In this document: positions 1 through 64,000 of the stretch, in pieces
How the letters are laid out: every line of letters starts with the position of its first letter
Numbering within the stretch: position 1 is the first letter of the stretch
Source of the DNA: a virus
Direction: 5' to 3' (one strand)
Length of the DNA: 64,000 nucleotides
Virus genome (UHGV): UHGV-0279745
The notes under the pieces: model-generated
Databases searched by the model: none
What the model was told of the DNA's origin: nothing
Seen by the model: the letters and a program-made list of their open reading frames with translations, nothing else
Program-made: the position numbers and the translations under genes

Positions 1-180
1 TAGGTTATCTGTTGCACCAGATGTTTCATGTGTCTTTTCAGTTGCTGAAGAAACAGATTGCACCACAGTAGGGTTAGCAAAGTTGGTTTCAATTGGTATC
101 ACTTTTACCCGATCTGTACCACGGGGTTTGTCTTCCGCGACGATACCAATTGAGAAAAAATCAACACTGGATTTCTCCAT
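1..180 (-). CDS. hypothetical protein, 5' part only (continues past window start)
   Basis: ATG at 180..178 on minus strand with AAGGA about 9 nt upstream; 60 codons open to the window edge (MEKSSVDFFSIGIV...). Confidence 0.35.
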   Translation of the reverse strand, partial: MEKSSVDFFSIGIVAEDKPRGTDRVKVIPIETNFANPTVVQSVSSATEKTHETSGATDNL

Positions 181-210
181 CGGGACGTTCCTTAGATCGG
201 AATTGATTTC

Positions 211-231
211 AGATATATATTACTTAAGTGA
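211..231 (+). promoter_or_regulatory. candidate early-type phage promoter element, copy 1 (agatatatattacttaagtga)
   Basis: One of three near-identical AT-rich motifs in the window; followed by a 10-bp-stem hairpin at 234..260. Confidence 0.4.
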
Positions 232-313
232 ATAGGGGCTGAACTGGCACTTCAGCCCCTACGGACACGTTTCATTCGAAACGGATTGATTAAACCATTT
301 GGGGAGACAGATC

Positions 314-457
314 ATGTCTACTAAAAAGAAAGAAAGTCTCAATGAGCTGCTCAAACGGCTTAAAGACTACACTCCATTTAGTACCTGTTATCGGAAGGTA
401 CTAAAATTTTACAGTCTGCCCCTTTATTCTGCTACTCGGGATACCGGTAGGGGGTAG
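314..457 (+). CDS. small lysine-rich hypothetical protein (47 aa)
   Basis: ATG with GGAGA about 6 nt upstream; not in ORF track (under 60 aa); lies in the long leader downstream of promoter copy 1. Confidence 0.25.
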   Translation: MSTKKKESLNELLKRLKDYTPFSTCYRKVLKFYSLPLYSATRDTGRG

Positions 458-601
458 GGGGCATTATGTATACGGATATAAATAGCGGAGGTATACGTAG
501 TATACCGACATACTCTTCCCAGAGGAACGTAGTGACTTCCTTATACCTCTTTTACAATCCATAATAATAGACTCCCCTTTATTGAGATTAGCGAGTAAAT
601 C

Positions 602-1336
602 ATGAGAGAATTATTAGACGATATCTTTACTAACACCAATTTAGAACTTTCTTCTACGGTGGTTAATGAACTAATAGGGCAATCCCAACCTGCTAAGTTA
701 GTCTCTGCTGAAACAATTAAACCCGAAGATTATCCAGACAGTGACGTTATCGACAGCATGGTTGACGAATACACGATAAGCAGTCACGCCAACCGGTTCT
801 TCTTTGTTCTTAATACCGAAACCAGCGTCATTTTATTCTATAAATTGATCAGTGACGCCGAACTTGAAGTCGTAGCGGAACATGTTCGCCTCATTGCCAG
901 CACGCCTACCGTTTCCGATGTTACGTTTATTGGAGGAAGCAGTATGCTGACGCTATACTCTTACTTCCCACTGTTTAGACATGGGGTAGGGTTAATCAAG
1001 CATGTAGAAAACCTTCCCACTGATGTAGAATTAACGTTGCTCGGCCGGGACATCAGTCTTTATCCCTTAAAAGATAACGGTAAGTTATACGGTTTACGTA
1101 TCTATGTTTCTTGGTTAGAGGGATACCGCGTTATTGAACTGATTGCATCAGGCTTAACAAAACAAATCCCAGAGGCGGAAACGATTTCTAAAGCCACTCA
1201 CCTAGTTGAGATTAATCCAGACGATCCGTTTTTACAGTATCACACAGAAAATTCCCTTCGTGGTGTCGCTGCCGTAAAAGGGTGGAGTTGTGCTGAGATT
1301 ACGAAGGGCTATCTGCTGCTAATTAAAACCGCGTAA
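602..1336 (+). CDS. hypothetical protein, tandem paralog family A member 1
   Basis: ORF track; shares N-terminal LDDIF motif with 3166 ORF and the C-terminal GW..G..LL motif of the family. Confidence 0.6.
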   Translation: MRELLDDIFTNTNLELSSTVVNELIGQSQPAKLVSAETIKPEDYPDSDVIDSMVDEYTISSHANRFFFVLNTETSVILFYKLISDAELEVVAEHVRLIASTPTVSDVTFIGGSSMLTLYSYFPLFRHGVGLIKHVENLPTDVELTLLGRDISLYPLKDNGKLYGLRIYVSWLEGYRVIELIASGLTKQIPEAETISKATHLVEINPDDPFLQYHTENSLRGVAAVKGWSCAEITKGYLLLIKTA

Positions 1337-1362
1337 GTAAAAACCTAAAAGGAGAATATATC

Positions 1363-1917
1363 ATGTATCTGACTAAACTGAAAAATGAAATTATCCAATC
1401 CCTTGAAAAAGGTGTAGGTGAACATTTCTTTAACTGTCCCTATACCGTACTGACCAATACCATTATTCAGCCAGGTGCGATGATAGTAGGGGTGAGTGTA
1501 CAAGCTGTGGAGGAAACCCCGCTGCGTCGCAACATCACGCGTAAAACGCATATCCCATTTAGAACGGGCTTTACAGATTACCTTCAGAGCTTACTGAAAG
1601 ATAGCGTTTGGAAAACAGGCAGCTTCTTCCACGATGGGAAGACTTCCACGCTGGTTTATAAAGAGAACACCAAGTATCTGGTTGATTTTCTCTTAGCGCG
1701 TCAATACGATTTCTTTCCATCCCCTTCTGGCACCACCCCTGATAATCCAGGTAAGTTATTAAACCAAGACGAAGCCGAAGCACTCTTTACAAGACTTCGG
1801 AATGAGCACTGCGATGTTGATGACTGGGAAACGTTGATCGCTGTCGCCAAAGTACATGGTTGGTATACTGTACGTAAAATCGGTCAGCAGTTGTTGTTCT
1901 TAGCTTACCCTGCTTAA
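1363..1917 (+). CDS. hypothetical protein, paralog family A member 2
   Basis: ORF track; strong RBS (ctaaaaggag); C-terminal HGWYTVRKIGQQLLFLA motif. Confidence 0.65.
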   Translation: MYLTKLKNEIIQSLEKGVGEHFFNCPYTVLTNTIIQPGAMIVGVSVQAVEETPLRRNITRKTHIPFRTGFTDYLQSLLKDSVWKTGSFFHDGKTSTLVYKENTKYLVDFLLARQYDFFPSPSGTTPDNPGKLLNQDEAEALFTRLRNEHCDVDDWETLIAVAKVHGWYTVRKIGQQLLFLAYPA

Positions 1918-1946
1918 GTAACGAAAAACCCTAAAGGAGAGTAAAA

Positions 1947-3098
1947 ATGCGAAATATTATTTCTAAGCCAGGACATGCCAAGATCCTAAAAGAACTGATG
2001 GACAGATGCTATAATCGGACTTGGTCACTACCAAGCTTAACCATCGAGTCTTCATTACAACGTGAGTTGTTTGGTTATAACTTGGGCTGTTGTGTACTTA
2101 GTGAATACAACCAGGTTATCGCGCCTGTCGATGTCTGTACTTCCGATGAAGAAATTGAAGGTTACCAGTTCACAGCTTACACAAATTGTGGACTAAATTA
2201 CCGTAAACTCGTTGTTAGGGAAATGAGTAGCAACCGGAAGATTATGTTTAAGGTCTTCCCAAGTGGTAAAGTCAGTAATTTATGTTTTCAGCTTGAGAAA
2301 GTGCCCTTTCACGGTGCAGCCATTTTAACTAAACCAGAACTCCTGTTATTAAGCGGGTTAATTGGCTTTGAAGTAAAAACCATCAAAGTTGAGCAGGAAC
2401 TTACACGAAACGATTTCGGCTCAACTTGGTACGAAAGTTTCTTCCGCTACGAAATGTTAAGTGATAAAGCTATCAAACTCACTTACCGTTCTACCGACGA
2501 CATCGTTTACCACATTTTAATTAGCGGCGAACCCCACCAGATTATTGAAGTCGGAGGAGAAAAATCCGTGCGTACCTTAAAAGATGAATTAACTGATTTT
2601 GTTAACAAAATTGATAACGTGGGTATCAGTGAATTATTGTTCCCGATTCAACATCCAGAGCTGCTTGACGAGAAATCTGAAAACGTGGTTATGGGTGTGC
2701 ATTTACTTCCTGACCATCTTGCTATCTACCGTACACTTTCTAAGAATCAACTTAAAGTGTGGTGCCTGTTAAAAGACCTTTTAACAGAGGCGGGGTGGTC
2801 GTGTAGTGTAGATGTTAACTGTGAAGGAGTTGCGTTCTTCATCACAATAGGCAATCGTAGTTTTTCTGTCGATTTACCTACTCGCAGCTATTACAATTTC
2901 TTCCCGACCGCAGAAGGACGTACTGAAAAAGAACCCGCATTACTGCTCAGTGCTGAGGAGTCCAATGCGTTAATGGCGAAACTAAAGGCGAAAGACGAGA
3001 AGCTGGATGCTTTACATCTACCTATAATCGGGAAAGACTACGGTTGGGCTGACGTGCAAAAATACGGCAGTCAGCTGTTGTTTGTTGCTGACCTTTAA
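1947..3098 (+). CDS. hypothetical protein, paralog family A member 3
   Basis: ORF track; RBS ctaaaggag; C-terminal GWADVQKYGSQLLFVA motif. Confidence 0.65.
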   Translation: MRNIISKPGHAKILKELMDRCYNRTWSLPSLTIESSLQRELFGYNLGCCVLSEYNQVIAPVDVCTSDEEIEGYQFTAYTNCGLNYRKLVVREMSSNRKIMFKVFPSGKVSNLCFQLEKVPFHGAAILTKPELLLLSGLIGFEVKTIKVEQELTRNDFGSTWYESFFRYEMLSDKAIKLTYRSTDDIVYHILISGEPHQIIEVGGEKSVRTLKDELTDFVNKIDNVGISELLFPIQHPELLDEKSENVVMGVHLLPDHLAIYRTLSKNQLKVWCLLKDLLTEAGWSCSVDVNCEGVAFFITIGNRSFSVDLPTRSYYNFFPTAEGRTEKEPALLLSAEESNALMAKLKAKDEKLDALHLPIIGKDYGWADVQKYGSQLLFVADL

Positions 3099-3123
3099 TA
3101 AGTGAAACTACACTTTCTCTAAC

Positions 3124-3150
3124 TGCCGCGCTTTAGTCGCGGCTTTTGTT
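3124..3150 (+). terminator. putative intrinsic terminator
   Basis: gccgcg-loop-cgcggc hairpin followed by ttttgtt. Confidence 0.5.
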
Positions 3151-3165
3151 AAGAAGGAAATAGAA

Positions 3166-3939
3166 ATGAAAGTCCATTTAGACGACATCTTTAAAACCGA
3201 ACCGTATATGATCGAAGGTTCGCTAACATCACTACTATTTGCCGATAGATTAGATCGTACGCTGCAATTACAATCGGTCGAATCTGCACCCGTTGATGAT
3301 GTAGAGCGTTACGAGCGCATCAATCATACGCGGGGTGAGTATCGTCGCTATAAGCCAAATTCACTAAGCATCAAGCTCTGGCAAGTGAGCACAGGTAAAG
3401 TATTAACTTATCGCGCTGTCGGTAGTTATTACATTCAACAAGCCAAAGAATGGCTAGAGAAAGTTAAAGAACTGAACTTCGATCTACTGAGCAAAAAACT
3501 GCGCGATCATAACGCCAGTTTGCCGATACGTAATTATTTCTCCACGATTGAAAATAGTCGATGCTTCGTTTCACGTGAAACCACGATATTACCTGGGGCT
3601 GATGTTCAGACGACACTAAAAGATGTGGTTGTGAAGAAAATCTTTCATGAATCTGAACACGTTGGATTTCGTATCTATTTAACGCACAAGAGACCATTTA
3701 CCGTGATTCACGTTGTTACCGCACCCGAAGGCTCAGCGGTTATTCGAGAACTTCCTGATGCTCGAGACCGTTGCCCTAATGAGCCGCTTTATTTAATGTC
3801 AGGAACAAAATCAACCGCGTTGATGTCCCGTTACAGCATGTTAGATGTTGTTGACGCTGCTATGAAACTGGGTTGGAAAGAAGTGCAGCAACATGGTAAA
3901 CAATTGCTGTTTATTGCCGATGTAAAACTTAATCAATAG
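3166..3939 (+). CDS. hypothetical protein, paralog family A member 4
   Basis: ORF track; N-terminal LDDIF and C-terminal LGWKEVQQHGKQLLFIA motifs. Confidence 0.65.
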   Translation: MKVHLDDIFKTEPYMIEGSLTSLLFADRLDRTLQLQSVESAPVDDVERYERINHTRGEYRRYKPNSLSIKLWQVSTGKVLTYRAVGSYYIQQAKEWLEKVKELNFDLLSKKLRDHNASLPIRNYFSTIENSRCFVSRETTILPGADVQTTLKDVVVKKIFHESEHVGFRIYLTHKRPFTVIHVVTAPEGSAVIRELPDARDRCPNEPLYLMSGTKSTALMSRYSMLDVVDAAMKLGWKEVQQHGKQLLFIADVKLNQ

Positions 3940-3951
3940 TGAGGTGGTACC

Positions 3952-4530
3952 GTGTACCGATTAATAGAAATGCGAAAAGACGTTTGGTTGGAAAACCTCG
4001 TCGATGGGGAGCTTGAGGGAATAGAGCTTTCCTTACCAGAAAGAGCGGACACGGTATTGGTCTTTCTGATAAAACAGGCAGCGAAGGAACCGGTAGGAAT
4101 CTTCAGCGTGGACTATAAAGACCCACGAGGGATTCATTTACGGAACATTTGCAGTGGTTTGGAAAGCTTACCGGCTAATCCGTTCTTAAACTACGCAAAA
4201 CGTAAACTCCAGCCAGGGCAACATCTCTGGGTAGTTCTAGCGCCTGATACACGCATTATACGTGACGACCTGACTGCGTTTGTCCAAGCAACGAAAGTCA
4301 GTTTGTACAATCCTAATGCGGATCGTACCGATATGCCGTTTACAATCACCTTAGAAGACGATGGAACGCAAGAGGGTATTGAGGCAATTACGGAATTAGT
4401 AAACTCTTATCCGGTAGCGTCTATTGAGTTAGAAAACCCAAACCGATTACCGTTGGGTGATTTACTCGAATGGATTGAGCTGAATACCGAGTTCCTCATT
4501 AACTCCCGGCAGTACCGGTTCGATGTATAA
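3952..4530 (+). CDS. hypothetical protein
   Basis: ORF track; GTG start with GAGGTGG RBS. Confidence 0.55.
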   Translation: MYRLIEMRKDVWLENLVDGELEGIELSLPERADTVLVFLIKQAAKEPVGIFSVDYKDPRGIHLRNICSGLESLPANPFLNYAKRKLQPGQHLWVVLAPDTRIIRDDLTAFVQATKVSLYNPNADRTDMPFTITLEDDGTQEGIEAITELVNSYPVASIELENPNRLPLGDLLEWIELNTEFLINSRQYRFDV

Positions 4531-4532
4531 CA

Positions 4533-4570
4533 TCGGTGGGGGTAAACCCCCCACCTTTTATTTTTTTGTT
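4533..4570 (+). terminator. intrinsic terminator
   Basis: ggtggggg-taaa-cccccacc hairpin followed by a long T-run. Confidence 0.7.
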
Positions 4571-4592
4571 CGTTAATATTAAAAATAATTTC

Positions 4593-4614
4593 AGATATAT
4601 ATTACCTAGGTGAG
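4593..4614 (+). promoter_or_regulatory. candidate early-type phage promoter element, copy 2 (agatatatattacctaggtgag)
   Basis: Contains TATATTAC; lies between a terminator and the next gene; followed by a gtgagag/ctctcac hairpin (4610..4631). Confidence 0.45.
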
Positions 4615-4660
4615 AGTACAAAAGCTCTCACTTAATAAAACCATTTTAGGAGTATTAAAG

Positions 4661-5032
4661 ATGAAAAACGAATTATTTAAAGACCCGTTTGTTGTATTAA
4701 TGATCGTTACTCGCGCTGCCACTAACCCAGAAAACCTGAAACGTTTACTTACTAACGAAGCATACCTTATCGAACAGCGTGACGCGCAGTTAGCCAAACC
4801 GCACGCTGAAGGCCAGGCGAAAGACCTTATCTCTATTTTCCGTAACGAAGAATGGCGTAAAAACAACGAGCTGTCCGACAACTTGACGGTTGCAATTGCA
4901 AAACTCTTGACACTGTTCAATCTCGACAAAGACATTAACCAAAGCCTTTCTACAGAAGAACGTCTGGAAATGATAAGAGGTATCGGAGATAGTTATACAC
5001 AGATTAAAGCATTCCCCAACACAGTTATTTAA
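4661..5032 (+). CDS. hypothetical early protein, dispersed paralog of the 62129 gene
   Basis: ATG at 4661 with extended RBS ttaggagtattaaag; N-terminus MKNELFKDPFVVLMI identical to the 62129 ORF; first 44 coding nt identical. Confidence 0.7.
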   Translation: MKNELFKDPFVVLMIVTRAATNPENLKRLLTNEAYLIEQRDAQLAKPHAEGQAKDLISIFRNEEWRKNNELSDNLTVAIAKLLTLFNLDKDINQSLSTEERLEMIRGIGDSYTQIKAFPNTVI

Positions 5033-5078
5033 TTTCATAATTTGTGGGAATTTCCCCATAACCCGAAGGAGCATTTCA

Positions 5079-5540
5079 ATGAAAACCTTTATCACATTCT
5101 TAATAACCATTTTAACTTTCGGCCTCAATAGCGCACACGCCGCTATCAACAGCTGGGAACAAATACAAAACCCTGGGCAGGCAGTTTACGAAATCGAGGA
5201 CACCGCCGGAAACGGACTGTCTATCAACTGTGACACAGAAACTGCGAATCGCAAATTTTACGGTCGCATGGTTTGGTATTACGGTGAACCCGTAGGTGCA
5301 ACTAACGCGGAAGATAACACGATGGATATTGTCGTAAACGGCAAAACCTATAACATCCCTACCGTGGACGGTAGTGACAAAGCAGAACACGCTTGGGTTG
5401 CTTTCGTTAAAGCTATCGGTAATGCCAAAACTTTCAGTGTGAGTATCAATGGTAACGATGCCGCTAACTTTACCGTAGAAGGCGAACGTCTGTCTGAAAC
5501 TTTCTTCCAAAACTGTGGACACACCCGTCCTAACAAATAA
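5079..5540 (+). CDS. small secreted protein (predicted signal peptide)
   Basis: ORF track; hydrophobic N-terminus ending AHA; Cys residues. Confidence 0.65.
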   Translation: MKTFITFLITILTFGLNSAHAAINSWEQIQNPGQAVYEIEDTAGNGLSINCDTETANRKFYGRMVWYYGEPVGATNAEDNTMDIVVNGKTYNIPTVDGSDKAEHAWVAFVKAIGNAKTFSVSINGNDAANFTVEGERLSETFFQNCGHTRPNK

Positions 5541-5568
5541 CTATTAGTCTTTTTTAGAGTGCGTGAAA

Positions 5569-5955
5569 ATGAATATCAGAACTATACTTTATACCATCAT
5601 TATTTTCTGTGCGGTCGGAATTACTGGCACTTATGCTTTCGGTGATTCAGATGTCCGTTATTACGAACCGGCTCCTGACTCACCGATTATCAACCCGGAT
5701 GAGACGCCTACGTTAATGCGCAGTTTCGGTAAACTACAAGTTTATCGTTTAGTGCGTGGTGAAACGTGTACGGGATTACTCATTGCTGACACCCGTGCAC
5801 AAGTCTACCAACGTCTGACGGATATCGCCTGCGAACAACCAAAAGTCATGTCAGTTAGTATCCATCCGCTATCAGTTGGTAACTATACCGCTGTGGACTT
5901 CTTTCACAACGCCGAATTAATCGGACGTGTTACCTTAAATCGCCCTGCTGAATAA
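5569..5955 (+). CDS. small exported or membrane protein
   Basis: ORF track (5563 GTG alternative start); hydrophobic N-terminal segment. Confidence 0.5.
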   Translation: MNIRTILYTIIIFCAVGITGTYAFGDSDVRYYEPAPDSPIINPDETPTLMRSFGKLQVYRLVRGETCTGLLIADTRAQVYQRLTDIACEQPKVMSVSIHPLSVGNYTAVDFFHNAELIGRVTLNRPAE

Positions 5956-5973
5956 TCTAAAGGAGTAGTTATA

Positions 5974-6459
5974 ATGAAACGTTTACACACATTGATGTTC
6001 TTTCTGGTTTTCTTGTTTATCGGTGTCACGCCAACTGTAGATGCGGCCTCCGTAGACGAATTGCTTACCTGCGATGGAAACGCTTGGGAAGGTCAGCCAA
6101 ATGCGTGCCCAAACATCAACGACTTGTACGATACCGATAAGTCGTTTAAAGCCGTTGTTGATAAAACATTAGACCCTGTGGGACTGGATGGTATGTTCGG
6201 CTCTAAAGGTTACATGGATGGCCCTGGTGGTAACATGTATCCGGTAAACATCAACAACAAAATCTGGATTGAAAGTGGCGGTTGTAAAGCTAACGCTTGT
6301 GGTTGGGAATACATCGTAACGCTATACAACCCACACACCAAGAAACTCGTCGGCTATTACTACAACATCGACCCCGGTTATCTGATTTGGTTCGGTGATA
6401 TCGGTGTTGCCGAATTCGCTTACCTGGTTAAGAAATACGTAGAACAATCTAAATACTAA
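5974..6459 (+). CDS. small secreted cysteine-containing protein
   Basis: ORF track; signal peptide ending VDA; strong RBS ctaaaggag; multiple Cys. Confidence 0.65.
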   Translation: MKRLHTLMFFLVFLFIGVTPTVDAASVDELLTCDGNAWEGQPNACPNINDLYDTDKSFKAVVDKTLDPVGLDGMFGSKGYMDGPGGNMYPVNINNKIWIESGGCKANACGWEYIVTLYNPHTKKLVGYYYNIDPGYLIWFGDIGVAEFAYLVKKYVEQSKY

Positions 6460-6470
6460 GGACTTTTATC

Positions 6471-6881
6471 ATGAAAACTATCATCAATACTCTTCTCATT
6501 GCAATGGCTGTTCTGTTCTCTGTCAACGCTACAGCAAAAACAATACAGTTGCCAGACAATATTAAGTACGTCAATAGTACCGATGATTTCTATTGTACGG
6601 AAATTGACGGGTTGTACTGCCAGGCGAAAAGCCTGTTTAAATACAAAGGTAGCAGATACGTATTCATCGTTGAGCAAGGTGGTGCCTGGTGCTACGACAG
6701 CCCAATGTCCGTACTCAACCTCGAAACGTGGAAGGCTCAGCGTCTCGAATACAACGACAAACGTCTGTGCTCTGGTAATAACAAACCATTCTTCGAAGTC
6801 GTAGATGGTGTGCCAATGGTAGGGATATTAGACACTTCGGAAAAACCTATCGTTGTAGCTATGGATAAACTTAAAATTTAA
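6471..6881 (+). CDS. small secreted cysteine-containing protein
   Basis: ORF track; signal peptide ending ATA; 5 Cys. Confidence 0.65.
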   Translation: MKTIINTLLIAMAVLFSVNATAKTIQLPDNIKYVNSTDDFYCTEIDGLYCQAKSLFKYKGSRYVFIVEQGGAWCYDSPMSVLNLETWKAQRLEYNDKRLCSGNNKPFFEVVDGVPMVGILDTSEKPIVVAMDKLKI

Positions 6882-6891
6882 GGAGTAACTC

Positions 6892-7281
6892 ATGCGTCTC
6901 GTCTGCGTTTTAGCATTCTTCTTCTCCCTGAGTGTAGCAGCATCTACTCAAGTTAACGATTTACTGCTAACCCCAAACAACAATACCGATTACCAGTACA
7001 ATCCTCCGGGGTTTGAAGTTTGTGAAGTCGGTGAAACAATCTGCCAAGAAGTCGGCGCAGACGGGCGCTATATTCTGGTAAAAGCTGATGGTGGCACAAT
7101 GTGTCCCGCAGGTTATTACTTTCTGCTCGATTCCGTCGCAAGAGAGGTTCTTCCTATCACCACGAAAACGTGCGACCCTACCGTTGTCTTAACTCTCGCT
7201 AAAAGCAAATCTCGCGACCGTTATCTGATCGTTATCGAAGAACGGGGCAAGATGGCTGGTGCTATCGAATTAGATCATTGA
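6892..7281 (+). CDS. small secreted cysteine-containing protein
   Basis: ORF track; signal peptide ending AAS; 4 Cys. Confidence 0.65.
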   Translation: MRLVCVLAFFFSLSVAASTQVNDLLLTPNNNTDYQYNPPGFEVCEVGETICQEVGADGRYILVKADGGTMCPAGYYFLLDSVAREVLPITTKTCDPTVVLTLAKSKSRDRYLIVIEERGKMAGAIELDH

Positions 7282-7289
7282 GTGTAGTC

Positions 7290-7320
7290 TTGGCCCCGAT
7301 ACGTTCGGGGTCCTTTTTAC
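7290..7320 (+). terminator. intrinsic terminator
   Basis: ggccccga/tcggggtcc hairpin plus T-run. Confidence 0.6.
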
Positions 7321-7347
7321 GACATGTTTACCTAAAGGAGTATTAAA

Positions 7348-7824
7348 ATGCAATTATCTAACGTTTACCAAGCTGCGCAATTTCATCATGACCTGTCGGC
7401 TAAACCTGAACAAATTCGCCACAACTTAACGGTGGCCTGGAAACTGCTGCGTATCGCCGAAGCCTCGCGCCTTAACGATCAGTCGACGATTATCGAAACG
7501 GTGCGCACACTACATCCAGTCGACCTGGAAACAATCTGGACCTTTGATTTAACCCGAATTTATCACCGTCGTTTTAATGCGGCAGTTGATGCGATCCGTC
7601 CTTACTTTCACCACCTGCGGACAACACGCGAAAATGACACTGCACTTGAATGGGTATTGGTACAAAGCGTATGGAGCGACTACATTTATCTCCTTTCTTT
7701 AGAGACGGGTGAATGTATCGTTGCTAACGAAGTTTTTTCAAGTAACGCAGAAATGTATCGTTCCTTCGCGACGATTAAAGGTGAAACACAACCTATTTTA
7801 TCACTCACGCACTTAGGGCTGTAA
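7348..7824 (+). CDS. hypothetical protein
   Basis: ORF track; RBS cctaaaggagtattaaaatg. Confidence 0.65.
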   Translation: MQLSNVYQAAQFHHDLSAKPEQIRHNLTVAWKLLRIAEASRLNDQSTIIETVRTLHPVDLETIWTFDLTRIYHRRFNAAVDAIRPYFHHLRTTRENDTALEWVLVQSVWSDYIYLLSLETGECIVANEVFSSNAEMYRSFATIKGETQPILSLTHLGL

Positions 7825-7827
7825 TTA

Positions 7828-7861
7828 GCCCGGCCCCGTTTACTCGGGGCTTCTTTTTTTG
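7828..7861 (+). terminator. intrinsic terminator
   Basis: gccccg/cggggc hairpin plus T8. Confidence 0.65.
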
Positions 7862-7880
7862 ATCTAAAAGGAAAGACCAG

Positions 7881-8489
7881 ATGAACGAAATTACATTAGT
7901 TCGTTTTCTTGAAGCGATGCAAAATGCAGAGCGCTTTTCGCATACGCCTTTATTCATTGACTTAATGGAAGAAGAAGTAGAGGGATTCCTGGCATACCCT
8001 CGCTTACGGGAATATTTTAAACGTAAAACACCGACTGCTTACGAAAAGTTGGTTTACGCGCTTGAGAACAGTACAACATTGTTAACGTCACCTTTTAAGG
8101 CGTTGGAGGCTTTAGACCCGGCTGGTACCACAAGTATCCCACAACGTGTCGTGTTCTACTATATCGACCACGATCGAATCAAAGCCGATGTTGTTAACTG
8201 GATCTCTGAAAACGCAGTTCCTGAAACACGCACTTTTAATCTCTGTCCTGTAGAAGAAGGGTGGAAGGTCGGTAGCCACTATTCTTACCCGTACCAATCC
8301 ATTAAATCGCCGTTTTTATACCCGGTTTATCTGGATGACGTTACACCTGGAAATTGTATCCCGGTAACAAATCTGATCTGTACATTGACGATGGAAGTCT
8401 TAGCCACAAAGGCGGGACAGGTTTGGGTAGAAAACACGAAGAACGTCGATTATTGGACTTCAATGGGTTATCACCTGTACACCAAATAA
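7881..8489 (+). CDS. hypothetical protein
   Basis: ORF track; RBS aaaggaaaga. Confidence 0.65.
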   Translation: MNEITLVRFLEAMQNAERFSHTPLFIDLMEEEVEGFLAYPRLREYFKRKTPTAYEKLVYALENSTTLLTSPFKALEALDPAGTTSIPQRVVFYYIDHDRIKADVVNWISENAVPETRTFNLCPVEEGWKVGSHYSYPYQSIKSPFLYPVYLDDVTPGNCIPVTNLICTLTMEVLATKAGQVWVENTKNVDYWTSMGYHLYTK

Positions 8490-8492
8490 CGT

Positions 8493-8540
8493 TTGGGAGA
8501 ACCTTCGGGTTCTCCCTTTCTTTATTTTTTTTTCTTTTTA
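8493..8540 (+). terminator. intrinsic terminator
   Basis: gggagaacc-ttcg-ggttctccc hairpin plus long T-run. Confidence 0.7.
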
Positions 8541-8569
8541 CACCACACTCCGTCTTTATGGAGGTGGGT

Positions 8570-11074
8570 ATGCTAAAAGTTGAACGGATTATACTCAAAG
8601 GTTTTACGGGGATGGGATTACATGAAATTGAAACCTTCGATTTCACTATCCAGTCTCCGACAACAATTATCCTGGGTGGGAACGGCTGCGGGAAAACCAG
8701 TCTACTGTCTGTGTTCCTACCCTTAGCACCGGCTAAAACCGAATTCAGGGACGGCGGTTCTTACACAAACTACTGTTTAGTTGGCGATCAACGCTATCGT
8801 TTCAAAGTTGCCCGTAAAGGCAACTCTTTGGTTTGCGATATTGAGAACCTGACCACGGGGGCAAAGATCGTCGAGCAAGGTAATGCGAAAGTCTACAACT
8901 CCCGTGTTGAAGAAATCACAGGTATTACAAAAGAGATTAAAGAATTATTAAATGGTGAGGTGTTGTTAACCGATGCGGGAACCGAATTACGCCGCAAATG
9001 GTTTTACCGTTTAAGTACCTCTGATCTCACTTACGCGTTAGGGTTTTATCAACGTTTACGTAAAAACCTTACTGCCTTAAATGGGGGTATTGAAATCACC
9101 AGCCGTAAGATCGCCGAATTACGGACGCGTGTTATTGAGAACGAGGAAGAACGGCAGCAGTTAGCGACGAGATTAAAAGGTTTGGAATCGGATTTACGTG
9201 AACTGAACCGAGAAATCGAACAGTTACCAGGATTAAATCGTGCCGTCACCATCGAAACAATCCAAGCGTTATTAAACAGCTTGGGTCCAACCATCGACGC
9301 AATATTACAACATCGTGGTGGATTGCCTACTGATGAACAGATACTGGCCGCGCGACAAAACGAAGCGACGGCCCGCGAAGCCGTCGTGTCTACTGAAACA
9401 GAGGTATCGATGTTGAATAAAGACTTGTCGCTACTGATGGATGAGTCGACACGACAAGACTACCTGATGCGGAATCACGAAGGTCTCAAGAATACACTGG
9501 CACGTTTACGTGAGTTACTTACCAAATGGGACACCGAGCATCTCTTTCCGGGTTTATTTAACGACAACATCAATTTAGACCAACTTCGTGCGGCTACCGA
9601 CGCGCGTGTTTGGGGGCAACGGTTAGGAACAACACTGGACGCAATTCATTCAACCGAAAAACTTAATGTTTTGGAAGAACGGCTTCTGGTGATGGATCAA
9701 AAAACCGCAGGGTTGCGGGATAGACTCCAGCGAGTGGAGAACGTTTTACAGAATTTAAATCACGAACGTAATCACTACTTAGAAACAGCGGAAGTGGATT
9801 GCCCGCAGTGTCGGTTTAAGTTCCGTCCTGGCGTTACGCGTTCTTTACCTGAACTTGAGTCTTCGATTCGCGGACAACAACAGCAGCGCACGGAACTGCA
9901 AACGCAGTTAGAGACTCTATTACGCGATCGTGTTGAGTTAGAATCCGATGTAACTTATATGCGGCAGGTTCGTGAGATTGTACTGACGTATTCAAAGGAC
10001 CCGGTATTGAGCATGTTCTTTAAGCGTTTGCAAGAACGTAACGTTTTCACAGAATCACGTGAACAGTTCGGGAGTCTATGCGCAGCGTTTGACAGTGAGT
10101 TGTACTCTGCTATTGAGTACCATGAAACCCGTCAACGGTTAGTGAAGGCGGAAAAAGAATGGCAGGATGCCGTGGCGGCCGTTGGTAACGTCGATGGTGC
10201 TTTACAACAGAAAATTGCTTTCCAACAGTCACGATTAGGTAAAGCCACAGAGATGCTCTCAATGCGTCGTAGAGAGTACGAACTGGCTAACACGACACTT
10301 ACCTATCTGGTGAATGTTAAACGTGCTGTAGATGATTTCAGTGCGTTATTCGAACGGTTAGAGAGTGATGTTAAGGTTACGTTGACAAATACGGTCGTCG
10401 AGGAACTCTTACGTGCACGAGAAGGGAAGCTGGATGCTTTTACAACCGCACGCGAACGTTATCGTCAGATGGAAAATGAATTGAATCAGCTCAACAGTTT
10501 GGAACGCGAACTTGCTGACTTACAAGCCCAGCAATTCAATAACAAACTGATGATTCAAGCCTTCTCTCCAGAAAAGGGTGTACTTAGAAAGTATTTTTAC
10601 AACGCTATCGTTAGAATCACAGAGTTAATGACGCGTTATATCGAACAGGTCTGGACGTACCCCATGCGCGTTATGCCTTGTGACCTCACTGACGGCGATT
10701 TGGATTATACTTTTCCTGTCCAGCTAAAAACGCATCCTGAGCCTGTTCCTGACGTGCGTAAAGGGTCTAAGGCGCAGCGTGCGATATTTAATCTGATGTT
10801 CAGGCTGACTGCGTACAAAGCGCTGAAGTTGCATCAGTTTCCGTTGCTTTTGGATGAGCCTTCGGAAGGCATGGATGAGGAGCACCGTAACAACCTGGTC
10901 GGTTTTATTAAAACGTTAGCAAACTCGGGAGAATTTTCCCAACTGTTGGTAGTCTCCCACGAAGCCGAGGTTCATTCTAAACTTAATGAAGCATCGTACT
11001 GTGTCATCGAACCGGAAGGGGTGACATTGCCTGCGGTGTATAACGAAGGAGTAAAAATTGTTTATGCAAACTGA
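8570..11074 (+). CDS. SbcC/Rad50-like recombination ATPase
   Basis: Start moved to ATG 8570 (RBS GGAGGTGGG, downstream of terminator); Walker A GGNGCGKTS, long coiled-coil middle, CPQC zinc hook, C-terminal LLDEPSEGMD. Confidence 0.7.
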   Translation: MLKVERIILKGFTGMGLHEIETFDFTIQSPTTIILGGNGCGKTSLLSVFLPLAPAKTEFRDGGSYTNYCLVGDQRYRFKVARKGNSLVCDIENLTTGAKIVEQGNAKVYNSRVEEITGITKEIKELLNGEVLLTDAGTELRRKWFYRLSTSDLTYALGFYQRLRKNLTALNGGIEITSRKIAELRTRVIENEEERQQLATRLKGLESDLRELNREIEQLPGLNRAVTIETIQALLNSLGPTIDAILQHRGGLPTDEQILAARQNEATAREAVVSTETEVSMLNKDLSLLMDESTRQDYLMRNHEGLKNTLARLRELLTKWDTEHLFPGLFNDNINLDQLRAATDARVWGQRLGTTLDAIHSTEKLNVLEERLLVMDQKTAGLRDRLQRVENVLQNLNHERNHYLETAEVDCPQCRFKFRPGVTRSLPELESSIRGQQQQRTELQTQLETLLRDRVELESDVTYMRQVREIVLTYSKDPVLSMFFKRLQERNVFTESREQFGSLCAAFDSELYSAIEYHETRQRLVKAEKEWQDAVAAVGNVDGALQQKIAFQQSRLGKATEMLSMRRREYELANTTLTYLVNVKRAVDDFSALFERLESDVKVTLTNTVVEELLRAREGKLDAFTTARERYRQMENELNQLNSLERELADLQAQQFNNKLMIQAFSPEKGVLRKYFYNAIVRITELMTRYIEQVWTYPMRVMPCDLTDGDLDYTFPVQLKTHPEPVPDVRKGSKAQRAIFNLMFRLTAYKALKLHQFPLLLDEPSEGMDEEHRNNLVGFIKTLANSGEFSQLLVVSHEAEVHSKLNEASYCVIEPEGVTLPAVYNEGVKIVYAN

Positions 11075-11243
11075 TTGGTTCCGTCGTATTGTGGATGCGG
11101 TAGGGTTTGGCTTCATGTCCATTTTAGCGGTTCTTTATGTCATGTTTTGTGTGGTGATGATTTTATGGGTAGTTTCATCTTATCTGATTAAACTATCGTG
11201 GGGTTCAATTTGGCGTCAACGCGAATGCGAATGGCGGAATTAG
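11064..11243 (+). CDS. small membrane protein (59 aa), translationally coupled to the SbcC-like gene
   Basis: ATG at 11064 with GAAGGAG RBS inside the 3' end of the upstream gene; one hydrophobic helix. Confidence 0.5.
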   Translation: MQTDWFRRIVDAVGFGFMSILAVLYVMFCVVMILWVVSSYLIKLSWGSIWRQRECEWRN

Positions 11244-11253
11244 GAGAGGGAAT

Positions 11254-11352
11254 ATGGTTGTAGGGGTTCTGTTAACACTTGGCTCGTTGTGGTTAATTGG
11301 TAAAGGTTTAAACTGGCTGATTAAACGTCACCGTTGGGCGTTCGAAGATTAA
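11254..11352 (+). CDS. tiny membrane protein (32 aa)
   Basis: GGAGAGGG RBS then ATG; MVVGVLLTLGSLWLIGKG... single TM helix; not in ORF track. Confidence 0.3.
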   Translation: MVVGVLLTLGSLWLIGKGLNWLIKRHRWAFED

Positions 11353-11409
11353 CCACCCAAATAATCCAGAAGATACCCTCCGGTGTGAGGGTATTGACAG
11401 GAGCAGAAA

Positions 11410-11538
11410 ATGACCACGATAAACGCTACGAATGTAGCGATATCCGCACTATACGACGCGGAACTTTCATGGGGTGGATTAATAATCACCACAGCCATAT
11501 TAGCCGCTGCGGCTTTCGTCATCGCGCGTTGGTTTTAA
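11410..11538 (+). CDS. tiny membrane protein (42 aa)
   Basis: CAGGAG RBS then ATG; hydrophobic C-terminal helix; not in ORF track. Confidence 0.3.
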   Translation: MTTINATNVAISALYDAELSWGGLIITTAILAAAAFVIARWF

Positions 11539-11569
11539 TTTTACTTTTTTGCGTCTCTAAGGTTTGCAA

Positions 11570-12013
11570 ATGGAAATTTATTTGTTGAACGCATCTTCTA
11601 AAGTCGGTGAGCGACAAGCTGCCGATTTACTCAAACTACACTACCGTTACTTAGACCACCAGGCCACGTTACTGAAAATCAAAATGTCGGTGCCGAAGTT
11701 AAATGCGCGACAGCTGATCGAAGGTAACTGCATAGTTCTGGTGTATCAGGATGATGTCGCGGTAGGATACTGTAGTTATCGGAATCGTAACGGCTCACTT
11801 AAGATACGTTCGGTATACGTGCTCCCAGACCATCGTCAACGGGGTGTAATGAAAGAGATTTTCAAAGCAATTGCAGCTGATGAAGTTTTCGGCGAGATTG
11901 TTACTGGCATGTATGCGAAATGTAAAGAAGCAAAAGAGTATTTCATCCGACGCGGCTATCAGGCGGTTTACTCACGCGATCGTGAGTGGGTCGATTTTAG
12001 CAAAACATTCTAA
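11570..12013 (+). CDS. GNAT-family N-acetyltransferase (putative)
   Basis: ATG at 11570; GNAT motif A-like VLPDHRQRGVMKEIF. Confidence 0.55.
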   Translation: MEIYLLNASSKVGERQAADLLKLHYRYLDHQATLLKIKMSVPKLNARQLIEGNCIVLVYQDDVAVGYCSYRNRNGSLKIRSVYVLPDHRQRGVMKEIFKAIAADEVFGEIVTGMYAKCKEAKEYFIRRGYQAVYSRDREWVDFSKTF

Positions 12014-12079
12014 AAACAATAAAGCTCTCTTGGCGTACCTCACTATGAGTGTGAGAAATTTACGTCAGGAGAGCTAATT

Positions 12080-12325
12080 ATGTTAAAATCGTACGGAGTG
12101 GGTGGTTTGGATACGAGTATTTGTTGGAAAGAATACGAACGTGCGAAAGCGTTCTTACAGCATCCCAATGTGGGGACAATAGGTAAGGTCTGTTTCGGCA
12201 AACCTTCACTGACGGCTTGTATCCAAGGGGCTTTAGGGACGTTGCCACCCGAAACACATTTCGAGCCTGAGGAGAATATGAATGTTCACAGAGAACCCAT
12301 CAATTTACGGCATACCGTTGAATGA
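12080..12325 (+). CDS. hypothetical protein
   Basis: ORF track; RBS caggagagc; overlaps next gene by 44 nt. Confidence 0.45.
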   Translation: MLKSYGVGGLDTSICWKEYERAKAFLQHPNVGTIGKVCFGKPSLTACIQGALGTLPPETHFEPEENMNVHREPINLRHTVE

Positions 12326-12650
12326 AATTGATATTCTGCAAATTTGTTATCAGTGCGGCGACTTCGGTAAGACACAAGTAACGCCGTTAGTTAAGCTTTT
12401 AGGTTACTTGCCTGAAATCGAGTTACCTTTTGTTAAACCTAGCTTAGTTCGTCGCGCATCGTGTCGCGAAGCTTATTTGCTCTGGAAACACAATATTTCA
12501 GTAGAGAAGGTCTGGGACCGTATGAACGATCATCAGTTCCGTGAGCAGGTCGTGCACACGCTTAACTTGGCACTGACTATGCAACGCCTGGGCTTACAAC
12601 ACGAGGGTTTAGAAGCGGCGGTCAAGCAATGGATTACGAAAAATCGATAA
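12282..12650 (+). CDS. hypothetical protein
   Basis: ORF track; RBS gaggaga. Confidence 0.5.
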   Translation: MFTENPSIYGIPLNEIDILQICYQCGDFGKTQVTPLVKLLGYLPEIELPFVKPSLVRRASCREAYLLWKHNISVEKVWDRMNDHQFREQVVHTLNLALTMQRLGLQHEGLEAAVKQWITKNR

Positions 12651-12737
12651 TGGGTAAAACATATATCGCTATACTTGTCGAGCTATCAATCGGCGGTACA
12701 CGTTTTAATACTACACATCAACTCCGGGCGTTTCGTT

Positions 12738-13235
12738 ATGTTAACGGTACGTAAAGAATCTGAAATTGGTAACGATCTTTTTAATGCGCCCGAAGACTAT
12801 AAAGTCGTTACCATTAATTGCGTAGGAGCGATGGGTCGCGGTATTGCACTCGCGTGTCGTGAACGCTACCCCAACCTTTACCAGGATTATCGTAAGCGGT
12901 GTCGTGAAAACGAAATTAAGATTGGAAACGTTTACGTTTACTCTGACGAAAAGTGTATCTTGCTCCCCACGAAAACCCATTGGCGCTTAAAGTCCCAGGT
13001 TTCTTATGTTACTGCGGGCATTACCGCACTAGCGGATTGTGCTGAGGATCTGGATACCAGCGTTGCTATCCCTCCACTGGGAATGGCAAACGGGTGGTTA
13101 GATTCCTGGGAAAGACAAGAAATCTTTTTGTGGCTTTACAAAAAACTTGAATCAAGGAGACAACACTACACGTTATACTTACCTGATAAGTTGTACCAAG
13201 AAGCAGAGTCATTAATTCCAAACTCTTTTAAATAG
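12738..13235 (+). CDS. macro-domain-like protein (tentative; ADP-ribose binding/processing fold)
   Basis: ATG 12738 preferred over TTG 12675; motif VTINCVGAMGRGIALA resembles the macro-domain glycine-rich loop; assignment from motif only. Confidence 0.4.
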   Translation: MLTVRKESEIGNDLFNAPEDYKVVTINCVGAMGRGIALACRERYPNLYQDYRKRCRENEIKIGNVYVYSDEKCILLPTKTHWRLKSQVSYVTAGITALADCAEDLDTSVAIPPLGMANGWLDSWERQEIFLWLYKKLESRRQHYTLYLPDKLYQEAESLIPNSFK

Positions 13236-13253
13236 ATATTATCATTAGGGCAC
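13234..13253 (+). promoter_or_regulatory. candidate promoter-like element, variant class (agatattatcattagggcac)
   Basis: Shares the AGATAT..TTATC core with two other intergenic sites and resembles the early motif. Confidence 0.25.
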
Positions 13254-13335
13254 ACAACAAAGGAGTATTAGCTGTCCGCGCCGTCATTTCGTCTTACGGA
13301 ATACGGAAATGTATAAATCCAACTGGAGAAACAAA

Positions 13336-14034
13336 ATGTTTCGTATCTTCTTTCTTTTACTGGTAACACTTTTCGCGTTTAACGCACAGGCGTCAACGTC
13401 AACGCCACATTCTAAGCATCAGCGTGAGTTTGCACAAATCCAACATCGGTTCGAAAAAGTCAGCCCGTTAATTGTGGAAATCTCACGAAAGCAGGGCGTT
13501 GATCCCAAGCTGATGATTACGCTGATTTATCGTGAATCGCGTTTTGATCCCAAGGCTTACAACAAAAGCTCACGAGCACATAGCCTGGTACAAATGCTTC
13601 CAAGTACCAAACGTAATCTGCTAAAGCTTTATGGAAAAGAATTAGGTCTTAGTCAGAACGCCGATTTGTATAATCCGCGCAACGCTGTTTTGCTGGCTAC
13701 CGCGTATGTTAAACATCTTGAGAAGGGGTTAACCAAACGACTCAAACGCAAGCCCACCATGGCTGAAATTGCGTTAGCTTACCACTGGGGTGAAAGTGGC
13801 GCTCACACGCGAATCAAAAGCAAATCTCGAGCAGCACAACGAGAAATGGCAGGCTTTATGAAAGACGCCGCGTTCTATAGCGCGAAAATCGATGTGCCTG
13901 TTGTTGTGGGCTCGGCCCCACGTCAGCTTGCGTTTGCGAAGAAAACACCACGTCAGATTCAACTGGCGGAAGTTAGTAGAATTTGGGATACGATAAACAC
14001 GAGTTTTCCAATCAATAGAGGAGTTACCCTTTGA
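13336..14034 (+). CDS. secreted lytic transglycosylase (SLT domain)
   Basis: ATG 13336 with GGAGA RBS; signal peptide MFRIFFLLLVTLFAFNAQA; SLT motif ESRFDPKAYNKSSRAHSLVQMLPST. Confidence 0.6.
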   Translation: MFRIFFLLLVTLFAFNAQASTSTPHSKHQREFAQIQHRFEKVSPLIVEISRKQGVDPKLMITLIYRESRFDPKAYNKSSRAHSLVQMLPSTKRNLLKLYGKELGLSQNADLYNPRNAVLLATAYVKHLEKGLTKRLKRKPTMAEIALAYHWGESGAHTRIKSKSRAAQREMAGFMKDAAFYSAKIDVPVVVGSAPRQLAFAKKTPRQIQLAEVSRIWDTINTSFPINRGVTL

Positions 14035-14540
14035 GCATCGTAGTAACCGATTGGTATAAAGGCATTACAAAAGCCGCACAATTGACCGCGAAAGACGTTT
14101 ACAGTATCGTCCGAAGCAGTATCGAAGACGAGATTAAGTCGGATGAAGAATTCGCTGAGAAACACGAATTTTACGATGCTTTACCCACAGCATTCGGCGA
14201 CGACGAAGAAGAAGGTTTAGAGTTTGACTGGAACGTCAACCTTGCCTTACTGTGGATTTGTGGTTTACGGCCAACGGTAAAAGAAACCGAAGAAGGAAAA
14301 GTCTTGCTTTGGAATTTTACCGGGCAGTATAACCGTAATTTAGTCTTTAAACAGGCGTATATGGACGCTACTGTAGAACTTCAAAATCTACTGCTTGGCG
14401 AAAACACATACTGCCAACGCAGTTTCTTAACGATTCTGGAAAAACTTGTGTCGACACACAAAGTCTGGCGTAAAGAAGACGCCCCGGAACATATGTTCAT
14501 TTTAGAGTACGCTGTCATTCCAAATCAGCCGTTCTTCTAA
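14031..14540 (+). CDS. hypothetical protein
   Basis: ORF track; TTG start overlapping upstream stop, AGGAG 7 nt upstream. Confidence 0.5.
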   Translation: MSIVVTDWYKGITKAAQLTAKDVYSIVRSSIEDEIKSDEEFAEKHEFYDALPTAFGDDEEEGLEFDWNVNLALLWICGLRPTVKETEEGKVLLWNFTGQYNRNLVFKQAYMDATVELQNLLLGENTYCQRSFLTILEKLVSTHKVWRKEDAPEHMFILEYAVIPNQPFF

Positions 14541-14544
14541 TCCC

Positions 14545-14586
14545 TACCCCTTACCCTATACGGTGTAAGGGGTACTTTTATTTTCA
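14545..14586 (+). terminator. intrinsic terminator
   Basis: ccccttac/gtaagggg hairpin plus T-run. Confidence 0.6.
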
Positions 14587-14606
14587 TTCCCTAAAGGAGC
14601 AGAGTT

Positions 14607-15086
14607 ATGATAAAATTCATTTGGCGTTATCCAACGCGTTTTTGGTTTGTGGTACTTGAACTGTGTATGGTTCTTGTAGCGGTTACTTTTGTCGAAGCGC
14701 CCGCCTCGCAGTTGGCCATTTTCTGCCTTTTCGTGACTGTCCCTGTATGGGTGATTGCGAAGGCTATTAAGTTCGTCATGGTGTGTTGGGCGAATTATAC
14801 CTGTCCGTATAAGCCTAAACAAATCATGAAATGGCTGATGTATATTGAAGAACGTTTACCGGCGCAACATAAATTACTGGGCTGGTCGTCAATGTTGGAT
14901 ATTGCACTAGAAACCAATGCAAAGTTCCCCGGTGCGAAAAACCCTTATTTGTTGATGGCGGTAATTGTTGCACAACAAAAACTGGTGGGTGACCGTTGGT
15001 TGCCAGAAGAAGCGAAAGCGTATATCCGTAAACATCCAAAAGCTTTTTACTCGGTAGGACAATGGCGTAACTTGCCATTATTTTAA
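14607..15086 (+). CDS. membrane protein (multiple predicted TM helices)
   Basis: ORF track; RBS cctaaaggagc; hydrophobic N-terminal half. Confidence 0.65.
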   Translation: MIKFIWRYPTRFWFVVLELCMVLVAVTFVEAPASQLAIFCLFVTVPVWVIAKAIKFVMVCWANYTCPYKPKQIMKWLMYIEERLPAQHKLLGWSSMLDIALETNAKFPGAKNPYLLMAVIVAQQKLVGDRWLPEEAKAYIRKHPKAFYSVGQWRNLPLF

Positions 15087-15140
15087 CTTTTTTACATAAC
15101 CCTTAGTTGATTTGAACAAACCTAAAAGAGGACTATTAAA

Positions 15141-16076
15141 ATGACTTTTCCATCTGAAGTAATTCACGAACTGGCTAACACGCTACGTCGTTACCATAGC
15201 AGCAAGACGATGCAAACCAATGTGGGTGCGACCGCCGACTTTTTACGTGGTTATTTCCTGGGCAGAAATCCAACGTCGATTACACAGGAAACGGTTTTCT
15301 CTATCGAACGTACCTCCTTAATCCTTCCAATTGATAATTTCACTGCGTTTCAAGAAAGGAATACGTTCAACTTCTCTATGGGAATGCTGTATTCGACCAT
15401 CGCCATTAATCCCATCATGAGAGATGACCCATCTTTCGTGCCTTACCAACATACAACGGATCACGGTAATTGGTTCGTTGTGGTAGAACAAGGTGCGAAT
15501 CAGTATGATGTTGTTGCAGCTCGTGACGAAGCTTTCTTTGATTTAGGGCAGATTTATCGCCGTCAAGAAATTGCGTTTGACCTACGTCAAGGTAATATCG
15601 GATTAAGTGGGTCTGCTGTCTATTTCATCCTGAGTAGTTGGTCACATGTAGGTTTTGTGCTGATGAAAAAAGGACCGTTGTTCAACTCACCGTTGGTAAA
15701 ATACCATAACCCTGAGGAAGGAGATCATGACGAAGAAGAAACGGTACCTAGCACAGAAGTCGCCGTTTGTGAAAACTACGATGATCTGAAATCTGTACTC
15801 GTTAAGCGTGATGTTTTCGAATCGTTAAACCTGGATTTCCCCGGTGACGAAAATGAAATATCCGTAGCTGACCTGGTAGAAGCGTTGTGTCAGAAAGACC
15901 AAGCTAACGAAATTAGCGACGAAGAAGCAGAACTCTTCCAAGTTCAACAACTCGTCAGCAAGGTTATCGGTGGACAGGGAATCGTTGACACTCTTATGGC
16001 TCTACCGCCGAAGAAACGAACTCAGAAGTATATTCGTGAGCTGGTTCTTGAAAACCTGGGTCAAACCAAAAAGTAA
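15141..16076 (+). CDS. hypothetical protein
   Basis: ORF track; RBS aaaagaggac. Confidence 0.65.
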   Translation: MTFPSEVIHELANTLRRYHSSKTMQTNVGATADFLRGYFLGRNPTSITQETVFSIERTSLILPIDNFTAFQERNTFNFSMGMLYSTIAINPIMRDDPSFVPYQHTTDHGNWFVVVEQGANQYDVVAARDEAFFDLGQIYRRQEIAFDLRQGNIGLSGSAVYFILSSWSHVGFVLMKKGPLFNSPLVKYHNPEEGDHDEEETVPSTEVAVCENYDDLKSVLVKRDVFESLNLDFPGDENEISVADLVEALCQKDQANEISDEEAELFQVQQLVSKVIGGQGIVDTLMALPPKKRTQKYIRELVLENLGQTKK

Positions 16077-16083
16077 TTTAAAT

Positions 16084-16118
16084 CCCCTACTCCTCCGGGA
16101 GTAGGGTTAATTCTTTTT
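16084..16118 (+). terminator. intrinsic terminator (CCCTACTCC/GGAGTAGGG stem family)
   Basis: ccctactcc-tccg-ggagtaggg plus T-run. Confidence 0.7.
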
Positions 16119-16137
16119 CCACCTTAGGAGTATTAAA

Positions 16138-16689
16138 ATGTTTCCATCGTCTGAATATTTAACTCATCTGGCTTACGGTATTCGCCGTGGTTCTGTTTTC
16201 CGCACACGTTTAAAGGATATAAATTTCCTGGCTAATTTCTTATTTGATCGTTTGTGGGATGGCGATAGTGTTTACAAAAAGATCACCGTAACACAACTTT
16301 ATTCCCTTATAGCAGCATCTGAAATTGTGCCTACGGATATTCGTCGATTTAAACGACAGCATAACGGGGATGTTACAATCAGCTTTCTTGATCGTTCTCC
16401 TATTACCGTTGAAATCGACGATCGTATTGACGCTAATAGTGAAATGTCTGGTTGGAAGATTCTGTTTGATTGTGGCAATCGTTATGCGGTACTTGGTTCC
16501 TCTGATGAGCGCGACTTCCCATTCGACAAACCCTACTACTACCTCAGTGAAGACGATTTCCCGGATAAAGAATCCAACATCTTTTTAAACGGAGACACAG
16601 TTTACTTCATTTTTCGTACCTGGAACGATGTTGCTGCTATGATTGCTCAAGGCGTCATCGATTACCGTAAACTAGAAGTTGACATTTAA
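16138..16689 (+). CDS. hypothetical protein
   Basis: ORF track; RBS ccttaggagtattaaaatg. Confidence 0.65.
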   Translation: MFPSSEYLTHLAYGIRRGSVFRTRLKDINFLANFLFDRLWDGDSVYKKITVTQLYSLIAASEIVPTDIRRFKRQHNGDVTISFLDRSPITVEIDDRIDANSEMSGWKILFDCGNRYAVLGSSDERDFPFDKPYYYLSEDDFPDKESNIFLNGDTVYFIFRTWNDVAAMIAQGVIDYRKLEVDI

Positions 16690-16700
16690 AATAAAAGCTA

Positions 16701-16731
16701 CCCTACTCCCGAAGGAGTAGGGTAATCTTTT
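16701..16731. terminator. bidirectional intrinsic terminator between convergent genes
   Basis: ccctactcc-cgaa-ggagtaggg flanked by A-run upstream and T-run downstream. Confidence 0.7.
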
Positions 16732-17355
16732 TTAGTTAACTAACCCGTTAGCTTTAAGAATCTCTAACATTTGGTTGTTTAACTCTTTTAATTTTTTGTT
16801 CTCTTCTGTCAACGCAGCAACTTTCTCACCTAATGGAATAGATTCACGAATTTTATTTTTTCGTGCCGCTTCCATCTGCAAGTGTTGTTCCTCCGTTACC
16901 TTTCCTTCATACTCGAGCGTTGTAATTTCAACTTTCGGCTCAATCCCTAGTGTATGCGTGAGAATATCTGAAACGTCTTTTGTTATAGACGACACTTTCA
17001 CGTAATCCGGTACCAGTGCCAAATCTACCACTAACACATTTCGTTGATACGTGATCCCGGATAAACCTGGGTATGATTCCAGGTAGGTGTCAGGTATGTA
17101 TACAACTTGACCGTCCCGAGATTTAAATGTCAGAATCGATGCACTAACATTCGCATCTGCTAAATATTCTTCACGTCCTAGCCCTACTGGCTGGTAATAC
17201 GAGTTATAAACGTCAATATTCTGACGTACTAAATCTGGGAAGGTACGTGACGCTTCTACCGTATAAATGACCGTCTCGGCTAAAGTAAACGGTGTTTTTA
17301 CTTTAAACAGTCCCGTGGTGTTGACTGGTACCTGGAGTGGTAAACGCGTAGCCAT
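16732..17355 (-). CDS. hypothetical protein (possible virion protein)
   Basis: ORF track; minus-strand pair with 17359..18732. Confidence 0.6.
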   Translation of the reverse strand: MATRLPLQVPVNTTGLFKVKTPFTLAETVIYTVEASRTFPDLVRQNIDVYNSYYQPVGLGREEYLADANVSASILTFKSRDGQVVYIPDTYLESYPGLSGITYQRNVLVVDLALVPDYVKVSSITKDVSDILTHTLGIEPKVEITTLEYEGKVTEEQHLQMEAARKNKIRESIPLGEKVAALTEENKKLKELNNQMLEILKANGLVN

Positions 17356-17358
17356 TCA

Positions 17359-18732
17359 TTACTCCTCGTCTAACTCGGTGTACCATTTCGCTTTCCGAGA
17401 CAGGATACGATATTCTACGTTGTCGTATTCAAACACCCAGAAGTAGTTATCAGGGTCAGCCTCATCGACCAGTTTTACAACATCTAAGCTGGTTTGATAC
17501 GGGTGGTATTCTTCCGCAGCAATAAGTGCCTGGAAGAATAACGCCAACCATTCGGTCGTTGTTTTCGACATACGCGCAATATCAGGGTTAGTCGTCGCAA
17601 TTAACGCATAATCCGGGATAGTTTCGTGTAAGGTCGCTTTCCGTGTATCGTTTTCCGGTCCACTGATTACAACACAGTTTAATGATTTATAAACTGTTGG
17701 TAAGTCAGTTACGTCTGTTGTAGGTTTACTGATCGTTTTAGTATTTCTTTCTGCTACCGTCTGGTCTGCCCATTCTCCAAACCGACTGATAGCTTTGACC
17801 CAGAAATCATATGGAAGGATGGGGGAATAAAGCGCCGCCACATCTTCCTCATTGGGTATCCCACGAATTTTCCATCCAGGGACAATTGTAAATTTCGTGG
17901 TAGTGAAAATTTCGGGAAATACTTTTACCCCGATAGGGACAGTAAAGCTAGAATTAGCGAGAATATGTTCTCGCAACGCTTGCTTTATTTTCGTTGGGTT
18001 TTTTCCCGCACGTCCGTAGATAATAACCGACATTGGGACAACTAGGGTAGACTCGTAGTTTTCTTGATCGTGCCAAGTATAGTAGTTGGTTTGGATGGCG
18101 GTATAAGGAAACCCTGCCATTAACTCATTGATTTTCTTATGGTGTTCGGTAAGGTTAAACCCTTCCATCGCCTTTTCAACGACTGACTTGGTCGACAAAA
18201 ATGTGTCGATTGGTGAAATCGGCATCTGTACTTCGATTTCGAACCCTGTGTAATCTTGATCGAAGTCTTCATCCGAGAACCAAACAATGATCTGATTATC
18301 TACATCAGTGTCATCTTGTACTTGATCTGCCGTTACTTCATATTTCCAGCTCACCCAACGTGGGAACCAGTTACTGTTCGTCTGTATCATCGCACCAGAC
18401 TGAACACCAGAAATGGTTGATTGGAATTGGCCTAATAACAGGCGCTGGAATTCGAGTTCGTCATTTCTCAGATTCCCCAAGATGGCTTGCTGGTAAATCC
18501 ATTGAGAAACGGTTAGAATATGATCAGAAAATTCGGCTGGTACAACAACCGTCTGTTTTTCTCGTTTAGACGTAAAAGTCACCAATTGAACTTGCAAATT
18601 GGTTTTAGTAAACGTCTGTTTACTCTTCGCGTACGAGAGTGTCAAATCCGACAGCTCGCCCACCGGAGCGGTGACGCCGTCCTGATTGTCAAACAGTGCC
18701 GGTATCTGAATAAAACCTTGTAAGTCTAACAT
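17359..18732 (-). CDS. hypothetical protein (possible virion protein)
   Basis: ORF track; 457 aa. Confidence 0.6.
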   Translation of the reverse strand: MLDLQGFIQIPALFDNQDGVTAPVGELSDLTLSYAKSKQTFTKTNLQVQLVTFTSKREKQTVVVPAEFSDHILTVSQWIYQQAILGNLRNDELEFQRLLLGQFQSTISGVQSGAMIQTNSNWFPRWVSWKYEVTADQVQDDTDVDNQIIVWFSDEDFDQDYTGFEIEVQMPISPIDTFLSTKSVVEKAMEGFNLTEHHKKINELMAGFPYTAIQTNYYTWHDQENYESTLVVPMSVIIYGRAGKNPTKIKQALREHILANSSFTVPIGVKVFPEIFTTTKFTIVPGWKIRGIPNEEDVAALYSPILPYDFWVKAISRFGEWADQTVAERNTKTISKPTTDVTDLPTVYKSLNCVVISGPENDTRKATLHETIPDYALIATTNPDIARMSKTTTEWLALFFQALIAAEEYHPYQTSLDVVKLVDEADPDNYFWVFEYDNVEYRILSRKAKWYTELDEE

Positions 18733-18757
18733 AATTAAAAATACTCCGAGGTGAGCA

Positions 18758-19261
18758 ATGGGTTCATTTTTTAAAGTGCTTCCGTTCTTCCTTCAGATGT
18801 TAATGGAAGCATTTAAACCAGGAGAAGGAGAAAACGTATCAAGAGCAAGCAAGATAATGACTTTAATCATCACGATCTTGTTGTCGTATTCTGGCTTCGT
18901 CTCCTACGCCTATGTACAACAGTTTCACGCGCTCGTTGCAGTGCAGTCTCATGACACTTATATGTCGCAGTCTTACCAAGAGATGAAACAAGATCGAGAT
19001 AAACTAAAAGAAGATAATGGGAAGTTATACGACAGGCTCTTCGTTTGCCTCGGCCAGAAACCGCCATATGAAAGCACGTTTAATTCATCGAAAGCGAGCG
19101 GTACGGCGAAGGATCTGTCTTCGACAAAACCAGAAACTCCTGTTAATCCAGCTTCAACACCAGAACAACGTAAAGAGGCTTCGGCGAGACCTGTTGGCAA
19201 TTTAAATGCGAACAGTTTTCGACAGGAGATCATAAAGACGCTAACGTCTTCTAAGGAGTGA
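18758..19261 (+). CDS. membrane-anchored hypothetical protein
   Basis: ORF track; RBS GAGGTGA; N-terminal hydrophobic segments. Confidence 0.55.
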   Translation: MGSFFKVLPFFLQMLMEAFKPGEGENVSRASKIMTLIITILLSYSGFVSYAYVQQFHALVAVQSHDTYMSQSYQEMKQDRDKLKEDNGKLYDRLFVCLGQKPPYESTFNSSKASGTAKDLSSTKPETPVNPASTPEQRKEASARPVGNLNANSFRQEIIKTLTSSKE

Positions 19262-19264
19262 TTG

Positions 19265-19720
19265 ATGAAAATGCTGTTATTCATCATGATGGTGTTCGTG
19301 GGGTTGGTGAGTAATAGCTACGGCGACGAAGTTAAACGTCCAGCTTATAGGCCACTGGAACTTCCTCCTACACCACCAATAATGGTGAATTGGAAAATTG
19401 ACAATAATGCAATGCGTGAGTATGTTGCGGATGTCAACACCTATGCTTACTACGTTTATGTCTACACCCGAAATTTAAACCAACAAGCCGTTAAACGTGG
19501 CTGGAGCCCACCAATGCTGGCTCCACTTTGTGAGCGTTATGAGTTACCGAAGTTACATGTTGTACCTGAACGCTTATCTCTTGACGAAAGCTCTTTAACG
19601 CCCCAGGAGATTAGCCGTGACCTATCGCGTAAACTCAATAATTTGTTGTGGAATTACCGTTCCGACCGTCAGACACTACTCGATTCGTATAACCAATACT
19701 TGACATCGTGTTTGTACTGA
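19265..19720 (+). CDS. secreted hypothetical protein
   Basis: ATG 19265 with TAAGGAG RBS; N-terminal signal-like MKMLLFIMMVFVGLVSNSYG. Confidence 0.55.
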   Translation: MKMLLFIMMVFVGLVSNSYGDEVKRPAYRPLELPPTPPIMVNWKIDNNAMREYVADVNTYAYYVYVYTRNLNQQAVKRGWSPPMLAPLCERYELPKLHVVPERLSLDESSLTPQEISRDLSRKLNNLLWNYRSDRQTLLDSYNQYLTSCLY

Positions 19721-19722
19721 CA

Positions 19723-19768
19723 CCCCCTCCTGTACCCATTCGTGGTACAGGAGGGTCTTTCTTTTTAA
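19723..19768 (+). terminator. intrinsic terminator
   Basis: ccctcctgtacc/ggtacaggaggg 12-bp stem plus T-run. Confidence 0.65.
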
Positions 19769-19810
19769 CGTTTGCAACTATTTTAATGTAGACTAACAGG
19801 AGAATTCAAC

Positions 19811-20545
19811 ATGACCTACCCAAAAATTGTCACCCCGTACACACCGACGCTGGTTATTGGTGCTGATGCTGAAACCAAATCATTACGCCCCGATGCTTAT
19901 CTGTTAAGTGCGGGTTTAGTGGCTTTTGACGTCCCTACATTGAAAATGGTCGGTTCCTCATACATCAGGATCGATCCTAACGATCCTAAAGCAAAAGCCA
20001 TTTTCCACGAAGACCCACAAACCGTTGGTTGGTGGGAAGGTAAAGGCGAACCCGAATACGCACCGTCTCGTGAAGCCTATGCGGAAGCATGGGGTGGGAC
20101 GACAGCATTGCCAGACGCGCTCTGGGCGATGCAAAAATGGCTCGGGGAGATCACCGCAAAACACGAGTTTGTGATTACCATGCGTGGTCCTGACTTCGAT
20201 GCGCCGATTTTCATGAACGCATTCGCACAATGTGATATTCCGCCAGGGAAGTTCCGTAAATTCAGTGCACTGGATAGCGATCGTACCGCAGAACGTTTAG
20301 CCTTTGCATTTGGGTTCGAGCCTGACCTAACCGTAGAGCAAATTTACTGGACACGCGGTAAGCCCGCTTTTGAGCACCACGCTATGTGGGATGCGGCAAA
20401 AGAAGCCTACACCACGGCACGTATTTACCACCTCGCTTTGGTCACTCGCCAATACGGGTTTGAACGCGCCAAAGCCTGTCACGAAGAACTGAAAACGGGC
20501 GAGTATGTTGCGCCGCAGATTCGTGATCAATTAACCAGGGATTAA
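19811..20545 (+). CDS. DnaQ-like 3'-5' exonuclease (DEDDh)
   Basis: Exo I GADAET, Exo III HHAMWDA motifs; RBS caggagaa. Confidence 0.6.
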   Translation: MTYPKIVTPYTPTLVIGADAETKSLRPDAYLLSAGLVAFDVPTLKMVGSSYIRIDPNDPKAKAIFHEDPQTVGWWEGKGEPEYAPSREAYAEAWGGTTALPDALWAMQKWLGEITAKHEFVITMRGPDFDAPIFMNAFAQCDIPPGKFRKFSALDSDRTAERLAFAFGFEPDLTVEQIYWTRGKPAFEHHAMWDAAKEAYTTARIYHLALVTRQYGFERAKACHEELKTGEYVAPQIRDQLTRD

Positions 20546-20547
20546 GA

Positions 20548-22068
20548 ATGAAGAACGTTGATGTTGCAGTAATTTACACGGATGGTAGCCATTTGACCTC
20601 CCCGCTCGGTACAGGAGCGGGGATTCATGGATACTTATTTAATCGTGAAGCGATTGAGGATGGTCGGGTTTACCGTCATCCCTCTATTCCCGAGGGGATT
20701 ACGACGTCAGGATACCGCCAGATAAACAAGGATGAAAAACTTCCACCTTTACCAGAAACCGTGGAGTTTATTGACGGTGTTGTGCCTGTACCAAAAATGT
20801 CACACTCCGACGTTGCAGAACTCGTGGCTTTCCTGACCGTCTTCGAACACGCACCTTTCGTTGCCAAAAACTATGTTATCTATATCGATGCCTCTTACGT
20901 TGTCAACACGTATAACGATTGGATTGATGGTTGGGCTGCACGCGGTTGGCGTCGTGCAGACGGTACGCCTATTGCGAACTTGGAATTAATCCAACGGATG
21001 TGGGAGGTTAAACAGCGGTTAAAGAAAGAAGGGAAAGGTATTCGTGTCCTTAAAATTAAAGGGCACTCAGGACGCTATGGAAACGAGCGTGCCGACGAGT
21101 TAGCACGGAAAGGTTCAAGTATTTCGGCTCGAGGTGAGGGGTTAGACTATACACCGTATTGGTCAAAAGACGAGATGCCTGAGGAAGAACAGCAACCAGA
21201 AGTTGTTGGTGAAGGTGTCAATTTGTCTGCTTTTCCCGATATCTGTGTTACGAAGTTCTGTTACCCGATGGTGAACGAACCGCATCCCACTGTTACAGTT
21301 AACGGTAATAAACTTTATTACATGTTCGGTGGGAACCATGCAAAACAGAAGGACGATATCGTCTTCGTTGGTAAGTACATTCCAGATGCACAATTCTGCG
21401 TAATGTTTACCAAAGAACCATGGAACAACGTATACGAGTTGGTAAATACCCACTCTGCGAAAGCGTGGGAAGGGGTGCCCCGTTTACGTCAGTTTGATCC
21501 CATTGCCGTTGTTTTTAACTTATTCGTAAAACGTAAGAAGTTCGCAGAAGCCGCAGGTAACGGTATTCCTGTCGATCGGATGCATTTTAGCGAAGACAAA
21601 AACCTGTGGATGTTTGAAGATCTTTCGATTACACGAATTCTTCGTCCCGCGTTATTGTCTTATCGCTGCATTACGATTCGTGATGAGCTTGCAGGTTGGT
21701 TACGCGATGCCATGGAGGGGAAAAACTCAGTCGTAATGAACGACATTACTGACCTGCTTTACGATGAGAAAGGTAAGCCGAAGAAAGACTTTTATCGTAA
21801 CGTAGATAAAGGTTTTGACGTAACTATCCATATCCCTGGTAGTAAAAACAAGGTTAAAACCATCCTTACTCGAGGTATCGACATACCGACGCGTACGGAA
21901 ATCAACCGTATGAAAGAACCAGAAGGACGATTCTACGTGGCGGTACGGCGTCCAGAACGGCAGTATATCGAGTACGCGTTGGTTTATATTGGGGAAAAAT
22001 ATCATGGGTTGTGGTGTGGCTATTATTCAAACAAACGAATATTGACGGATAAGGAGCTTGAATGCTGA
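20548..22068 (+). CDS. RNase HI-domain protein with about 330-aa C-terminal extension
   Basis: N-terminal RNase H motifs YTDGS ... YIDASYV ... HSGRYGNERADELA; 506 aa total. Confidence 0.65.
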   Translation: MKNVDVAVIYTDGSHLTSPLGTGAGIHGYLFNREAIEDGRVYRHPSIPEGITTSGYRQINKDEKLPPLPETVEFIDGVVPVPKMSHSDVAELVAFLTVFEHAPFVAKNYVIYIDASYVVNTYNDWIDGWAARGWRRADGTPIANLELIQRMWEVKQRLKKEGKGIRVLKIKGHSGRYGNERADELARKGSSISARGEGLDYTPYWSKDEMPEEEQQPEVVGEGVNLSAFPDICVTKFCYPMVNEPHPTVTVNGNKLYYMFGGNHAKQKDDIVFVGKYIPDAQFCVMFTKEPWNNVYELVNTHSAKAWEGVPRLRQFDPIAVVFNLFVKRKKFAEAAGNGIPVDRMHFSEDKNLWMFEDLSITRILRPALLSYRCITIRDELAGWLRDAMEGKNSVVMNDITDLLYDEKGKPKKDFYRNVDKGFDVTIHIPGSKNKVKTILTRGIDIPTRTEINRMKEPEGRFYVAVRRPERQYIEYALVYIGEKYHGLWCGYYSNKRILTDKELEC

Positions 22069-22730
22069 TCGTTTATAGTGAGGTCTTGTCAAAAGCCCCC
22101 CGGTTTTTACAAACTCACTTTATGTATAACGCACGGCAGTATTGGGGCTTTAAAGCCCCTTACTCCGAAGATTGGGAAGTTGTGGAAAAGTTAGCATTTG
22201 TGTTTTCTCTTTCGTTGTTGTGGGAGATCATTGCACTATACAACGCGGGTTGTGATATCCCGGAGAACGGCTTTTTCCAACAACACCTATTCCAAAAATT
22301 CACAGCATCGGTAGAAAATCATGAAGTGCGCAAGGAGTGTATCGGCTACGCAGAGCATTCTGAAGAATTGAGAAAGATTTCCAAATTAGTTATCACGCGG
22401 ACATGGGCTGAATTCGAAACTTACCCCGAAAAAATAATTTGGTTTAATCGTGAACAGTTTATTAAAGAGGCAGTCAGTCAACATCCCGTTCGACTAATCG
22501 TGTTAAAGCCGTCAGATCTCGCCTTACGCCACATCTATTCGTCTCCAGAGGAAATCGTTTTTTCCTCTGGAACAACAGATTATGGTATTTTTAAACAAGG
22601 CGATTCTTGGATTCTTCCACACGATTTAGACGGGTATTTGCTCAGTAGCGATCAAATACATTCGGGTTATGACTCACAGGTGAAGGAGTTTACAGTCGAT
22701 CCTTTTTTCGCTAAAAATATTCTTAGATAG
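22062..22730 (+). CDS. hypothetical protein
   Basis: ORF track; start overlaps upstream stop (ATGCTGA). Confidence 0.55.
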   Translation: MLIVYSEVLSKAPRFLQTHFMYNARQYWGFKAPYSEDWEVVEKLAFVFSLSLLWEIIALYNAGCDIPENGFFQQHLFQKFTASVENHEVRKECIGYAEHSEELRKISKLVITRTWAEFETYPEKIIWFNREQFIKEAVSQHPVRLIVLKPSDLALRHIYSSPEEIVFSSGTTDYGIFKQGDSWILPHDLDGYLLSSDQIHSGYDSQVKEFTVDPFFAKNILR

Positions 22731-22745
22731 ATATTATCCAGGTGT
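22726..22745 (+). promoter_or_regulatory. candidate promoter-like element, variant class (agatagatattatccaggtg)
   Basis: AGATATTATC core upstream of the 22767 gene. Confidence 0.25.
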
Positions 22746-22766
22746 AACACCATTGGAGTTATTAAA

Positions 22767-23507
22767 ATGCTAAAAGTTTATGTCCCTCAATTACAACGTA
22801 TCAATCCCTCGTTGTTCGAGGGAATCTTTTATAAAATTTGGCCACAATACTTCAATGAACGTTTGAAAGACCCAAGGTGGTCGACCGTACAAGGAGAATT
22901 CTTTTATACCGCACAAACCGCCTGCACAGGTATTTTCACTCAGTTCATTGGAGAAATTATTAACGCCGTCAACACTAACCGAACTGTCGACCTACGTGAC
23001 GTTACAGTAGACCTCTCATCAATCTACGATAACTACGATTGTGATGATGCTGTGTTCGAACACTTTTCTGTTGAAGACGTTTGGGAAGCAGTGTACCAGT
23101 GGTTAGAGTATTACGTGAATTACCTACTCTCCCCAGAGATGTTAGAAACCTTCAACAAAGCACTCTTTCCTATTTATAACGACTTACTCAACGTTAAACA
23201 AACAAAGAACCTGGTTGGGTTCTGGTATTCGACCTACGACGCCGAATGTAAGTTGTGGGAAAAAGAAATGATTGCTTACGGGATAGAACGGGGAGACTAT
23301 GTTGAGATTCACTGTGGTTTCTGGCCATTCAGTCACTACGAGAACGCACGGCTTGGTATCTCACGATTGTGGTCGTTTTATCTCTGTGAAGCTACGGGCG
23401 TTATTTACCTTGAAGACAGCGGCGCACAAATCCCTAACGGTACTGTTGTAACATACTGCCAGATTCGTGAAGATCGGGGTCGGCCAATTTATCAGGAGTA
23501 CGTATAA
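22767..23507 (+). CDS. hypothetical protein
   Basis: ORF track; RBS cattggagttattaaaatg. Confidence 0.6.
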   Translation: MLKVYVPQLQRINPSLFEGIFYKIWPQYFNERLKDPRWSTVQGEFFYTAQTACTGIFTQFIGEIINAVNTNRTVDLRDVTVDLSSIYDNYDCDDAVFEHFSVEDVWEAVYQWLEYYVNYLLSPEMLETFNKALFPIYNDLLNVKQTKNLVGFWYSTYDAECKLWEKEMIAYGIERGDYVEIHCGFWPFSHYENARLGISRLWSFYLCEATGVIYLEDSGAQIPNGTVVTYCQIREDRGRPIYQEYV

Positions 23508-24049
23508 TGAAAATACTTATCGATTTCTCACTCAGCGAGTCACGGGGCAAATTAAACAAACTGTTAAGTGAGATGCGTAGCCGCGTTGCGTTTGAACTGC
23601 ACGACGCGATAGCAGTACATGAGAACAAGATTTCTGAAGAACACAGTGGGGTCGAAATTACTATCCTGGATTCAGAAGCGATGGTGAATAATCTCATTGA
23701 ACAGTTAGAGCGAAAAATCCATTCGGCCATGACATACCCACATCTAGTGCGGGTAACTGATCCCGATACGGATATTCACCTGATTCTTGAGAAAGCCTTT
23801 CTACATGCCGCGCATTACTTACAGAATAATGCTCCAGATACCCTCGATGAAGTGTATGTCGCCATATTGCAGCGACAATCTTCAACGACGGATATAATAG
23901 ACACAACGTGTTGGAGCGATATTCTTACCAACGAAACAATGTCCCGTATCCGGGATATTTTCCTTGAGACACTCGGGTTAGTTGAGAAAATCTGCCATGC
24001 TGAGCTCATCTACCTGTCATCAAAATACGGTCAACCTAAAGGAGTATAA
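23507..24049 (+). CDS. hypothetical protein
   Basis: ORF track; TAATG stop-start overlap. Confidence 0.6.
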   Translation: MKILIDFSLSESRGKLNKLLSEMRSRVAFELHDAIAVHENKISEEHSGVEITILDSEAMVNNLIEQLERKIHSAMTYPHLVRVTDPDTDIHLILEKAFLHAAHYLQNNAPDTLDEVYVAILQRQSSTTDIIDTTCWSDILTNETMSRIRDIFLETLGLVEKICHAELIYLSSKYGQPKGV

Positions 24050-24051
24050 TC

Positions 24052-24576
24052 GTGGATATTTTAATTCAGCTTCGCAAGAAAACAACCATTGCCACACCGA
24101 TAGCGCTAGAGGAGAAAATCTCTGGTGCGGTTGCACGCAAGCTCTGTGGTGCTCACGGCTTTAGCGACCATCAGGAGCGGGTCGTTACTGTCGCCACATT
24201 ACACAACTTACGACACACAGTACATTACTGTTTAGTTGACAACGTCACCATCACTCTTGATGATAACGTAAATGTCGACCAACTGCGGCGCGAAATTGTC
24301 CACAAGATCGAGGCTTACAATAGACGTTTCGAACGGGCATGTACGCGTTTAACTGATGACGAAGCACTACGAAAACGTTTGAAACTTGAAATTGAATATG
24401 CAGCGCAACGTTATGGGGTTGGCGGTACCGAACCGTGTCTGACCGAACAAGAAATCACGTTAGCAATCGAGGTTTATACCACTCTCTGCTGCGCCATCCT
24501 AAAAGAGACCAACCACGAAATTACAAAAGCGTTGTTAAACACCGCAGACAAAATCACCCCAATTTTAGGACAATAA
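24052..24576 (+). CDS. hypothetical protein
   Basis: ORF track; GTG start with cctaaaggagta RBS. Confidence 0.55.
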   Translation: MDILIQLRKKTTIATPIALEEKISGAVARKLCGAHGFSDHQERVVTVATLHNLRHTVHYCLVDNVTITLDDNVNVDQLRREIVHKIEAYNRRFERACTRLTDDEALRKRLKLEIEYAAQRYGVGGTEPCLTEQEITLAIEVYTTLCCAILKETNHEITKALLNTADKITPILGQ

Positions 24577-24577
24577 A

Positions 24578-25066
24578 ATGAACTTAAATCATAACTTCGA
24601 TATTCGTGACACCGATTTCGTACATGAATTTCTCAATAACGAAACGCGTGTACGAAAAGAAATTGAAGAAAAGTTGACTCCGTTGGTTGTAGACACTCCC
24701 TGGATGGCGGACTACGCCGCGTCCTACTTTTCTTCTCAGAGCTTATTTGGATACATATTTATCATACTTGACTTCTTCGATCCATCAAGCAAGCGCATAA
24801 CAGAAACATACGTTCGGCAACGCCTACGCCACGGTCGCAACGAGTTCTTAAAGAAAGTTTCTGATGCGTACCACATGGGTCGATTCCCTACTCCGCTAGT
24901 CCCTTATACAGAACCGGAATGGGATAAATTTTATACCCGGATTTGGGTTGAAGACTCTCTCTTGAACGAAATCGTAGAAATCATCAAGCGTAACGAAAAC
25001 CAACTTGCTCTGCAACTATGGGAGTGGCTAAAAGCTAATTATCCTGATTACGTCAAAATCGACTAA
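24578..25066 (+). CDS. hypothetical protein
   Basis: ORF track. Confidence 0.6.
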   Translation: MNLNHNFDIRDTDFVHEFLNNETRVRKEIEEKLTPLVVDTPWMADYAASYFSSQSLFGYIFIILDFFDPSSKRITETYVRQRLRHGRNEFLKKVSDAYHMGRFPTPLVPYTEPEWDKFYTRIWVEDSLLNEIVEIIKRNENQLALQLWEWLKANYPDYVKID

Positions 25067-25070
25067 TAGA

Positions 25071-25104
25071 CACCCTAGCTTCGGCTAGGGTTACTTTATT
25101 TTTA
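25071..25104 (+). terminator. intrinsic terminator
   Basis: ccctagc-ttcg-gctaggg plus T-run. Confidence 0.65.
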
Positions 25105-25125
25105 ACCATTTTAGGAGAATAAACC

Positions 25126-26052
25126 ATGTATTTGTACAAAAGTAAAAAAGTAAAAGGTATTAAAGACTGCCTTAGACAAATGGGGTCTCAGCATCTTGAA
25201 AATGTAATGGAAGAAAACCGAATAAAGGAAAATCCTGTCTCGAAATGGATAAAAAAGAATCGTAACCATTTAACCAATGCCTTTATACCTTACGACGCTG
25301 AGTTAGGTCTCAAAGATCCCCGTTCCCTTCACGCACAAACATTAGCAATTGGATGGCTATACGGTGGTGCTTCCTTAATATCCAACCAAGCACTTAGAGA
25401 ACTTGTTTTCGAGACTGAGATGCCCAGTAAATTCCCTGAAGAATGGTTGGACTTTATACCTACCTGGACTGTGGCAATCGACGTAGGTAAAGAGGATGAG
25501 ACTTTCTTTCTCGGCTATCGAAAAAACGGGAATAGAAGGTTTATCATAATTGCTACAAATACTGATTACGGGTTAACAGAAGGCGTTACCACAATTGCCA
25601 CTTGTTCGTTAGAGCTTCGTAGTGCAGGAAACGGGCTTGTGGAAATCGACTATGCCGACGGTGTGGAGAACGAACAAGAAAAGATGCTATGGTTATCTCT
25701 GGCCAAAGCCGCTACTTCGATGATATTTCTGTGCACGCTAATCCCGCCCAATTACAGGGAGTCTTTTAATGATATTAAGTTCAAGGAAATCAAAAAGAAC
25801 GGTAGTATTAGTTACGACGTTAAACCTCGTGAACGCGATGTTAAGATAGATATCACGCCAGGACAAGTGAATTATCTAAAAGGGTTTAACACTGACTTGA
25901 AAACCATGCAGGGTATCAAACATGCTAAGGCTGCCCACATCCGTCGCGCTCACTGGCGCAGATATTGGGTCGGCCCTAGAAATGGTGAAAGAAAAAGAAA
26001 ACTTTGTTGGATTCCACCTACATTTGTCCGTGGCTACGTACCCCACAATTAA
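25126..26052 (+). CDS. hypothetical protein, tandem paralog family B member 1
   Basis: ORF track; C-terminal AHIRRAHWRRYW..W.PP motif shared with next gene. Confidence 0.65.
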   Translation: MYLYKSKKVKGIKDCLRQMGSQHLENVMEENRIKENPVSKWIKKNRNHLTNAFIPYDAELGLKDPRSLHAQTLAIGWLYGGASLISNQALRELVFETEMPSKFPEEWLDFIPTWTVAIDVGKEDETFFLGYRKNGNRRFIIIATNTDYGLTEGVTTIATCSLELRSAGNGLVEIDYADGVENEQEKMLWLSLAKAATSMIFLCTLIPPNYRESFNDIKFKEIKKNGSISYDVKPRERDVKIDITPGQVNYLKGFNTDLKTMQGIKHAKAAHIRRAHWRRYWVGPRNGERKRKLCWIPPTFVRGYVPHN

Positions 26053-26076
26053 GCTAAAGTGTTTAGGAGTATTAAA

Positions 26077-26976
26077 ATGACAACGAATAATAGACTTTAC
26101 GGGAAAGCGCTAAGACGCATGAGCGAACAAATAGAAAAGGCACACCAAACAATTCACGGATTAGATCAGTGTCGTTTTATTCGGTTCATTAACGAGCATA
26201 AACGTCAAATACCCGTAACGTTTATACCAGTTAAAGATCCGACCTATCGTGAGTATGGCGTTACAGAACAGATTCCCAGACTGATTAAGCAGTCTCTGGG
26301 ACTAGGATGGCAATACGCTGCTGTTGAAATCATCTCGGATGAAGAACTGATGGCGCTCTTAGCAAAAACTGAGAGACTAAAAAATATCCCGTACTTCTGG
26401 ATAGAAACCATCCCTTCATTTACTTTCTCGGTTACTGTAAATCTCGACGAAAGTCCAATCACGTTATTTATCGGAAGACGTCTTTACGAAGGTGAAGAAG
26501 TTCTCTTTGTGATGTCATGCGAAGAACATGGCGAGTCGGTATACATGGAGTTTGAGATTTACACGATCGACAAAAGTAATGATGATTTCGTGGAGTTAAA
26601 GCCGCTCCTTACTTCGGTTAAGGAGAATCAACGACTACTCGACGCGGTCTACATCGGGCTATATCTTTCATCACGAATTAAGCGAACCGAACGTGAGAAG
26701 AAAGAATTTCGCGGAAGGTCCATTCGTTATGTTCCTGATACAGAAATTCGCCCACGTAGTGAAGCAGTCGTTTTAGATGTAAGTCCGGTACAATGGGAAG
26801 ATATAGAGCAGCAACGCAAGGAAGGACACGAGGTTTGTTTGGCGATTTATTGCGCCGCACATATCCGTCGTGCGCATTGGAAGCGTGTATGGTGTGGTAA
26901 AATGTCAGAAATGCGCTGGCGCGAATGGCGATGGATAGCGCCGAGTTACATTTCTGGATTTTATCGTGGGAAATAA
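26077..26976 (+). CDS. hypothetical protein, tandem paralog family B member 2
   Basis: ATG 26077 with gtttaggagtattaaa RBS; C-terminal AHIRRAHWKRVW motif. Confidence 0.65.
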   Translation: MTTNNRLYGKALRRMSEQIEKAHQTIHGLDQCRFIRFINEHKRQIPVTFIPVKDPTYREYGVTEQIPRLIKQSLGLGWQYAAVEIISDEELMALLAKTERLKNIPYFWIETIPSFTFSVTVNLDESPITLFIGRRLYEGEEVLFVMSCEEHGESVYMEFEIYTIDKSNDDFVELKPLLTSVKENQRLLDAVYIGLYLSSRIKRTEREKKEFRGRSIRYVPDTEIRPRSEAVVLDVSPVQWEDIEQQRKEGHEVCLAIYCAAHIRRAHWKRVWCGKMSEMRWREWRWIAPSYISGFYRGK

Positions 26977-26984
26977 ATAGTTTA

Positions 26985-27030
26985 CCCCTAGACCGTGTGG
27001 TCTAGGGGTAACTTTACTTTTTTATTTTTT
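26985..27030. terminator. bidirectional intrinsic terminator between convergent genes
   Basis: cccctagacc-gtgt-ggtctagggg with T-runs on both sides. Confidence 0.65.
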
Positions 27031-27777
27031 GTTTGCCTTAAGCGCTTTTAAGCGTTCGGCAGTAACGTTCAGGCATTCGATTAACTCGTTAACCTGTTTC
27101 ATGAACAGACCAAACAGCTCCACCCAATCGGATGCAAAATCTAACATCATCGTCAGTTCTTTTGCTACATTCGGATGAATGTTTTGTTCAGACAAGATTT
27201 CCGACGTAGTGCGAATGGACTCGATTGACTTGTCGATGTTCGTCCGTAAACGTTTCGTAATTTCAACGTTCAGGGCTTTAGCACGATTAAACGCAACGTC
27301 AATCTCAGACGCGCTGTGGTACGTCTTCTCAATTGGTCGCTGGTCAATAACGTTATTAGTGTACGATTTCGCTAATAAGTTAACCAGGTCTTTCGGGTTA
27401 ACATTACGTAACGGCAAATTAACGTTTTTGTAACGGAAACCAATCGGTAATGACAGTACCCCCACATCATGTGTAAGGGCCGAAAGTTGTTTATCGACCG
27501 GCAGCAGAATACCCGTATAGATGTTTTGTAGTGAACTCCATACGGATTCTAAGCGGTTCAAATGATCCATCACGTAGGTATTAAAACCAGGTGGGACGAT
27601 AACCAACATTCCCGCAAAGTGTAGGAATTTTTCTTGTTGCATCCACTTGGAAACGTCCGACATCTCGTCATAAGTGGTTAATGCAATCTCTTGTTGAGGG
27701 CCGCTAAACCCTTTCGGTAAGATTGCAGACGCTTTAGCGGCGAAGCTAGATAACGCTGCAAGTGGATTTACATTCAT
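27022..27777 (-). CDS. hypothetical protein
   Basis: ORF track; GAGGT RBS on minus strand. Confidence 0.6.
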   Translation of the reverse strand: MNVNPLAALSSFAAKASAILPKGFSGPQQEIALTTYDEMSDVSKWMQQEKFLHFAGMLVIVPPGFNTYVMDHLNRLESVWSSLQNIYTGILLPVDKQLSALTHDVGVLSLPIGFRYKNVNLPLRNVNPKDLVNLLAKSYTNNVIDQRPIEKTYHSASEIDVAFNRAKALNVEITKRLRTNIDKSIESIRTTSEILSEQNIHPNVAKELTMMLDFASDWVELFGLFMKQVNELIECLNVTAERLKALKANKK

Positions 27778-27875
27778 TCTAAAACCTCGGATTATAAGTC
27801 AGGGTTACATAGTAAAGTCTTTTTACAGTTCACCCAAACCTTATGACCGAGACTCTTCCATAAAGGTAAAGCTCG

Positions 27876-28175
27876 ATGAAAATCAAATTACTGACTCGAA
27901 ACACCACACCGCGTTTAGAACCGGAAATTTATCTGACGCCTGTTAAAAAAGGTCAGAACGGTAAACCTATTCAAGTTGGAAAAGTCTTGAGCGTAACGTC
28001 GTGCCCGAGCGGTAAACGTGTTATGGAACTGGAAATTGACGAGCGTAATAAACGCCGTTTCGAGTCTATTGAAAACCCTTATCCTGAAAATGCGGAAGAA
28101 GTTACTGAGTGGGTAGAGACCTACTTTGAATTCTGGCACAACCGCCGTCTTCTTCTTCCGACCAAGAATCGTTAA
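27876..28175 (+). CDS. hypothetical protein
   Basis: ORF track. Confidence 0.55.
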   Translation: MKIKLLTRNTTPRLEPEIYLTPVKKGQNGKPIQVGKVLSVTSCPSGKRVMELEIDERNKRRFESIENPYPENAEEVTEWVETYFEFWHNRRLLLPTKNR

Positions 28176-28190
28176 TTATCGGAGCGCTAA

Positions 28191-29687
28191 ATGGCAGGCC
28201 CAACTAAGCAAGTTATCGGTGAAGTAATTCGTCCACGTTTTAACGTTTACACCATCATGGATCATGCCTTAGGTAACTACGAAAAAGGTGAAGATGGTTT
28301 GTACTACCTTAACGGTGGTTTTGCCCACATCATGGGTTTCGCAGGTCGCGGTAACACTTTTAAATCCACCTTGTTAGATTTCTGTATCTTCCAAATCCTG
28401 CAACGTTATAAAGCAGAGTGGGGTTCTAAGTACGATACAGAAGTGTCCGCTGCCCTCGATCGTTTAGAAACTGGGTACATCTCTGCCATGAACGCCAACG
28501 GTATCGACGACGGAACATCTGTACTGGAGCTTATCCACGAAGGTCGTTATAACCTGGTCGGTTCTGACGTAATGCCTGGGGAACAGTATTACAGTGATTA
28601 TATTCGTGATGAAGTTGAAAAACGCTTCAAACAGTATATGTCTGGTAAGACCCGTGTAACACCGTTCCCCGATCCGGTTCGTCGTAAGTTAAAAGAAATC
28701 CTGGACCCCTGGCTTTATTCTATCGACTCCCTGTCAGAGTGGCATTCCAGTTCGCTGGAAGACAAACACGCAAAAACGGATATCGGGGATTCTGATCAGA
28801 ACATCCTGAACGCCCACGACGCACTGCAAAAATCGAATATGATGAGCCGCTGGCCGTCTGCGTTTGCACGCGGCGGTTTTTACATGGGCTTCGTGGCACA
28901 GATGGCCGATGACTCTGGGAAAGCGATGGCGGGTGGCCGACAGGCTCAAAAAGCAAATGCGAAAATTCTCGACGACGCCAACGACGATTTAAAATTCGCA
29001 GGTATTCCTCGACGTCAGCTTAGCTTTTTAACAAACTCTTTTATCGTCGCGACGAAATCAGGTGAGCTGAAGAAAGACCAGAGCTATAACGCACAGACCG
29101 GTGTTAACGAAGAACTTTATCCGACGTCACGTTCTAAAGCGATGAATGCGTCGGTAAACGACTTGAAGATTATCACCTTTACCCAGTATCGTGCGAAGGG
29201 TGGTCACACCGGTGTGAAATTCCAGATGATCTTCTCTCAGGAAATGGGTCTGTTGTATCACCTGAGCCTGTGGCATTATTTAAGTGACACGCTGAAGAAG
29301 TCAGACTTTGGTTTCACATCAAGCGGTAGTGGAGGTTCCATCAAAGAACTTGACATTCTACCTGGTGTGAAATTCCAACGCACGACAATCCGTGATATGA
29401 TTTCTGATAACGCACGCTTACGTCGCGCTTTAGAAATCACTGCGGCAATTGCGTATATGCAAAACAACTACCATCGTCTTGAAATGAAGTATCATCTCAG
29501 CATGGGTGAGATTTACAAACTGATTGACGAGAAGTGGGACTGGAATGAAATTCTGGATAACACGGTAGAATACTGGATGTTTAAAGACCAGGAAACCAAA
29601 GGCGGTAAACGTACACTGACTGCACGTACCATTCTGGGTATGGCTGTTGATGGGCTAGAACCGAAGTTCCTGACGAAAAAGAAATAA
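28191..29687 (+). CDS. RecA/UvsX-family ATPase (putative recombinase)
   Basis: Walker A-like FAGRGNTFKST and Walker B-like LYSIDSL, which I recall as resembling the T4 UvsX motifs; longer than typical UvsX. Confidence 0.45.
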   Translation: MAGPTKQVIGEVIRPRFNVYTIMDHALGNYEKGEDGLYYLNGGFAHIMGFAGRGNTFKSTLLDFCIFQILQRYKAEWGSKYDTEVSAALDRLETGYISAMNANGIDDGTSVLELIHEGRYNLVGSDVMPGEQYYSDYIRDEVEKRFKQYMSGKTRVTPFPDPVRRKLKEILDPWLYSIDSLSEWHSSSLEDKHAKTDIGDSDQNILNAHDALQKSNMMSRWPSAFARGGFYMGFVAQMADDSGKAMAGGRQAQKANAKILDDANDDLKFAGIPRRQLSFLTNSFIVATKSGELKKDQSYNAQTGVNEELYPTSRSKAMNASVNDLKIITFTQYRAKGGHTGVKFQMIFSQEMGLLYHLSLWHYLSDTLKKSDFGFTSSGSGGSIKELDILPGVKFQRTTIRDMISDNARLRRALEITAAIAYMQNNYHRLEMKYHLSMGEIYKLIDEKWDWNEILDNTVEYWMFKDQETKGGKRTLTARTILGMAVDGLEPKFLTKKK

Positions 29688-29731
29688 ATAGGCTCGGGTA
29701 GGGTAAACCCTACCCGACCTAAGGAGTCATC

Positions 29732-30031
29732 ATGCGTTATCAAACGGAGATTGTGGAACGCTTAAGTGAAGGATTGGCAAGTGTTAATTTAGAAACAGCG
29801 GCCGAATTTCGTGAAGCCTTCACTCACCCGTTTCCCGATCTGGAATCCTTTTGTTTAAAGGTCGCTGAGTATTACTCGAATCTATTAGTACGTTACGGGT
29901 ATGCGCCAGTACGTTCCGAACTTCCTGAAAACACGGAAGCTATCAGCTACTGGATTGACCTGCTTGAAGCAGAAACGTTATCCAATTTACGTAAGGCGGT
30001 AGACAATGAAACTCGAACCAGCGCGGCGTAA
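29732..30031 (+). CDS. hypothetical protein
   Basis: ORF track; RBS cctaaggagtc. Confidence 0.5.
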   Translation: MRYQTEIVERLSEGLASVNLETAAEFREAFTHPFPDLESFCLKVAEYYSNLLVRYGYAPVRSELPENTEAISYWIDLLEAETLSNLRKAVDNETRTSAA

Positions 30032-30674
30032 AAAGGCGGAAGCCTACGCCTTACAAATCTTAAAGTTGGTAGACCCTTCTGGCATTAATGCTGAAGCCGC
30101 GAAGAAAGCCTTCGCACGAATGACCGACGAACAGTTTAACCGACTTCGTAACGGTTTACCTATTTACAACCCGGTGGGAAGTAAAGTCGAAATTGACCAC
30201 CTGCGCAATATCGAGGTGTGCAAAATTCTCGGGGTAAACCTGGAGCAACGACTCTGGTTAACAGAACCAAAAACGGGTGTTTATCACCGTACTCGTTACC
30301 CTCACTTAGTCTTACGCTTGCCTGTCCGTCGTCAGACACAGATGCAAGAAAAGAAAATGGCGGTTGCGAAAAACGACAAAGTTCGCGATAAACTCTCCGG
30401 TCAAGTCGTCGGACCTTCCAAAGCATCCGGGGTGTCCTTCCCAGAGGCATACATCATGTATTCCGATGGTCACGACTGGACACTGAAAGAGTTCTTGTGG
30501 GCGCGTGGTGGTAACGACGCACTACAACGTGCTTTCTATCAATCTCTGCGCCAAACCGGTAAAGGGCGTATTGATTTGCCTGGAGCGGAGCGAACGAGTT
30601 CTAAAGCAACGCGTACGTGGTCAGCGTACCTAAAAGCGATGCATATCGGTAACAACATAGGCCATCCGTCATGA
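30006..30674 (+). CDS. hypothetical protein (start uncertain)
   Basis: ORF track; overlaps upstream gene by 26 nt in another frame. Confidence 0.45.
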   Translation: MKLEPARRKKAEAYALQILKLVDPSGINAEAAKKAFARMTDEQFNRLRNGLPIYNPVGSKVEIDHLRNIEVCKILGVNLEQRLWLTEPKTGVYHRTRYPHLVLRLPVRRQTQMQEKKMAVAKNDKVRDKLSGQVVGPSKASGVSFPEAYIMYSDGHDWTLKEFLWARGGNDALQRAFYQSLRQTGKGRIDLPGAERTSSKATRTWSAYLKAMHIGNNIGHPS

Positions 30675-31393
30675 GATTATCTCGGCGTTTCTTAATCGAT
30701 ATTGATACGTTATTTGATACGCGTTTAGGTTGGGTAAAAGCCGTTAAGCCTGAAAGCTTAGCATTGCTAGACTACGATGTTTATCGTCGTCGCTATACAG
30801 AAGCTTGGGCTGGCGTACTTGGATTTGAAAAATGGGATGAAGAGTGGCGGAAGCGGGATAAGCGCGCGTTGATTAATGCGCAACCTACTGAATTATTGGC
30901 AACAATGAAAAACGAATTCGAGTGTATGTTGCTTGAAATCGAAATGCATTCGCCAATTGAAAAACCCACTCTGACCATCAATACGTGGCCGTATACGGAT
31001 TTAACGGGCGAAGAACTTCAAGCCTTTTTGAATCTGTTTCGGATGTACTACAATAACGTACAAGTTGAATTGGTGTCTTGGTCGTTAGAAGATCTCACAC
31101 CGGGGAGATTGTCGTTGGCGTGGGATTGCTGGATAATGTACGATTGGTTCGAGTGGATTAAGCTTAACGCTACGCACTTGAAAAAACCGATTCCGAGCTT
31201 TACCATCACACACCCTGCCATGCTCACACCAGAACTGACCGGGGAATTGGTTGAACAAATCAAACAAGACGGCGTTAATCCGTTTAAGGAACATATCCGG
31301 TTTATGGCAGAGTGGGTCGGTGTCGACCCACGAGATGCCGCTTTATTTAGTCTTGCTCGCCCTGCTCAGGACGTGCAAACGCCGCCGTCATAA
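30671..31393 (+). CDS. hypothetical protein
   Basis: ORF track; ATGA stop-start overlap. Confidence 0.55.
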   Translation: MRLSRRFLIDIDTLFDTRLGWVKAVKPESLALLDYDVYRRRYTEAWAGVLGFEKWDEEWRKRDKRALINAQPTELLATMKNEFECMLLEIEMHSPIEKPTLTINTWPYTDLTGEELQAFLNLFRMYYNNVQVELVSWSLEDLTPGRLSLAWDCWIMYDWFEWIKLNATHLKKPIPSFTITHPAMLTPELTGELVEQIKQDGVNPFKEHIRFMAEWVGVDPRDAALFSLARPAQDVQTPPS

Positions 31394-31811
31394 TGGACTT
31401 AACATCGATTTGTTCGCCTACTGGTGCCAGCTCCCCTTCTGTTACTTCAACATCAGGAATAACAGGAACGGGGGGCTGGTAGCCCTGGGTTTCTTCGATT
31501 TCCTCATCGTGACGACGTATTTTGATATTACCGCGTTGCATGAGGATGCTATTAAGTGCATTCGCCAAATCTTGGTTAGCTTCGCTGTTTTTCTGTGCAG
31601 CAGCAACACGACGTTTGGAAATGATTTGTTTATCGACGTCGTTAAGCAAAGACCCCAGCCGGTCTACCGTTTTCAAGTCTTTGTGTGCTTGAGGATCGTC
31701 CAAGATGAGATTCACAATCCGTACACGGGCTTGTTGCGTTTGGCGGAGAAGCGATTCTTCGTCGTCCACATCTCCATCAAACGCCTGATATTTCACTTCT
31801 TCGTCAGCCAT
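31347..31811 (-). CDS. acidic hypothetical protein
   Basis: ORF track; GAGGT RBS 8 nt upstream on minus strand; 3' end overlaps the convergent 30671..31393 gene by 47 nt. Confidence 0.55.
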   Translation of the reverse strand: MADEEVKYQAFDGDVDDEESLLRQTQQARVRIVNLILDDPQAHKDLKTVDRLGSLLNDVDKQIISKRRVAAAQKNSEANQDLANALNSILMQRGNIKIRRHDEEIEETQGYQPPVPVIPDVEVTEGELAPVGEQIDVKSIMTAAFARPEQGEQD

Positions 31812-31844
31812 TCTTACTACCTCAATTTCAAAAAGAAGTCAGAC

Positions 31845-31862
31845 AGATATTATCTACGTGAG
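31845..31862 (+). promoter_or_regulatory. candidate promoter-like element, variant class (agatattatctacgtgag)
   Basis: In the divergent intergenic region, about 20 nt upstream of the RBS of the 31883 gene. Confidence 0.3.
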
Positions 31863-31882
31863 ACATTCTTTAGGAGTGAATT

Positions 31883-32431
31883 ATGTTAACAGGAATAATA
31901 ACTCGTTTTAAACAACGGTTAGAGAATAATCGTTTAAAAGCCCTCAGAGAGTCTCTGAAGCAGGAGTTCCATAAGAACACCCACAACCCCTATGTCAGAG
32001 TCTTTACCGGCTTACAATTGCTTACGTTGCCTTTAAACATAAACGAAGAACCCTTTCGTCCCAGCCTTCGCGGTTTCCTCGAATTGCGTGTTAATAACAT
32101 TGACCTCGTTTATCAACGTTTGGCATTTCTCATTAATGAATACCAACGAGCAATTAACAGGAGTTCAATAGAATGGCTACCATTACCTGATGCTTTAAAT
32201 AAACGAAACGACTTGGCGGAATACCGATGGCTAGACACTTATTTTGGGACGTCCAGTCCTGAGGTTGCCGCTTATAAGCTAGGTAAAATACTCGCGCTAA
32301 TTCAACCCTATGAATCAGCGTTCCTTAAACCGGAGTCCGACGAAGACAAAGCGCTGGTAAATCAAACTGCGCATTTATTCCGGGAGTTGGAAACGTTGAT
32401 TGAACACTACCTTTTAGAACGTCCTATTTAA
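31883..32431 (+). CDS. hypothetical protein
   Basis: ORF track; RBS ctttaggagtg. Confidence 0.6.
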   Translation: MLTGIITRFKQRLENNRLKALRESLKQEFHKNTHNPYVRVFTGLQLLTLPLNINEEPFRPSLRGFLELRVNNIDLVYQRLAFLINEYQRAINRSSIEWLPLPDALNKRNDLAEYRWLDTYFGTSSPEVAAYKLGKILALIQPYESAFLKPESDEDKALVNQTAHLFRELETLIEHYLLERPI

Positions 32432-32464
32432 TAAACCAGTAACCCCTTGTAACAAGGTGATGTG

Positions 32465-33307
32465 ATGGATAGCAAAAAAGTAAGTGTGGTCGTGGACGCT
32501 GAAGACGAACGTGCAGGCGGACCACTTCAAACACTATATTGGAATTATAAAGAATTGATCGGATGGAAGCCTTCGGATTATAAACTCGCCGTCGCCAAAC
32601 ATATTCTGTCTCCAGAATTTAAAACACGTTCAAAAGCAACGATGGACGATCGAATACAACGTATCTCCACGAAGCTGAGTTCAGGTAACATCCCTGCACT
32701 ACCTGTCGATCTTACCTGGCGAGGTTTTACAGAAGGGTTGGTGATTACCGGAGTGGAAACACTGCGGATTTGTGTAACCACTTACCGAGGACACTTCAAA
32801 ACAAAAACCGTATCTGAAATTACCACACGCGTGCGTGAAGATCTCGCTCGGGATTTGTTCGAAGATAACGACGAACGACCTAAAGAGTCTGCAACTGCGC
32901 AATTGAACCGTTATTTCCAGAACTGTGGTGAGACCGCAAAGATGATGGTGCATCCGTTATCTCGGCTAACTTGGACTATCTTCGCAAACATGAAAATGAA
33001 TGCGGACTGGTGGTACCGTCTTTCCACAAACTTCGTTAACGATCCTGCTAACTGTGAGCAAACGCCGTCGAAACGAAATGATTTGCGGCACAACATGCAG
33101 CACAATCTAAGGTTAAAAAAGAAGTTTTCCTGGAAATGGTTTATGAGGGTACTCAAGGCAATTGATGTTCGTAGTTTCGAAATCCTTCTGACCTTAAGGC
33201 GTCAGAAAGACAATAAAATCTACGAAGTTCAGGTCACGGTAAACCTTGACGAATACCAAATTGGAGACCAGAATGAAAATCGACCAAATAACCAGTCAGA
33301 TAAATAA
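32465..33307 (+). CDS. hypothetical protein
   Basis: ORF track (ATG one codon after the GTG at 32462). Confidence 0.55.
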   Translation: MDSKKVSVVVDAEDERAGGPLQTLYWNYKELIGWKPSDYKLAVAKHILSPEFKTRSKATMDDRIQRISTKLSSGNIPALPVDLTWRGFTEGLVITGVETLRICVTTYRGHFKTKTVSEITTRVREDLARDLFEDNDERPKESATAQLNRYFQNCGETAKMMVHPLSRLTWTIFANMKMNADWWYRLSTNFVNDPANCEQTPSKRNDLRHNMQHNLRLKKKFSWKWFMRVLKAIDVRSFEILLTLRRQKDNKIYEVQVTVNLDEYQIGDQNENRPNNQSDK

Positions 33308-34547
33308 AGGTCAGTCAGCAATCGATAATTCCGTTAATACGGCAAAGAACGCCGCAAACCGCGTACAATCGACGGTGGAGAATGCGGAGCGTGGTATTAA
33401 AAGCACGGTCGATAGCGTCAACCGATTGTCAGAACGTGCTGGTGAAACATTCAACAAACTGATTGGCGGTGGTAACGAACTGACCAGCAAAATTGGTAAC
33501 CTTTTTGGCGGTAGTGATACCGCCAGTGTTGGCGGAAGTAAGACTGCGGGGAGTTCGGCTTCCGGTGTATCTCCGGGACAAAAAGTTCCCGGGTTTGCAT
33601 CTAATACCAAAGAAACACTTCCTGTCCTCGATCCACAAAAGCGTGACGTTTCTGAACCTTTTAAGAAAAAGGACGAAGATGGTCTAAAAGCGCTAGACTA
33701 CCTAAGTCCGGGTGGGATGGGGAAACTGTTAAATAAAGGGTGGGACAGCATCGGCAGCTTAACCGACTCTGTTTTATCAGGTATCGGCACCGACTTTAAC
33801 TCAGTGAAAAAACGTCTCGAAGGGACGATGAACATTGCTGGGCAACTGGCTAAACTCCCCTCGGAAGTTAGTCAAGAAGTCAACGGCTTTATGTCCGAAG
33901 TCAACAGTATGCGTTATCAAATCACCTCGATCGTTGATGACGTACAGCATACTTTCGACAGCTACAAAGACTTAGACGACTTCTTAGCCATCGATAACCT
34001 GATTAACAGCTTTAAAGGCAGCAACAGTTTCTCCACGTTAGACATTAATACCTCTTCAGCATTGATTTATGGCCTGTCTACCAAACTGAACAGTTATGGT
34101 TTACCGGCTAAAATCGAACCGATGCTTCAAGCGATTACCGATGCGCAAGCGAAAGAGGTACTGTACGGCGAGCTGATGATTCAGGCAGCAGCGACAGGTA
34201 ATCTGGATTCAACGGAATACTATCTGGATAAACTCCAACCGGGGCAAGGGACTCAGATCGCAACCACCGTTATCCAGAACCTTATGGCTAACCTTCGGGT
34301 TGAACCCGGTGTCAGTTTCAAAACGTATGGCACTCGTCTATTAACGTTATTTAAAGGATTAGATGCAAAATGGGACAAAGCGAAAAACATCACGCCAGAA
34401 ATGACTGAACTTAAACTTTACACCTATGCAGGCGTAAATGCGATTCAGGCGCTACTGACCACCGAGAAACGTAATTACGTGATTGCTGCAGGTAGTGTAA
34501 GTTACCAGTCTACCGATAAAATCGTGGAAGACTATTTTGCAATTTAA
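33273..34547 (+). CDS. hypothetical protein with Gly/Ser/Asn-rich N-terminal region
   Basis: ATG 33273 with GGAGA RBS; low-complexity N-terminal third. Confidence 0.55.
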   Translation: MKIDQITSQINKGQSAIDNSVNTAKNAANRVQSTVENAERGIKSTVDSVNRLSERAGETFNKLIGGGNELTSKIGNLFGGSDTASVGGSKTAGSSASGVSPGQKVPGFASNTKETLPVLDPQKRDVSEPFKKKDEDGLKALDYLSPGGMGKLLNKGWDSIGSLTDSVLSGIGTDFNSVKKRLEGTMNIAGQLAKLPSEVSQEVNGFMSEVNSMRYQITSIVDDVQHTFDSYKDLDDFLAIDNLINSFKGSNSFSTLDINTSSALIYGLSTKLNSYGLPAKIEPMLQAITDAQAKEVLYGELMIQAAATGNLDSTEYYLDKLQPGQGTQIATTVIQNLMANLRVEPGVSFKTYGTRLLTLFKGLDAKWDKAKNITPEMTELKLYTYAGVNAIQALLTTEKRNYVIAAGSVSYQSTDKIVEDYFAI

Positions 34548-34557
34548 GAGGCCGGTT

Positions 34558-35379
34558 ATGTCCGAACCACAATTACTGCGTTCCGTATTAAAGAAGATCA
34601 AAAGCCAGGGTGAAGACAATCACGCTTTGGCATTAACGCTGGGTTATCAACCTGGGCGAAATAATCCTAATGGATACGTTAACGCGTCAAACATCGTGCT
34701 TACTCCTGATGAGCGCTTTGTTTATGTCCTATACCTTCGTCGTTTAGGCTACGTTTGTGCGTTACCCGAAAAACTCCCTTTTACCGATGGTATTAACCAT
34801 CTTAACCTTTACTCTAACGGTCGTACTACCGTAGGGAAGATGATCAGTAACTTCTACGCGCAACCTAACGGTGCGAAATTCGACACAATTCACGGTCAGT
34901 TTTTAACGTTAGAAGGCTACTATCATTATTTAAGGATCGTGGACTATCTGTTCTACAAAGGCTACGGAATAAACGCTTTGGGTCGTTTGGAAACTGAATA
35001 TCCTGACATCCGTTTATTACGCACCCTGACTGGGGCTGAATGTATACAACACGGTCGGCGATTAAAGGCGAGTATCTACGGGGGCACGGATTATCGGCCT
35101 GGCGAGTTTAGCAATTACGCAAGCGGTGCATTTCAAAACGCATTATTGCGTAAGCTCCGACTCTTGAAGTTTGACGGAAGCTGCTTAGGTAATGTGTTAT
35201 CGTACTGTCATTCGATGGGATTACCGTTCTTGCATTACTACGTTATGAACGGCCGGGTTATTACACCACCCCATTCGGAATGGCTTCCTAATCTGGTGGT
35301 TTCTATTGTAGAAAACATCGACTTTAACGACACAACGTTCGACATTACGAGCGTCAGTGAAAGTATGGGATTAATCTAA
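34558..35379 (+). CDS. hypothetical protein
   Basis: ATG 34558 with AGAGG RBS. Confidence 0.55.
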   Translation: MSEPQLLRSVLKKIKSQGEDNHALALTLGYQPGRNNPNGYVNASNIVLTPDERFVYVLYLRRLGYVCALPEKLPFTDGINHLNLYSNGRTTVGKMISNFYAQPNGAKFDTIHGQFLTLEGYYHYLRIVDYLFYKGYGINALGRLETEYPDIRLLRTLTGAECIQHGRRLKASIYGGTDYRPGEFSNYASGAFQNALLRKLRLLKFDGSCLGNVLSYCHSMGLPFLHYYVMNGRVITPPHSEWLPNLVVSIVENIDFNDTTFDITSVSESMGLI

Positions 35380-36038
35380 TGGGATTATTCGATACCCTTG
35401 CGCAATTGGAAAAAGCGCAGGAAGAAGAGGTTATTCGCGTTGCAGGCGAATCCATTAAACGTGAAGTGGAAAAGGAATATTGCGTCTGGGTTAAACCTAC
35501 GCAAGCGGGATGGGATTGGCTGCACGCACAGTCCGCCAAGATGTTCATGGACATTCTCATGCCGATAGAAGGTGGGCGTCGCCGTATCCGTATTAAAGAA
35601 GACGGTACAGCACAGCTAACGCTTAAGCGTAAATTCCTGGACGGAAAGGTTGAAGAGAATTCGGATATCGGTATTAGTTCTGCACTCTCTTTTTACAAGG
35701 ACGGTTATTTGGCACACCTGGTGAAACGTATTCACTTAGAACCGGGTGAATTAGCCGATAAAGGTGCTAAGCATTGGGATATTGATATTTTCAGTATCAC
35801 CACCGGACACCCCGCAATTGAAGTTTCGGGTGACTTTAACGATCTCCTCACTGAGATGCGTAGCAGTACCAGCGTCGGTGACTGGGTGAAAGTTGAACTG
35901 GAAGTCGAACGTTACGAGATTGCGGATGTTCTGTCTGTGATTCCGTTTGAGTTTGACGGCCATATTCCGGCTACGCCAAAAGATCCTGAAGACCAAGAAT
36001 ATCTTCGTGATTACTGGGATTCAGTTACCCGTATGTAA
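35379..36038 (+). CDS. hypothetical protein
   Basis: ORF track; TAATG overlap. Confidence 0.6.
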   Translation: MGLFDTLAQLEKAQEEEVIRVAGESIKREVEKEYCVWVKPTQAGWDWLHAQSAKMFMDILMPIEGGRRRIRIKEDGTAQLTLKRKFLDGKVEENSDIGISSALSFYKDGYLAHLVKRIHLEPGELADKGAKHWDIDIFSITTGHPAIEVSGDFNDLLTEMRSSTSVGDWVKVELEVERYEIADVLSVIPFEFDGHIPATPKDPEDQEYLRDYWDSVTRM

Positions 36039-36040
36039 CA

Positions 36041-36082
36041 CCCACCCTACTCCTGACTAGGAGTAGGGTATTTTCATTTTTT
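36041..36082 (+). terminator. intrinsic terminator (CCCTACTCC/GGAGTAGGG stem family)
   Basis: ccctactcc-tgacta-ggagtaggg plus T-run. Confidence 0.7.
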
Positions 36083-36101
36083 ACCCTAAAGGAGAATTAC
36101 C

Positions 36102-36470
36102 ATGCAAGCTCAGTTTTTTAGTACACCCAAAGGTTTCGGTTTTAAATTCCCTGAATTTGTTTTACCAAAACAAGTTATTGAAGTACCCTTCCCCCGTTAT
36201 GTGCAATTAGGACTGCGCACTGTACTTGCCAACTTTTCGGGAAAGACTGTGGAAATTCGTGTGTGGGAAGGTTCGGGAACTCCTGGCGGTGTTATGTTTG
36301 TTGATTACAATTGGATTAAAAGAACAGGTTTTCCGCTTGTACGAACAGTTGAGGCTGCTCGTGGATTACCCTTCCACGTTCTACTGGAAGATATAACGTT
36401 ACCTGTAACTGGCGATTATTCTTCTCCTGCGGATGACGAATACCAAATTCATCTTGTTTTGTTGAAATGA
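36102..36470 (+). CDS. hypothetical protein
   Basis: ORF track; RBS cctaaaggagaa. Confidence 0.6.
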   Translation: MQAQFFSTPKGFGFKFPEFVLPKQVIEVPFPRYVQLGLRTVLANFSGKTVEIRVWEGSGTPGGVMFVDYNWIKRTGFPLVRTVEAARGLPFHVLLEDITLPVTGDYSSPADDEYQIHLVLLK

Positions 36471-36530
36471 TTTTTACAGTTGGGAACAGACTTATGTCTC
36501 CCAAGACTGCGTTTAAGCGGAGAAACAATT

Positions 36531-37058
36531 ATGCGTGGATATATTCTCGATCTTGCAATTTCTGTAGAAGAACTTGTGGAAAAACTCGGCGGTACCGGTC
36601 GCGGACTTCATGAGAAGACCGAAAGCATAGCTCATCTTCTCGAACCAAAATACGTACGGAAACTCCACATGATTGCTTCCGTTCGCAACAAATCCAACCA
36701 CAGGAGAATTCTTCCTGATCGCATAGACGTCTATGAACAAGCTGTGGAAGAAACCAGGCTCTATTTAGAAGATCTGATTAGGAAAATTGAAGAACGGAAA
36801 CGTCAAAAGGCTGCGGAGATAAACGCCAAATACCTAAACCGCGAAGCGTTGTTGAAACAGGTAGAAGACGAAATCGAACGTAACAGTGTTGAAACAGAAC
36901 GCATGAGAACGCAAACCTCCACATCGAATACAGGCCCGTCTACTACGGAAGAGAAGAAATGGTCTGATTTGACTGTGATAGAAAAGATAGGTTGGGGTGC
37001 CGGTATTGCAATCATGGGAGCTGCGGTTGCGTACCTTAAAATAAAGTCTCGTGACTAA
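36531..37058 (+). CDS. coiled-coil protein with C-terminal membrane anchor
   Basis: ATG 36531 with GGAGAAA RBS; C-terminal IGWGAGIAIMGAAVAYL hydrophobic helix. Confidence 0.5.
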   Translation: MRGYILDLAISVEELVEKLGGTGRGLHEKTESIAHLLEPKYVRKLHMIASVRNKSNHRRILPDRIDVYEQAVEETRLYLEDLIRKIEERKRQKAAEINAKYLNREALLKQVEDEIERNSVETERMRTQTSTSNTGPSTTEEKKWSDLTVIEKIGWGAGIAIMGAAVAYLKIKSRD

Positions 37059-37072
37059 ATCGGGTATCGGAA

Positions 37073-37618
37073 ATGAAACAAATACAGTTAACTGATCACG
37101 TTAATGCGTTTAAACACTTTCTGGATAACGCGGGTATAAAACCTGGCGAACAGACAGACGCATGGACTGCACGTGTTTACGGAAGTATTGGCAAAGTCTG
37201 TGAATCCACGACAACACACGATGGGTTGTTTGTTGCTAAAGCAGTAGGTATTGCCTTGTGGGATCTTGCTGCTTTGGTTTACGTGATGAATAACGGGGAT
37301 TTACGCCCCCTTGAAAAATCGTTACACAGACTACTAGCCATTAAGAAATGGAAAAACGAACATCCTGAGACAATCGCGGTGACGTTGATGCCAGAAGCGG
37401 TACTTGCTATCAAAGCGGTACGCAGTTGTACCGCACGCGCACAAATGGAGCGTCGACTACACCTCACGACGCTCTTTTATCAGTTGGCTAGAATTGTAAA
37501 GATGAACGGCCTAATCTTCGACCGGGTTCTACAAAACGGACGTATAAGTTGGACAGAAGAACTAAGCAGTTCTCCGTTCTATACAAAACTAAAGCTTAAA
37601 GACATTTTGAAGGATTAA
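37073..37618 (+). CDS. hypothetical protein
   Basis: ORF track. Confidence 0.55.
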   Translation: MKQIQLTDHVNAFKHFLDNAGIKPGEQTDAWTARVYGSIGKVCESTTTHDGLFVAKAVGIALWDLAALVYVMNNGDLRPLEKSLHRLLAIKKWKNEHPETIAVTLMPEAVLAIKAVRSCTARAQMERRLHLTTLFYQLARIVKMNGLIFDRVLQNGRISWTEELSSSPFYTKLKLKDILKD

Positions 37619-37619
37619 C

Positions 37620-37928
37620 ATGGAAAACTATTCGGGTTGGGCAATTTCGCAGTGCATTGGTTATTCTTTACGTTCTTTAGTGCGTACACTTTATAACAAA
37701 AACTCAGGCGAAGCTATTACACCACAGTTACTGGGCAAATTGGAAGTCGAAGTTAACCACAAATTAAAGCAGTTACTCGACAGCCACGTAAGAACAATGC
37801 GTTGGGAGTTCTTGCTACGTGGTAAGAAGCCAACAATTACCGTTGTAGCAGAAGGCAGTGAAATCGTACTGCAATCCAACGCAGACCTATTTGAAATTTT
37901 AACTGAACTCGAAAGGGACAAAATCTGA
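37620..37928 (+). CDS. hypothetical protein
   Basis: ORF track. Confidence 0.55.
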   Translation: MENYSGWAISQCIGYSLRSLVRTLYNKNSGEAITPQLLGKLEVEVNHKLKQLLDSHVRTMRWEFLLRGKKPTITVVAEGSEIVLQSNADLFEILTELERDKI

Positions 37929-38248
37929 TGGTTACGAACGACAATATCAAGAAAAAGATTGACGAAATTATAAGCGTCAGTTTAGATAGAATCGAATTAA
38001 TTCCCGAAACTAAGGAGATCAAATATTACGTTCCTGCGGACGAACTATTTCCAGGTCTTCTTAGAATCTCACCAAAAAAGGTTGAAGAGGCTAAACGGCA
38101 ATTCGAAGTTCGTGGCCTTAAGGTTGACATTGTTAACAAAAAACATTTCCATGTAACGTATAGCCAGGAAAACATTATATTTAGTCCTGAACAAGCGCAA
38201 CGTAATTTAGATATTTTAACGAAACGAATGGGGAATAATAACAAATGA
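37928..38248 (+). CDS. hypothetical protein
   Basis: ORF track; ATGA overlaps. Confidence 0.55.
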
Positions 38249-39279
38249 AACAGTATTTAGCGTTAATGCAAGACATTCTGGATAACGGTGTTGTCAAGAA
38301 AGACCGCACAGGTGTAGGGACACTATCTGTATTTGGTCGTCAACTACGTTTTGATCTGAAAGAAGGTTTCCCATTAGTTACTACGAAGAAGGTTCACCTG
38401 AAAAGTATCATTCATGAACTGTTGTGGTTCTTAAACGGTGACACTAACGTGAAGTACCTGCAAGAGAACGGGGTAAAAATCTGGAACGAATGGAGTGATG
38501 AAGAGGGGAACTTAGGGCCAGTTTATGGTAAACAATGGCGCGAATGGCGCGACTGTAAAGTTGTGGAGTGTCATGACGTAAGACGTACACAACAACTAAT
38601 GCAGCGGGGTTACAAGTATATTGGGAATATGAAGGAAGATGGTACGACGTATTTGGTTTATGAAAAACCACATGACCAGATCAGCAAAGTTATCCAACAA
38701 CTTCGTGAAGACCCTGACTCCCGCCGTATTATCGTTAGCGCCTGGAATGTAAGTGACCTGGACGACATGGCACTTAATCCGTGTCATAACTACTTCCAGT
38801 TCTACACTACAGAAATGACACTGCTTGAGCGACTGGATTGGTACGAAGCAAATGAACCGGAAAAATTTGCGAACGCGCCACTTATTAATCACGAAGATAT
38901 TGATGATGAAGAACGACTTCATGAAACTTTGGATCGTGAAGGTATCCCTCGTCGTAAGCTTTCATGTTTTTACATGATGCGCAGCAACGATGTCGCATTA
39001 GGAAAACCGTTCAACATCGCGTCATACGCTCTGTTAACTCATATAGTTGCCCAACAAGTGAATATGGTTCCCGATGAGTTAGTTTATAGTGGGGTCGATG
39101 TGCATTTATATCTGAACCACATCGATCAAATAAAACTCCAGTTGACTCGTGAGCCGTACCCGTTACCTAAATTGGTTATTAAACGTAAACCCGAATCTAT
39201 CTTCGACTACAAATACGAGGACTTTGAAGTAGTCGGTTACCAATCACACCCACACATCGCTATGCCTGTCGCGGTGTAA
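38245..39279 (+). CDS. thyA: thymidylate synthase (ThyA family) with two insertions
   Basis: Near-identical blocks to bacterial ThyA as I recall it ([71 protein letters not shown]); 344 aa versus about 264 for E. coli ThyA. Confidence 0.85.
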
Positions 39280-39308
39280 ACTACCACTTAACTAAAAGGA
39301 ATGATGAA

Positions 39309-39755
39309 ATGTCTAAAACTCATGTTAACTATAACATCGTAGTAGAAGAATTATCAAAAGGTTTAACTGATCTGGATTCTAAAGATAATCCGTTTACCGA
39401 TCGTTATGGAGCCAAAGCTTTATCTGAGTTCCGTACTATCCGCTACGGTACAGGCAGACAGACAGGACTTACAGACTTTGCTGTCGAGTTAGCTAAGAAC
39501 CATAAAGGGAAGGTATTATTCGTTAATCCAAAAGGGTTCTTAGAAGACGATGTGCTGTTCCGTTTGGGTCTCGAAGACTTGCCGGAGAATATCACGCAAA
39601 TCATCGGTTACCAAATGGGTACAGAAAAAGAAAAATACAGCCTTGTTATTGTAGATAACGCTGGGGTTTTCTTTAGCATTTTCCGTTACATGAAGTTCTT
39701 TCGCTTACTGGCAAACTCAGTAACTAAAGACGTTGTAATCCATTTAATGGGTTAA
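39309..39755 (+). CDS. hypothetical protein
   Basis: ORF track; RBS aaaaggaatga. Confidence 0.55.
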   Translation: MSKTHVNYNIVVEELSKGLTDLDSKDNPFTDRYGAKALSEFRTIRYGTGRQTGLTDFAVELAKNHKGKVLFVNPKGFLEDDVLFRLGLEDLPENITQIIGYQMGTEKEKYSLVIVDNAGVFFSIFRYMKFFRLLANSVTKDVVIHLMG

Positions 39756-39776
39756 TTAATGATGAGGGAATTCTTT

Positions 39777-39926
39777 ATGACGAATGATGTCATTAAAGTT
39801 ACTATAAAGTATATCAATCTGAATAAGAGAATCCGTTGCAAAGTAAATCGTAAAGCTATCGCTAGTCGCTGGCGTAAAGGTCCACACAAGGGTCGTAAAC
39901 GCTTTCTGGCTTTTGGGGATGTCTGA
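39777..39926 (+). CDS. small basic protein (49 aa)
   Basis: ATG with GAGGG RBS; RWRKGPHKGRKRF motif; not in ORF track. Confidence 0.35.
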   Translation: MTNDVIKVTIKYINLNKRIRCKVNRKAIASRWRKGPHKGRKRFLAFGDV

Positions 39927-40288
39927 TGAAAAAACCACGATTTCACAGCCTGAGATTCTTTACAGGTGCTCTATATTTTGTTGGCTACAACCGTGTACGT
40001 AAGGGTCCTGGTAAATCGAAGATGCGCATCGTGCGATATAAAGAAACGCCACCAGGTCTAGCACCGATGGCGAAACTTCTGTCGCCGTTCGCTAACCTTA
40101 AAATCAAAACTGTTAACCCCTTTGTAAGAAATTTGGGAACTAAAATGTCTGAAGAAGTTAAAGTAGAAACCGTTAAAGAAACTGATGAATTTGCAATCCC
40201 TGGCTTAGACCCGGAAGCTACCGTAGAGAAGGGTGCTGACCCAACTACGGAAGACGATAACTGCTCAGGTGGGGCTTGCAAAATTTAA
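39926..40288 (+). CDS. hypothetical protein with basic N-terminus and acidic C-terminus
   Basis: ORF track; RVRKGPGKSKMRI motif similar to upstream small ORF. Confidence 0.45.
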   Translation: MKKPRFHSLRFFTGALYFVGYNRVRKGPGKSKMRIVRYKETPPGLAPMAKLLSPFANLKIKTVNPFVRNLGTKMSEEVKVETVKETDEFAIPGLDPEATVEKGADPTTEDDNCSGGACKI

Positions 40289-40294
40289 CAGTTC

Positions 40295-40338
40295 CTGGGG
40301 TGCTTATGTAGCACCCCTAATCCTTATTCTTTTTGTTT
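40295..40338 (+). terminator. intrinsic terminator
   Basis: ggggtgc/gcacccc hairpin plus T-rich tail. Confidence 0.6.
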
Positions 40339-40357
40339 AAACTAATGGAGTTTTAAA

Positions 40358-41191
40358 ATGGGCGAACGTTTTGACATCAACACTATTTACAACATCGTAG
40401 TTAATCCTGGTCAACACCTGGAAGAAGTTAACGCGCAACTGCGCGCTCTGAATGAGAATGCAGTACAGTTCGATGCTATTTACACAATTGGTGTAAACCC
40501 TGGCACCAACCGTATTCGTGTAGAAGGTAAACGCCACACCGGTAATCAAGAACTGGACATCGAAACAATTGTAGCGCCTATTAAGCTTACCGATGCTGTT
40601 TACAACGGCACGGTAATGCATACAGAATCTGTTCCGGTCTACTCTATTGAAAACTGTGTAGAACGTGTTAAAGGTTGGTCTAAAGAACGTGGTATTCTCG
40701 ATAACGGTAAACTGGAAACCCAAATCACGAAGTTCTTTGAAGAGTTAGGTGAAATTGCGGCGGGTATCAGTAAAAACAAACCTGAGTTGATCATGGATGG
40801 TATTGGTGATGCGTTGGTGGTTCTGGTAAACATCATCGAATTAGGGGATGCTTATTCTGGTCACCTTACAGTGGCAGAAGACTGCATCGAGTCTGGTCTA
40901 CGCTTAGGTGTGGAAGATGTAGCTGAAGTTGAAGAAAATTTAAACAACGCTGGATACCCACATCAACAATACCTTCACGCTATTGAAAGTTTTGCCACAA
41001 CCTTTATGGAAGGCAAAGATCATGGTTTCGATTTCGTTAGCCTGGGTTTAGCTCATCTTGCTCGTATCGCCTTGTATTACAAACTGGACATTCGTCATTG
41101 TTTCTCTTTGGCCTGGCACGAAATCAAAGACCGTAAAGGTTACCTGAACGCCGACGGTATCTTTGTAAAAGAAGCAGACCTGGCGAAATAA
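40358..41191 (+). CDS. MazG-like nucleoside triphosphate pyrophosphohydrolase domain protein
   Basis: C-terminal half shows EELGEIA ... DGIGDALVVL ... WHEIKDRKG pattern typical of MazG/all-alpha NTP-PPase. Confidence 0.55.
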   Translation: MGERFDINTIYNIVVNPGQHLEEVNAQLRALNENAVQFDAIYTIGVNPGTNRIRVEGKRHTGNQELDIETIVAPIKLTDAVYNGTVMHTESVPVYSIENCVERVKGWSKERGILDNGKLETQITKFFEELGEIAAGISKNKPELIMDGIGDALVVLVNIIELGDAYSGHLTVAEDCIESGLRLGVEDVAEVEENLNNAGYPHQQYLHAIESFATTFMEGKDHGFDFVSLGLAHLARIALYYKLDIRHCFSLAWHEIKDRKGYLNADGIFVKEADLAK

Positions 41192-41197
41192 ATAAAA

Positions 41198-41250
41198 GTA
41201 CCTACCTCCTTTCGGAGGTAGGTAGACTTTCTTATTTTTTTTTCTTTTTT
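41198..41250. terminator. bidirectional intrinsic terminator between convergent genes
   Basis: cctacctcc-tttc-ggaggtagg with long T-run downstream and A-run upstream. Confidence 0.7.
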
Positions 41251-41813
41251 TAAGCGCCTGGAACAATCCCAGAAGAGATATACGTCAAACCGTCAAGTTC
41301 AGTGACTTTAATCAACTTCGAAATATCCTTACCATCGGACGGCAGCTCCGTTAAGTACACCTCCAGCCGCCCTGTCCATGCCAAAGACGTCCCATTCATG
41401 GTAATGATGGTTTTATCTTTGCTGTCTGGTGCAGCTGTTGGGTTCTTAACTTCGTCGTCAGTAATCTGTAAATTGTACTTATTGCGGAAAAGCTGTAGTA
41501 CCTCAGATACCGTAGCCGCATTAACACCCGCAACAGAAACTACAAAATCACCTAAGAGGTGCTCTAAATCCAAACGACGATAAATAACGTCGATTTTACC
41601 AAACGTTTTCTGTTCAATAATTCCCTGGACGCTAAGTTGGGTATTTAATCGCGTAAATTGAGTTTCTGGTGTTTCTACCGCAGGAATATGTGACGGTGTA
41701 CCAAAATTCAACTTATCGATTGTAATACCTTTCTCTACCAAACCAGGATTCTTTTTTACTAATAACTCATAAACCAGTTGTTTTCCTGATTTACCTAATA
41801 GCGTATTAGCCAT
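41250..41813 (-). CDS. hypothetical protein (probable virion-module protein)
   Basis: ORF track; downstream of the giant gene in the same minus-strand block. Confidence 0.6.
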   Translation of the reverse strand: MANTLLGKSGKQLVYELLVKKNPGLVEKGITIDKLNFGTPSHIPAVETPETQFTRLNTQLSVQGIIEQKTFGKIDVIYRRLDLEHLLGDFVVSVAGVNAATVSEVLQLFRNKYNLQITDDEVKNPTAAPDSKDKTIITMNGTSLAWTGRLEVYLTELPSDGKDISKLIKVTELDGLTYISSGIVPGA

Positions 41814-41829
41814 TATTTCCTCTCAAACA

Positions 41830-44001
41830 TTAACGTGCTTGCGGCAAGAAGATGTTCGCGATCTGGCGTGCTGGAAGCACATCAAACGCAGAGTTAATAA
41901 AACTGCCCTGTGACCACGCAGATGCCCAGTTCTGCGCCCAAATGCTTCCTTGGATCTTGGCACGCTCTATACCGTTCGTACGTTCGTACAACGTCGCTGC
42001 GCCCAAACACGCCATAAACTCACTGAATTTATTATCGTCGTCCCAAACACCTGTGTCTGTAACGATGGGCATATACATCACACGGGACAAATCACGGATG
42101 GTAACATTGATATCACAAGACAGTGGAACAGAATCACCTGGTCGCCAACCTAAACCACCCACACCGAATTGTAAAGACAAAGACGTTACGATAGCGTTAC
42201 GGAACGAGAATCGACCTTGTGAGTAACACTCCAGATAAAACGGATGAGTGAATGATTGCTTACCCGTCGCAATTGGACATACTGCGGCGATCCAGAAGGA
42301 CAGTGGGACTAGAATTTCCTGGAAGATATCCAGGTCACTTCCCGACCATGCACGTAAAGGTATTGTCAAGTTAATATCATCGCCCGAGGCATCTGAACTG
42401 TCCCACACCTCTGGGAAGTCAATGACGGATGAATTATATAACGACATAATCCCCGTTAGATGCAACGTATCTGCTAACCCACGCATTACGGACTTAAAGC
42501 CCGTAATTAATGAATCGACCGCGTTGAAGCCGGTTTGCCCGCCGGACAAGTTTACTTCAAGTTGACGAGCTTTCGCCGTCATTGAGTTAACTGTGCTAGA
42601 GATCTCCGGCTCTTTTGTAGAATTAGAGAACGAACGAGAGACGGTGTCCTTCCCATCGATTCTCCAGGTTACCCACTGAGAACCGTTGTAGATTTCGGAC
42701 AGCGCCTGTGCTTTAATCCCTTCAATCTGTTCGCCAACCACTTTAACAAAGTCGCCGAAGAACGTCTCCATAGTCGATTCTTTACCTTTATCCGCCCAGG
42801 ACTGTATCGTATTCTGTTGTCCCTCGGTGAGGTTACTCGCATCGGCATTTTCCAAATCCTCATTCATTTTGTTTTGGATTTCTGCCGCCTGCGCCTCTAG
42901 GTCGCTTGCCGTTCCCCCAGTTTGTAACCCGGAACTAAACGCATCGAGAACCCCTTTCTCCAGTTCATCAACGCTGTTAATATCTTTACCCGACGCGTCT
43001 TTCGCCGCATAACCACCGCGTTCGGAAGCGGCTAACCGTTCCATGTCTTGCAAAGAAACTTCGTAATTTCTCACATCGTCAGAATACGAAGCTGCACCAT
43101 ACGTGCTATCCAGATAGAAATTTCGTATCCGCTCGGCGAGTTCGTCGTCACTTGAGGACTGCTTACGAAGCTCTTTTAAACGTTGATTCTGATAGTTCGC
43201 CAAAGTTTGATAACGGTTGATCATCTTAAAGACATCGAATTCACCGCCCTTTTTCCAAACCTCCGGTAACGCTTCAAAAGCCTCATCGCGTGCTTTTTTG
43301 TTCCCTTTTCCATCTCCGTCTTGACTGACCTGGAAGGTACCTAAGATACCCGTAGGAACCAAACGACGATAAACAAGTTGCGTATTCAAGATGTTCTGTA
43401 CAGCACGCAAATACAGATGCATCGTCGGTTTAACGTAATAATAACGCGACGTTTCTTTATTCAACGCTGCCGCGAGAATGCGTGGAGTAATTAAAATTAC
43501 CGCAAAAGCGACAGTACCCACCGTTGCCCATATCGCTGCCGCGCCGATATAACTTGCTATCGTACGGATCATTCCCGGATAGTCACCCGTACGCGCTAAA
43601 TATGCTAAGTTGGAATCGTACATATTCGCAAAGAACGCGGCCATGCCCAGATATTTCGGCTTTCCGAAACGGCAATGTACGTAAAACGAATTTTGGTTAA
43701 TACTTTCGTAATAATACGTCCCTAAGCGATAAGAAGCGGTTGGCATACCGTTAGCCAACGCCTTTTTCTCCGCCTCACGATTACCGGGTCGTGCAAATGC
43801 CCCAGTTGATGGGGGGTCTGCAAACCACGTAAACTGCGGAGGGCTATTAATCGCTTTACTACCGCCCATGGTCGTATCTTCAAAAGACATCATACCGTTA
43901 GAGTAGCGTCGCAAGGCCAGAAAACGTTCATCTCGGCCTTCCAACTCTCCCTTAAATAGATTTCTGACCCAGCTTGAGTCGTTAGCTGATCTAGCGTCCA
44001 C
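41830..44001 (-). CDS. hypothetical large protein (probable virion protein)
   Basis: ORF track; GTG start with AGAGG RBS; 723 aa. Confidence 0.65.
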   Translation of the reverse strand: MDARSANDSSWVRNLFKGELEGRDERFLALRRYSNGMMSFEDTTMGGSKAINSPPQFTWFADPPSTGAFARPGNREAEKKALANGMPTASYRLGTYYYESINQNSFYVHCRFGKPKYLGMAAFFANMYDSNLAYLARTGDYPGMIRTIASYIGAAAIWATVGTVAFAVILITPRILAAALNKETSRYYYVKPTMHLYLRAVQNILNTQLVYRRLVPTGILGTFQVSQDGDGKGNKKARDEAFEALPEVWKKGGEFDVFKMINRYQTLANYQNQRLKELRKQSSSDDELAERIRNFYLDSTYGAASYSDDVRNYEVSLQDMERLAASERGGYAAKDASGKDINSVDELEKGVLDAFSSGLQTGGTASDLEAQAAEIQNKMNEDLENADASNLTEGQQNTIQSWADKGKESTMETFFGDFVKVVGEQIEGIKAQALSEIYNGSQWVTWRIDGKDTVSRSFSNSTKEPEISSTVNSMTAKARQLEVNLSGGQTGFNAVDSLITGFKSVMRGLADTLHLTGIMSLYNSSVIDFPEVWDSSDASGDDINLTIPLRAWSGSDLDIFQEILVPLSFWIAAVCPIATGKQSFTHPFYLECYSQGRFSFRNAIVTSLSLQFGVGGLGWRPGDSVPLSCDINVTIRDLSRVMYMPIVTDTGVWDDDNKFSEFMACLGAATLYERTNGIERAKIQGSIWAQNWASAWSQGSFINSAFDVLPARQIANIFLPQAR

Positions 44002-44007
44002 GTTTTA

Positions 44008-44040
44008 CCTCTAAAAAAACGGGGGTAGTTTCCTACCCCC
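44008..44040 (-). terminator. putative intra-operon terminator/attenuator on minus strand
   Basis: On the minus strand: gggggtag/ctaccccc hairpin followed by T7, located between the giant gene and the 723-aa gene. Confidence 0.45.
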
Positions 44041-44049
44041 CTGTTGTTA

Positions 44050-47000
44050 TTACGCCGATTTACGACTAACGTCGAGTTGTGGCGCTGGTTGGGTTATTGA
44101 CACGTTACGTGACGCCGAACCCGGAGCGGTTGACGCAGGGTTAGCCGGTCCGTTTTGCATAGCCTGTGGTCGCTGACGAAGAATTGTTACAATCTCTTTC
44201 AGGTAGCCCGCAGACTCTTTTGCAACCGCCAGCTGCTGTACGCTGATCGGATCACCGCTGTTCACTGTAGAGCCGGTCTGTGCATCGGAAGTTACTGTTG
44301 GTGCAGGGCGGACTGATTTCTCCATCTGCTGTCTAGCACCTTCTTTTACTTTAGCAACATCCTCTTCGGCCAGGCCGTCAGCACGAGCATTTTGACCCAC
44401 CGTATCTACAACAACTGACGCATCACTCGGTGTCACGTCGCCGCCGGGGCTCGGCACCGCCGGACCACCGCCCGTCGCAGCTTTAATGTCATCGGCCCCC
44501 ATTGCACCTTTATCTGCTAAGGCTGTGTCACGATTCGCCTCGTTCGCAGCTGGCAGGTTATCTGCCGGGCCTGTGATGGACGGATCGTTAGCAGCGCCCG
44601 CAGCGATGGCTGGGGATGACGGCATTGGCGTTACGCCAGTCGTCAAGTCTTTCACCGATGCCTGATTGCCCGCAATTGCGTTTGTTCCTACTGCACCAAT
44701 CTTACCACCCATGATGCTGAGCACTTCATCCAAACTACGCAATTTTCCATTCTTGTAGAAAATTGTGCTGTTTGCCGCGATTTGATCGGCCGATGCACCA
44801 CGCGATGACGGACCGTTCGGATCACGCTTCCATTCTTGCAGGAATTTCTTACCGCCACCTTGTCCTAAGAAGTGGTAGAGGTAAACTGCCGCACCGGGAG
44901 GATCGATGCCACCTAAATCCTTTCTGGCTTTCTCGATATTGTCACGAATATGGCGGACACCAAGCAGGGCATTCGCCCACGGGTCATACTGGTCGGTTTG
45001 CGGGATACCGTAACGTCTAGCGTAAGCTTTCATCTGCTCACTCCAGGTACCGTTGATGAACTGGAACAAGCCAGCTGCAGAACTTCCTTTAGCTTTGATG
45101 CCGTATCTAAGTCCTGATTCTGCTTGTGCCATTCCCAGCGCTAACGCTGGAGGAACACCCATCATCTTCGCTACGTCTATAATCAGTGCTGCGACCGCAT
45201 TCAGGTTAGGCTTCAATCCGTCACCCAACGTTGAAATTGGATACTTAGCCGCTAACGTTTTATAATCACCGTCTTGCATCTCGCCAAGCTTCACACCGAA
45301 GTTACCGGTACTAAACGCGGCGTAATTCTTAGCCCCCATCTGACCATAAGCACCAGCCAAATCGTTTGGCGTGCCGTAATTACCACCGTCATTCGCTGCC
45401 GGTTGAAGCAGATCGCGATAAGAGGAGGAAGTATTCATCTGTTGCCGAGGTGGTTGGTCCTTCTCGTCATCGGTCAAGAACATCTGAGTCGCACGATCTT
45501 TTCGCTGCCAGTTCACACGGAAACCAGCAGAAGGCGTAGCACGCAGCGTTTTACGTACTGCCAAATCAGCTTCCTTAGACAGTTCTTTCAGGTTCTCTAA
45601 CTCCGTTGCAACTGAACCAGCGTCAGTGTTAGCATCACCCCCTAACGGGTTAAACGGTACCTCCCACACCGATTGGCGAATACCCCCTTTCAGGTTGTAC
45701 GCACCACGCATCATCAGTGCGATTTCATACAAGAACCCGCCTGTAACGCGTAGGTCCATCGGATCGGCAGCAGGGACATAACGTTTCACCCCAACCACGT
45801 ACGTCATGAAGACAGGTAAGAAGCGGTTATAGAACCAGTTCTTGTACCGATCTTCTTTTGGTCCACCAATAGCGTCAGGTGCAATCACTGCAATCGCACG
45901 TTTCCAGTCTCCTTTATACGTACAACTTTTCACATCAGTGTCTTGCAACACTTGACGTTCTAGGAGCGTATAGAGGTTACGGGTTGTTTGAGTAATGCTC
46001 ACCGCACCATAAGCTTTCAACCTTACAGATTCCAAATCACGGAGATCGGTTTCTTTAGGTAAGCTTCTCCAGTCAACTTGAACCTGAACTTGTTCGGTGC
46101 CGTCTTCCCAACCTTCAACCTTTGCAACCTCTTTGTTGCGTTCCGCATCCGCTTGAGCCAACGCTTGGGTCGATTCCGCCACAGAAGCAACTTTGTGTCC
46201 TTCGGCCACGCTGCCCGTAGCATTTACATCCTTACGTTTTTCATCACGACGCATGTTAATCGAACGAAGCACGCGTTCTTGTGCTTCAACGACTTCTTCA
46301 CCTGACAAAAACTCGGCCGGGGTAAACGTTACGAAATCCCACGCTTTAGAGAACCAACCTTGGTTAACCTTGCGGGGGTCTTCTAATGCACGGAATGCAG
46401 GTGCGTCTTTCGACATCTTCATTTTGTTAAAGATGTTCAACATGTCTGCTTTCGACACTTTCGCTGGATTACCGACGTCTGCTAACGCGATATCGTTATC
46501 CATCGATTTCAGTGCCGTAATCCAACGTAAGTAAATAGGCACAAAACGTTGTAGCATAAACGCACTAAACGCCAGCATTTCGCCTTTGTCTTCTACGTTA
46601 GTACCAAACCCTTCGGCCAGTTTCTTCACATCGTCACCAGACAAACCACGCAGCTGCGCTTGACCGTTCTCTGTATAAGAGATATACGGTTTCAAGTTGT
46701 CTTCTAAATAACGTGCTTTTGCACCGTCGTCGGAAGACCATTCATCATGGTCTCTAAAACCGTACTGCGCCAATCGCATGTTATCTAGGTACTGGGCATT
46801 TACACGATCTTTAGTTTTATAATAAAACCACGTTAACCCTGCGCCAGCGGCTACCAAACCGATAATCGGCCAGCCAACCGCAGTTACCACTGCAGATGCA
46901 GCTGTCGCGACAGCACTCACCGCAGGGACAGCCAAACGGGTCACGGCAAACTTACCAACGTTCCACAACGCTTTGCCTGCAAATCCGACCGGCTTGAAGA

Positions 47001-50000
47001 TTCCCCATTTTGCAAGTTTACCTAAGATTGAACCCACTGTGCCTAAAATACTCACGATTGGTCCTACCAACGGCAATCCTTTAAGGAAATCCATTACCCC
47101 ACGTTTACCACCTTTCTTCTCAGCCTCTTTCTTAGCCTTTTCCTCTTCCTTAGAACGCCGACGGCGTCGGAAGAACTGGAAGTAATCGCGTTTTTCATCA
47201 CTGGCAGGCGGCTTATTGCGTTGGCCGAACTTACTGAACATAGTTCTTAACAAACCTTCCGAAGCACCTGCTTTTTCCGCAGAATCACGCATGGTGTTAA
47301 ACCATGACATTTCCTGAAGATTAACCATTCGGTTCAGGCGTTCCAGTAAAGCTGACCCAACGCTACGGGCTTTCTGTTTCCCTTTATTAATCACACGTCC
47401 AGCGCTATCCGTTACGGTGTCTAAGTCTTCTTTTGCCGCATCGATGATACGTGTTTTAGACACCTTGCCTCTTGCGTAGATGTGCTGACGATAAAACTCA
47501 GCAACATCGTCATCGCGTCCTGCTAAACGACTCTCCATTCGATAACGTGTGCCGATATCGTAACGTGGGTCTCGGAAAGTATCGACCATATCGCTTGCAC
47601 GGCCACGGAAACGATCAAACCAACCACGTGCGGCACCGCCCCAACGAGAAAGACGACCACCTACCGCACTGCGATAACGGGACATTCTGTCACGCATCCG
47701 ACCACGCCAATCCCGGAACCCCTGAAAATGTTCACGGAACCCATCACGTATGTCTTTAGCACGTTGGAATAATCCTTTAACTGAGCTGGCTCCCGTATTC
47801 CGTTCCATCTGTTCTGTCCAGGTATCATCTTCTGGTTCACCTGGCAATCTCCGGTTAAGGAGTTTGTAGATACGGATTAAGATGTGGTTAGTTTTACGGC
47901 CGTTCGACCATGAGAACACACTAAACCCACCACCAGAACCCCCTTCCTTACGGTTCTGCCACCAACGTGTCAGAGGGTTATCAGAAGCCAACTCTTTGAG
48001 CTTCTCAAATCCGCGTTTTGCATTGTTCCACAAACGTGCTGGCATTCCCGTTACACGGGAAATCATGCTTTGTAAACGGGTTTTCTCTGCACCCTCTGGA
48101 ACCTCATTTAACCACTCGCGTGCTTTCTCGAACAACGAAGCCGCTTTAGGCGAAATGAAACCCAGAAGTTTCTTCGGTAAAGTCACAGCTTTGTTTACCG
48201 CCGTTCCTGCTTTCCCAGAAATGTACTGGAAAAGCGCTTGAACTTTACCACCTTTGTAGAAACGCAGTTTACCTGCGGCAGCCAAATCAGCAGCAGCTAA
48301 GATTAAATTACCCGCTTCATCGACGATGTCACGTCCCAGTTTAATATCGTCGAGAGTTTTAAGTTGAATCAGCTTCTCAGTTTTCGGGTCAGCCTGGTAA
48401 TATTCCCCAGCTTCTAAACGACTTCCTTGTAATACGACGTTGCCACGTTCATCGTAGATGTCGCGAACGCCTAAAACACCTTTACCGAAAGCTACGGCAG
48501 AATTCCAACCCGTCGATAATGTACCGGTTACTAACCCTTTCAGTCGGCTAAATACGCCGGGACCTTCGGAGGAACCGCCTGAGAATTTCCCACGAATAAA
48601 ACCACCTAATGCTTGTAGGCGATCTTTCCCACGTAGGAACAGATTCTTACCAAACCGTCCTACACCAGAACCGGTATCCCAAAGCACTCCAGCCCAGCGA
48701 CGTAACAAACCTGTCTCGCCTAGTACAATACGTTTGCGCTTACGACGACGTTTACGGCCCGATTCACTCGAACTTTCAGGTTCGTCGCCGTCATCACGAC
48801 TACCGCCTAAACTGGCTAGAAGAATACCTTCCTCATCCATGTTCTTAACGTGTTTGAGGATATCTTGCACGGTGCTAGATTCAGGCTGTTTACGTACGGC
48901 ATCAATCAATCGATCGAACTGTTGTTCCAGCCCGGCGTTCGTATCTGGACGGCTGCTTAAGAGCTCAACAAAGTTGGTAGATTTCTCTCCATAAAGTACC
49001 GCAGCGAGTTGACGGGCGCTTAAACCACGACCGCGACCACCTTTTCCACCACCACGTACGTTGGACAGTTCTTTGTCTTCAAAGCTCGGCTCTGCTCCTG
49101 CACCCATCCGACGCAAGTAATCACCCAACGCAGAACCATTTTGCAGCTTACGTTGAATCTCTTGCTCACGGGTTAACGAACGGCCAGAACGGGTCTTACC
49201 CATCGACAGGTCGTTAAATAGCGTATAGGGATCGTTAATGTCCTTATCGACTTCGAAAATGTCGTTCTTCGCATCGTATTTAAAAATACCGGAATCGCGA
49301 AGTGCGTTCTCGCCGTAAATCACAGACGCAGCATCAACCGTGTCTTGACGTGCACGAATCGTTGACTGAATAGCGGCTATTTTGTTTGAAATCGCATTAC
49401 TCAGTTCATGGTGACCGCCAACCAGTTCCGCAGAACGGGCTTCTAAAACACCCTGAATCGCTTCCACAGCGTTTGCGTTCATGTAACGATACATGTGCAT
49501 CGGGTCTTTCAATAAAGACCCTACATCGAACGCTTTCCCTTCCGAGGCACGAGACTCGATGTAGTCCGCTAACGCCTGACGTGTTTTCCTATCGAGCGTT
49601 TTATCTTTATCGATAAAGTCGACAGTGTCGTTGATGTACGTCTGTAAACGTTTGCGCTGATCGTCATTAGCAACGGCCTTACGTACACGATTACCAATAA
49701 CTTTGCGATCAACCATACCGCGCGTGGTCAGGTCGTATACCTGATCGTGGTGTTCGCCATACCCACGACGAATAGATTTGTTAATCTCGGACAGTAACGT
49801 CGGAATAACTTCGGTGATACTAAGGTAAGCTTTACGATCGAATTTCGCTGCGGCAGAAAGAGATTCCGCAGAGCGATCGTCTAATGCTAAGGTTTCGCGA
49901 CGTAGCGGGTTAACTAGCCCCAATTCGTGCATTAGTCGAAACAGATCAGCTAACGGACCGCTTGTTTCTCCCGCTATTGCCGAGTTAGAAATAGACGACA

Positions 50001-51174
50001 AATTTCCAAAGCCATACTTCGCCAACTGTAGGCGTTTCATGACTTCTGGGTTTTTCTCTAACTCGCCACGGGTCCAGTTCTGAAGACGCTCGATCTGGGG
50101 TTGTAAGAGACGTTTTGCTAACCAACCACCTGCAAAACCTGCCGCTTTATTACGCGAGTTTGTGTTACGACGGTCAGGAGACAACGATGAGCTGTCCGAC
50201 ATGTCAAAGTCATCTTCCTGAGCCATCCCTAGAACTTGTTCTAGAATCCCACGACCATCACTAAAGATGTTCGAGATTTTCTTCTTCGCGTTTTCGCGAA
50301 TCTGACCAATGAAATTATCTGCGTAGTGTAAGGGGTTCATCCACTCCGCAGCTTTACGTTTTACATTAGCCCAACGAATTTCAGAAAACTCTTCCTTCGC
50401 GTAGTCGGGTAGTGCCGTGTTCTTAACGATGGCTTCTAATGCCGGGGTGTTGCGTGCAAACTCGTCTTGTTTGAGTTTCGCAATATCCTGCAAAGCAAAC
50501 AATGTCCGATATTGCAGCTCTAACTGCTTACGCTGAACATTCAACAACACGCCACGACTTAAGCTAGTCGTTAAGTTGACGTCTTTTGCAATACCGATTA
50601 CGGTCTGGAACAGCGCGTCGGACTTCATGTCCTTAATCGTGTCGCGCAAGCGGTCTTCAACCATCCCCTCTTGCGCCTCACGTTGCTGGTCCGCTGTTTG
50701 CGGTGCACCTGAGAACACGCTGTCCAGCTCACGATCCATCATCGCTTGTTTAGGATCGTAATTCCCATAGTCGATTTGATCGTTACGTGCCCACTTGTCG
50801 ATTTTCCGTGTTACGGATTCCGGTAAATACCGTTTCAGTGTTGGGCCTAACTGTCTCGCTTGCATCTTAACGACGCGAGACGTCTTTTCAATCTCGTCTT
50901 TCGTATGGGCCAGAATGTCTTGACCTGCGGCTTTAACGTTTTGATAGCCTTCGTAGGCTTCTGCCGCAGGTTTAGGCATCCCTTTTAAAATAACCTGATC
51001 ACGTTTGTTTTCGGGCCAGATAGTCGACAACGCCGACTTACGGGCAGCACGAAATGTGTCCATGACCGGGTTACGCGATTGGTCTTGTTGACGAGGGGGC
51101 TCATCAAAATCGTCCCAGTCGTCCATGTTATCAAGATCGATTTCATCGAAATCATCTTTACCTTTTTTAGCCAT
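44050..51174 (-). CDS. giant virion-type protein (2374 aa) with transmembrane segments and C-terminal lytic transglycosylase (SLT) domain
   Basis: Uninterrupted 7.1-kb ORF; SLT motif GMAQAESGLRYG...GLFQF encoded about 44830..45160; Gly/Ala-rich hydrophobic helices about 46800..47090; acidic N-terminus. Confidence 0.8.
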   Translation of the reverse strand: MAKKGKDDFDEIDLDNMDDWDDFDEPPRQQDQSRNPVMDTFRAARKSALSTIWPENKRDQVILKGMPKPAAEAYEGYQNVKAAGQDILAHTKDEIEKTSRVVKMQARQLGPTLKRYLPESVTRKIDKWARNDQIDYGNYDPKQAMMDRELDSVFSGAPQTADQQREAQEGMVEDRLRDTIKDMKSDALFQTVIGIAKDVNLTTSLSRGVLLNVQRKQLELQYRTLFALQDIAKLKQDEFARNTPALEAIVKNTALPDYAKEEFSEIRWANVKRKAAEWMNPLHYADNFIGQIRENAKKKISNIFSDGRGILEQVLGMAQEDDFDMSDSSSLSPDRRNTNSRNKAAGFAGGWLAKRLLQPQIERLQNWTRGELEKNPEVMKRLQLAKYGFGNLSSISNSAIAGETSGPLADLFRLMHELGLVNPLRRETLALDDRSAESLSAAAKFDRKAYLSITEVIPTLLSEINKSIRRGYGEHHDQVYDLTTRGMVDRKVIGNRVRKAVANDDQRKRLQTYINDTVDFIDKDKTLDRKTRQALADYIESRASEGKAFDVGSLLKDPMHMYRYMNANAVEAIQGVLEARSAELVGGHHELSNAISNKIAAIQSTIRARQDTVDAASVIYGENALRDSGIFKYDAKNDIFEVDKDINDPYTLFNDLSMGKTRSGRSLTREQEIQRKLQNGSALGDYLRRMGAGAEPSFEDKELSNVRGGGKGGRGRGLSARQLAAVLYGEKSTNFVELLSSRPDTNAGLEQQFDRLIDAVRKQPESSTVQDILKHVKNMDEEGILLASLGGSRDDGDEPESSSESGRKRRRKRKRIVLGETGLLRRWAGVLWDTGSGVGRFGKNLFLRGKDRLQALGGFIRGKFSGGSSEGPGVFSRLKGLVTGTLSTGWNSAVAFGKGVLGVRDIYDERGNVVLQGSRLEAGEYYQADPKTEKLIQLKTLDDIKLGRDIVDEAGNLILAAADLAAAGKLRFYKGGKVQALFQYISGKAGTAVNKAVTLPKKLLGFISPKAASLFEKAREWLNEVPEGAEKTRLQSMISRVTGMPARLWNNAKRGFEKLKELASDNPLTRWWQNRKEGGSGGGFSVFSWSNGRKTNHILIRIYKLLNRRLPGEPEDDTWTEQMERNTGASSVKGLFQRAKDIRDGFREHFQGFRDWRGRMRDRMSRYRSAVGGRLSRWGGAARGWFDRFRGRASDMVDTFRDPRYDIGTRYRMESRLAGRDDDVAEFYRQHIYARGKVSKTRIIDAAKEDLDTVTDSAGRVINKGKQKARSVGSALLERLNRMVNLQEMSWFNTMRDSAEKAGASEGLLRTMFSKFGQRNKPPASDEKRDYFQFFRRRRRSKEEEKAKKEAEKKGGKRGVMDFLKGLPLVGPIVSILGTVGSILGKLAKWGIFKPVGFAGKALWNVGKFAVTRLAVPAVSAVATAASAVVTAVGWPIIGLVAAGAGLTWFYYKTKDRVNAQYLDNMRLAQYGFRDHDEWSSDDGAKARYLEDNLKPYISYTENGQAQLRGLSGDDVKKLAEGFGTNVEDKGEMLAFSAFMLQRFVPIYLRWITALKSMDNDIALADVGNPAKVSKADMLNIFNKMKMSKDAPAFRALEDPRKVNQGWFSKAWDFVTFTPAEFLSGEEVVEAQERVLRSINMRRDEKRKDVNATGSVAEGHKVASVAESTQALAQADAERNKEVAKVEGWEDGTEQVQVQVDWRSLPKETDLRDLESVRLKAYGAVSITQTTRNLYTLLERQVLQDTDVKSCTYKGDWKRAIAVIAPDAIGGPKEDRYKNWFYNRFLPVFMTYVVGVKRYVPAADPMDLRVTGGFLYEIALMMRGAYNLKGGIRQSVWEVPFNPLGGDANTDAGSVATELENLKELSKEADLAVRKTLRATPSAGFRVNWQRKDRATQMFLTDDEKDQPPRQQMNTSSSYRDLLQPAANDGGNYGTPNDLAGAYGQMGAKNYAAFSTGNFGVKLGEMQDGDYKTLAAKYPISTLGDGLKPNLNAVAALIIDVAKMMGVPPALALGMAQAESGLRYGIKAKGSSAAGLFQFINGTWSEQMKAYARRYGIPQTDQYDPWANALLGVRHIRDNIEKARKDLGGIDPPGAAVYLYHFLGQGGGKKFLQEWKRDPNGPSSRGASADQIAANSTIFYKNGKLRSLDEVLSIMGGKIGAVGTNAIAGNQASVKDLTTGVTPMPSSPAIAAGAANDPSITGPADNLPAANEANRDTALADKGAMGADDIKAATGGGPAVPSPGGDVTPSDASVVVDTVGQNARADGLAEEDVAKVKEGARQQMEKSVRPAPTVTSDAQTGSTVNSGDPISVQQLAVAKESAGYLKEIVTILRQRPQAMQNGPANPASTAPGSASRNVSITQPAPQLDVSRKSA

Positions 51175-51203
51175 AACGTTTAATCCGTATCAGGAGATTT
51201 AGC

Positions 51204-52823
51204 GTGAATAAACTTAATTGGGTTGACTTTTATCTGCTCAATGTAAACAAGTCTCTTGTGTCGCGATTACGACCCGTCACGACCACGGATACTTTCCAGG
51301 GGTTAACAAAAAACTTTCACCCCGAAGGTCTTTACTCTACAGAGATATTTGGACTCACGGGGAGTGAAGCGCGAGACTCTACTTTCTCTTATATCGATAT
51401 TAAACTCGATATCATTTCGCCGACGGTGTGTTTGGCGTTATTCCAACTCAAACAACTCTACGAAGAAATTTGTTCTGGAAAACGCTACGCAACGTGGAGC
51501 GAAAAAGAAAAAGATTTCGAACCGGCCTTGCCGGGAGACCCAGGCGCAGATACCGGTTTTAACTTCTTCCTCAGTCACTATAACGATTTAAAACCTAAGC
51601 GTAACGAGTCCCTACAACGTGACGAAACCGTGGATTTCTTTTTGAAATTCCGTCCCGTTAGTCTTAGTCGATACGTTCTCGTGTTACCCGCGGGTTTACG
51701 CGATTTAGTAATTCGACAAGATGGTAGAGAACAGGAAGAAGAAATCGGCGGGATGTATCGTCGGTTGGTATCACTCGCCAGGGCGATCCCTGACCGAGCA
51801 ACCCGTGTTGAATTAACTAACCCCGTACGCTGGAAGCTGCAACAAACCTTCAACGATATCTGGATGTATTTCTTTAACATCCAAGACGGTAAAGGGGGTT
51901 TCCAACGTCGTAAAGTGACGTCTCGTAAATTAATGAACGGGACACGTAACGTACTGTCCTCATTCTCGACGGGGTCTAAGTGCATGGGTCGTGAAGACGC
52001 TATTCGTCCCACCGACACCAAAATTGGTTTATACCAGGGCTTAAAAGCGTTACTCCCCGTTGCGCAATACCAGATACGTGAACGTTACCTCGGTAACATC
52101 CGTGCTGGTGACGGCAACCTTTACGGCGTAAACACCAAAACCCTTAAACGTGAATTCTTGGAAGTAGGTGGTCGTGTATACGACACATTCACCACCGACG
52201 ATGGGATTGAATCCTTAATCAACCGAATGGAAGCTCGCGAGCTTCGCCATCAGCCGATTATGTTGGACGACACCCACTACGTTGCGTTGGTTTACCAAGA
52301 CACCAAACATTTTAAGGTGTTCTACGATATTGAAGAACTTCCTAAAACGTTTGACCGAAAATTCGTCCACGGTATGACGCTCGTCGAATTGCTTTATTTG
52401 TCGGGCTACGAGCTTTGGAACGATTATTTCGGTTTCGTTACACGTTATCCCGTTACAGGCCGAGGCTCGACGTATTCATCGACCATAAGATTGGAGACCA
52501 CCACATCATCTTTATACTTAAAAGAACTGGAAGATGACTGGGAAACTGAAAAACCCCGAGGGGCTATCAGCTACCCTGACCGGTCGGTTCCTACCTTCGT
52601 TGAGTCGATGGCACCACACCCTTCACGCTTAGGTGGCTTAGGGGGTGACTACGACGGCGATACCGGGTCGTTTAACGCGCCTATGTCCCAGGAAGCACTC
52701 GAGGAAAACCGGAATTGGATACACTCGAAAAACTACTGGTTCGATTCTGATGGGAACTTTAAAATCAATCCTATCAACAACGTGATTAAACGTGCAACGC
52801 AAGCGTTATTAAAGAACCCATAA
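51204..52823 (+). CDS. multisubunit RNA polymerase beta-prime-like subunit (N-terminal catalytic fragment), putative
   Basis: GTG start with CAGGAG RBS; aa 482-486 DYDGD (nt 52647..52661) followed by NAPMSQEALEE, matching the beta-prime NADFDGD...PL..EA..EA active-site region. Confidence 0.5.
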   Translation: MNKLNWVDFYLLNVNKSLVSRLRPVTTTDTFQGLTKNFHPEGLYSTEIFGLTGSEARDSTFSYIDIKLDIISPTVCLALFQLKQLYEEICSGKRYATWSEKEKDFEPALPGDPGADTGFNFFLSHYNDLKPKRNESLQRDETVDFFLKFRPVSLSRYVLVLPAGLRDLVIRQDGREQEEEIGGMYRRLVSLARAIPDRATRVELTNPVRWKLQQTFNDIWMYFFNIQDGKGGFQRRKVTSRKLMNGTRNVLSSFSTGSKCMGREDAIRPTDTKIGLYQGLKALLPVAQYQIRERYLGNIRAGDGNLYGVNTKTLKREFLEVGGRVYDTFTTDDGIESLINRMEARELRHQPIMLDDTHYVALVYQDTKHFKVFYDIEELPKTFDRKFVHGMTLVELLYLSGYELWNDYFGFVTRYPVTGRGSTYSSTIRLETTTSSLYLKELEDDWETEKPRGAISYPDRSVPTFVESMAPHPSRLGGLGGDYDGDTGSFNAPMSQEALEENRNWIHSKNYWFDSDGNFKINPINNVIKRATQALLKNP

Positions 52824-52832
52824 GGCTAAGCA

Positions 52833-55800
52833 ATGCTGCTCATTAAACAGTTTAACCAACGCTTCTCGGTGCGTAAAACTGACGAGTTTGGTAATCCGAG
52901 GATTATCCCGCTCGAGAAGCTACAGATACCACGTGGTTCTGTACTCCATGTCATTGATCTCGACCAGGTGGTATTAGCGCCACCTGCAACACTCGAGATT
53001 ATTCAACCGTTAGAAAAACCTGCACAGGTTCGTCACCACTTTAAATTACCGGAAGACGGTATTAGCGGTCATCCGCGCAACAAACCTGTTCAGGGGCAAG
53101 AACGTGCTATCTTTGCTTACCACCGTGCAAACCGCCCGATGCGTCGTCTTACCTCAGACGATCTGGTTCGCAAAGACTTAAAAGTTCTCCTGGTCGAGAA
53201 CTACACACCGATGCTATCGCACTACTACTATCCTGACACCCAGTTAGCCTGGTACGATAGACTGCGTAACATCCAACTGTTGATGATTAACCAGTTCAAA
53301 TACGACACGCAAGAATACATGCGTCAGAACTATTTCGTTATTGAACTGGGTTCGACTCTACCTTCGTTCCAGAAGTTTCAAACAACCTATAACGACCGCG
53401 TTAAGAGCAAGATTGAGAAGTTCCAGGACTTCAACTTGCTGTGGTTATTGGAGTTGTTTGCTTGGGCTTATGGAAAACAATCCGATTCCCTATTCTCGGG
53501 AATGGATTTAACTCAGCTGTCACGAATGAACTTTATCTTCACCCACAACACGGGCTTTACGTCCATGAACATGGGTGTTGTAGAGAAAATGCGTAAGTCG
53601 TCCGGCGGTCGTTTAAGTGATGACCAAATGGCCAGGATGTTCTACCGTACGCTGGTGCGTGTAATGACACAAGCACCGTCTAACGCGTACGAAGCTGAAT
53701 TCCTAACGCCTGAAGGCGACGAGCGTGTTTTCCTTAAAGACGTCGAAGAAGAAACCGTTGATGTTGTCGACGATGACGATGTTGTTAATGACGCTGTGGT
53801 GGAATCCGATAACACCTTCGATGAAAAAGAAGACGTTGTTATTGAAGAACCGAAGGAAGACGTCAAACCGACGACCATCGTCGTCGAGAAAGTCATTCCA
53901 CATGACGAGATTATTAAACAGGAAGCACAACGCTTAGCTGAAGCGGGCCGCTTAAGTTCTAAAGCATATCAGTTCCTGTCAGAATCGTCTAAACGTTTCG
54001 TTCAGCTACCTAACCCGTATAACCCGAAAGAAACCTACGGGGAAGCACTGACTGTTCACGAGAAAGATATTGTCGTTAAAGCCGAACCGAAAAAAGTTCA
54101 GCGGCTTGTTACCGATGAAGGGTGGGCAGAGAACGTCACCGACCAGATGGTGAAACAATACAACCAGACCATGATGACCAAAGACGTACTGGCGGCGGTC
54201 GCCAGTTCACAACGTTTGGGTCTGGCGGTTCACAACCACACGGTGGAAAAAGAAGTTTCTGTTACAGGAACTATCGAGCACCACACTTTACGTGTTCAGC
54301 CAGTCGGTGGTGAGCCAACAACCGTTCGCTTCTCTATCCCAGGCTTGACCGAGGACGGTACTTGGGTCGCTAATGGTGTCGAATACACCATGCGTCGCCA
54401 ACGTGTGGACTTACCGATTCGTAAAGTTGCACCGGATACTGTCGCACTGACTACCGCTTACGGTAAAAACTTTGTCCGTCGTAGTGATAAGGTCGCGAAC
54501 GATTACGGTCGTTGGTTAACCAACGCGATTATCACACGCGCTGTTGACCCAACAAACACCGAAGTCACCGATGCACGTTTAGCAAATGTGTTCGATCCTA
54601 CGCAACATCTGCCTCGTCAGTATACGGAGATTGCACGCCGTATTGCCAGCTTTAATGCGAACGGCTATATGTGGAACTTCGACTACAAAGAAGCCGTTAA
54701 CTTCTTTAACGACGAGCAACTCAGAGACGCCGATGCTGCCAAACTTCTGCCAGTGGCGAAACGTCCGCGTAGTGAAACAATCCTGGCAATGGATGACAAA
54801 TCCATGCTTTACGGTGTGAACGGAAACAAAGTTGAACCGGTGGGGACTATCGCAGAGGTACTGGGCTTTAATAACCAGAAAGTGCCTCGCGAAATGACCG
54901 AGCTGTCTTTGATGGGTAAATCTTTGTCGCTTGGTTTTATCTTCTCGTTCTATCTTGGACTCCAGGGAATGTTGAAACATTTCGGTATCCAGTACGAGTT
55001 GGTTCCTACAGGACAGCGTGTTGATAAGAATGCCTACGACAGTATTATTCGACTACAAGACTGTAAACTTTTAGTTACTTGCGATAACGATCAGCAGAGG
55101 ATGATTCTGCATGGTTTGGATCGCTATCTCAAACACCTGGTTGCTTATACCGAATCAGAAGCAGACCGCGAAGACATTTACCTGAACTTATTACGTGAAG
55201 CAGATGGCCTAACGCCACGGTACATCAACGAGCTGAAACAGATGCGGTCCGCGTTTGTTGACGACATGCACGCACGTATCCTCAGGAAAATGGGTGAGCC
55301 GGAAACCTTTATTGGCTTGCTGGAACGTTCTAACGAACTGTTACAAACCGACCACTCTTTACCAGAGATTAACGGCGATGAAATGATGTTCTTAGGAAAT
55401 CAGAGGATTGCCTACCACATCTATACTGCGATGGTCAGAGCGATGCGTAACTACAATAACGCACCGGGCAGTAACCGTAAGTTCGAACTGACGCAAGATA
55501 TGGTTTGGGGTGCTATTAACTCCGACCCGTCGGTACTTTTGGCACCAGGCGCTAACCCTATCCAGTCAATTAAAGAAAAAGACGTTATTACGATGGGGGG
55601 TACAGGTGGTCGTAATCGTAAAACGATGGTCTACCACACACGTGAGTTCCAACCCAGTGATATCGGGATAGTCTCGGGTAACACCGTAGATAACGGCGAC
55701 GTAGGGATTACTGCTTTCGTCACCAATAACCCACGTTTTGACACCGTTGACGGTACTACGTTTAAGCGTGAAGAGAAAACCCCGAAACCGAGCGATACCC

Positions 55801-56999
55801 TTTCGTTTATTGACGGGTTAGTACCCGATACGTTAATGGACGATGCAAAACGTCAAAACTTCGTTGGGATTCAGTTAGGTTCTGCCACCAGTTGTAATGG
55901 GGCAACCACAACCCCGTATCGTACTGAACAGGAGAAATTCGTCGCTCACCGTACTTCGGTGAAACATGCACGCGTTATTGATAAAGCAGGTAAGATTACT
56001 GGTCTGTCGAAAGACCACATTGAAATTACGTACGAAGATGGAAGTAAAGAAGCCTTTCCTCTAGGGCGCTGGTTCGGCCCCCACGAAGGTACCTTCTATC
56101 CGCACACCTTGGTAACACGCTGGAAAGCCGGTGACAAGCTCCCGGCCGGAGCAGTGATTACGTACAACGAGCAACACTTTGAACCTGATATTTACGATCC
56201 TACTCAGGTTTCCTGGAAAAACGGGGTGCTGGCCACCGTTGCTTTATTAGAAGCTGAAGAAGTTATCGAAGACTCCAACGCAATTTCTGAACGGTTCGCG
56301 AAGAAAATGGTGGGGCAGGTAACAAAGCTGAAAGAAGTGACGATTAACAGCAACCAGATGCTTTTGGAAATCGTGAATGAGGGCGACCACGTAGACGTCG
56401 ATACAATCCTATGCACGTTTACTGACGACTTGACGGGCGATATGAGTGCCTTTAGTCAGGAAGCAGCCGCAACGTTGCAAAGTTTAAGTTCGTACGCACC
56501 TCGTGCAGGGGTACGTGGTATCGTGGATAAAATCGAAGTGGTGTATCACGGTGAAACCGAAGACATGACACCAAGCCTTGCTGAACTGGTGCGTAAATAC
56601 GACAGAATTCGTCGTAAAGCCGCACTGGCAGTCGGACGTGGTGATCCGGTTTCAGGCAGTGTAAACGGCGACTACCGTGTCGAAGGTGTACCCTTGGCCT
56701 TTAACTCACTTTGTGTTCGATTCTTTATTACACACGACGTTGAGATGGCCGCTGCGGATAAGATGGTTATTGCTAACCAGCTAAAAACCACCGTACAAGA
56801 AGTCATGTACGGCGACAACAAAACAGAGGATGGCGATGACCTGGACGTGTTGTTCGGTCGCGATTCCGTCGATGCGCGTATCGTAGGTTCAATCCAACGT
56901 ATCGGTACCGCGAATGCTGTAGGTGAACAAGCCGGGATTCTCATCGGGCGTATACTCGATGGGGAGGCTGTGCCTGATTTACCCGCGACACTTAAATAA
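52833..56999 (+). CDS. large hypothetical protein (1388 aa), possibly a further RNAP subunit or virion protein
   Basis: ORF track; immediately downstream of the beta-prime-like gene; no motif recognised with confidence. Confidence 0.7.
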   Translation: MLLIKQFNQRFSVRKTDEFGNPRIIPLEKLQIPRGSVLHVIDLDQVVLAPPATLEIIQPLEKPAQVRHHFKLPEDGISGHPRNKPVQGQERAIFAYHRANRPMRRLTSDDLVRKDLKVLLVENYTPMLSHYYYPDTQLAWYDRLRNIQLLMINQFKYDTQEYMRQNYFVIELGSTLPSFQKFQTTYNDRVKSKIEKFQDFNLLWLLELFAWAYGKQSDSLFSGMDLTQLSRMNFIFTHNTGFTSMNMGVVEKMRKSSGGRLSDDQMARMFYRTLVRVMTQAPSNAYEAEFLTPEGDERVFLKDVEEETVDVVDDDDVVNDAVVESDNTFDEKEDVVIEEPKEDVKPTTIVVEKVIPHDEIIKQEAQRLAEAGRLSSKAYQFLSESSKRFVQLPNPYNPKETYGEALTVHEKDIVVKAEPKKVQRLVTDEGWAENVTDQMVKQYNQTMMTKDVLAAVASSQRLGLAVHNHTVEKEVSVTGTIEHHTLRVQPVGGEPTTVRFSIPGLTEDGTWVANGVEYTMRRQRVDLPIRKVAPDTVALTTAYGKNFVRRSDKVANDYGRWLTNAIITRAVDPTNTEVTDARLANVFDPTQHLPRQYTEIARRIASFNANGYMWNFDYKEAVNFFNDEQLRDADAAKLLPVAKRPRSETILAMDDKSMLYGVNGNKVEPVGTIAEVLGFNNQKVPREMTELSLMGKSLSLGFIFSFYLGLQGMLKHFGIQYELVPTGQRVDKNAYDSIIRLQDCKLLVTCDNDQQRMILHGLDRYLKHLVAYTESEADREDIYLNLLREADGLTPRYINELKQMRSAFVDDMHARILRKMGEPETFIGLLERSNELLQTDHSLPEINGDEMMFLGNQRIAYHIYTAMVRAMRNYNNAPGSNRKFELTQDMVWGAINSDPSVLLAPGANPIQSIKEKDVITMGGTGGRNRKTMVYHTREFQPSDIGIVSGNTVDNGDVGITAFVTNNPRFDTVDGTTFKREEKTPKPSDTLSFIDGLVPDTLMDDAKRQNFVGIQLGSATSCNGATTTPYRTEQEKFVAHRTSVKHARVIDKAGKITGLSKDHIEITYEDGSKEAFPLGRWFGPHEGTFYPHTLVTRWKAGDKLPAGAVITYNEQHFEPDIYDPTQVSWKNGVLATVALLEAEEVIEDSNAISERFAKKMVGQVTKLKEVTINSNQMLLEIVNEGDHVDVDTILCTFTDDLTGDMSAFSQEAAATLQSLSSYAPRAGVRGIVDKIEVVYHGETEDMTPSLAELVRKYDRIRRKAALAVGRGDPVSGSVNGDYRVEGVPLAFNSLCVRFFITHDVEMAAADKMVIANQLKTTVQEVMYGDNKTEDGDDLDVLFGRDSVDARIVGSIQRIGTANAVGEQAGILIGRILDGEAVPDLPATLK

Positions 57000-57002
57000 T
57001 CT

Positions 57003-57030
57003 CGAGGGGTGGGTCGCTCCCACCCTTGTA
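57003..57030 (+). terminator. hairpin, possible weak terminator
   Basis: ggggtggg-tcgct-cccaccc but poor T-run. Confidence 0.35.
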
Positions 57031-57046
57031 AACTCCGGAGAAGAGA

Positions 57047-57340
57047 ATGTCTATTCTAGATAAAATCAAACAGCGGCACGGTATTCCGACTGGGAAAAAT
57101 ATTACCCAGCAAAACGTGGAGGGATACAGTCCCATTCAACGTACCAACTACGTGTCTTTAGGTAATACTGTCGAATTAGCAACGGAGATTGTGCATGGTC
57201 TGATTCGCGGTAACTCAGGAATGTCTGACCGTATCGGTGATCAGAAACTGCTGAAACGTGATATCGCAGATCTGGTGGGCGCGCGTTTGTACGCGATGCT
57301 TCAGGCGAACATCAGCACGAATAAAGAGGTTAAACAATGA
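57047..57340 (+). CDS. hypothetical protein
   Basis: ORF track; RBS ccggagaagaga. Confidence 0.55.
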   Translation: MSILDKIKQRHGIPTGKNITQQNVEGYSPIQRTNYVSLGNTVELATEIVHGLIRGNSGMSDRIGDQKLLKRDIADLVGARLYAMLQANISTNKEVKQ

Positions 57341-58797
57341 TCAGTTTATACTCGCTGAATGCGGTTACTAACGCCATGAAACTGTGCAAACAGCATAATG
57401 TTCAGCTTGGCACAGACGTTGACTCTCCGGTTGATTTGCTCAACCGCGCGGTCGACCCTACCCGCGTTTTCGATACCACAATCACCGACGAACAGTTCTT
57501 CCAGGAACTGCCCGCGATTACGCAGCTTAAACGTCCTGTAGACGGTACGGCGGAAGCTTCGATTATTCATGACGGTGCTGTTGAAGTTGAAGCACTGCGT
57601 GTTGACGATCATGAAACCACGCTATTCGAACTGAAGAACATGGCCATTCAGCGTTGCAACGGGATGCTGGATTTTGCCCGTAACGTTGTTCAACCATTTG
57701 TGCAGCTGGTTATCCAAAATAACACGATTGAAGATGTCAAACCGTTGGTTGAAGACTGGAACCTGATTCCGGTAGGTATCGATCCGTGTGTGGATTCCCC
57801 AGTTGTCCAGGCGCTGATTCAAGAAATCGCCAACCCGATGGGCAACGGTACGACTTACGACCCGATCAAGTTCGATGTACCGGCCGACATCGAGATTCCG
57901 GAAACAGGTGTAAAAGCGTATGATGAACTGGTGCGTAAATTACTGAATGACCTGAATCTCAGCATGTACGATGCAGCAAAACTGCTGCTGGCAGGTAACT
58001 ACACCGTACCTGTTGCAGATAAAGCACCGGAGATGGTAAAAGAACGTGTTCTGGTACTGCTGTTGTCTTCGTTCTTCATTGAACGTCCGTGGCCTGACTC
58101 AGGTGTTGACGCCCTGAAATGGAAAGCGGAAATGGGCCGTGCCTATTACACGTCTATCGGTTGGGTATACGGTTTCGAAAAAGCGGTGGCTAACCGTGTC
58201 GCCACAGGTAACATCGTTTACTCTTACGATACCAACGAGAAAAACGTCTATATCTGTCAGGAAACGATGGACGACTACCTGGAAAAAGGCGGTATCGTTG
58301 AAGCCCTGTTGGGTGCCATTTACCTGATGGACGAAGGCGACTATAACGTTTCCGCACGTGTCGCGTCTCTGCTGGAAAACCAGAAAGCCTACGTTGAAGC
58401 TTACAATCGTCGTGCGATTATCGTTCAGAAACGAAATGAACTCGATTGGGTAAGTCGTAACCGTCAGGCACTGAAAACTGCGTTCTCGATTGCAATCGAC
58501 CAGCTCGACCAGGGCTACCTGACTGTTGGCGAGCTGACGCGCACTCGCGAAGAAGTCAAACAGGTTGTTATGGGGATTTGTGATGATTTCTTTGTCAACG
58601 CAGACGAAGACATTACGTTGTTTATCATCCGGACTGCATGTAACTCCGTATTCTGCGCCTACGAAATTGATCCGCTGATGCGTGCGATTCATACCGCGAT
58701 GATTGAGAACACCGATCCGGCAGAAGCCGCAACCAGTTGGATGATTGACTATGTACTGAACTGGATCGCAGGTTCAGTATTTGTCGATAAACTTTAA
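57337..58797 (+). CDS. hypothetical protein
   Basis: ORF track; ATGA overlap with upstream gene. Confidence 0.65.
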   Translation: MISLYSLNAVTNAMKLCKQHNVQLGTDVDSPVDLLNRAVDPTRVFDTTITDEQFFQELPAITQLKRPVDGTAEASIIHDGAVEVEALRVDDHETTLFELKNMAIQRCNGMLDFARNVVQPFVQLVIQNNTIEDVKPLVEDWNLIPVGIDPCVDSPVVQALIQEIANPMGNGTTYDPIKFDVPADIEIPETGVKAYDELVRKLLNDLNLSMYDAAKLLLAGNYTVPVADKAPEMVKERVLVLLLSSFFIERPWPDSGVDALKWKAEMGRAYYTSIGWVYGFEKAVANRVATGNIVYSYDTNEKNVYICQETMDDYLEKGGIVEALLGAIYLMDEGDYNVSARVASLLENQKAYVEAYNRRAIIVQKRNELDWVSRNRQALKTAFSIAIDQLDQGYLTVGELTRTREEVKQVVMGICDDFFVNADEDITLFIIRTACNSVFCAYEIDPLMRAIHTAMIENTDPAEAATSWMIDYVLNWIAGSVFVDKL

Positions 58798-58815
58798 CGC
58801 GCTTAGGAGGTGATC

Positions 58816-59544
58816 GTGAGTGCGATTGAAACAGCCCGTCGTGACCCTACTAAGGTTCATGCGGACTTGGTAAATAACGGCACGGTCACCACTACCAAAG
58901 GGGGATGTTACATTTACATCCCCGTTGGGTTTGTGGCGAAAGAGTTGGCGGTTATTTCTTCTACGGTAACAATTGTAGGGATCTTTGCGATTTCTACCGA
59001 CCGTAAAACATATGGGGTGTCCAGCGTTACAACGCTTATGGAGATTACCCCAACGGCGTTTGAAGAGATCGACGTCTTTGGTGTTCCTTATTACGAATTT
59101 CGTTTTGATCCCGGTACAGTGGTTTTCCCCAACCGCAATTTACAGGTGTTGTCTCACCCTATTTACAACATTGCGTCGTATATTTACGACTTTGGTAATC
59201 GTCCTTTCTGGTTTACTGCAGCGGATGATGCTGAACTCTTGGCACCTGATAAAGTCAAGAAATGGAACGGTTTTACTGTATTTGCCGATCAGATTACCGC
59301 TGACGTTTACGCAGCACACACACAGCGTAAAGTAGGTGATCCGAGAACGTTCTTCCGTTACACGCTGAAGAAAGATAGCGATCTTAACAACCCTGTGCAG
59401 TTTATTCCATTGCGCAGTGGTTCACTTAACAAAACGTCGAGACTGGCGAAGCTTGCGGACGTGGAACTTAAACGTGGTATTCGTTCTGCGCTACAGGTTG
59501 ACCCGGTGCGTGCCGAACCGCTCGAAGATTTGTTTATGAGGTAA
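58816..59544 (+). CDS. hypothetical protein
   Basis: GTG 58816 with AGGAGG RBS (58810 GTG is too close to the RBS). Confidence 0.55.
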   Translation: MSAIETARRDPTKVHADLVNNGTVTTTKGGCYIYIPVGFVAKELAVISSTVTIVGIFAISTDRKTYGVSSVTTLMEITPTAFEEIDVFGVPYYEFRFDPGTVVFPNRNLQVLSHPIYNIASYIYDFGNRPFWFTAADDAELLAPDKVKKWNGFTVFADQITADVYAAHTQRKVGDPRTFFRYTLKKDSDLNNPVQFIPLRSGSLNKTSRLAKLADVELKRGIRSALQVDPVRAEPLEDLFMR

Positions 59545-59575
59545 TCTTACCTTTTACTTTTACTCGGGGAAAACA

Positions 59576-60379
59576 ATGGACAATTTAACACTGCGTTACA
59601 ACTGCGTAGCGTTAGCCGGTGTTAACGCTCCAGCCACACTGGAGAAAGACGCGGATGGTTATTACCGCGTACTATTGGGTGCTTTGAATATCTTTAACTC
59701 GGAAGGGATTTTTTACGCCTATAACGAGTCTAAGCACGTATTCGAACGCTCGAACATCTTTATGCGTAAAGTGAAAGCAGGGAATCTGTTCGGGGAAGAA
59801 GATCACCCGGCACCAGAACCCGGTATGACCGAAGCGCAATGGATCGATCGCAACGAATGGATTGAGACGAAAAACGTCTGTATGCACATTCGTGAAGTTG
59901 AAGTGATTCCAACCGACCAAACCTGTAACGGGTTACCGGTTATGGAAATCTGGGGCTGGGTTAAGCCGAACCGCGAACGTGGTCCGTACTTAGCAGAAGC
60001 ACTCGAAAACCCACACCAGAACGTGTGTTTCTCTCTGCGTGCAATCGTACGTGAAGGTTATGTAGGTGGTGTGAAAACACGTCGCCTGGATCGCCTGGTA
60101 ACGTTTGACTGGGTTATCGAAGACGGGTTGCAGATTTGTAACAAATACTCTGCGATTCAACGCGGTAGTAAAGTGGCTCAAGAATCCACACGCGTTCTGT
60201 TGGACCGTCGCGTCTCTCTCCAGGCGCTGGAGGACATTCTGCGAAATCCTAACACCACGTCTACCATCGCGACAGAATCTCGTCGTGGTGAAGTTCGTGC
60301 GTTAGCGCAGGAGTACCTGGCCATCGCTAATAAGAAAACTAACCTGCGTGTTATGGGTTTAGGTAACGGGAAGTGGTAA
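59576..60379 (+). CDS. hypothetical protein
   Basis: ORF track. Confidence 0.6.
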   Translation: MDNLTLRYNCVALAGVNAPATLEKDADGYYRVLLGALNIFNSEGIFYAYNESKHVFERSNIFMRKVKAGNLFGEEDHPAPEPGMTEAQWIDRNEWIETKNVCMHIREVEVIPTDQTCNGLPVMEIWGWVKPNRERGPYLAEALENPHQNVCFSLRAIVREGYVGGVKTRRLDRLVTFDWVIEDGLQICNKYSAIQRGSKVAQESTRVLLDRRVSLQALEDILRNPNTTSTIATESRRGEVRALAQEYLAIANKKTNLRVMGLGNGKW

Positions 60380-61018
60380 ATGGCTGATACTATTGAACCT
60401 TCGTTGGTGAAGTGGTTAGAGCAACAACTGCCGCGCACCGCAAAGAAAGTTTCTTTGAAAAAGTTAGATAGCGCCCCGTTGCATATCAGCGATCGAAAGA
60501 TTTCGGTTTTCACGCCTCGGATTCCTTATAGCGTTTACAGAGACGAAGACAAAACGGTACCCCGTATTTGCTGCTCTGTCGATTTAGAACGTTGCCTGCG
60601 TGGTGTCCGTCGCTACTTTACACCTGCGGAAACCGCAACCGCCGTGCCACGTTTTTATCTGTATGGGTTCGACGAACGTGATGTTGTACAGCCCTCGATA
60701 GAACTGTCGGCTGAACCCTACCGCGCTAATGAAGTGTGGATTGTTCCTCACCGCTTATCGAACTGGGAAATTAAACCCAGTTTAGTCGGTGAACTGCGTT
60801 TAGTTCGACTGGCAAACAACGGATACACCCACACGTTAGCAGTAGCGCTTAACCAAGACGTTCGTTTGAATGCTAACCAGCTATTAAAAGGTGGTTCATT
60901 CTACGAACTTACTGTAACGTGTAGTGAACGGGAACCTCAGATTACGATTTCTGATGCAAAAGAAATCTCTCGGGGTATTTTTGACGCTGCGTTAAACGAA
61001 TACACTGTAACTCCATAA
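60380..61018 (+). CDS. hypothetical protein
   Basis: ORF track; abuts upstream stop. Confidence 0.6.
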   Translation: MADTIEPSLVKWLEQQLPRTAKKVSLKKLDSAPLHISDRKISVFTPRIPYSVYRDEDKTVPRICCSVDLERCLRGVRRYFTPAETATAVPRFYLYGFDERDVVQPSIELSAEPYRANEVWIVPHRLSNWEIKPSLVGELRLVRLANNGYTHTLAVALNQDVRLNANQLLKGGSFYELTVTCSEREPQITISDAKEISRGIFDAALNEYTVTP

Positions 61019-61067
61019 TCGCCCAGTTCATGGTCTGCAACCCGAATTTGTCGATTGTGAGGGAAGC

Positions 61068-61367
61068 ATGAAAGTGGTTAACATTGCCATACCTCCGACT
61101 TTGCAAACTTTAACGCCTGAGGAATTGAAAGCACTAACAATCTATGCCGTTCAAGAGCATGCTGGAAAGGAAGTGCTTTCTTCGATACTCGCTGAACGTT
61201 TTGACACCAAACGTAAAGTCAACAACATTGTCGCAGGTATTTCACAACAAGATATCGCGAAATTTTATTGCGATGTGCGTCAAGCCGGTACCGAAATCGA
61301 CTTTACACGTACTTACCTCTTGTTAACTGAACCGTTTCGGTTCATTCTTTCGATTAAGCAGTCCTAA
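61068..61367 (+). CDS. hypothetical protein
   Basis: ORF track. Confidence 0.55.
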   Translation: MKVVNIAIPPTLQTLTPEELKALTIYAVQEHAGKEVLSSILAERFDTKRKVNNIVAGISQQDIAKFYCDVRQAGTEIDFTRTYLLLTEPFRFILSIKQS

Positions 61368-61433
61368 TTTTTTTATTTTACAATTTCTACCGTTATTGTG
61401 TCGGAGGAACTTCTACAAAAAGGATAATCAAAA

Positions 61434-61985
61434 ATGTTCAATTTAGATAGTGACGGCGTGTTCGCGAGTTGGCGTAAATACGTGTTGACCCACCACTTTC
61501 AAGGAATGTCCATACAAGAATTTCATGGAATGCCGGAATTGCACCGCCGTGCACTGGTCCGGGAAATGTATTTAAAGGACCCGGATCTTTTCTATAAACT
61601 AGACCCTATACCCGAGGCTGCAAAAATCCTCGAAACGGTAGAAAGTCTGGGGGAATGCTGGGCGATATTAACGTCGGGTTCGGAAGACCATTTCGATCAC
61701 GACCGTGTTGTTGAGTGTAAAAAATTATTCTTCGAGAAACACTTTGGTGTGCCTGGTCACAAAGTTATCGTAACCACAAGCTCTGCAGAAAAAGCGACTT
61801 ACGCTGATAAGGGGAGATTGTTAGTGGATGACTATGGCCGGAATTGCCGTGAGTGGGTGTTAAAGAACGGGACCGCGATCTATACGCGGACGGATGAGCC
61901 TGACGTTGACGCCATTTGCCGACAACTCAGAACATTCGCAGAAAATCCCTTCGAATACTCAGGTCAGATTTTGTGCGTGCAGTAA
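61434..61985 (+). CDS. HAD-superfamily 5'(3')-deoxyribonucleotidase-like protein (putative)
   Basis: N-terminal FNLDSDGVF matches the HAD motif I (DxDGV) as found in NT5C-type nucleotidases. Confidence 0.45.
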   Translation: MFNLDSDGVFASWRKYVLTHHFQGMSIQEFHGMPELHRRALVREMYLKDPDLFYKLDPIPEAAKILETVESLGECWAILTSGSEDHFDHDRVVECKKLFFEKHFGVPGHKVIVTTSSAEKATYADKGRLLVDDYGRNCREWVLKNGTAIYTRTDEPDVDAICRQLRTFAENPFEYSGQILCVQ

Positions 61986-61992
61986 AACCATT

Positions 61993-62036
61993 CGGCTAGT
62001 CTATTCATCGAATAGACTAGCCCACCTTTATTTTAA
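61993..62036 (+). terminator. intrinsic terminator
   Basis: gctagtctattc-atcg-gaatagactagc 12-bp stem plus T-run. Confidence 0.7.
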
Positions 62037-62055
62037 CCCTATTGAAAATTATCTT

Positions 62056-62077
62056 AGATATATTTTACTTAGGTGAG
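62056..62077 (+). promoter_or_regulatory. candidate early-type phage promoter element, copy 3 (agatatattttacttaggtgag)
   Basis: Same motif and same terminator-promoter-gene arrangement as copy 2. Confidence 0.4.
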
Positions 62078-62128
62078 CGTTGTAGAATTACACGCTATTC
62101 GACTGTTTAACCTAAAGGAGTATTAAGA

Positions 62129-62518
62129 ATGAAAAACGAATTATTTAAAGACCCGTTTGTTGTATTAATGATTTCTACTCGTGCTATCACACGTCAAGAT
62201 GACCTGGAACGATTAATTACAGATGAAACTTATCTGTGCGAGCAACGTGACAAACTACTGAACAAAGAATGTTCTTGTGAAGATATCGGTCCTCTAGTGA
62301 CTATCGTCCATAACCCAGAGTGGCGTAGAAACAACGAATTGTCTGATATCTTGAGTGTTTCGCTTGCAAAACTGGCAATGTTGTTCTCTCTCGATAAAGA
62401 CCTTAAACAATGTCTTACTACGCCAGAGCGCATCAAAATGTTTGAAGGCATTCGGGAATCAGTTAAACAAATTAACGCTATCAAAAGCAATTGGATACTC
62501 TCTAGCGTAGGTAGCTAA
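62129..62518 (+). CDS. hypothetical early protein, dispersed paralog of the 4661 gene
   Basis: RBS cctaaaggagtattaaga; first 44 nt of CDS identical to 4661..4704; protein similar along full length. Confidence 0.7.
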   Translation: MKNELFKDPFVVLMISTRAITRQDDLERLITDETYLCEQRDKLLNKECSCEDIGPLVTIVHNPEWRRNNELSDILSVSLAKLAMLFSLDKDLKQCLTTPERIKMFEGIRESVKQINAIKSNWILSSVGS

Positions 62519-62519
62519 G

Positions 62520-62909
62520 ATGGAATGGCCAAAAGAACTTATCAAAGTCTGTCGTGACCCCTTCACCTTATGGATTCTGTGTAGCTTACGTCGTGATGAC
62601 AGATTCTATACTTTCGTAACAGACCCACAAGCACTTGAGCTCCACGTAAAACGCGTTGAGGCGCATTTAGAGACGTTAAAAGAGGAAAGCAATACCATCG
62701 TACCTAAAGATGCGTTTTTGTGCCGTATGGCGTCTCCTAAGTGGCGTGAAGCGCATCGACTAAAAGCACCTACGCTCCCGGATATGGTGCAAGAGCTTGC
62801 AAGGGTAGTAAGCGCTGACCATATCCTTTATCGAAACATTATCCAAGAACCTGACGATTGGAAAAACCATCGTATTCTGTTGGCACGCTGTCAGTTCACA
62901 TTCTCTTAA
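62520..62909 (+). CDS. hypothetical protein
   Basis: ORF track. Confidence 0.55.
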   Translation: MEWPKELIKVCRDPFTLWILCSLRRDDRFYTFVTDPQALELHVKRVEAHLETLKEESNTIVPKDAFLCRMASPKWREAHRLKAPTLPDMVQELARVVSADHILYRNIIQEPDDWKNHRILLARCQFTFS

Positions 62910-62930
62910 TCGACTTGTAAGGTATTATCA

Positions 62931-63602
62931 ATGGAAGCTACTGAAATTAATAAATTCTGGGAACGTGTACTTAGCCACTTCCGCGATTTCTATCGCTATA
63001 CCGATAGCGCACATCGACTAGACCACATTCTTTCTGTGAAGTCGAACGCTGTTCGTATCGCTTACCTGTTGAACGAAACTCAACACTTAAAGAATGTTCT
63101 GGTTGCTGTGGCAGCGCACGATATTTTCTCCACACCTGCTGACCGTGCCTCCCACCACATCAAAGCATTCAATTACGTGCTTGATTCTGCACCTATTCTC
63201 AGACGTCGCTTTAAACTTACCTCCGACGATGTAACCGAGGTAGCGTATGCAGTATTAGAACATCGGAGTTCCCACAAAGGTGGTTATAATTCCATTGTTT
63301 CTGAAATTGTCGCTGCCGCCGATCGCGGTATCCCTACCGTCGAAGAAGTTAAAAATTACATGCACCGCTCTTACTTATACGCACGTGACCATGGAAAATC
63401 CGTTACCGATTCAAAATTCCATGCAATCAGTCACGTGCAAAATAAGTTCGGTCGTAATGGTAAATCTCGTGTTCCTGATTGGTATAACGCATTGTTTGCG
63501 AAAGAAATCTTGGAACGCCAAGAGTACGTTGAAATGCTCGACTTAGCGTATTTCACCGACGAAATCATCACTGGCTTAGAAAGCCGTCTTCAACAACAGT
63601 AA
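62931..63602 (+). CDS. hypothetical protein, possible HD-domain phosphohydrolase
   Basis: ORF track; H...HD pattern (AHRLDH ... VAAHDIF); weak. Confidence 0.5.
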   Translation: MEATEINKFWERVLSHFRDFYRYTDSAHRLDHILSVKSNAVRIAYLLNETQHLKNVLVAVAAHDIFSTPADRASHHIKAFNYVLDSAPILRRRFKLTSDDVTEVAYAVLEHRSSHKGGYNSIVSEIVAAADRGIPTVEEVKNYMHRSYLYARDHGKSVTDSKFHAISHVQNKFGRNGKSRVPDWYNALFAKEILERQEYVEMLDLAYFTDEIITGLESRLQQQ

Positions 63603-63621
63603 ACCTTAAGGAATAAATCAA

Positions 63622-64000
63622 ATGGCACAAGTAATGTCTACTAAAGAACTGGCTGCAATGATCGACGCGCTGGAAACTCCGGCAATGACTCTGGACGAAA
63701 GCGCGGTACTTAACGCAGACCCGTTAATCAAAATCTACGAAGAATCACTTCCGGTCATCAAAGTGAACGACACCGATTATCGTCTAACGCTACAGGATGC
63801 GGATGCGGTTCGCCAACACGATGCGAACTTCCTGGAAGTCTACGGTAAGGTTGCATCAGAACTTATCGTTGAGAAAGCGAAAGCAGACGACGAACTGGTC
63901 GCACTGGACCTTACCACGAATATTGGTAATGCGTCGTTCTCTACGGTGTTCTCACGTCCAACTGGGGAAACAGTAGGGGCGTCTGAATGGGCAGCTTCTA
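63622..64000 (+). CDS. hypothetical protein, 5' part only (runs off window end)
   Basis: ATG with AAGGAA RBS; open frame to the end of the window; not in ORF track because truncated. Confidence 0.5.
   Translation, partial: MAQVMSTKELAAMIDALETPAMTLDESAVLNADPLIKIYEESLPVIKVNDTDYRLTLQDADAVRQHDANFLEVYGKVASELIVEKAKADDELVALDLTTNIGNASFSTVFSRPTGETVGASEWAAS

What the first reader, a model, noticed from the sequence alone, without database searches (positions are those of the whole stretch)
44050..51174. Giant 2374-aa virion-type protein combining transmembrane helices with a C-terminal lytic transglycosylase domain
A single 7.1-kb ORF with an acidic N-terminus, long coiled-coil-like stretches, a cluster of Gly/Ala-rich hydrophobic helices (nt about 46800..47090) and an SLT domain (GMAQAESGLRYG...GLFQF, nt about 44830..45160) followed by a low-complexity Ala/Gly/Pro tail. 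This architecture fits an ejected cell-envelope-penetrating or tape-measure-like protein, as I recall for phiKZ gp181. A hairpin-plus-T-run on the minus strand (44008..44040) separates it from the downstream 723-aa and 187-aa genes.
Basis: partly seen in the sequence, partly recalled or inferred. Interest (0 to 1): 0.7.

Follow-up and report, generated by a model that had tools for sequence, protein, structure and literature searches.

The report
Giant jumbo-phage tail lysin protein
This 2374-residue gene is this phage's copy of a known giant tail protein of phiKZ-like jumbo phages (phiKZ gp181, SPN3US gp239), generally taken to be the tail's tape measure carrying a cell-wall-cutting enzyme; it is real but an ordinary new member of a known family.

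Summary
ORF 44050..51174 (minus strand) encodes 2374 aa with an acidic N-terminus, a mostly helical N-terminal ~1350 aa, a hydrophobic Gly/Ala-rich cluster (aa 1359-1451), an SLT lytic-transglycosylase domain (aa 1994-2161, catalytic Glu2019) and a low-complexity tail. A strong hairpin plus T7 run follows the stop codon.

It is not a fusion artefact. Sixty-one phage genomes and more than 100 database proteins carry one collinear ORF of 2200-2570 aa.

It is the orthologue of phiKZ gp181 and SPN3US gp239 (about 59% identity to the SPN3US and Asesino groups), in the same gene order: virion RNA polymerase genes divergent upstream, baseplate spacer gene (gp182 orthologue) downstream. Published work shows the SPN3US protein is tail-associated, the phiKZ gene is essential, and its C-terminal domain is muralytic.

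Most likely mechanism: a tape-measure-type protein carried in the tail tube, expelled on contraction, cutting peptidoglycan and inserting its hydrophobic cluster into a membrane, as in T5 pb2.

The ruler role is unproven. A phiKZ-versus-Goslar comparison showed no length scaling, and canonical coiled coils were not detected.

Verdict: new member of a known kind, low interest. The common database label "tail fiber protein" is probably wrong.

The parts
44050..51174 (-). Whole gene: 2374-aa, about 262-kDa giant tail protein, orthologue of phiKZ gp181 and SPN3US gp239 (stop codon TAA at 44050..44052)
   Evidence: ORF list and translation; phrog_3201 full length, 2088 bits; tblastn gives 61 phage records with at least 80% coverage; BLASTP to gp181; molecular weight
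51085..51174 (-). Acidic N-terminus (aa 1-30, 12 D/E), starting with the family-conserved MAKK
49225..51174 (-). Conserved N-terminal region (aa 1-650): long helices, conserved even in the phiKZ-type clade
   Evidence: Conservation profile; AF2 secondary structure, 74% helix in aa 1-440 and pLDDT 70-90 for aa about 350-690; BLASTP to gp181 aa 26-576
47101..49224 (-). Variable, mostly helical central region (aa 651-1358), basic and low-confidence in AF2; candidate ruler segment together with the N-terminal region
48250..48471 (-). Beta-hairpin island with two copies of a YD-repeat-like motif (RDIYDERGNVVLQGSRLEAGEYY and RDIVDEAGNLILAAADLAAAGKLRFY), aa about 902-975; the best-conserved part of the central region
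   Evidence: Motif search across homologues; conservation; AF2 strands at 905-959 with pLDDT about 80
46822..47100 (-). Hydrophobic Gly/Ala-rich cluster (aa 1359-1451), about three membrane-span-length segments flanked by basic residues (RRRRRSKEEEKAKKEAEKKGGKRG upstream, KTKDR downstream)
   Evidence: Kyte-Doolittle peaks 1.80 and 1.88; the protein-wide hydrophobic maximum lies in this aligned segment in 78 of 80 homologues and at 0.5-0.72 of the length in 113 of 117 further representatives
45538..46815 (-). Family-specific, confidently folded, mostly helical domain after the hydrophobic cluster (aa 1454-1879); function unknown
45196..45537 (-). Variable, disordered linker (aa 1880-1993)
   Evidence: Lowest conservation; AF2 pLDDT below 50 for aa about 1882-1936
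44692..45195 (-). SLT / gp144-like lytic transglycosylase domain (aa 1994-2161)
45118..45120 (-). Codon of the predicted catalytic Glu2019 (motif AQAES), aligned with the catalytic Glu115 of phiKZ gp144
   Evidence: HMMER alignment; conserved in 75 of 80 homologues
44053..44691 (-). Ala/Gly/Pro/Ser/Thr-rich low-complexity C-terminal tail (aa 2162-2374)
   Evidence: Composition; low identity but high column occupancy across the family
44179..44238 (-). Conserved amphipathic helix QQLxVxxxxxxxLxxI inside the tail (aa about 2313-2332); candidate docking or oligomerisation element (inferred)
44053..44112 (-). Conserved extreme C-terminal motif with a near-invariant Arg at position -4 (R2371); candidate hub-docking element (inferred)
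44013..44040 (-). Intrinsic-terminator-like hairpin (8-bp G+C-rich stem, GAAA loop) plus T7 run, between the giant gene and the next gene
   Evidence: an analogous hairpin lies in the phiKZ gp181-gp182 spacer; none found in the SPN3US-type phage EC001
41830..44001 (-). Downstream 723-aa gene: orthologue of phiKZ gp182, the hexameric baseplate 'spacer' ring between tube initiator and hub (probably Goslar gp203, SPN3US gp238); GTG start preceded by GAGG
   Evidence: BLASTP to gp182 E=4e-35; phrog_3181; phiKZ atlas PMC13250141; Goslar preprint; SPN3US gp238 classed as tail
41250..41813 (-). Downstream 187-aa DUF7941 gene, orthologue of a SPN3US-type virion protein (presumably SPN3US gp237, classed as tail)
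   Evidence: Pfam PF25613 E=4.7e-24; 54% identity to EC001 MGA_235; SPN3US gp237 classed as tail; DUF7941 fibres in Goslar
41199..41224 (.). Bidirectional terminator-like hairpin (11-bp stem) closing the three-gene minus-strand unit against the convergent MazG-like gene
   Evidence: MazG assignment

Best explanation
The gene encodes this jumbo phage's orthologue of phiKZ gp181 and SPN3US gp239. This is a giant, essential tail protein that most likely serves as the tail's tape-measure and ejection protein.

Proposed mechanism:
1. During tail assembly, a few copies sit inside the tail tube. The mostly helical N-terminal ~1350 residues extend along the lumen. The C-terminal end docks at the baseplate centre, next to the spacer ring encoded by the adjacent gene.
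2. On sheath contraction the protein is expelled through the tube tip.
3. Its SLT domain (Glu2019) locally cleaves peptidoglycan.
4. Its hydrophobic Gly/Ala-rich cluster (aa 1359-1451) inserts into a host membrane to help form the conduit for DNA and ejected proteins. This follows the order helix, hydrophobic segment, muralytic domain seen in T5 pb2.

Shown here: orthology, domain anatomy, conservation of the catalytic Glu and of the hydrophobic cluster, and the SLT fold.

Taken from the literature on orthologues: tail location, essentiality and muralytic activity.

Inferred: position in the tube lumen, ruler function, orientation, ejection and membrane insertion.
For: Orthology and synteny:
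- phrog_3201 over the full length.
- 59% identity over 100% of the length to SPN3US-type and Asesino-type proteins.
- BLASTP to gp181 at both ends.
- Same gene order as phiKZ gp175-gp182.

Tail location of orthologues:
- SPN3US gp239 gives 521/595/594 PSMs in wild-type virions against 0/4/4 in tailless particles, normalised ratio 0.0066. It is unprocessed at 259.1 kDa.
- It is also absent from a tailless amber mutant.

Essentiality and activity of orthologues:
- phiKZ orf181 has no transposon insertions in 6714 bp and is called the likely tape measure.
- The gp181 C-terminal domain is muralytic at 60,000 U/mg.

Enzyme module:
- Pfam SLT.
- gp144 homology with Glu2019 aligned to Glu115 and the Tyr197 equivalent conserved.
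- Glu conserved in 75 of 80 homologues. Four of the five exceptions carry GH19 at the same place. Other members carry VanY or glucosaminidase, so the C-terminal position is a swappable muralytic payload.

Tape-measure-like features:
- 65% helix and 3.5% strand in aa 1-1200.
- Tightly constrained family length, IQR 2193-2406 aa among 131 representatives.
- The adjacent gene encodes the baseplate ring that sits under the tube.
- Neither chimallivirus cryo-EM atlas places this protein in any resolved symmetric part of the virion. That is expected for a protein in the tube lumen.

Membrane element:
- The hydrophobic cluster is the protein-wide hydrophobic maximum in 78 of 80 homologues, and lies at 0.5-0.72 of the length in 113 of 117 further representatives.

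Mechanistic template:
- T5 pb2.
Against: - No experiment or structure places any family member inside the tube. The two cryo-EM studies simply do not mention it.
- No match to canonical tape-measure models in Pfam or NCBIfam.
- No tail-chaperone gene with a frameshift lies upstream. The upstream neighbour is a divergent vRNAP gene.
- The two-point ruler test is negative. The Goslar tube (46 layers x 39.2 A = 180 nm) is 11% longer than the phiKZ tube (43 x 37.73 A = 162 nm). Yet the proteins are 2252 and 2237 aa, and the segments before the hydrophobic cluster are about 1232 and 1255 aa.
- If fully helical at 1.5 A per residue the protein would be about 356 nm long, far longer than a roughly 200-nm tail. 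At most part of it can be the ruler.
- phiKZ gp181 itself has only a weakly hydrophobic cluster, with no 19-mer of Kyte-Doolittle score 1.3 or more.
- Transmembrane assignment rests on hydropathy only. AF2 gives pLDDT 30-45 for this segment.
Confidence: 0.7

Rival explanations
1. It is the central cell-puncturing needle or spike of the baseplate, as proposed for phiKZ gp181 in 2008 (a trimeric needle carrying a lysozyme, by analogy with T4 gp5).
For: A review citing Briers 2008 and Fokine 2008 lists gp181 as a 'needle-like cell-puncturing device', putative trimer. The muralytic domain is analogous to the lysozyme of T4 gp5.
Against: The 2026 phiKZ atlas assigns the spike to gp164, its tip to gp163.1, the hub to gp101 and the pin to gp174, with gp182 as the spacer ring; gp181 is not part of it. 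The Goslar baseplate hub and spike density is fully assigned to gp13, gp48, gp203 and gp62. The protein is predicted mostly helical, with no beta-helix or OB-fold spike features.
Confidence: 0.04
2. It is a tail fibre, as most database records label it.
For: Annotations such as 'tail fiber protein' in phiKZ, SPN3US, Goslar and many other records, and the phrog_3201 label.
Against: - No fibre-like features: no trimeric beta-helix, collagen-like or receptor-binding domains; 65% helix in the N-terminal half.
- It carries an internal hydrophobic cluster and a peptidoglycan-cleaving enzyme.
- The N-terminal model has no structural match to fibres.
- The phiKZ TnSeq study names gp145 and gp146 as the putative tail fibres.
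- The label looks like propagated legacy annotation.
Confidence: 0.02
3. It is a head-packaged ejection protein of the T7 gp16 type (internal virion protein with an SLT domain and membrane segments), not a tail component.
Against: SPN3US gp239 is essentially absent from DNA-filled tailless heads, with a ratio of 0.0066, and behaves like the sheath and tube proteins. It is not cleaved by the prohead protease. The similarity to gp16 is confined to the roughly 170-aa enzyme module.
Confidence: 0.04
4. It sits in the tail lumen and is ejected, but it does not set tail length. Its main job is to build the trans-envelope conduit, possibly including shaping the early-infection vesicle. Tail length would be set by something else.
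For: - The two-point phiKZ/Goslar comparison shows no scaling of length with tube length.
- The hydrophobic cluster and the 426-aa family-specific domain after it are at least as conserved as the helical part.
- How chimalliviruses inject DNA into a lipid vesicle is stated as an open question.
- No canonical TMP profile match.
Against: The very tight length constraint on a roughly 2300-aa, largely low-complexity helical protein is most simply explained by a ruler role. No other tape-measure candidate is known in these phages; orf181 and gp239 are the only ones named. An 11% tube difference could be absorbed by differences in helical content or extension.
Confidence: 0.18
5. The giant ORF is an assembly or sequencing artefact that fuses several genes.
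For: None beyond its unusual size.
Against: Sixty-one phage genomes align over at least 80% of the length at one locus. 111 database proteins are mostly 2200-2570 aa. An independent assembly has an identical gene layout. SPN3US gp239 is detected by mass spectrometry with a mature weight of 259.1 kDa.
Confidence: 0.01

Closest known systems
SPN3US gp239 (Seoulvirus) and the Erwinia phage Asesino/Stratton counterparts
   Same: Collinear over 100% of the length at about 59% identity, nearly the same size (2373-2381 aa), and the same neighbours: vRNAP genes, gp238-type baseplate gene and gp237-type DUF7941 gene. gp239 is experimentally tail-associated and called the tape measure.
   Different: Only about 59% identical, and DNA similarity is barely detectable (69% over 29% of the gene), so this is a different genus-level lineage. 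The intergenic terminator-like hairpin found here was not found in the SPN3US-type phage EC001.
phiKZ gp181 (2237 aa, 'tail-associated endolysin')
   Same: Orthologous N-terminal region, post-hydrophobic domain and SLT domain. Identical synteny with gp178, gp180 and gp182. SLT at the same relative position. A hairpin follows the gene. Essential, muralytic C-terminal domain.
   Different: Only 22-26% identity. The centre (aa about 1150-1300 here) is largely absent from the distant family clade that includes phiKZ-type proteins. The gp181 hydrophobic cluster is much weaker, with maximum Kyte-Doolittle score 1.22 against 1.88 here.
Phage T5 tape measure protein pb2
   Same: Same order of functional elements: long helical ruler, about 46 hydrophobic residues (two membrane helices), then a C-terminal muralytic domain. 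pb2 is expelled from the tube, forms a membrane channel and digests peptidoglycan.
   Different: No sequence homology detected. T5 has a non-contractile tail. The pb2 enzyme is a Zn-peptidase, not an SLT, and is cleaved off, whereas SPN3US gp239 appears unprocessed. pb2 is 1219 aa (my own knowledge). The protein here has an extra 426-aa domain between the hydrophobic segment and the enzyme.
phiKZ gp144 endolysin / whisker-collar protein (PDB 3BKH, 9XPS)
   Different: gp144 is a 260-aa protein with an N-terminal peptidoglycan-binding domain. Here the module is embedded at aa 1994-2161 of a giant protein. The gp144 Glu178 position is Asp here (my reading of the alignment).
T7 gp16-type internal virion protein D
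   Different: gp16 has the SLT at its N-terminus, is packaged in the head core and belongs to short-tailed phages. The orthologue of the protein here is a tail protein.
Tape measure proteins with embedded lytic domains in Gram-positive phages (for example Staphylococcus phage phiIPLA35 TMP with muramidase; mycobacteriophage TM4 TMP)
   Same: The concept of a ruler protein carrying a peptidoglycan hydrolase (the phiIPLA35 reference is listed; TM4 is from my own knowledge).
   Different: Unrelated in sequence, much shorter, and from siphophages. They match Pfam and TIGR tape-measure models, which this protein does not.

Membership tests
phiKZ gp181 / SPN3US gp239 giant tail protein family (phrog_3201) | Full-length collinear sequence homology | tested here: met
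   phrog_3201 E=0, 2088 bits; 100% coverage at 59% identity to SPN3US and Asesino types; gp181 hits at both ends
phiKZ gp181 / SPN3US gp239 giant tail protein family (phrog_3201) | Conserved gene neighbourhood: divergent vRNAP beta-type genes upstream, gp182-type baseplate gene downstream | tested here: met
phiKZ gp181 / SPN3US gp239 giant tail protein family (phrog_3201) | Architecture: helical N-terminal half, hydrophobic cluster at about 0.6 of the length, family-specific domain, then a C-terminal muralytic module | tested here: met
phiKZ gp181 / SPN3US gp239 giant tail protein family (phrog_3201) | Component of the tail in purified virions | not testable with these tools
   Known only for orthologues: SPN3US gp239 ratio tailless/WT 0.0066
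Tail tape measure proteins (functional class) | Protein length determines tail length | tested here: inconclusive
   Family length is tightly constrained, and 1358 pre-hydrophobic residues x 1.5 A = 204 nm. But the phiKZ/Goslar comparison shows no scaling with an 11% tube difference. A genetic test is needed.
Tail tape measure proteins (functional class) | Located in the tail tube lumen with the C-terminus at the baseplate hub | not testable with these tools
   Neither cryo-EM study mentions it. A conserved C-terminal helix and terminal motif are compatible with docking.
Tail tape measure proteins (functional class) | Extended, predominantly alpha-helical protein | tested here: met
   65% helix and 3.5% strand in aa 1-1200. 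Canonical heptad coiled coil was not detected.
Tail tape measure proteins (functional class) | Gene preceded by tail-assembly chaperone genes with a programmed frameshift and followed by baseplate or hub genes | tested here: not met
   It is followed by the baseplate spacer gene, but the upstream neighbour is a divergent vRNAP gene only 29 nt away. This gene order is typical of lambda-like and Mu-like tail modules and is not universal.
Tail tape measure proteins (functional class) | Match to curated tape-measure sequence models (Pfam or NCBIfam/TIGR) | tested here: not met
   Pfam returned only SLT; NCBIfam returned nothing
SLT / family-1 lytic transglycosylases (Pfam PF01464; gp144-like) | Sequence match above the gathering score, with the Glu-Ser catalytic motif | tested here: met
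   31 bits against a cut-off of 21.3; the AES motif with E2019 aligns to gp144 E115; conserved in 75 of 80 homologues
SLT / family-1 lytic transglycosylases (Pfam PF01464; gp144-like) | Lysozyme-like alpha-helical fold | tested here: met
SLT / family-1 lytic transglycosylases (Pfam PF01464; gp144-like) | Non-hydrolytic cleavage giving 1,6-anhydroMurNAc products | not testable with these tools
   Requires an enzyme assay. Muralytic activity is shown only for the phiKZ gp181 domain.
T7 gp16-type internal virion proteins | Packaged in the head core; N-terminal SLT | tested here: not met
   The SLT is C-terminal. The orthologue is absent from tailless heads. Similarity is limited to the enzyme module.
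Central spike / cell-puncturing device (T4 gp5-like) | OB-fold plus beta-helix trimer at the baseplate centre | tested here: not met
   No such fold in either AF2 model. The spike positions in phiKZ and Goslar are occupied by other proteins.

The most novel reading that the evidence does not exclude
The family-wide hydrophobic cluster and the 426-aa family-specific domain that follows it may be the phage-encoded machinery that breaches and remodels the inner membrane. After ejection from the tail they would form the conduit through which DNA and virion proteins enter. They would also help shape or nucleate the lipid early-phage-infection (EPI) vesicle that is peculiar to chimalliviruses.

The held literature states that how the genome gets into a lipid vesicle is unknown. 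None of the vesicle papers I read mentions this protein.

My evidence does not exclude this reading and does not test it.
Probability: 0.15. Interest if true: 0.75.

Novelty: new member of a known kind. Interest (0 to 1): 0.2.

Why it matters
For this window it mainly fixes the annotation. The gene, with the two genes after it, is a tail and baseplate unit of a phiKZ-like jumbo phage from a lineage not represented in the phage collection searched (best 59% protein identity).

Three points have wider use:

1. The label 'tail fiber protein' carried by most records of this family is contradicted by the anatomy and by published proteomics and structures. It should read tail tape-measure or virion-associated lysin.

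2. Family-wide analysis gives a clear module map: conserved helical N-terminal region, hydrophobic cluster at about 0.6 of the length, a signature domain of unknown function, a swappable muralytic payload (SLT, GH19, VanY, glucosaminidase), and a conserved C-terminal docking-like motif. This map can guide mutagenesis in the tractable models phiKZ, SPN3US and Goslar.

3. The protein is the most obvious unexamined candidate for the membrane-penetration step that precedes formation of the early-infection vesicle.

Tried and rejected
- Foldseek of the N-terminal 1200-aa model against the PDB: no hit with E below 1. The model is low-confidence (mean pLDDT 58), so this says nothing either way.
- afdb50 fold search: library not available.
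- NCBIfam scan: no hit.
- Tandem repeat search in the gene: none.
- Heptad-register test for coiled coils: essentially negative.
- Exact-sequence look-up of the window protein: not on record. The 99% relative was found.
- Comparison of the 187-aa protein with phiKZ gp184: no similarity. phiKZ gp184 is the anti-defence protein Tad1, so the third gene of the unit differs between lineages.
- A literature hit for 'gp181 + tape measure' in the phage G paper refers to an unrelated phage G gene.
- My first phiKZ coordinate guess missed the locus.
- Simple ruler arithmetic: 1358 residues x 1.5 A = 204 nm looked attractive, but the phiKZ/Goslar comparison did not support proportional scaling. I do not rely on it.
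- tRNA and Rfam scans of the whole window: nothing found.
Full report
**1. The observation**

The window contains a single open reading frame on the minus strand from ATG 51174 to the stop at 44050-44052, encoding 2374 residues of about 262 kDa with a single Cys.

- The first 30 residues hold 12 Asp/Glu.
- Two strongly hydrophobic Gly/Ala-rich stretches lie at aa 1359-1388 and 1414-1450, nt 46825..47100, with Kyte-Doolittle 19-mer peaks of 1.80 and 1.88. Basic clusters flank them.
- Pfam finds only one domain, SLT (PF01464), at aa 1998-2085, E=2e-7, above the gathering score.
- The last ~270 residues are 48-51% Ala/Gly/Pro/Ser/Thr.
- Nine bases after the stop codon, an 8-bp G+C-rich stem with a GAAA loop (44040..44021) is followed by seven T. 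Its folding energy is -17.3 kcal/mol, z=-3.1, and none of 200 shuffles folds as well.
- A GAGG and the GTG start of the 723-aa gene at 44001 follow directly.

The one claim that does not hold well is 'coiled-coil-like'. AlphaFold2 predicts long helices, with 65% helix in aa 1-1200. A heptad-register test against shuffled sequence showed almost no excess.

**2. Not an artefact**

- tblastn against 50,697 phage records finds 261 records, and 61 of them align over at least 80% of the query at a single locus.
- A search of 5.8 billion proteins returns 111 relatives, nearly all 2200-2570 aa.
- A separate public assembly (Logan ERR3941247) carries a 99%-identical 2374-aa ORF flanked by the same 1388-, 539-, 723- and 187-aa genes.

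**3. What it is**

The window comes from a phiKZ-like (chimallivirus-type) jumbo phage.
- On one side lie the two virion RNA polymerase beta-type genes, then phiKZ gp177- and gp176-type head proteins and the head maturation protease.
- On the other side lie a gp182-type gene, a DUF7941 gene, MazG and thymidylate synthase.
- This is the gene order of phiKZ gp175-gp182 and of SPN3US-type phages.

The giant protein matches phrog_3201 over its whole length at 2088 bits.
- It is about 59% identical over 100% of its length to the SPN3US-type and Erwinia Asesino/Stratton proteins.
- It aligns to phiKZ gp181 at both ends, aa 12-550 with E=2e-17 and aa 1463-2258 with E=1e-35.
- The 723-aa neighbour is the gp182 orthologue, E=4e-35.
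- At the DNA level nothing in the collection is close: 69% identity over 29% of the gene. The phage therefore represents a lineage not in that collection.

**4. What is known about the family**

- SPN3US gp239 (259.1 kDa) is called the tail tape measure protein.
- In the SPN3US supplementary table it gives 521/595/594 spectrum matches in wild-type virions against 0/4/4 in tailless particles, a normalised ratio of 0.0066. That behaviour matches the sheath and tube proteins.
- Its mature mass equals the full-length mass, so it is not processed.
- gp238 (82.2 kDa, by size and gene order the 723-aa orthologue) and gp237 (19.9 kDa, presumably the 187-aa orthologue; 54% identity to the EC001 copy) are also classed as tail proteins.
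- In phiKZ, orf181 has no transposon insertion in 6714 bp. [quoted passage not shown]
- The gp181 C-terminal domain is muralytic at 60,000 U/mg.
- The older proposal that gp181 is the needle-like puncturing device conflicts with the 2026 phiKZ atlas. The atlas assigns the spike, tip, hub and pin to gp164, gp163.1, gp101 and gp174, and shows gp182 as a hexameric spacer ring between the tube initiator and the hub.
- Neither that atlas nor the 2026 Goslar structure mentions the giant protein or a tape measure. Its place in the virion is therefore still not seen directly.

**5. Anatomy from family-wide analysis**

I aligned 80 family members, computed conservation, and made two AlphaFold2 models with 52-sequence alignments. 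The modules are:

(a) aa 1-650. Conserved across the whole family, long helices, with a better-defined region at about aa 350-690.

(b) aa 651-1358. Variable, basic, helical and low-confidence. It contains one well-conserved beta-hairpin island at aa about 902-975. The island carries two copies of a YD-repeat-like motif, RDIYDxxGNVVL...GxYY, and the first copy recurs at the same position in most distant homologues checked.

(c) aa 1359-1451. The hydrophobic cluster.

(d) aa 1454-1879. A confidently folded (pLDDT about 90), mostly helical domain.

(e) aa 1880-1993. A variable, disordered linker.

(f) aa 1994-2161. The SLT domain (pLDDT above 90).

(g) aa 2162-2374. The low-complexity tail. It nevertheless ends in a conserved amphipathic helix (aa about 2313-2332) and a terminal motif with a near-invariant Arg four residues from the end.

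**6. The enzyme module**

- By sequence, the only solved relatives are phiKZ gp144 (3BKH and 9XPS chain S) at E=2e-19. Glu2019 aligns with the catalytic Glu115 and the Tyr197 equivalent is conserved.
- The Glu-Ser pair is present in 75 of 80 aligned homologues.
- Four of the five exceptions carry a GH19 domain at the same position. Goslar gp204 has a weak GH19 match and a COG3179 note.
- More distant members carry VanY plus SLT, or glucosaminidase plus VanY.
- The C-terminal position is therefore a swappable muralytic payload.

**7. The hydrophobic cluster**

- In 78 of 80 aligned members the most hydrophobic 19-mer of the entire protein lies in this aligned segment, and 75 of 80 reach a Kyte-Doolittle score of 1.6 or more.
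- In an independent set of 117 full-length representatives from an exhaustive HMMER search, the protein-wide hydrophobic maximum lies at 0.5-0.72 of the length (median 0.59) in 113, and scores 1.6 or more in 109.
- phiKZ gp181 is an outlier, with only a weakly hydrophobic Gly/Ala-rich stretch and a maximum of 1.22.
- No dedicated transmembrane predictor was available. AF2 gives low confidence for this segment as a monomer. 'Transmembrane' is therefore an inference from hydropathy, segment length and flanking charges.

**8. The domain after the cluster**

- It has no solved structural analogue. In BFVD it matches only family members.
- The exhaustive search found 329 cluster representatives. 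In the 150 listed, the domain sits almost always inside 2100-2650-aa proteins at the same relative position.
- It is a signature of this family. Its function is unknown.

**9. Mechanism**

The best-supported reading is a tape-measure-type tail protein that is also the ejected envelope-breaching protein. The closest mechanistic template is T5 pb2. That protein is a helical ruler in the tube, followed by about 46 hydrophobic residues that insert into the membrane to form a channel. A C-terminal muralytic domain follows, which is expelled and digests peptidoglycan. The order of elements here is the same.

Supporting points:
- tail location, essentiality and muralytic activity of orthologues;
- helical character;
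- adjacency to the gene for the ring that sits directly under the tube;
- absence from all resolved symmetric parts of two chimallivirus virions;
- a tightly constrained family length, IQR 2193-2406 aa.

Points against, or untested:
- no canonical tape-measure profile match;
- no upstream chaperone pair;
- a negative two-point test of simple length scaling. The phiKZ tube is 43 x 37.73 A = 162 nm with gp181 at 2237 aa and about 1255 aa before the cluster. The Goslar tube is 46 x 39.2 A = 180 nm with gp204 at 2252 aa and about 1232 aa before the cluster.

The phiKZ tube lumen is reported as about 68 A wide. That leaves room for folded domains, but I did not test this.

My confidence by step:
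- about 0.97 that this is a gp181/gp239-family member;
- about 0.9 that it is a tail component;
- about 0.6 that it sets tail length;
- about 0.5 that it is ejected and inserts into a membrane.

**10. Rivals**

- The central-spike reading is contradicted by the published baseplate structures.
- The tail-fibre label is unsupported by anatomy.
- The head-packaged gp16-like reading is contradicted by the SPN3US tailless-particle data.
- The fusion-artefact reading is refuted.
- A live alternative is that the protein is ejected and builds the conduit but does not measure the tail.

**11. Novelty and score**

The most novel reading that remains open is a role for the hydrophobic cluster and signature domain in forming the inner-membrane conduit and the early-infection vesicle. 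The Goslar authors state explicitly that this step is not understood, and none of the vesicle papers I read mentions this protein. That reading is speculative.

Overall interest is low for the finding as such.

Noticed in passing
window 48250..48471 (-), aa about 902-975 of the giant protein: Two copies of a YD-repeat-like motif (RDIYDERGNVVLQGSRLEAGEYY and RDIVDEAGNLILAAADLAAAGKLRFY) form a confidently predicted beta-hairpin island in an otherwise helical, variable region. The first copy recurs at the same position in most distant homologues checked, and some longer homologues have further copies. Function unknown.
   Followed up: partly
Family members P0041, P0042, P0044, P0045, P0090, P0107; Goslar gp204 (L005 418..7176): The C-terminal muralytic module is swapped within an otherwise collinear giant scaffold: GH19 in place of SLT, VanY plus SLT, or glucosaminidase plus VanY. 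Goslar's copy has a weak GH19 match and a COG3179 note rather than SLT.
   Followed up: partly
window 44053..44238 (-), aa about 2313-2374: The low-complexity tail ends in a family-wide conserved amphipathic helix (QQLxV...L..I) and a terminal motif with a near-invariant Arg at position -4. This may be the element that docks in the baseplate hub or spacer.
   Followed up: partly
window 41830..44001 (-): The 723-aa gene is the orthologue of phiKZ gp182, now known to form the hexameric spacer ring between tube initiator and hub (probably Goslar gp203, SPN3US gp238). The giant gene and the gene for the ring beneath the tube are therefore adjacent and probably co-transcribed.
   Followed up: yes
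window 41250..41813 (-): The 187-aa gene is a DUF7941 protein, 54% identical to the SPN3US-type copy (SPN3US gp237, presumably the same gene, is classed as tail). In Goslar, DUF7941 proteins are very abundant virion proteins reported to form fibres. It has no similarity to phiKZ gp184 (Tad1), which lies near the corresponding position in phiKZ.
   Followed up: partly
window 41199..41224: A perfect 11-bp-stem hairpin with T-rich tracts on both strands lies between the end of the 187-aa gene and the convergent MazG-like gene. It looks like a bidirectional terminator closing both transcription units.
   Followed up: no
window 51175..51203: Only 29 nt separate the start of the giant gene from the divergent GTG start of the vRNAP gene, which has a strong AGGAG. 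No sigma-70-like promoter was found there, so promoters for both genes must lie inside the neighbouring coding sequences or be of the phage's own type.
   Followed up: no
L003 17335..24045 (phiKZ gp181) compared with window aa 1359-1451: phiKZ gp181 has no strongly hydrophobic 19-mer (maximum Kyte-Doolittle score 1.22) where nearly all other family members score 1.6 or more. The model phage is atypical for the family's most conserved physico-chemical feature.
   Followed up: partly
L003 and L005 (phiKZ and Goslar), with published tail dimensions: Tube length differs by about 11% between phiKZ (43 layers) and Goslar (46 layers), while the giant proteins differ by under 1% in total length and the pre-hydrophobic segments by about 2% in the opposite direction. 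This does not fit a simple fixed residues-per-nm ruler.
   Followed up: partly
window 44001..46000: G+C content rises to 0.52 against about 0.42-0.47 over most of the window. The rise coincides with the Ala/Gly/Pro-rich C-terminal part of the giant gene, so amino-acid composition probably explains it rather than foreign origin.
   Followed up: no
window 1..64000: No tRNA genes and no Rfam family at gathering threshold anywhere in the 64-kb window.
   Followed up: yes

Follow-up and report, generated by a model that had tools for sequence, protein, structure and literature searches.

The gene at positions 51204..52823 (+ strand) of the window, the stretch of 64,000 nucleotides of the virus genome UHGV-0279745 that was analysed here, encodes a protein of 539 aa that is almost certainly the catalytic, N-terminal piece of the beta-prime-like subunit in a virion RNA polymerase (vRNAP) of the phiKZ/SPN3US type, orthologous to SPN3US gp240 and phiKZ gp180. 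The subunit to which it is so plainly orthologous is in the literature, and its family and function are already known: SPN3US gp240 was identified as the N-terminal beta-prime fragment of the vRNAP and detected by mass spectrometry in virions, as well as in tailless heads (Thomas et al. 2016, PMC5105663). Translation starts at a GTG codon found 8 nt 3' of an AGGAG ribosome-binding (Shine-Dalgarno) site, as read from the sequence (51191..51195, + strand), and the resulting N-terminus agrees with that annotated for SPN3US gp240. The DYDGD motif, with the Mg2+-binding catalytic aspartate triad, is encoded by positions 52647..52661 (+ strand), and translation places it exactly where the initial annotation had put it, at aa 482-486 of this open reading frame. 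The protein continues with TGSFNAPMSQEALEEN after the motif, the translation of 52632-52709 being GGLGGDYDGDTGSFNAPMSQEALEEN, and its C-terminus lies 53 aa past DYDGD. Because the end comes so soon after the motif, the protein corresponds to the N-terminal part of beta-prime only and therefore would act only together with other fragments.

In the PHROGs collection the protein falls along its full length in phrog_2986 ('RNA polymerase beta subunit', E 7e-234), and a tblastn search of 50,697 phage genomes returned matches in 315 records, from phages of Pseudomonas, Erwinia, Salmonella, Vibrio, Serratia, Aeromonas, Klebsiella, Ralstonia, Staphylococcus and Bacillus. The best matches were Salmonella phage SPN3US, of 240 kb, and related phages, with 86% amino acid identity over 537 residues. 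The closest protein in a large database (96% identical) comes from a Salmonella assembly, in which the contig that encodes it measures 220,621 bp. The N-terminus, the GDYDGDTGS motif and 86% identity over the full length are common to the window protein and SPN3US gp240 (gene SPN3US_0240), from which it differs by 75 substitutions that all lie outside the catalytic loop. The order of genes is also that of SPN3US gp239-245, namely the giant SLT protein, the N-terminal beta fragment (beta-N) and the gp242-245-like proteins including the head protease. The nucleotide identity of the region to genomes of the SPN3US/phiEaH2 type is only about 73-75%, so that the window phage is a separate species within this group. 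The similarity extends to phiKZ gp180, which is annotated as a head protein and is collinear with the 539-aa protein at 32% identity (E 1e-73).

The surroundings of the gene likewise reproduce those found in phiKZ, where gp181 (+) is followed by gp180, 179, 178, 177.1, 177, 176 and 175 (-); the order in the window matches, and synteny with gp181/180/178/177/176/175 is complete. The gene on the other side, at 44050..51174 (- strand), encodes the counterpart of SPN3US gp239 and phiKZ gp181, a giant virion (tail-associated) protein of 2374 aa that provides context and is not part of the polymerase. This protein belongs to phrog_3201 (E 0), a PHROG of giant 'tail fiber' proteins, carries a C-terminal lytic transglycosylase domain (Pfam SLT, aa 1998-2085, E 2e-7) and has the position and orientation of SPN3US_0239 and of the PHIKZ181 'tail-associated endolysin'. 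The initial annotation was right in describing the beta-prime gene as divergently adjacent to a giant virion-type protein, and the arrangement that it gave for phiKZ, with the giant tail-associated lysin gp181 divergent to gp180 and gp178 next, is the one found there. The start codons of the two divergent genes are separated by just 29 bp (51175-51203), from which it follows that the promoters of one or both of them would lie inside coding sequence or further upstream.

Recognition of the protein as beta-prime depends on profiles and structure, given that single-sequence scans against Pfam and NCBIfam yielded nothing relevant for the 539-aa protein or for its partners, and that single-sequence phmmer against the PDB gave a match to beta-prime of only E 0.4, although both the protein and the residues matched were the correct ones, with DYDGD paired with the NADFDGD of plastid RpoC1. 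When 42 homologues that share 38-96% identity with the query were combined into a profile and this was compared with the PDB, all 60 listed matches were beta-prime or gamma chains in collinear alignment. The best match was a phage AR9 protein, the beta-prime subunit of its non-virion RNA polymerase (nvRNAP; E 2e-12, positions 36-255 to 29-257), followed by plastid RpoC1 (E 4e-9, 159-294 to 270-432), gamma (E 2e-8) and bacterial beta-prime (1e-6 to 3e-5). Positions 469-528 of the profile align with E. coli beta-prime 447-507, including its NADFDGD. Secondary support comes from an hhalign comparison with an E. coli beta-prime sequence that was not taken from a database record, in which the lid/rudder region was matched (E 6e-6).

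D482 is invariant in the alignment of homologues, and D484, G485 and D486 are present in 39/39 full-length homologues, in which the triad takes the form D-[FYH]-D-G-D; the only two rows without the latter three residues are proteins truncated at '..GAD'. The AlphaFold2 model calculated on the homologue alignment has a mean pLDDT of 82, with moderate values of 67-81 around the motif. Foldseek matched it in the PDB to AR9 beta-prime (E 4e-15) and to cellular RNAPs (about 1e-12) at 11-16% identity. At about 0.3 the global TM-scores are low, since the domains are arranged differently in the model of an isolated subunit and in targets that are much larger. In these structural matches the motif of the predicted model is located on the double-psi beta-barrel, in the beta-prime catalytic loop. 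The initial reading of DxDGD as the catalytic motif of beta-prime is borne out in this way by both of the comparisons it had proposed, the profile search and the superposition of a predicted structure, and homologues lacking the three aspartates, which would have spoken against it, were not found among those of full length. On these sequence comparisons, DYDGD is no chance match.

With cellular beta-prime the window protein shares the NADFDGD loop on the double-psi beta-barrel, the VLPxxLRP lid/rudder segment and the GKxGRxR...GRSV segment, and plastid RpoC1 and cyanobacterial gamma are likewise N-terminal beta-prime fragments, of about 620-690 aa. It differs from cellular beta-prime in its identity of about 12-15%, in being without the Cys4 element and, by homology, in belonging to a capsid-packaged enzyme. 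The N-terminal Cys4 element is typical of bacterial beta-prime members and is not universal. Inspection of the 539-aa sequence revealed C76, C90 and C260 as the only cysteines, with no CxC...CxxC cluster, and consequently no Cys4 zinc-binding element of the bacterial kind. As judged from the sequence, this absence is a divergence from bacterial beta-prime that is compatible with membership of the wider family.

That the top-scoring structure is the AR9 protein raises the question of whether the 539-aa protein may be the N-terminal beta-prime fragment of an nvRNAP, the enzyme made during infection to transcribe late genes. The AR9 (Bacillus phage) subunit (PDB 7S00/7S01, chain d) is paralogous, non-virion and concerned with late genes, and is 14-16% identical to the window protein. 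However, it ranks first, at a best E of 2e-12, only because the searches met no close vRNAP relative among the solved structures, no vRNAP-type chain having appeared among the PDB search matches. The identity of 86% over the full length and the identical gene context instead tie the protein to SPN3US gp240, which is found in the virion, and the head-protein annotation of phiKZ gp180 and the location of the window gene among those for the head protease and head proteins point in the same direction. The nvRNAP assignment is, therefore, quite improbable.

More improbable still is that the protein is a packaged structural pseudo-enzyme, in which the beta-prime fold has been kept and catalysis lost. 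The extreme divergence from cellular beta-prime, seen in the low identity to the structural matches, and the lack of the zinc-binding element could be taken in its favour, together with the fact that PMC5105663 and PMC7598289 describe no biochemical reconstitution of any vRNAP. Against it, conservation of the triad and its flanking residues extends to homologues with as little as 38% identity and so implies that catalysis is under selection, and the literature both assigns early transcription to the vRNAP (PMC5105663, PMC7598289) and describes transcription in phiKZ as independent of the host machinery. A chance occurrence of DxDGD, or descent from another two-barrel lineage such as crAss gp66-like, P23-45 gp96-like or QDE-1-like RdRP enzymes, has a negligible probability and is ruled out by the profile matches, the conservation of the aspartates and the fold matches. 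As for the single-chain virion RNAPs (crAss-like gp66, P23-45 gp96), the searches found neither closest structural similarity to them nor both barrels in one chain.

Assignment as the catalytic beta-prime fragment of a vRNAP is, then, the reading retained here, and comparison with phiKZ reveals a difference in the organization of the gene. In the phiKZ gp180 gene (L003 14159-17259, - strand) an interruption of about 1.4 kb follows directly on the codon for the first catalytic Asp ('LGAD | FDGDT'), and in it lie the gp179 open reading frame and an Rfam RF00028 group I intron (92 bits, E 6e-24). Annotated gp180 ends at '..LGAD', and the second exon reads FDGDTVSFNAVYSEEAIAE...; introns in gp180 are mentioned in PMC11512511. 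Unlike phiKZ gp180, the window gene is continuous and intron-free, and no Rfam family, introns included, was matched anywhere in the window. Among the database homologues, P0065 (479 aa) and P0084 (497 aa) also end at 'GAD', and several further homologues of 478-479 aa cover only 89% of the 539-aa query; these proteins probably carry the same interruption as phiKZ.

The remaining fragments of a split beta/beta-prime enzyme, for which a search had been suggested at the outset, are largely present: beta-N, the C-terminal beta fragment (beta-C) and a candidate C-terminal beta-prime fragment (beta-prime-C) are all encoded in the window, so that with the beta-prime-N protein 4/5 vRNAP polypeptides are accounted for. 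The beta-N gene (52833..56999, + strand; 1388 aa), the orthologue of SPN3US gp241 and phiKZ gp178, begins 9 nt after the beta-prime-N stop codon, and the adjoining product is the partner beta-type subunit that supplies the second barrel. The protein belongs to phrog_3148 (E 0) and is 77% identical to SPN3US gp241 and 32% to phiKZ gp178. In a single-sequence search of the PDB it gave only noise (laccases), and a 3-sequence profile matched Thermus RNAP beta with E 4e-8, with further weaker collinear segments that include GGxGGR...R and (G/A)DK. A long N-terminal extension (aa 1-~400), which has no counterpart in the beta match from the PDB, includes the highly acidic stretch DVEEETVDVVDDDDVVNDAVVESDNTFDEKEDVVIEEPKEDVK at aa ~295-345. 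Tentatively, on a weak alignment (0.8 bits), aa ~1308-1320 read AADKMVIANQLKT where bacterial beta has GDKxxxRHGNKG, so that RHGN is lost, whereas the final K is kept, as are D and K in GDK.

The beta-C gene, at 30006..30674 (+ strand), encodes a small protein (222 aa) of phrog_3233 ('RNA polymerase beta subunit', E 6e-93) with 83% identity to SPN3US_0218, its orthologue, and SPN3US gp218 is the vRNAP beta-C subunit (PMC5105663). The candidate beta-prime-C gene (58810..59544, + strand; 244 aa; phrog_2926, E 5e-91) is the orthologue of SPN3US gp244 and phiKZ gp176, to which its product is 87% and 30% identical, respectively. No RNAP match was obtained for this product either with a 3-sequence profile against the PDB or in NCBIfam, and its candidate role is taken from the literature, where it is assigned in PMC5105663 and PMC7598289, the published support for gp244 as the beta-prime C-terminus being weak (E 0.05, PMC5105663). 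A gp42-like protein, corresponding to the middle beta-prime fragment (beta-prime-M), was not seen among the window open reading frames examined, and is expected far off in the genome because it is encoded by gene 42 in SPN3US. On the 3' side of beta-N a 97-aa open reading frame is followed by the gp243/gp177-like head protein, the gp244/gp176-like protein and the head maturation protease (59576-60379). Elsewhere the window contains genes for an SbcC-like nuclease subunit (8354-11074), an RNase H-like ribonuclease (20548-22068), a UvsX-like recombinase (28191-29687), thymidylate synthase (38245-39279) and a MazG-like pyrophosphatase (40358-41191), and no tRNA genes.

On these relations, the 539-aa protein supplies the double-psi beta-barrel of the enzyme, with D482, D484 and D486 of the loop holding the catalytic Mg2+, and also contributes the lid/rudder-type segment VLVLPAGLRD...YRR...GKGGFQRRK...GTRNV. 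It is predicted to function solely within a split enzyme, as one of five polypeptides, with the beta-like protein contributing the second barrel. The other partners would be beta-C and a beta-prime-M whose gene lies beyond the window, with the gp244-like beta-prime-C fragment as a probable further one. By homology with SPN3US and phiKZ, the complex would be assembled late in infection, before packaging, and then enter the capsid; presence of the 539-aa protein in the virion head, in particular, is to be expected from its 86% identity to SPN3US gp240. In SPN3US, gp241 (beta-N) is essential and is needed for the packaging of all vRNAP subunits, particles of a gp241 amber mutant being without gp240, gp42, gp218 and gp244 (PMC5105663). 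Ejected with the DNA, the polymerase would, as in the model that a review summarizes, in which the vRNAP is carried in the virion and serves early genes and the nvRNAP serves late genes (PMC7598289), transcribe early phage genes without the host RNA polymerase.

As to the sites that such an enzyme may recognize, the review ascribes a conserved AT-rich motif of early promoters to all jumbo phages that encode an RNAP (PMC7598289). A pattern count in the window found a 20-nt AT-rich motif, AGAYAKATWTTAYYYANGTG, at 211-230, 4593-4612, 22725-22744, 31841-31860 and 62056-62075, all on the + strand, that is 5 copies against 0.06 expected by chance, with the pattern having been derived from the copies themselves. 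Those copies checked together with their flanks lie in short gaps directly 5' of + strand open reading frames. The copy at 4593 comes after a terminator formed by a GC hairpin and a T-run (about 4537-4570), and the surrounding sequence, of about 60 nt, has matches at 1-3 places in the unannotated intergenic DNA of SPN3US-like and phiEaH2-like phages. The only independent support is given by SPN3US itself, which has a copy of the motif in the equivalent gp248/gp249 gap (L001 22921-22940). These features suggest, tentatively and with slightly less than an even chance of being right, that AGAYAKATWTTAYYYANGTG is an early promoter read by the virion polymerase. No copy is found near 51175-51203. 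The 8-mer TATATTAC, which we take to be phiKZ-like, was also considered and is not enriched in the window (2 found, 1.85 expected).

AR9 recognizes its uracil-containing late promoters through gp226 (PMC7598289), whereas for the vRNAP no equivalent specificity factor is known, and PMC5105663 and PMC7598289 describe none. If the proposal for AGAYAKATWTTAYYYANGTG is correct, the window would hold both a catalytic subunit gene free of introns and the sites that the enzyme itself recognizes, and the SPN3US-clade enzyme with a defined promoter would constitute a practical system for the study of promoter finding by a sigma-less, five-piece, capsid-ejected polymerase.

The present analysis adds no new biology on the subunit itself, in that work on SPN3US from 2016 had already reported the protein with its catalytic motif, its presence in the virion and the genes around it, and the same features had been described earlier for phiKZ and 201phi2-1. 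The initial description of the element as a jumbo phage with its own transcription machinery stands as far as the machinery is concerned, the vRNAP genes being present; the term 'jumbo' is not readable from 64 kb, and is suggested instead by synteny with phages of ~240 kb and by the 96%-identical protein on the 220,621-bp contig. The gene set may be of use for annotation, for host-range work and in the choice of an intron-free set of vRNAP genes for expression. The source of the window would be a giant phage of the phiKZ/SPN3US type, one that enters the cell with an RNA polymerase of its own and is independent of host transcription.

Follow-up and report, generated by a model that had tools for sequence, protein, structure and literature searches.

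The window, a 64,000-nucleotide stretch of the viral genome UHGV-0279745, carries on its plus strand a large open reading frame that closely follows a gene for a beta-prime-like protein. The genes and signals that bear on its interpretation are as follows.

30006–30674, plus strand: small betaC gene (SPN3US gp218-like), 222 aa, matching PHROG 3233 'RNA polymerase beta subunit' (E = 6e-93)
51204–52823, plus strand: beta-prime N gene (SPN3US gp240-like), 539 aa, GTG start, matching PHROG 2986 (E = 7e-234)
52647–52661, plus strand: catalytic D482-Y-D484-G-D486 of beta-prime N, in GGDYDGD (residues 480-486)
52821–52825, plus strand: Shine-Dalgarno-like TAAGG, which overlaps the beta-prime N stop codon and lies 7 nt 5' of the ATG of the next gene
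52833–56999, plus strand: gene almost certainly encoding betaN of the virion RNA polymerase (vRNAP), the counterpart of SPN3US gp241 and phiKZ gp178; ATG start, 1388 aa plus stop
58810–59544, plus strand: candidate beta-prime C gene (SPN3US gp244-like), 244 aa, matching PHROG 2926 'virion structural protein' (E = 5e-91)
59576–60379, plus strand: prohead protease gene directly 3' of the beta-prime C candidate, matching PHROG 3014, head maturation protease

The list of open reading frames confirms the earlier note in placing a 1388-aa frame at 52833-56999, on the same strand as the beta-prime-like gene and 9 nt after it, and the sequence reads accordingly, with 9 nt between the upstream TAA (52821-52823) and the ATG (52833). 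Homologues opening with the same residues (MLLIKQFN...) support the start. As this 4.2-kb frame has at least 35 full-length or nearly full-length homologues, at identities of 29-94%, a chance open reading frame is excluded. The beta-prime N GTG is preceded at 7 nt by an AGGAG Shine-Dalgarno sequence, and the TAAGG element embedded in the end of that gene would fit coupled expression of the two. Around the operon sigma-70-type promoters are depleted (2 versus 10.2 expected) and terminator-like sites are not enriched (8 versus 9.6 expected), in keeping with a phage that dispenses with the host RNAP. The gene order is that of phiEaH2 gp159-gp165, namely tail fiber, beta-prime N, betaN, two small genes, virion protein and prohead protease. 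A protein identical to the product has already been deposited in GenBank (DAO89063.1); the deposited copies carry wrong labels, either 'subunit alpha' or 'hypothetical protein'.

The description of the upstream gene as beta-prime-like is borne out by its DYDGD motif together with the PHROG 2986 match. That family is labelled 'RNA polymerase beta subunit', a label that the upstream gene also bears in Serratia phage 2050HW and Pseudomonas phage HPP-Temi. All three Mg-binding aspartates are retained. The GGDYDGD segment aligns to NADFDGD of plastid beta-prime in a PDB match that is weak as a whole (E = 0.4), and two further stretches align to the same protein, weakly but collinearly, at what we take to be the sites of LPPxLRP and GK-GRFR in beta-prime.

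The downstream protein is almost certainly betaN, the larger, N-terminal part of a split RpoB-like subunit of a jumbo-phage virion RNAP. It is matched over its full length by PHROG 3148 'RNA polymerase beta subunit' (E = 0, 1910 bits). A family profile built from 18 sequences and run by hmmsearch against PDB retrieved RpoB chains exclusively (39 of 39 matches), with Thermus RpoB (1iw7_C) recovered at E = 1.9e-11 through four collinear segments (505-528/117-140, 907-967/396-457, 983-1093/531-639 and 1296-1387/822-916, betaN/Thermus). The AF2 model of residues 346-1388 (pLDDT 79.9, pTM 0.78) returned 423 Foldseek matches in PDB at E <= 1e-3; the best was 8w8o_C (E = 4.3e-25, probability 1.0), and the best 50 of the 423 were bacterial RNAP complexes throughout, nearly all of them chain C or I. 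Phage RNAP chains were present neither among the 39 profile matches nor among these best 50. A Pfam scan of betaN and four neighbours detected no RNAP domain, and for betaN no family even at E <= 1, while a single-sequence phmmer search of betaN against PDB gave only noise (laccase, E ~0.2). The beta assignment therefore depends on the profile and fold evidence, which is strong; the Pfam miss reflects divergence and leaves that evidence uncontradicted.

Two of the checks that the earlier note had proposed, profile comparison with RpoB and structure prediction, thus converge on bacterial beta chains, and an RpoB-like fold was found in place of the homology to capsid, tail or portal proteins without RNAP domains that it had named as counting against a polymerase. 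Its view of the protein as a candidate additional RNAP subunit is upheld by the PHROG match, the profile-to-PDB match, the predicted fold and the conserved active-site residues as regards the RNAP subunit, but not as regards anything extra or novel, the protein being the beta (RpoB-like) half minus its last ~200 residues. Within the protein the following regions were delineated.

52833–53714, plus strand: N-terminal domain, residues 1-294, phage-specific globular alpha/beta domain
53715–53867, plus strand: acidic linker, residues 295-345, predicted to be disordered from pLDDT, charge profile and lower conservation
53868–56996, plus strand: RpoB-like core, residues 346-1388, with the alignment reaching Thermus beta residues ~117-916
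55545–55733, plus strand: fork-loop-2 / rifampicin-pocket region, residues 905-967 (PGANPIQSIKEKDVITMGGTGGRN...), aligned to Thermus beta 396-457
55839–55844, plus strand: Asp pair D1003-D1004 (LMDDAKRQ), HMM-aligned to Thermus EHDDANR and equivalent to bacterial HDDANR
56268–56273, plus strand: E1146-D1147 (EDSNAISER), invariant, resembling the bacterial beta EDSxxxSER motif
56757–56786, plus strand: double-psi beta-barrel motif D1309-K1310...K1318 (ADKMVIANQLK), HMM-aligned to Thermus GDK838...K846

The earlier note had seen no canonical beta or beta-prime C-terminal motifs by eye; the sequence is indeed diverged, but the motifs are not absent, as the profile alignment recovers them. On this alignment K1310 and K1318 are the equivalents of the Thermus active-site lysines K838 and K846. 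By motif resemblance, E1146/D1147 presumably correspond to E. coli beta E813/D814. The 18 homologues compared, the most distant of them 20% identical, all retain D1309, K1310, K1318, D1003, E1146 and D1147, and R1007 is, with D1003, invariant in the family alignment. In the fork-loop-2 segment the HMM alignment is weak but collinear, and the family shows no variation at N908, P909, T920, G922, G925 and R937. This weak alignment places P, E and T opposite Thermus D396, H406 and S411, which we take to be rifampicin-contact residues, and these substitutions would be consistent with a rifampicin-insensitive infection.

The Asp pair also marks an insertion site. In some relatives the gene is interrupted after this pair by a group I intron, which may or may not include a homing endonuclease, and the matches of many relatives break at profile position ~1006; in PhiPA3 a group I intron lies directly after the conserved pair (PMC11620839). 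Rfam and tRNA scans of the whole 64-kb window were empty, and the betaN gene of the window is therefore intron-free. It represents an intron-free allele at a known hot spot for the insertion of group I introns and homing endonucleases.

The portion of beta that betaN lacks, its C-terminal ~200 residues, is expected to be supplied by the betaC protein encoded at 30006-30674, whose 222 aa equal the length of SPN3US gp218 (PMC5105663). As searches of betaC against PDB yielded nothing relevant by family profile and nothing by single sequence, it is not tied to RpoB by a profile, and its assignment is based on PHROG and on published work. The beta-prime C candidate is gp244-like, and gp244 is the fifth vRNAP subunit in SPN3US (PMC5105663, PMC5694885).

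Among known systems the closest parallel is that of SPN3US. A 1401-aa protein of SPN3US-type phages is 77% identical to betaN over its full length (1400 columns), and its equal length and its presence in such phages point to it being gp241. The latter is an essential betaN (amber mutants are lethal) that mass spectrometry has detected in heads and on which packaging of the other four vRNAP subunits depends, particles of a gp241 amber mutant being without any vRNAP subunits (PMC5105663, PMC5694885). In both systems an N-terminal domain is followed by an acidic linker and the RpoB core, the beta-prime N gene lies upstream, counterparts of gp242, gp243 and gp244 lie downstream together with the protease, and beta is split in the same way, a 222-aa betaC being encoded at another locus. 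The present phage nevertheless belongs to a different lineage, the best annotated genome matches reaching only ~75% nucleotide identity, and its genome is ~223 kb as against ~240 kb in SPN3US-type phages. The earlier note's remark that the product may instead be a virion structural protein also holds, in that the SPN3US-type relative, taken as gp241, is packaged in heads (PMC5105663, PMC5694885); RNAP subunit and virion protein are both valid readings and are not mutually exclusive.

At 82% amino acid identity, phiEaH2 gp161 'RNA polymerase beta subunit' is likewise close, while phiKZ-like phages show ~35% identity over residues 330-1368, their N-terminal domain being too diverged for tblastn. 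In one phiKZ-like phage the gene is annotated as encoding a virion-associated beta/beta-prime-like protein, and phiKZ gp178 similarly adjoins a DFDGD-bearing beta-prime N (gp180). The vRNAP beta family has reportedly been recognised since proteome work on 201phi2-1 and phiKZ. The phiKZ-type vRNAP beta is packaged in the virion and essential for progeny assembly (PMC10612078, PMC11620839), and in phiKZ the subunits of this enzyme are recovered together by co-immunoprecipitation and are injected (PMC10612078). Bacterial RpoB shares the fold (TM ~0.46 over ~1100 columns) and the order of motifs, including the barrel lysines, but is only 12-14% identical in structural alignments; in comparison with it betaN adds an N-terminal module of ~350 residues and leaves the last ~200 residues to a separate polypeptide. 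The betaN of the window is thus a member of a known, well-documented gene family, and its recognition, while correct, is an ordinary finding of low novelty.

Residues 1-294, the N-terminal domain, are confidently predicted by the model to form a globular fold that has no relative among solved structures, and they are conserved about as well as the RpoB-like core. A search of the domain alignment against 1.84 billion representative sequences found it only at the amino-terminal end of phage beta proteins of this family; an extension of this kind (~300-400 aa), which cellular beta lacks, is typical of vRNAP betaN. The linker that follows has pLDDT below 50 across residues 295-327 and 341-350 and a net charge of -16 across residues 301-350. 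Most likely the domain is a candidate capsid-targeting, propeptide-like module, a published hypothesis that fits these data. In 201phi2-1 the corresponding region is removed as a propeptide at TFE-275 by the prohead protease, whereas in SPN3US gp241 is unprocessed and the domain is retained in the mature enzyme (PMC5694885), so that the domain may do more than targeting. Cleavage by the prohead protease at AYE-287 or TPE-294 was considered for the present protein and set aside, as the similar sequence in SPN3US gp241 (YEDDEF..TPEGDE) is reported to be unprocessed.

The fold evidence by itself cannot separate the vRNAP set from the second, non-virion RNAP (nvRNAP), which transcribes middle and late genes and is unpackaged, and phiKZ-related phages do possess two paralogous sets of split beta/beta-prime genes (PMC5105663). 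The nvRNAP beta of phiKZ and AR9 is likewise a split, highly diverged phage RpoB homologue that is independent of host factors, but it belongs to a paralogous set that is, unlike vRNAP, absent from virions. In phiKZ the non-virion beta pieces are gp71-73 and gp123; solved structures of non-virion RNAPs exist. It is nonetheless very unlikely that the gene belongs to this set, given the 77% full-length identity of its product to a 1401-aa protein of the same length as the head-packaged gp241, a long N-terminal domain of the vRNAP betaN type, and the position of the gene inside a conserved head-gene block that ends at the prohead protease. Moreover, tblastn placed it at a single location in 310 of 313 phage records, and the nvRNAP paralogues are therefore too distant for confusion.

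Packaging in the heads of related phages, together with extreme divergence from cellular beta (12-14% identity and no Pfam match), might also suggest a degenerate pseudo-polymerase, that is, a virion structural or ejection protein derived from RpoB in which catalysis has been lost. This appears very improbable in view of the invariance of the active-site lysines, the Asp pair and the ED motif across the family and of the adjoining beta-prime N with its complete set of Mg-binding aspartates; furthermore, phiKZ-type early genes are transcribed without host RNAP (PMC10612078, PMC5105663), and gp241 amber mutants are lethal (PMC5105663). A new accessory RNAP subunit (sigma-, alpha- or gp68-like) in place of beta could be entertained on the grounds that residues 1-294 have no known fold relative, and that an alpha- or sigma-like vRNAP subunit was neither detected in the window scans nor named in the SPN3US studies cited here. 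However, three quarters of the protein are unambiguously RpoB-like and the N-terminal domain belongs to the beta chain and is not a subunit of its own, making this extremely unlikely; for residues 346-1388 it is refuted by the RpoB fold match.

For the preferred assignment as betaN of the vRNAP, virion location, complex formation and early transcription are attributed by transfer from orthologues at 77% (SPN3US type) and ~35% (phiKZ type) identity. By this analogy betaN, beta-prime N with its Mg-binding DYDGD, betaC, the gp244-like beta-prime C and a gp42-like beta-prime M subunit, encoded outside the window, would together form a five-piece enzyme without an alpha or sigma subunit. As in SPN3US and phiKZ, the complex would assemble in the infected cell and be packaged into the prohead as a unit, probably at about ten copies per virion if the phiKZ figure applies, with the N-terminal domain, which the acidic disordered linker joins to the core, most likely drawing the entire complex into the head. 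It would then be ejected with the DNA and transcribe the early phage genes, independently of the host RNAP and in a rifampicin-insensitive manner.

Of the five vRNAP genes, the four that lie in the window can now be correctly annotated. The N-terminal domain of the vRNAP betaN, being well folded, family-specific and devoid of structural precedent, is the part that most deserves experiments, as it bears on how the multisubunit polymerase is targeted into the capsid, withstands packaging and travels through the tail.

The 1388-residue protein is encoded 3' of, and co-oriented with, a 539-residue beta-prime-like protein, at the coordinates and spacing given in an earlier note. The ORF listing and the sequence confirm these, with exactly 9 nt separating the upstream stop codon (TAA, 52821-52823) from the ATG at 52833:

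51204..52823, + strand: beta-prime N gene, 539 aa, GTG start
52833..56999, + strand: gene of the protein under study (betaN), 1388 aa, ATG start

A TAAGG element overlapping the upstream stop codon lies 7 nt 5' of the betaN ATG, and AGGAG lies 7 nt 5' of the GTG. The betaN start codon is supported by its homologues, which begin with the same residues.

A Pfam scan of the 1388-residue protein gave no match and a PDB search with the single sequence returned only noise, which explains why no motifs had been recognized by eye. Against PHROGs it matches phrog_3148, 'RNA polymerase beta subunit' (E = 0, 1910 bits), and a family profile built from 18 homologues (20-94% identity) recovered only RpoB chains from the PDB, the best being Thermus thermophilus beta (1iw7_C, E = 1.9e-11), in four collinear segments:

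residues 505-528, Thermus 117-140: 'INGxERVIVSQ' element
residues 907-967, Thermus 396-457: fork loop 2 and rifampicin region
residues 983-1093, Thermus 531-639: includes LMDDAKRQ, aligned to EHDDANRA
residues 1296-1387, Thermus 822-916: barrel, ADK1310...K1318 aligned to GDK838...K846

D1003, R1007, E1146, D1147, D1309, K1310 and K1318 are invariant among the 18 homologues. A Foldseek search of the PDB with the AlphaFold model of residues 346-1388 (pLDDT 79.9, pTM 0.78) gave 423 matches at E <= 1e-3; the 50 listed are without exception bacterial RNAP complexes, nearly all through chain C or I (top match E = 4.3e-25, probability 1.0; identity 12-14%). Taken together, the PHROG and profile matches, the invariant active-site residues and the predicted fold identify the protein as a highly diverged RpoB homologue, bearing out its proposal as a candidate RNAP subunit. 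As the alignment ends near residue 916 of the 1119 of Thermus beta, the last ~200 beta residues are missing from betaN. In the weakly aligned second segment, the equivalents of Thermus D396, H406 and S411, which we take to be rifampicin contacts, read P905, E915 and T920 (55545..55610, residues 905-926), the latter two (nearly) invariant in the family. These differences suggest that the rifampicin pocket is absent, and would be consistent with the reported rifampicin-insensitivity of phiKZ infection (PMC5105663).

The remaining pieces of a virion RNA polymerase (vRNAP) are partly present in the window. The "beta-prime-like" character attributed to the upstream gene holds as beta-prime N: its product matches phrog_2986 (E = 7e-234), and its D482-Y-D-G-D486, containing the metal-binding aspartates, aligns with NADFDGD of plastid beta-prime, in a match that is weak as a whole (E = 0.4). 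Two further stretches align weakly to plastid beta-prime, presumably where its LPPxLRP and GK-GRFR motifs sit. A betaC candidate and a divergently oriented neighbor are encoded separately:

30006..30674: betaC gene, 222 aa, phrog_3233 'RNA polymerase beta subunit' (E = 6e-93)
44050..51174, - strand: 2374-aa protein, phrog_3201 'tail fiber protein', with a lytic transglycosylase (SLT) domain at 1998-2085 (Pfam E = 2e-7)

The 222-residue protein equals SPN3US gp218, the betaC piece, in length. A PDB search with the profile of its family did not recover RpoB; by eye the protein reads TGQVVGPSKASGxSFPE...TLxEFL, which we take to resemble the E. coli beta [20 protein letters not shown]...TLQEML region. 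The 2374-residue protein presumably resembles phiKZ gp181, a giant cell-wall-degrading virion protein that also adjoins vRNAP genes. Its start codon and that of beta-prime N are divergent and only 29 nt apart (51175..51203), so that any promoters must lie within coding sequence. Across 50900..59700 (8.8 kb), only 2 sigma-70-type promoter matches occur against 10.2 +/- 2.9 expected, a depletion consistent with transcription by phage polymerases that use other promoter types. The genes 3' of betaN encode, in order, proteins of 97 aa, 486 aa, 244 aa (phrog_2926, virion structural protein) and 267 aa (phrog_3014, head maturation protease), the same gene order as phiEaH2 gp162-165 and SPN3US gp242-245, which places betaN within a head-gene block. 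SPN3US gp244 is the published beta-prime C candidate (PMC5105663, PMC5694885). A gp42-like beta-prime M piece was not found among the window ORFs scanned.

The 1401-residue protein of SPN3US-type phages is 77% identical to betaN over its whole length. In SPN3US, gp241, which is also 1,401 aa long and is taken to be this protein, is assigned as vRNAP betaN, is essential and is abundant in heads by mass spectrometry; gp241 amber mutant particles lack all five pieces (gp42, gp218, gp240, gp241 and gp244), and knockout of gp218 or gp244 causes the same loss, implying that the complex assembles before packaging (PMC5105663, PMC5694885). The homologous phiKZ subunits co-immunoprecipitate, are present at ~10 copies per virion and are delivered into the cell along with the DNA (PMC10612078), and cutting the gp178 gene prevents production of viable virions (PMC11620839). 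With its RpoB fold and conserved active-site elements, its adjacent beta-prime N, the separate betaC gene and the head-gene location, the protein is very probably the betaN subunit of a jumbo-phage vRNAP. The alternative raised earlier, a virion structural protein, proves compatible with this, as by orthology with SPN3US gp241 betaN would be both RNAP subunit and virion protein. As in these orthologues, the five pieces would assemble in the cytoplasm, be packaged as one unit, be ejected together with the DNA and transcribe early genes without host RNAP.

DNA of the region is ~75% identical to Erwinia phage phiEaH2 and SPN3US-type Salmonella phages, in which both genes carry the annotation RNA polymerase beta subunit; by sequence the window phage is a jumbo phage of this group. 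The exact 1388-residue sequence is in GenBank as 'MAG TPA: DNA-directed RNA polymerase subunit alpha [Caudoviricetes sp.]' (DAO89063.1), in which 'subunit alpha' is a mislabel, and lies on contigs of up to 223,523 bp. Its 90%-identity cluster holds 717 sequences; among 40 of these, named members are 'hypothetical protein', and most lie on ~222-226 kb contigs, nearly all from Salmonella enterica isolate assemblies (serovars in the cluster include Chester, Enteritidis, Ridge, Weltevreden and Agona) and one from Enterobacter ludwigii. A ~223-kb jumbo phage seems often to accompany sequenced isolates un-annotated, perhaps through pseudolysogeny or as a carrier state. More widely, tblastn found homologues in 313 phage records (Pseudomonas, Erwinia, Salmonella, Vibrio, Serratia, Aeromonas, Klebsiella, Ralstonia, Bacillus and Staphylococcus phages).

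Several relatives are interrupted. By length, the 150 best-matching proteins with the N-terminal domain (P0036-P0185) form three classes, of which the shorter end sharply at profile position ~530 (RRQRVDLPI|RK; ~55 proteins) or ~1006 (just past LMDD, 2-3 residues C-terminal to the conserved Asp pair; ~50 proteins). In PhiPA3, a group I intron with the gp210 homing endonuclease occupies the Asp-pair site (PMC11620839). Two pieces are annotated for the gene in Serratia phage 2050HW and Pseudomonas phage HPP-Temi, with a full-length group I intron (Rfam RF00028) between them (82.6 and 70.5 bits, respectively), accompanied in 2050HW by an endonuclease gene; the corresponding intervals in relatives' loci are:

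L002, 4543-4826
L003, 4733-5018

The ~1006 break is, on this comparison, the group I intron site published for PhiPA3 gp210, while that at ~530 could be another intron site or a genuine gene split. The window betaN gene is uninterrupted and intron-free. Two other window genes encode products exceeding their matched profile spans, suggesting insertions:

28191..29687, + strand: UvsX-like recombinase, 498 aa, residues 10-468 matching only profile positions 43-351
38245..39279, + strand: thymidylate synthase, 344 aa, matching profile positions 33-308

Rfam gave no family at the gathering threshold across 1..64000, and no intron RNA, and the same interval contains no tRNA genes.

The N-terminal region (residues 1-350 modeled at pLDDT 83.6, pTM 0.82) is confidently predicted to form a single globular alpha/beta domain over residues 1-294, followed by a disordered stretch (pLDDT < 50 over 295-327 and 341-350) that is strongly acidic (net charge -16, residues 301-350). 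The domain is about as conserved as the catalytic core. Foldseek against BFVD gave 9 matches at E <= 1e-3, all large phage proteins, three of them named (an RNAP beta subunit, a protein labeled RNAP subunit alpha and an uncharacterized protein); as modeled, it has no structural precedent. A search of 1.84 billion cluster representatives with its profile returned 1004 at E <= 1e-3; in the 150 listed, the match begins no later than residue 40 of the protein. Targeting of the complex to the prohead has been proposed as a function of the N-terminal region, whose counterpart in 201phi2-1 is cut off at TFE-275, propeptide-like, while SPN3US retains the region on the mature enzyme (PMC5105663, PMC5694885). 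betaN belongs to a known family, and its exact sequence is in public databases; its N-terminal domain most likely serves in capsid targeting, and may have a further role in the mature enzyme.
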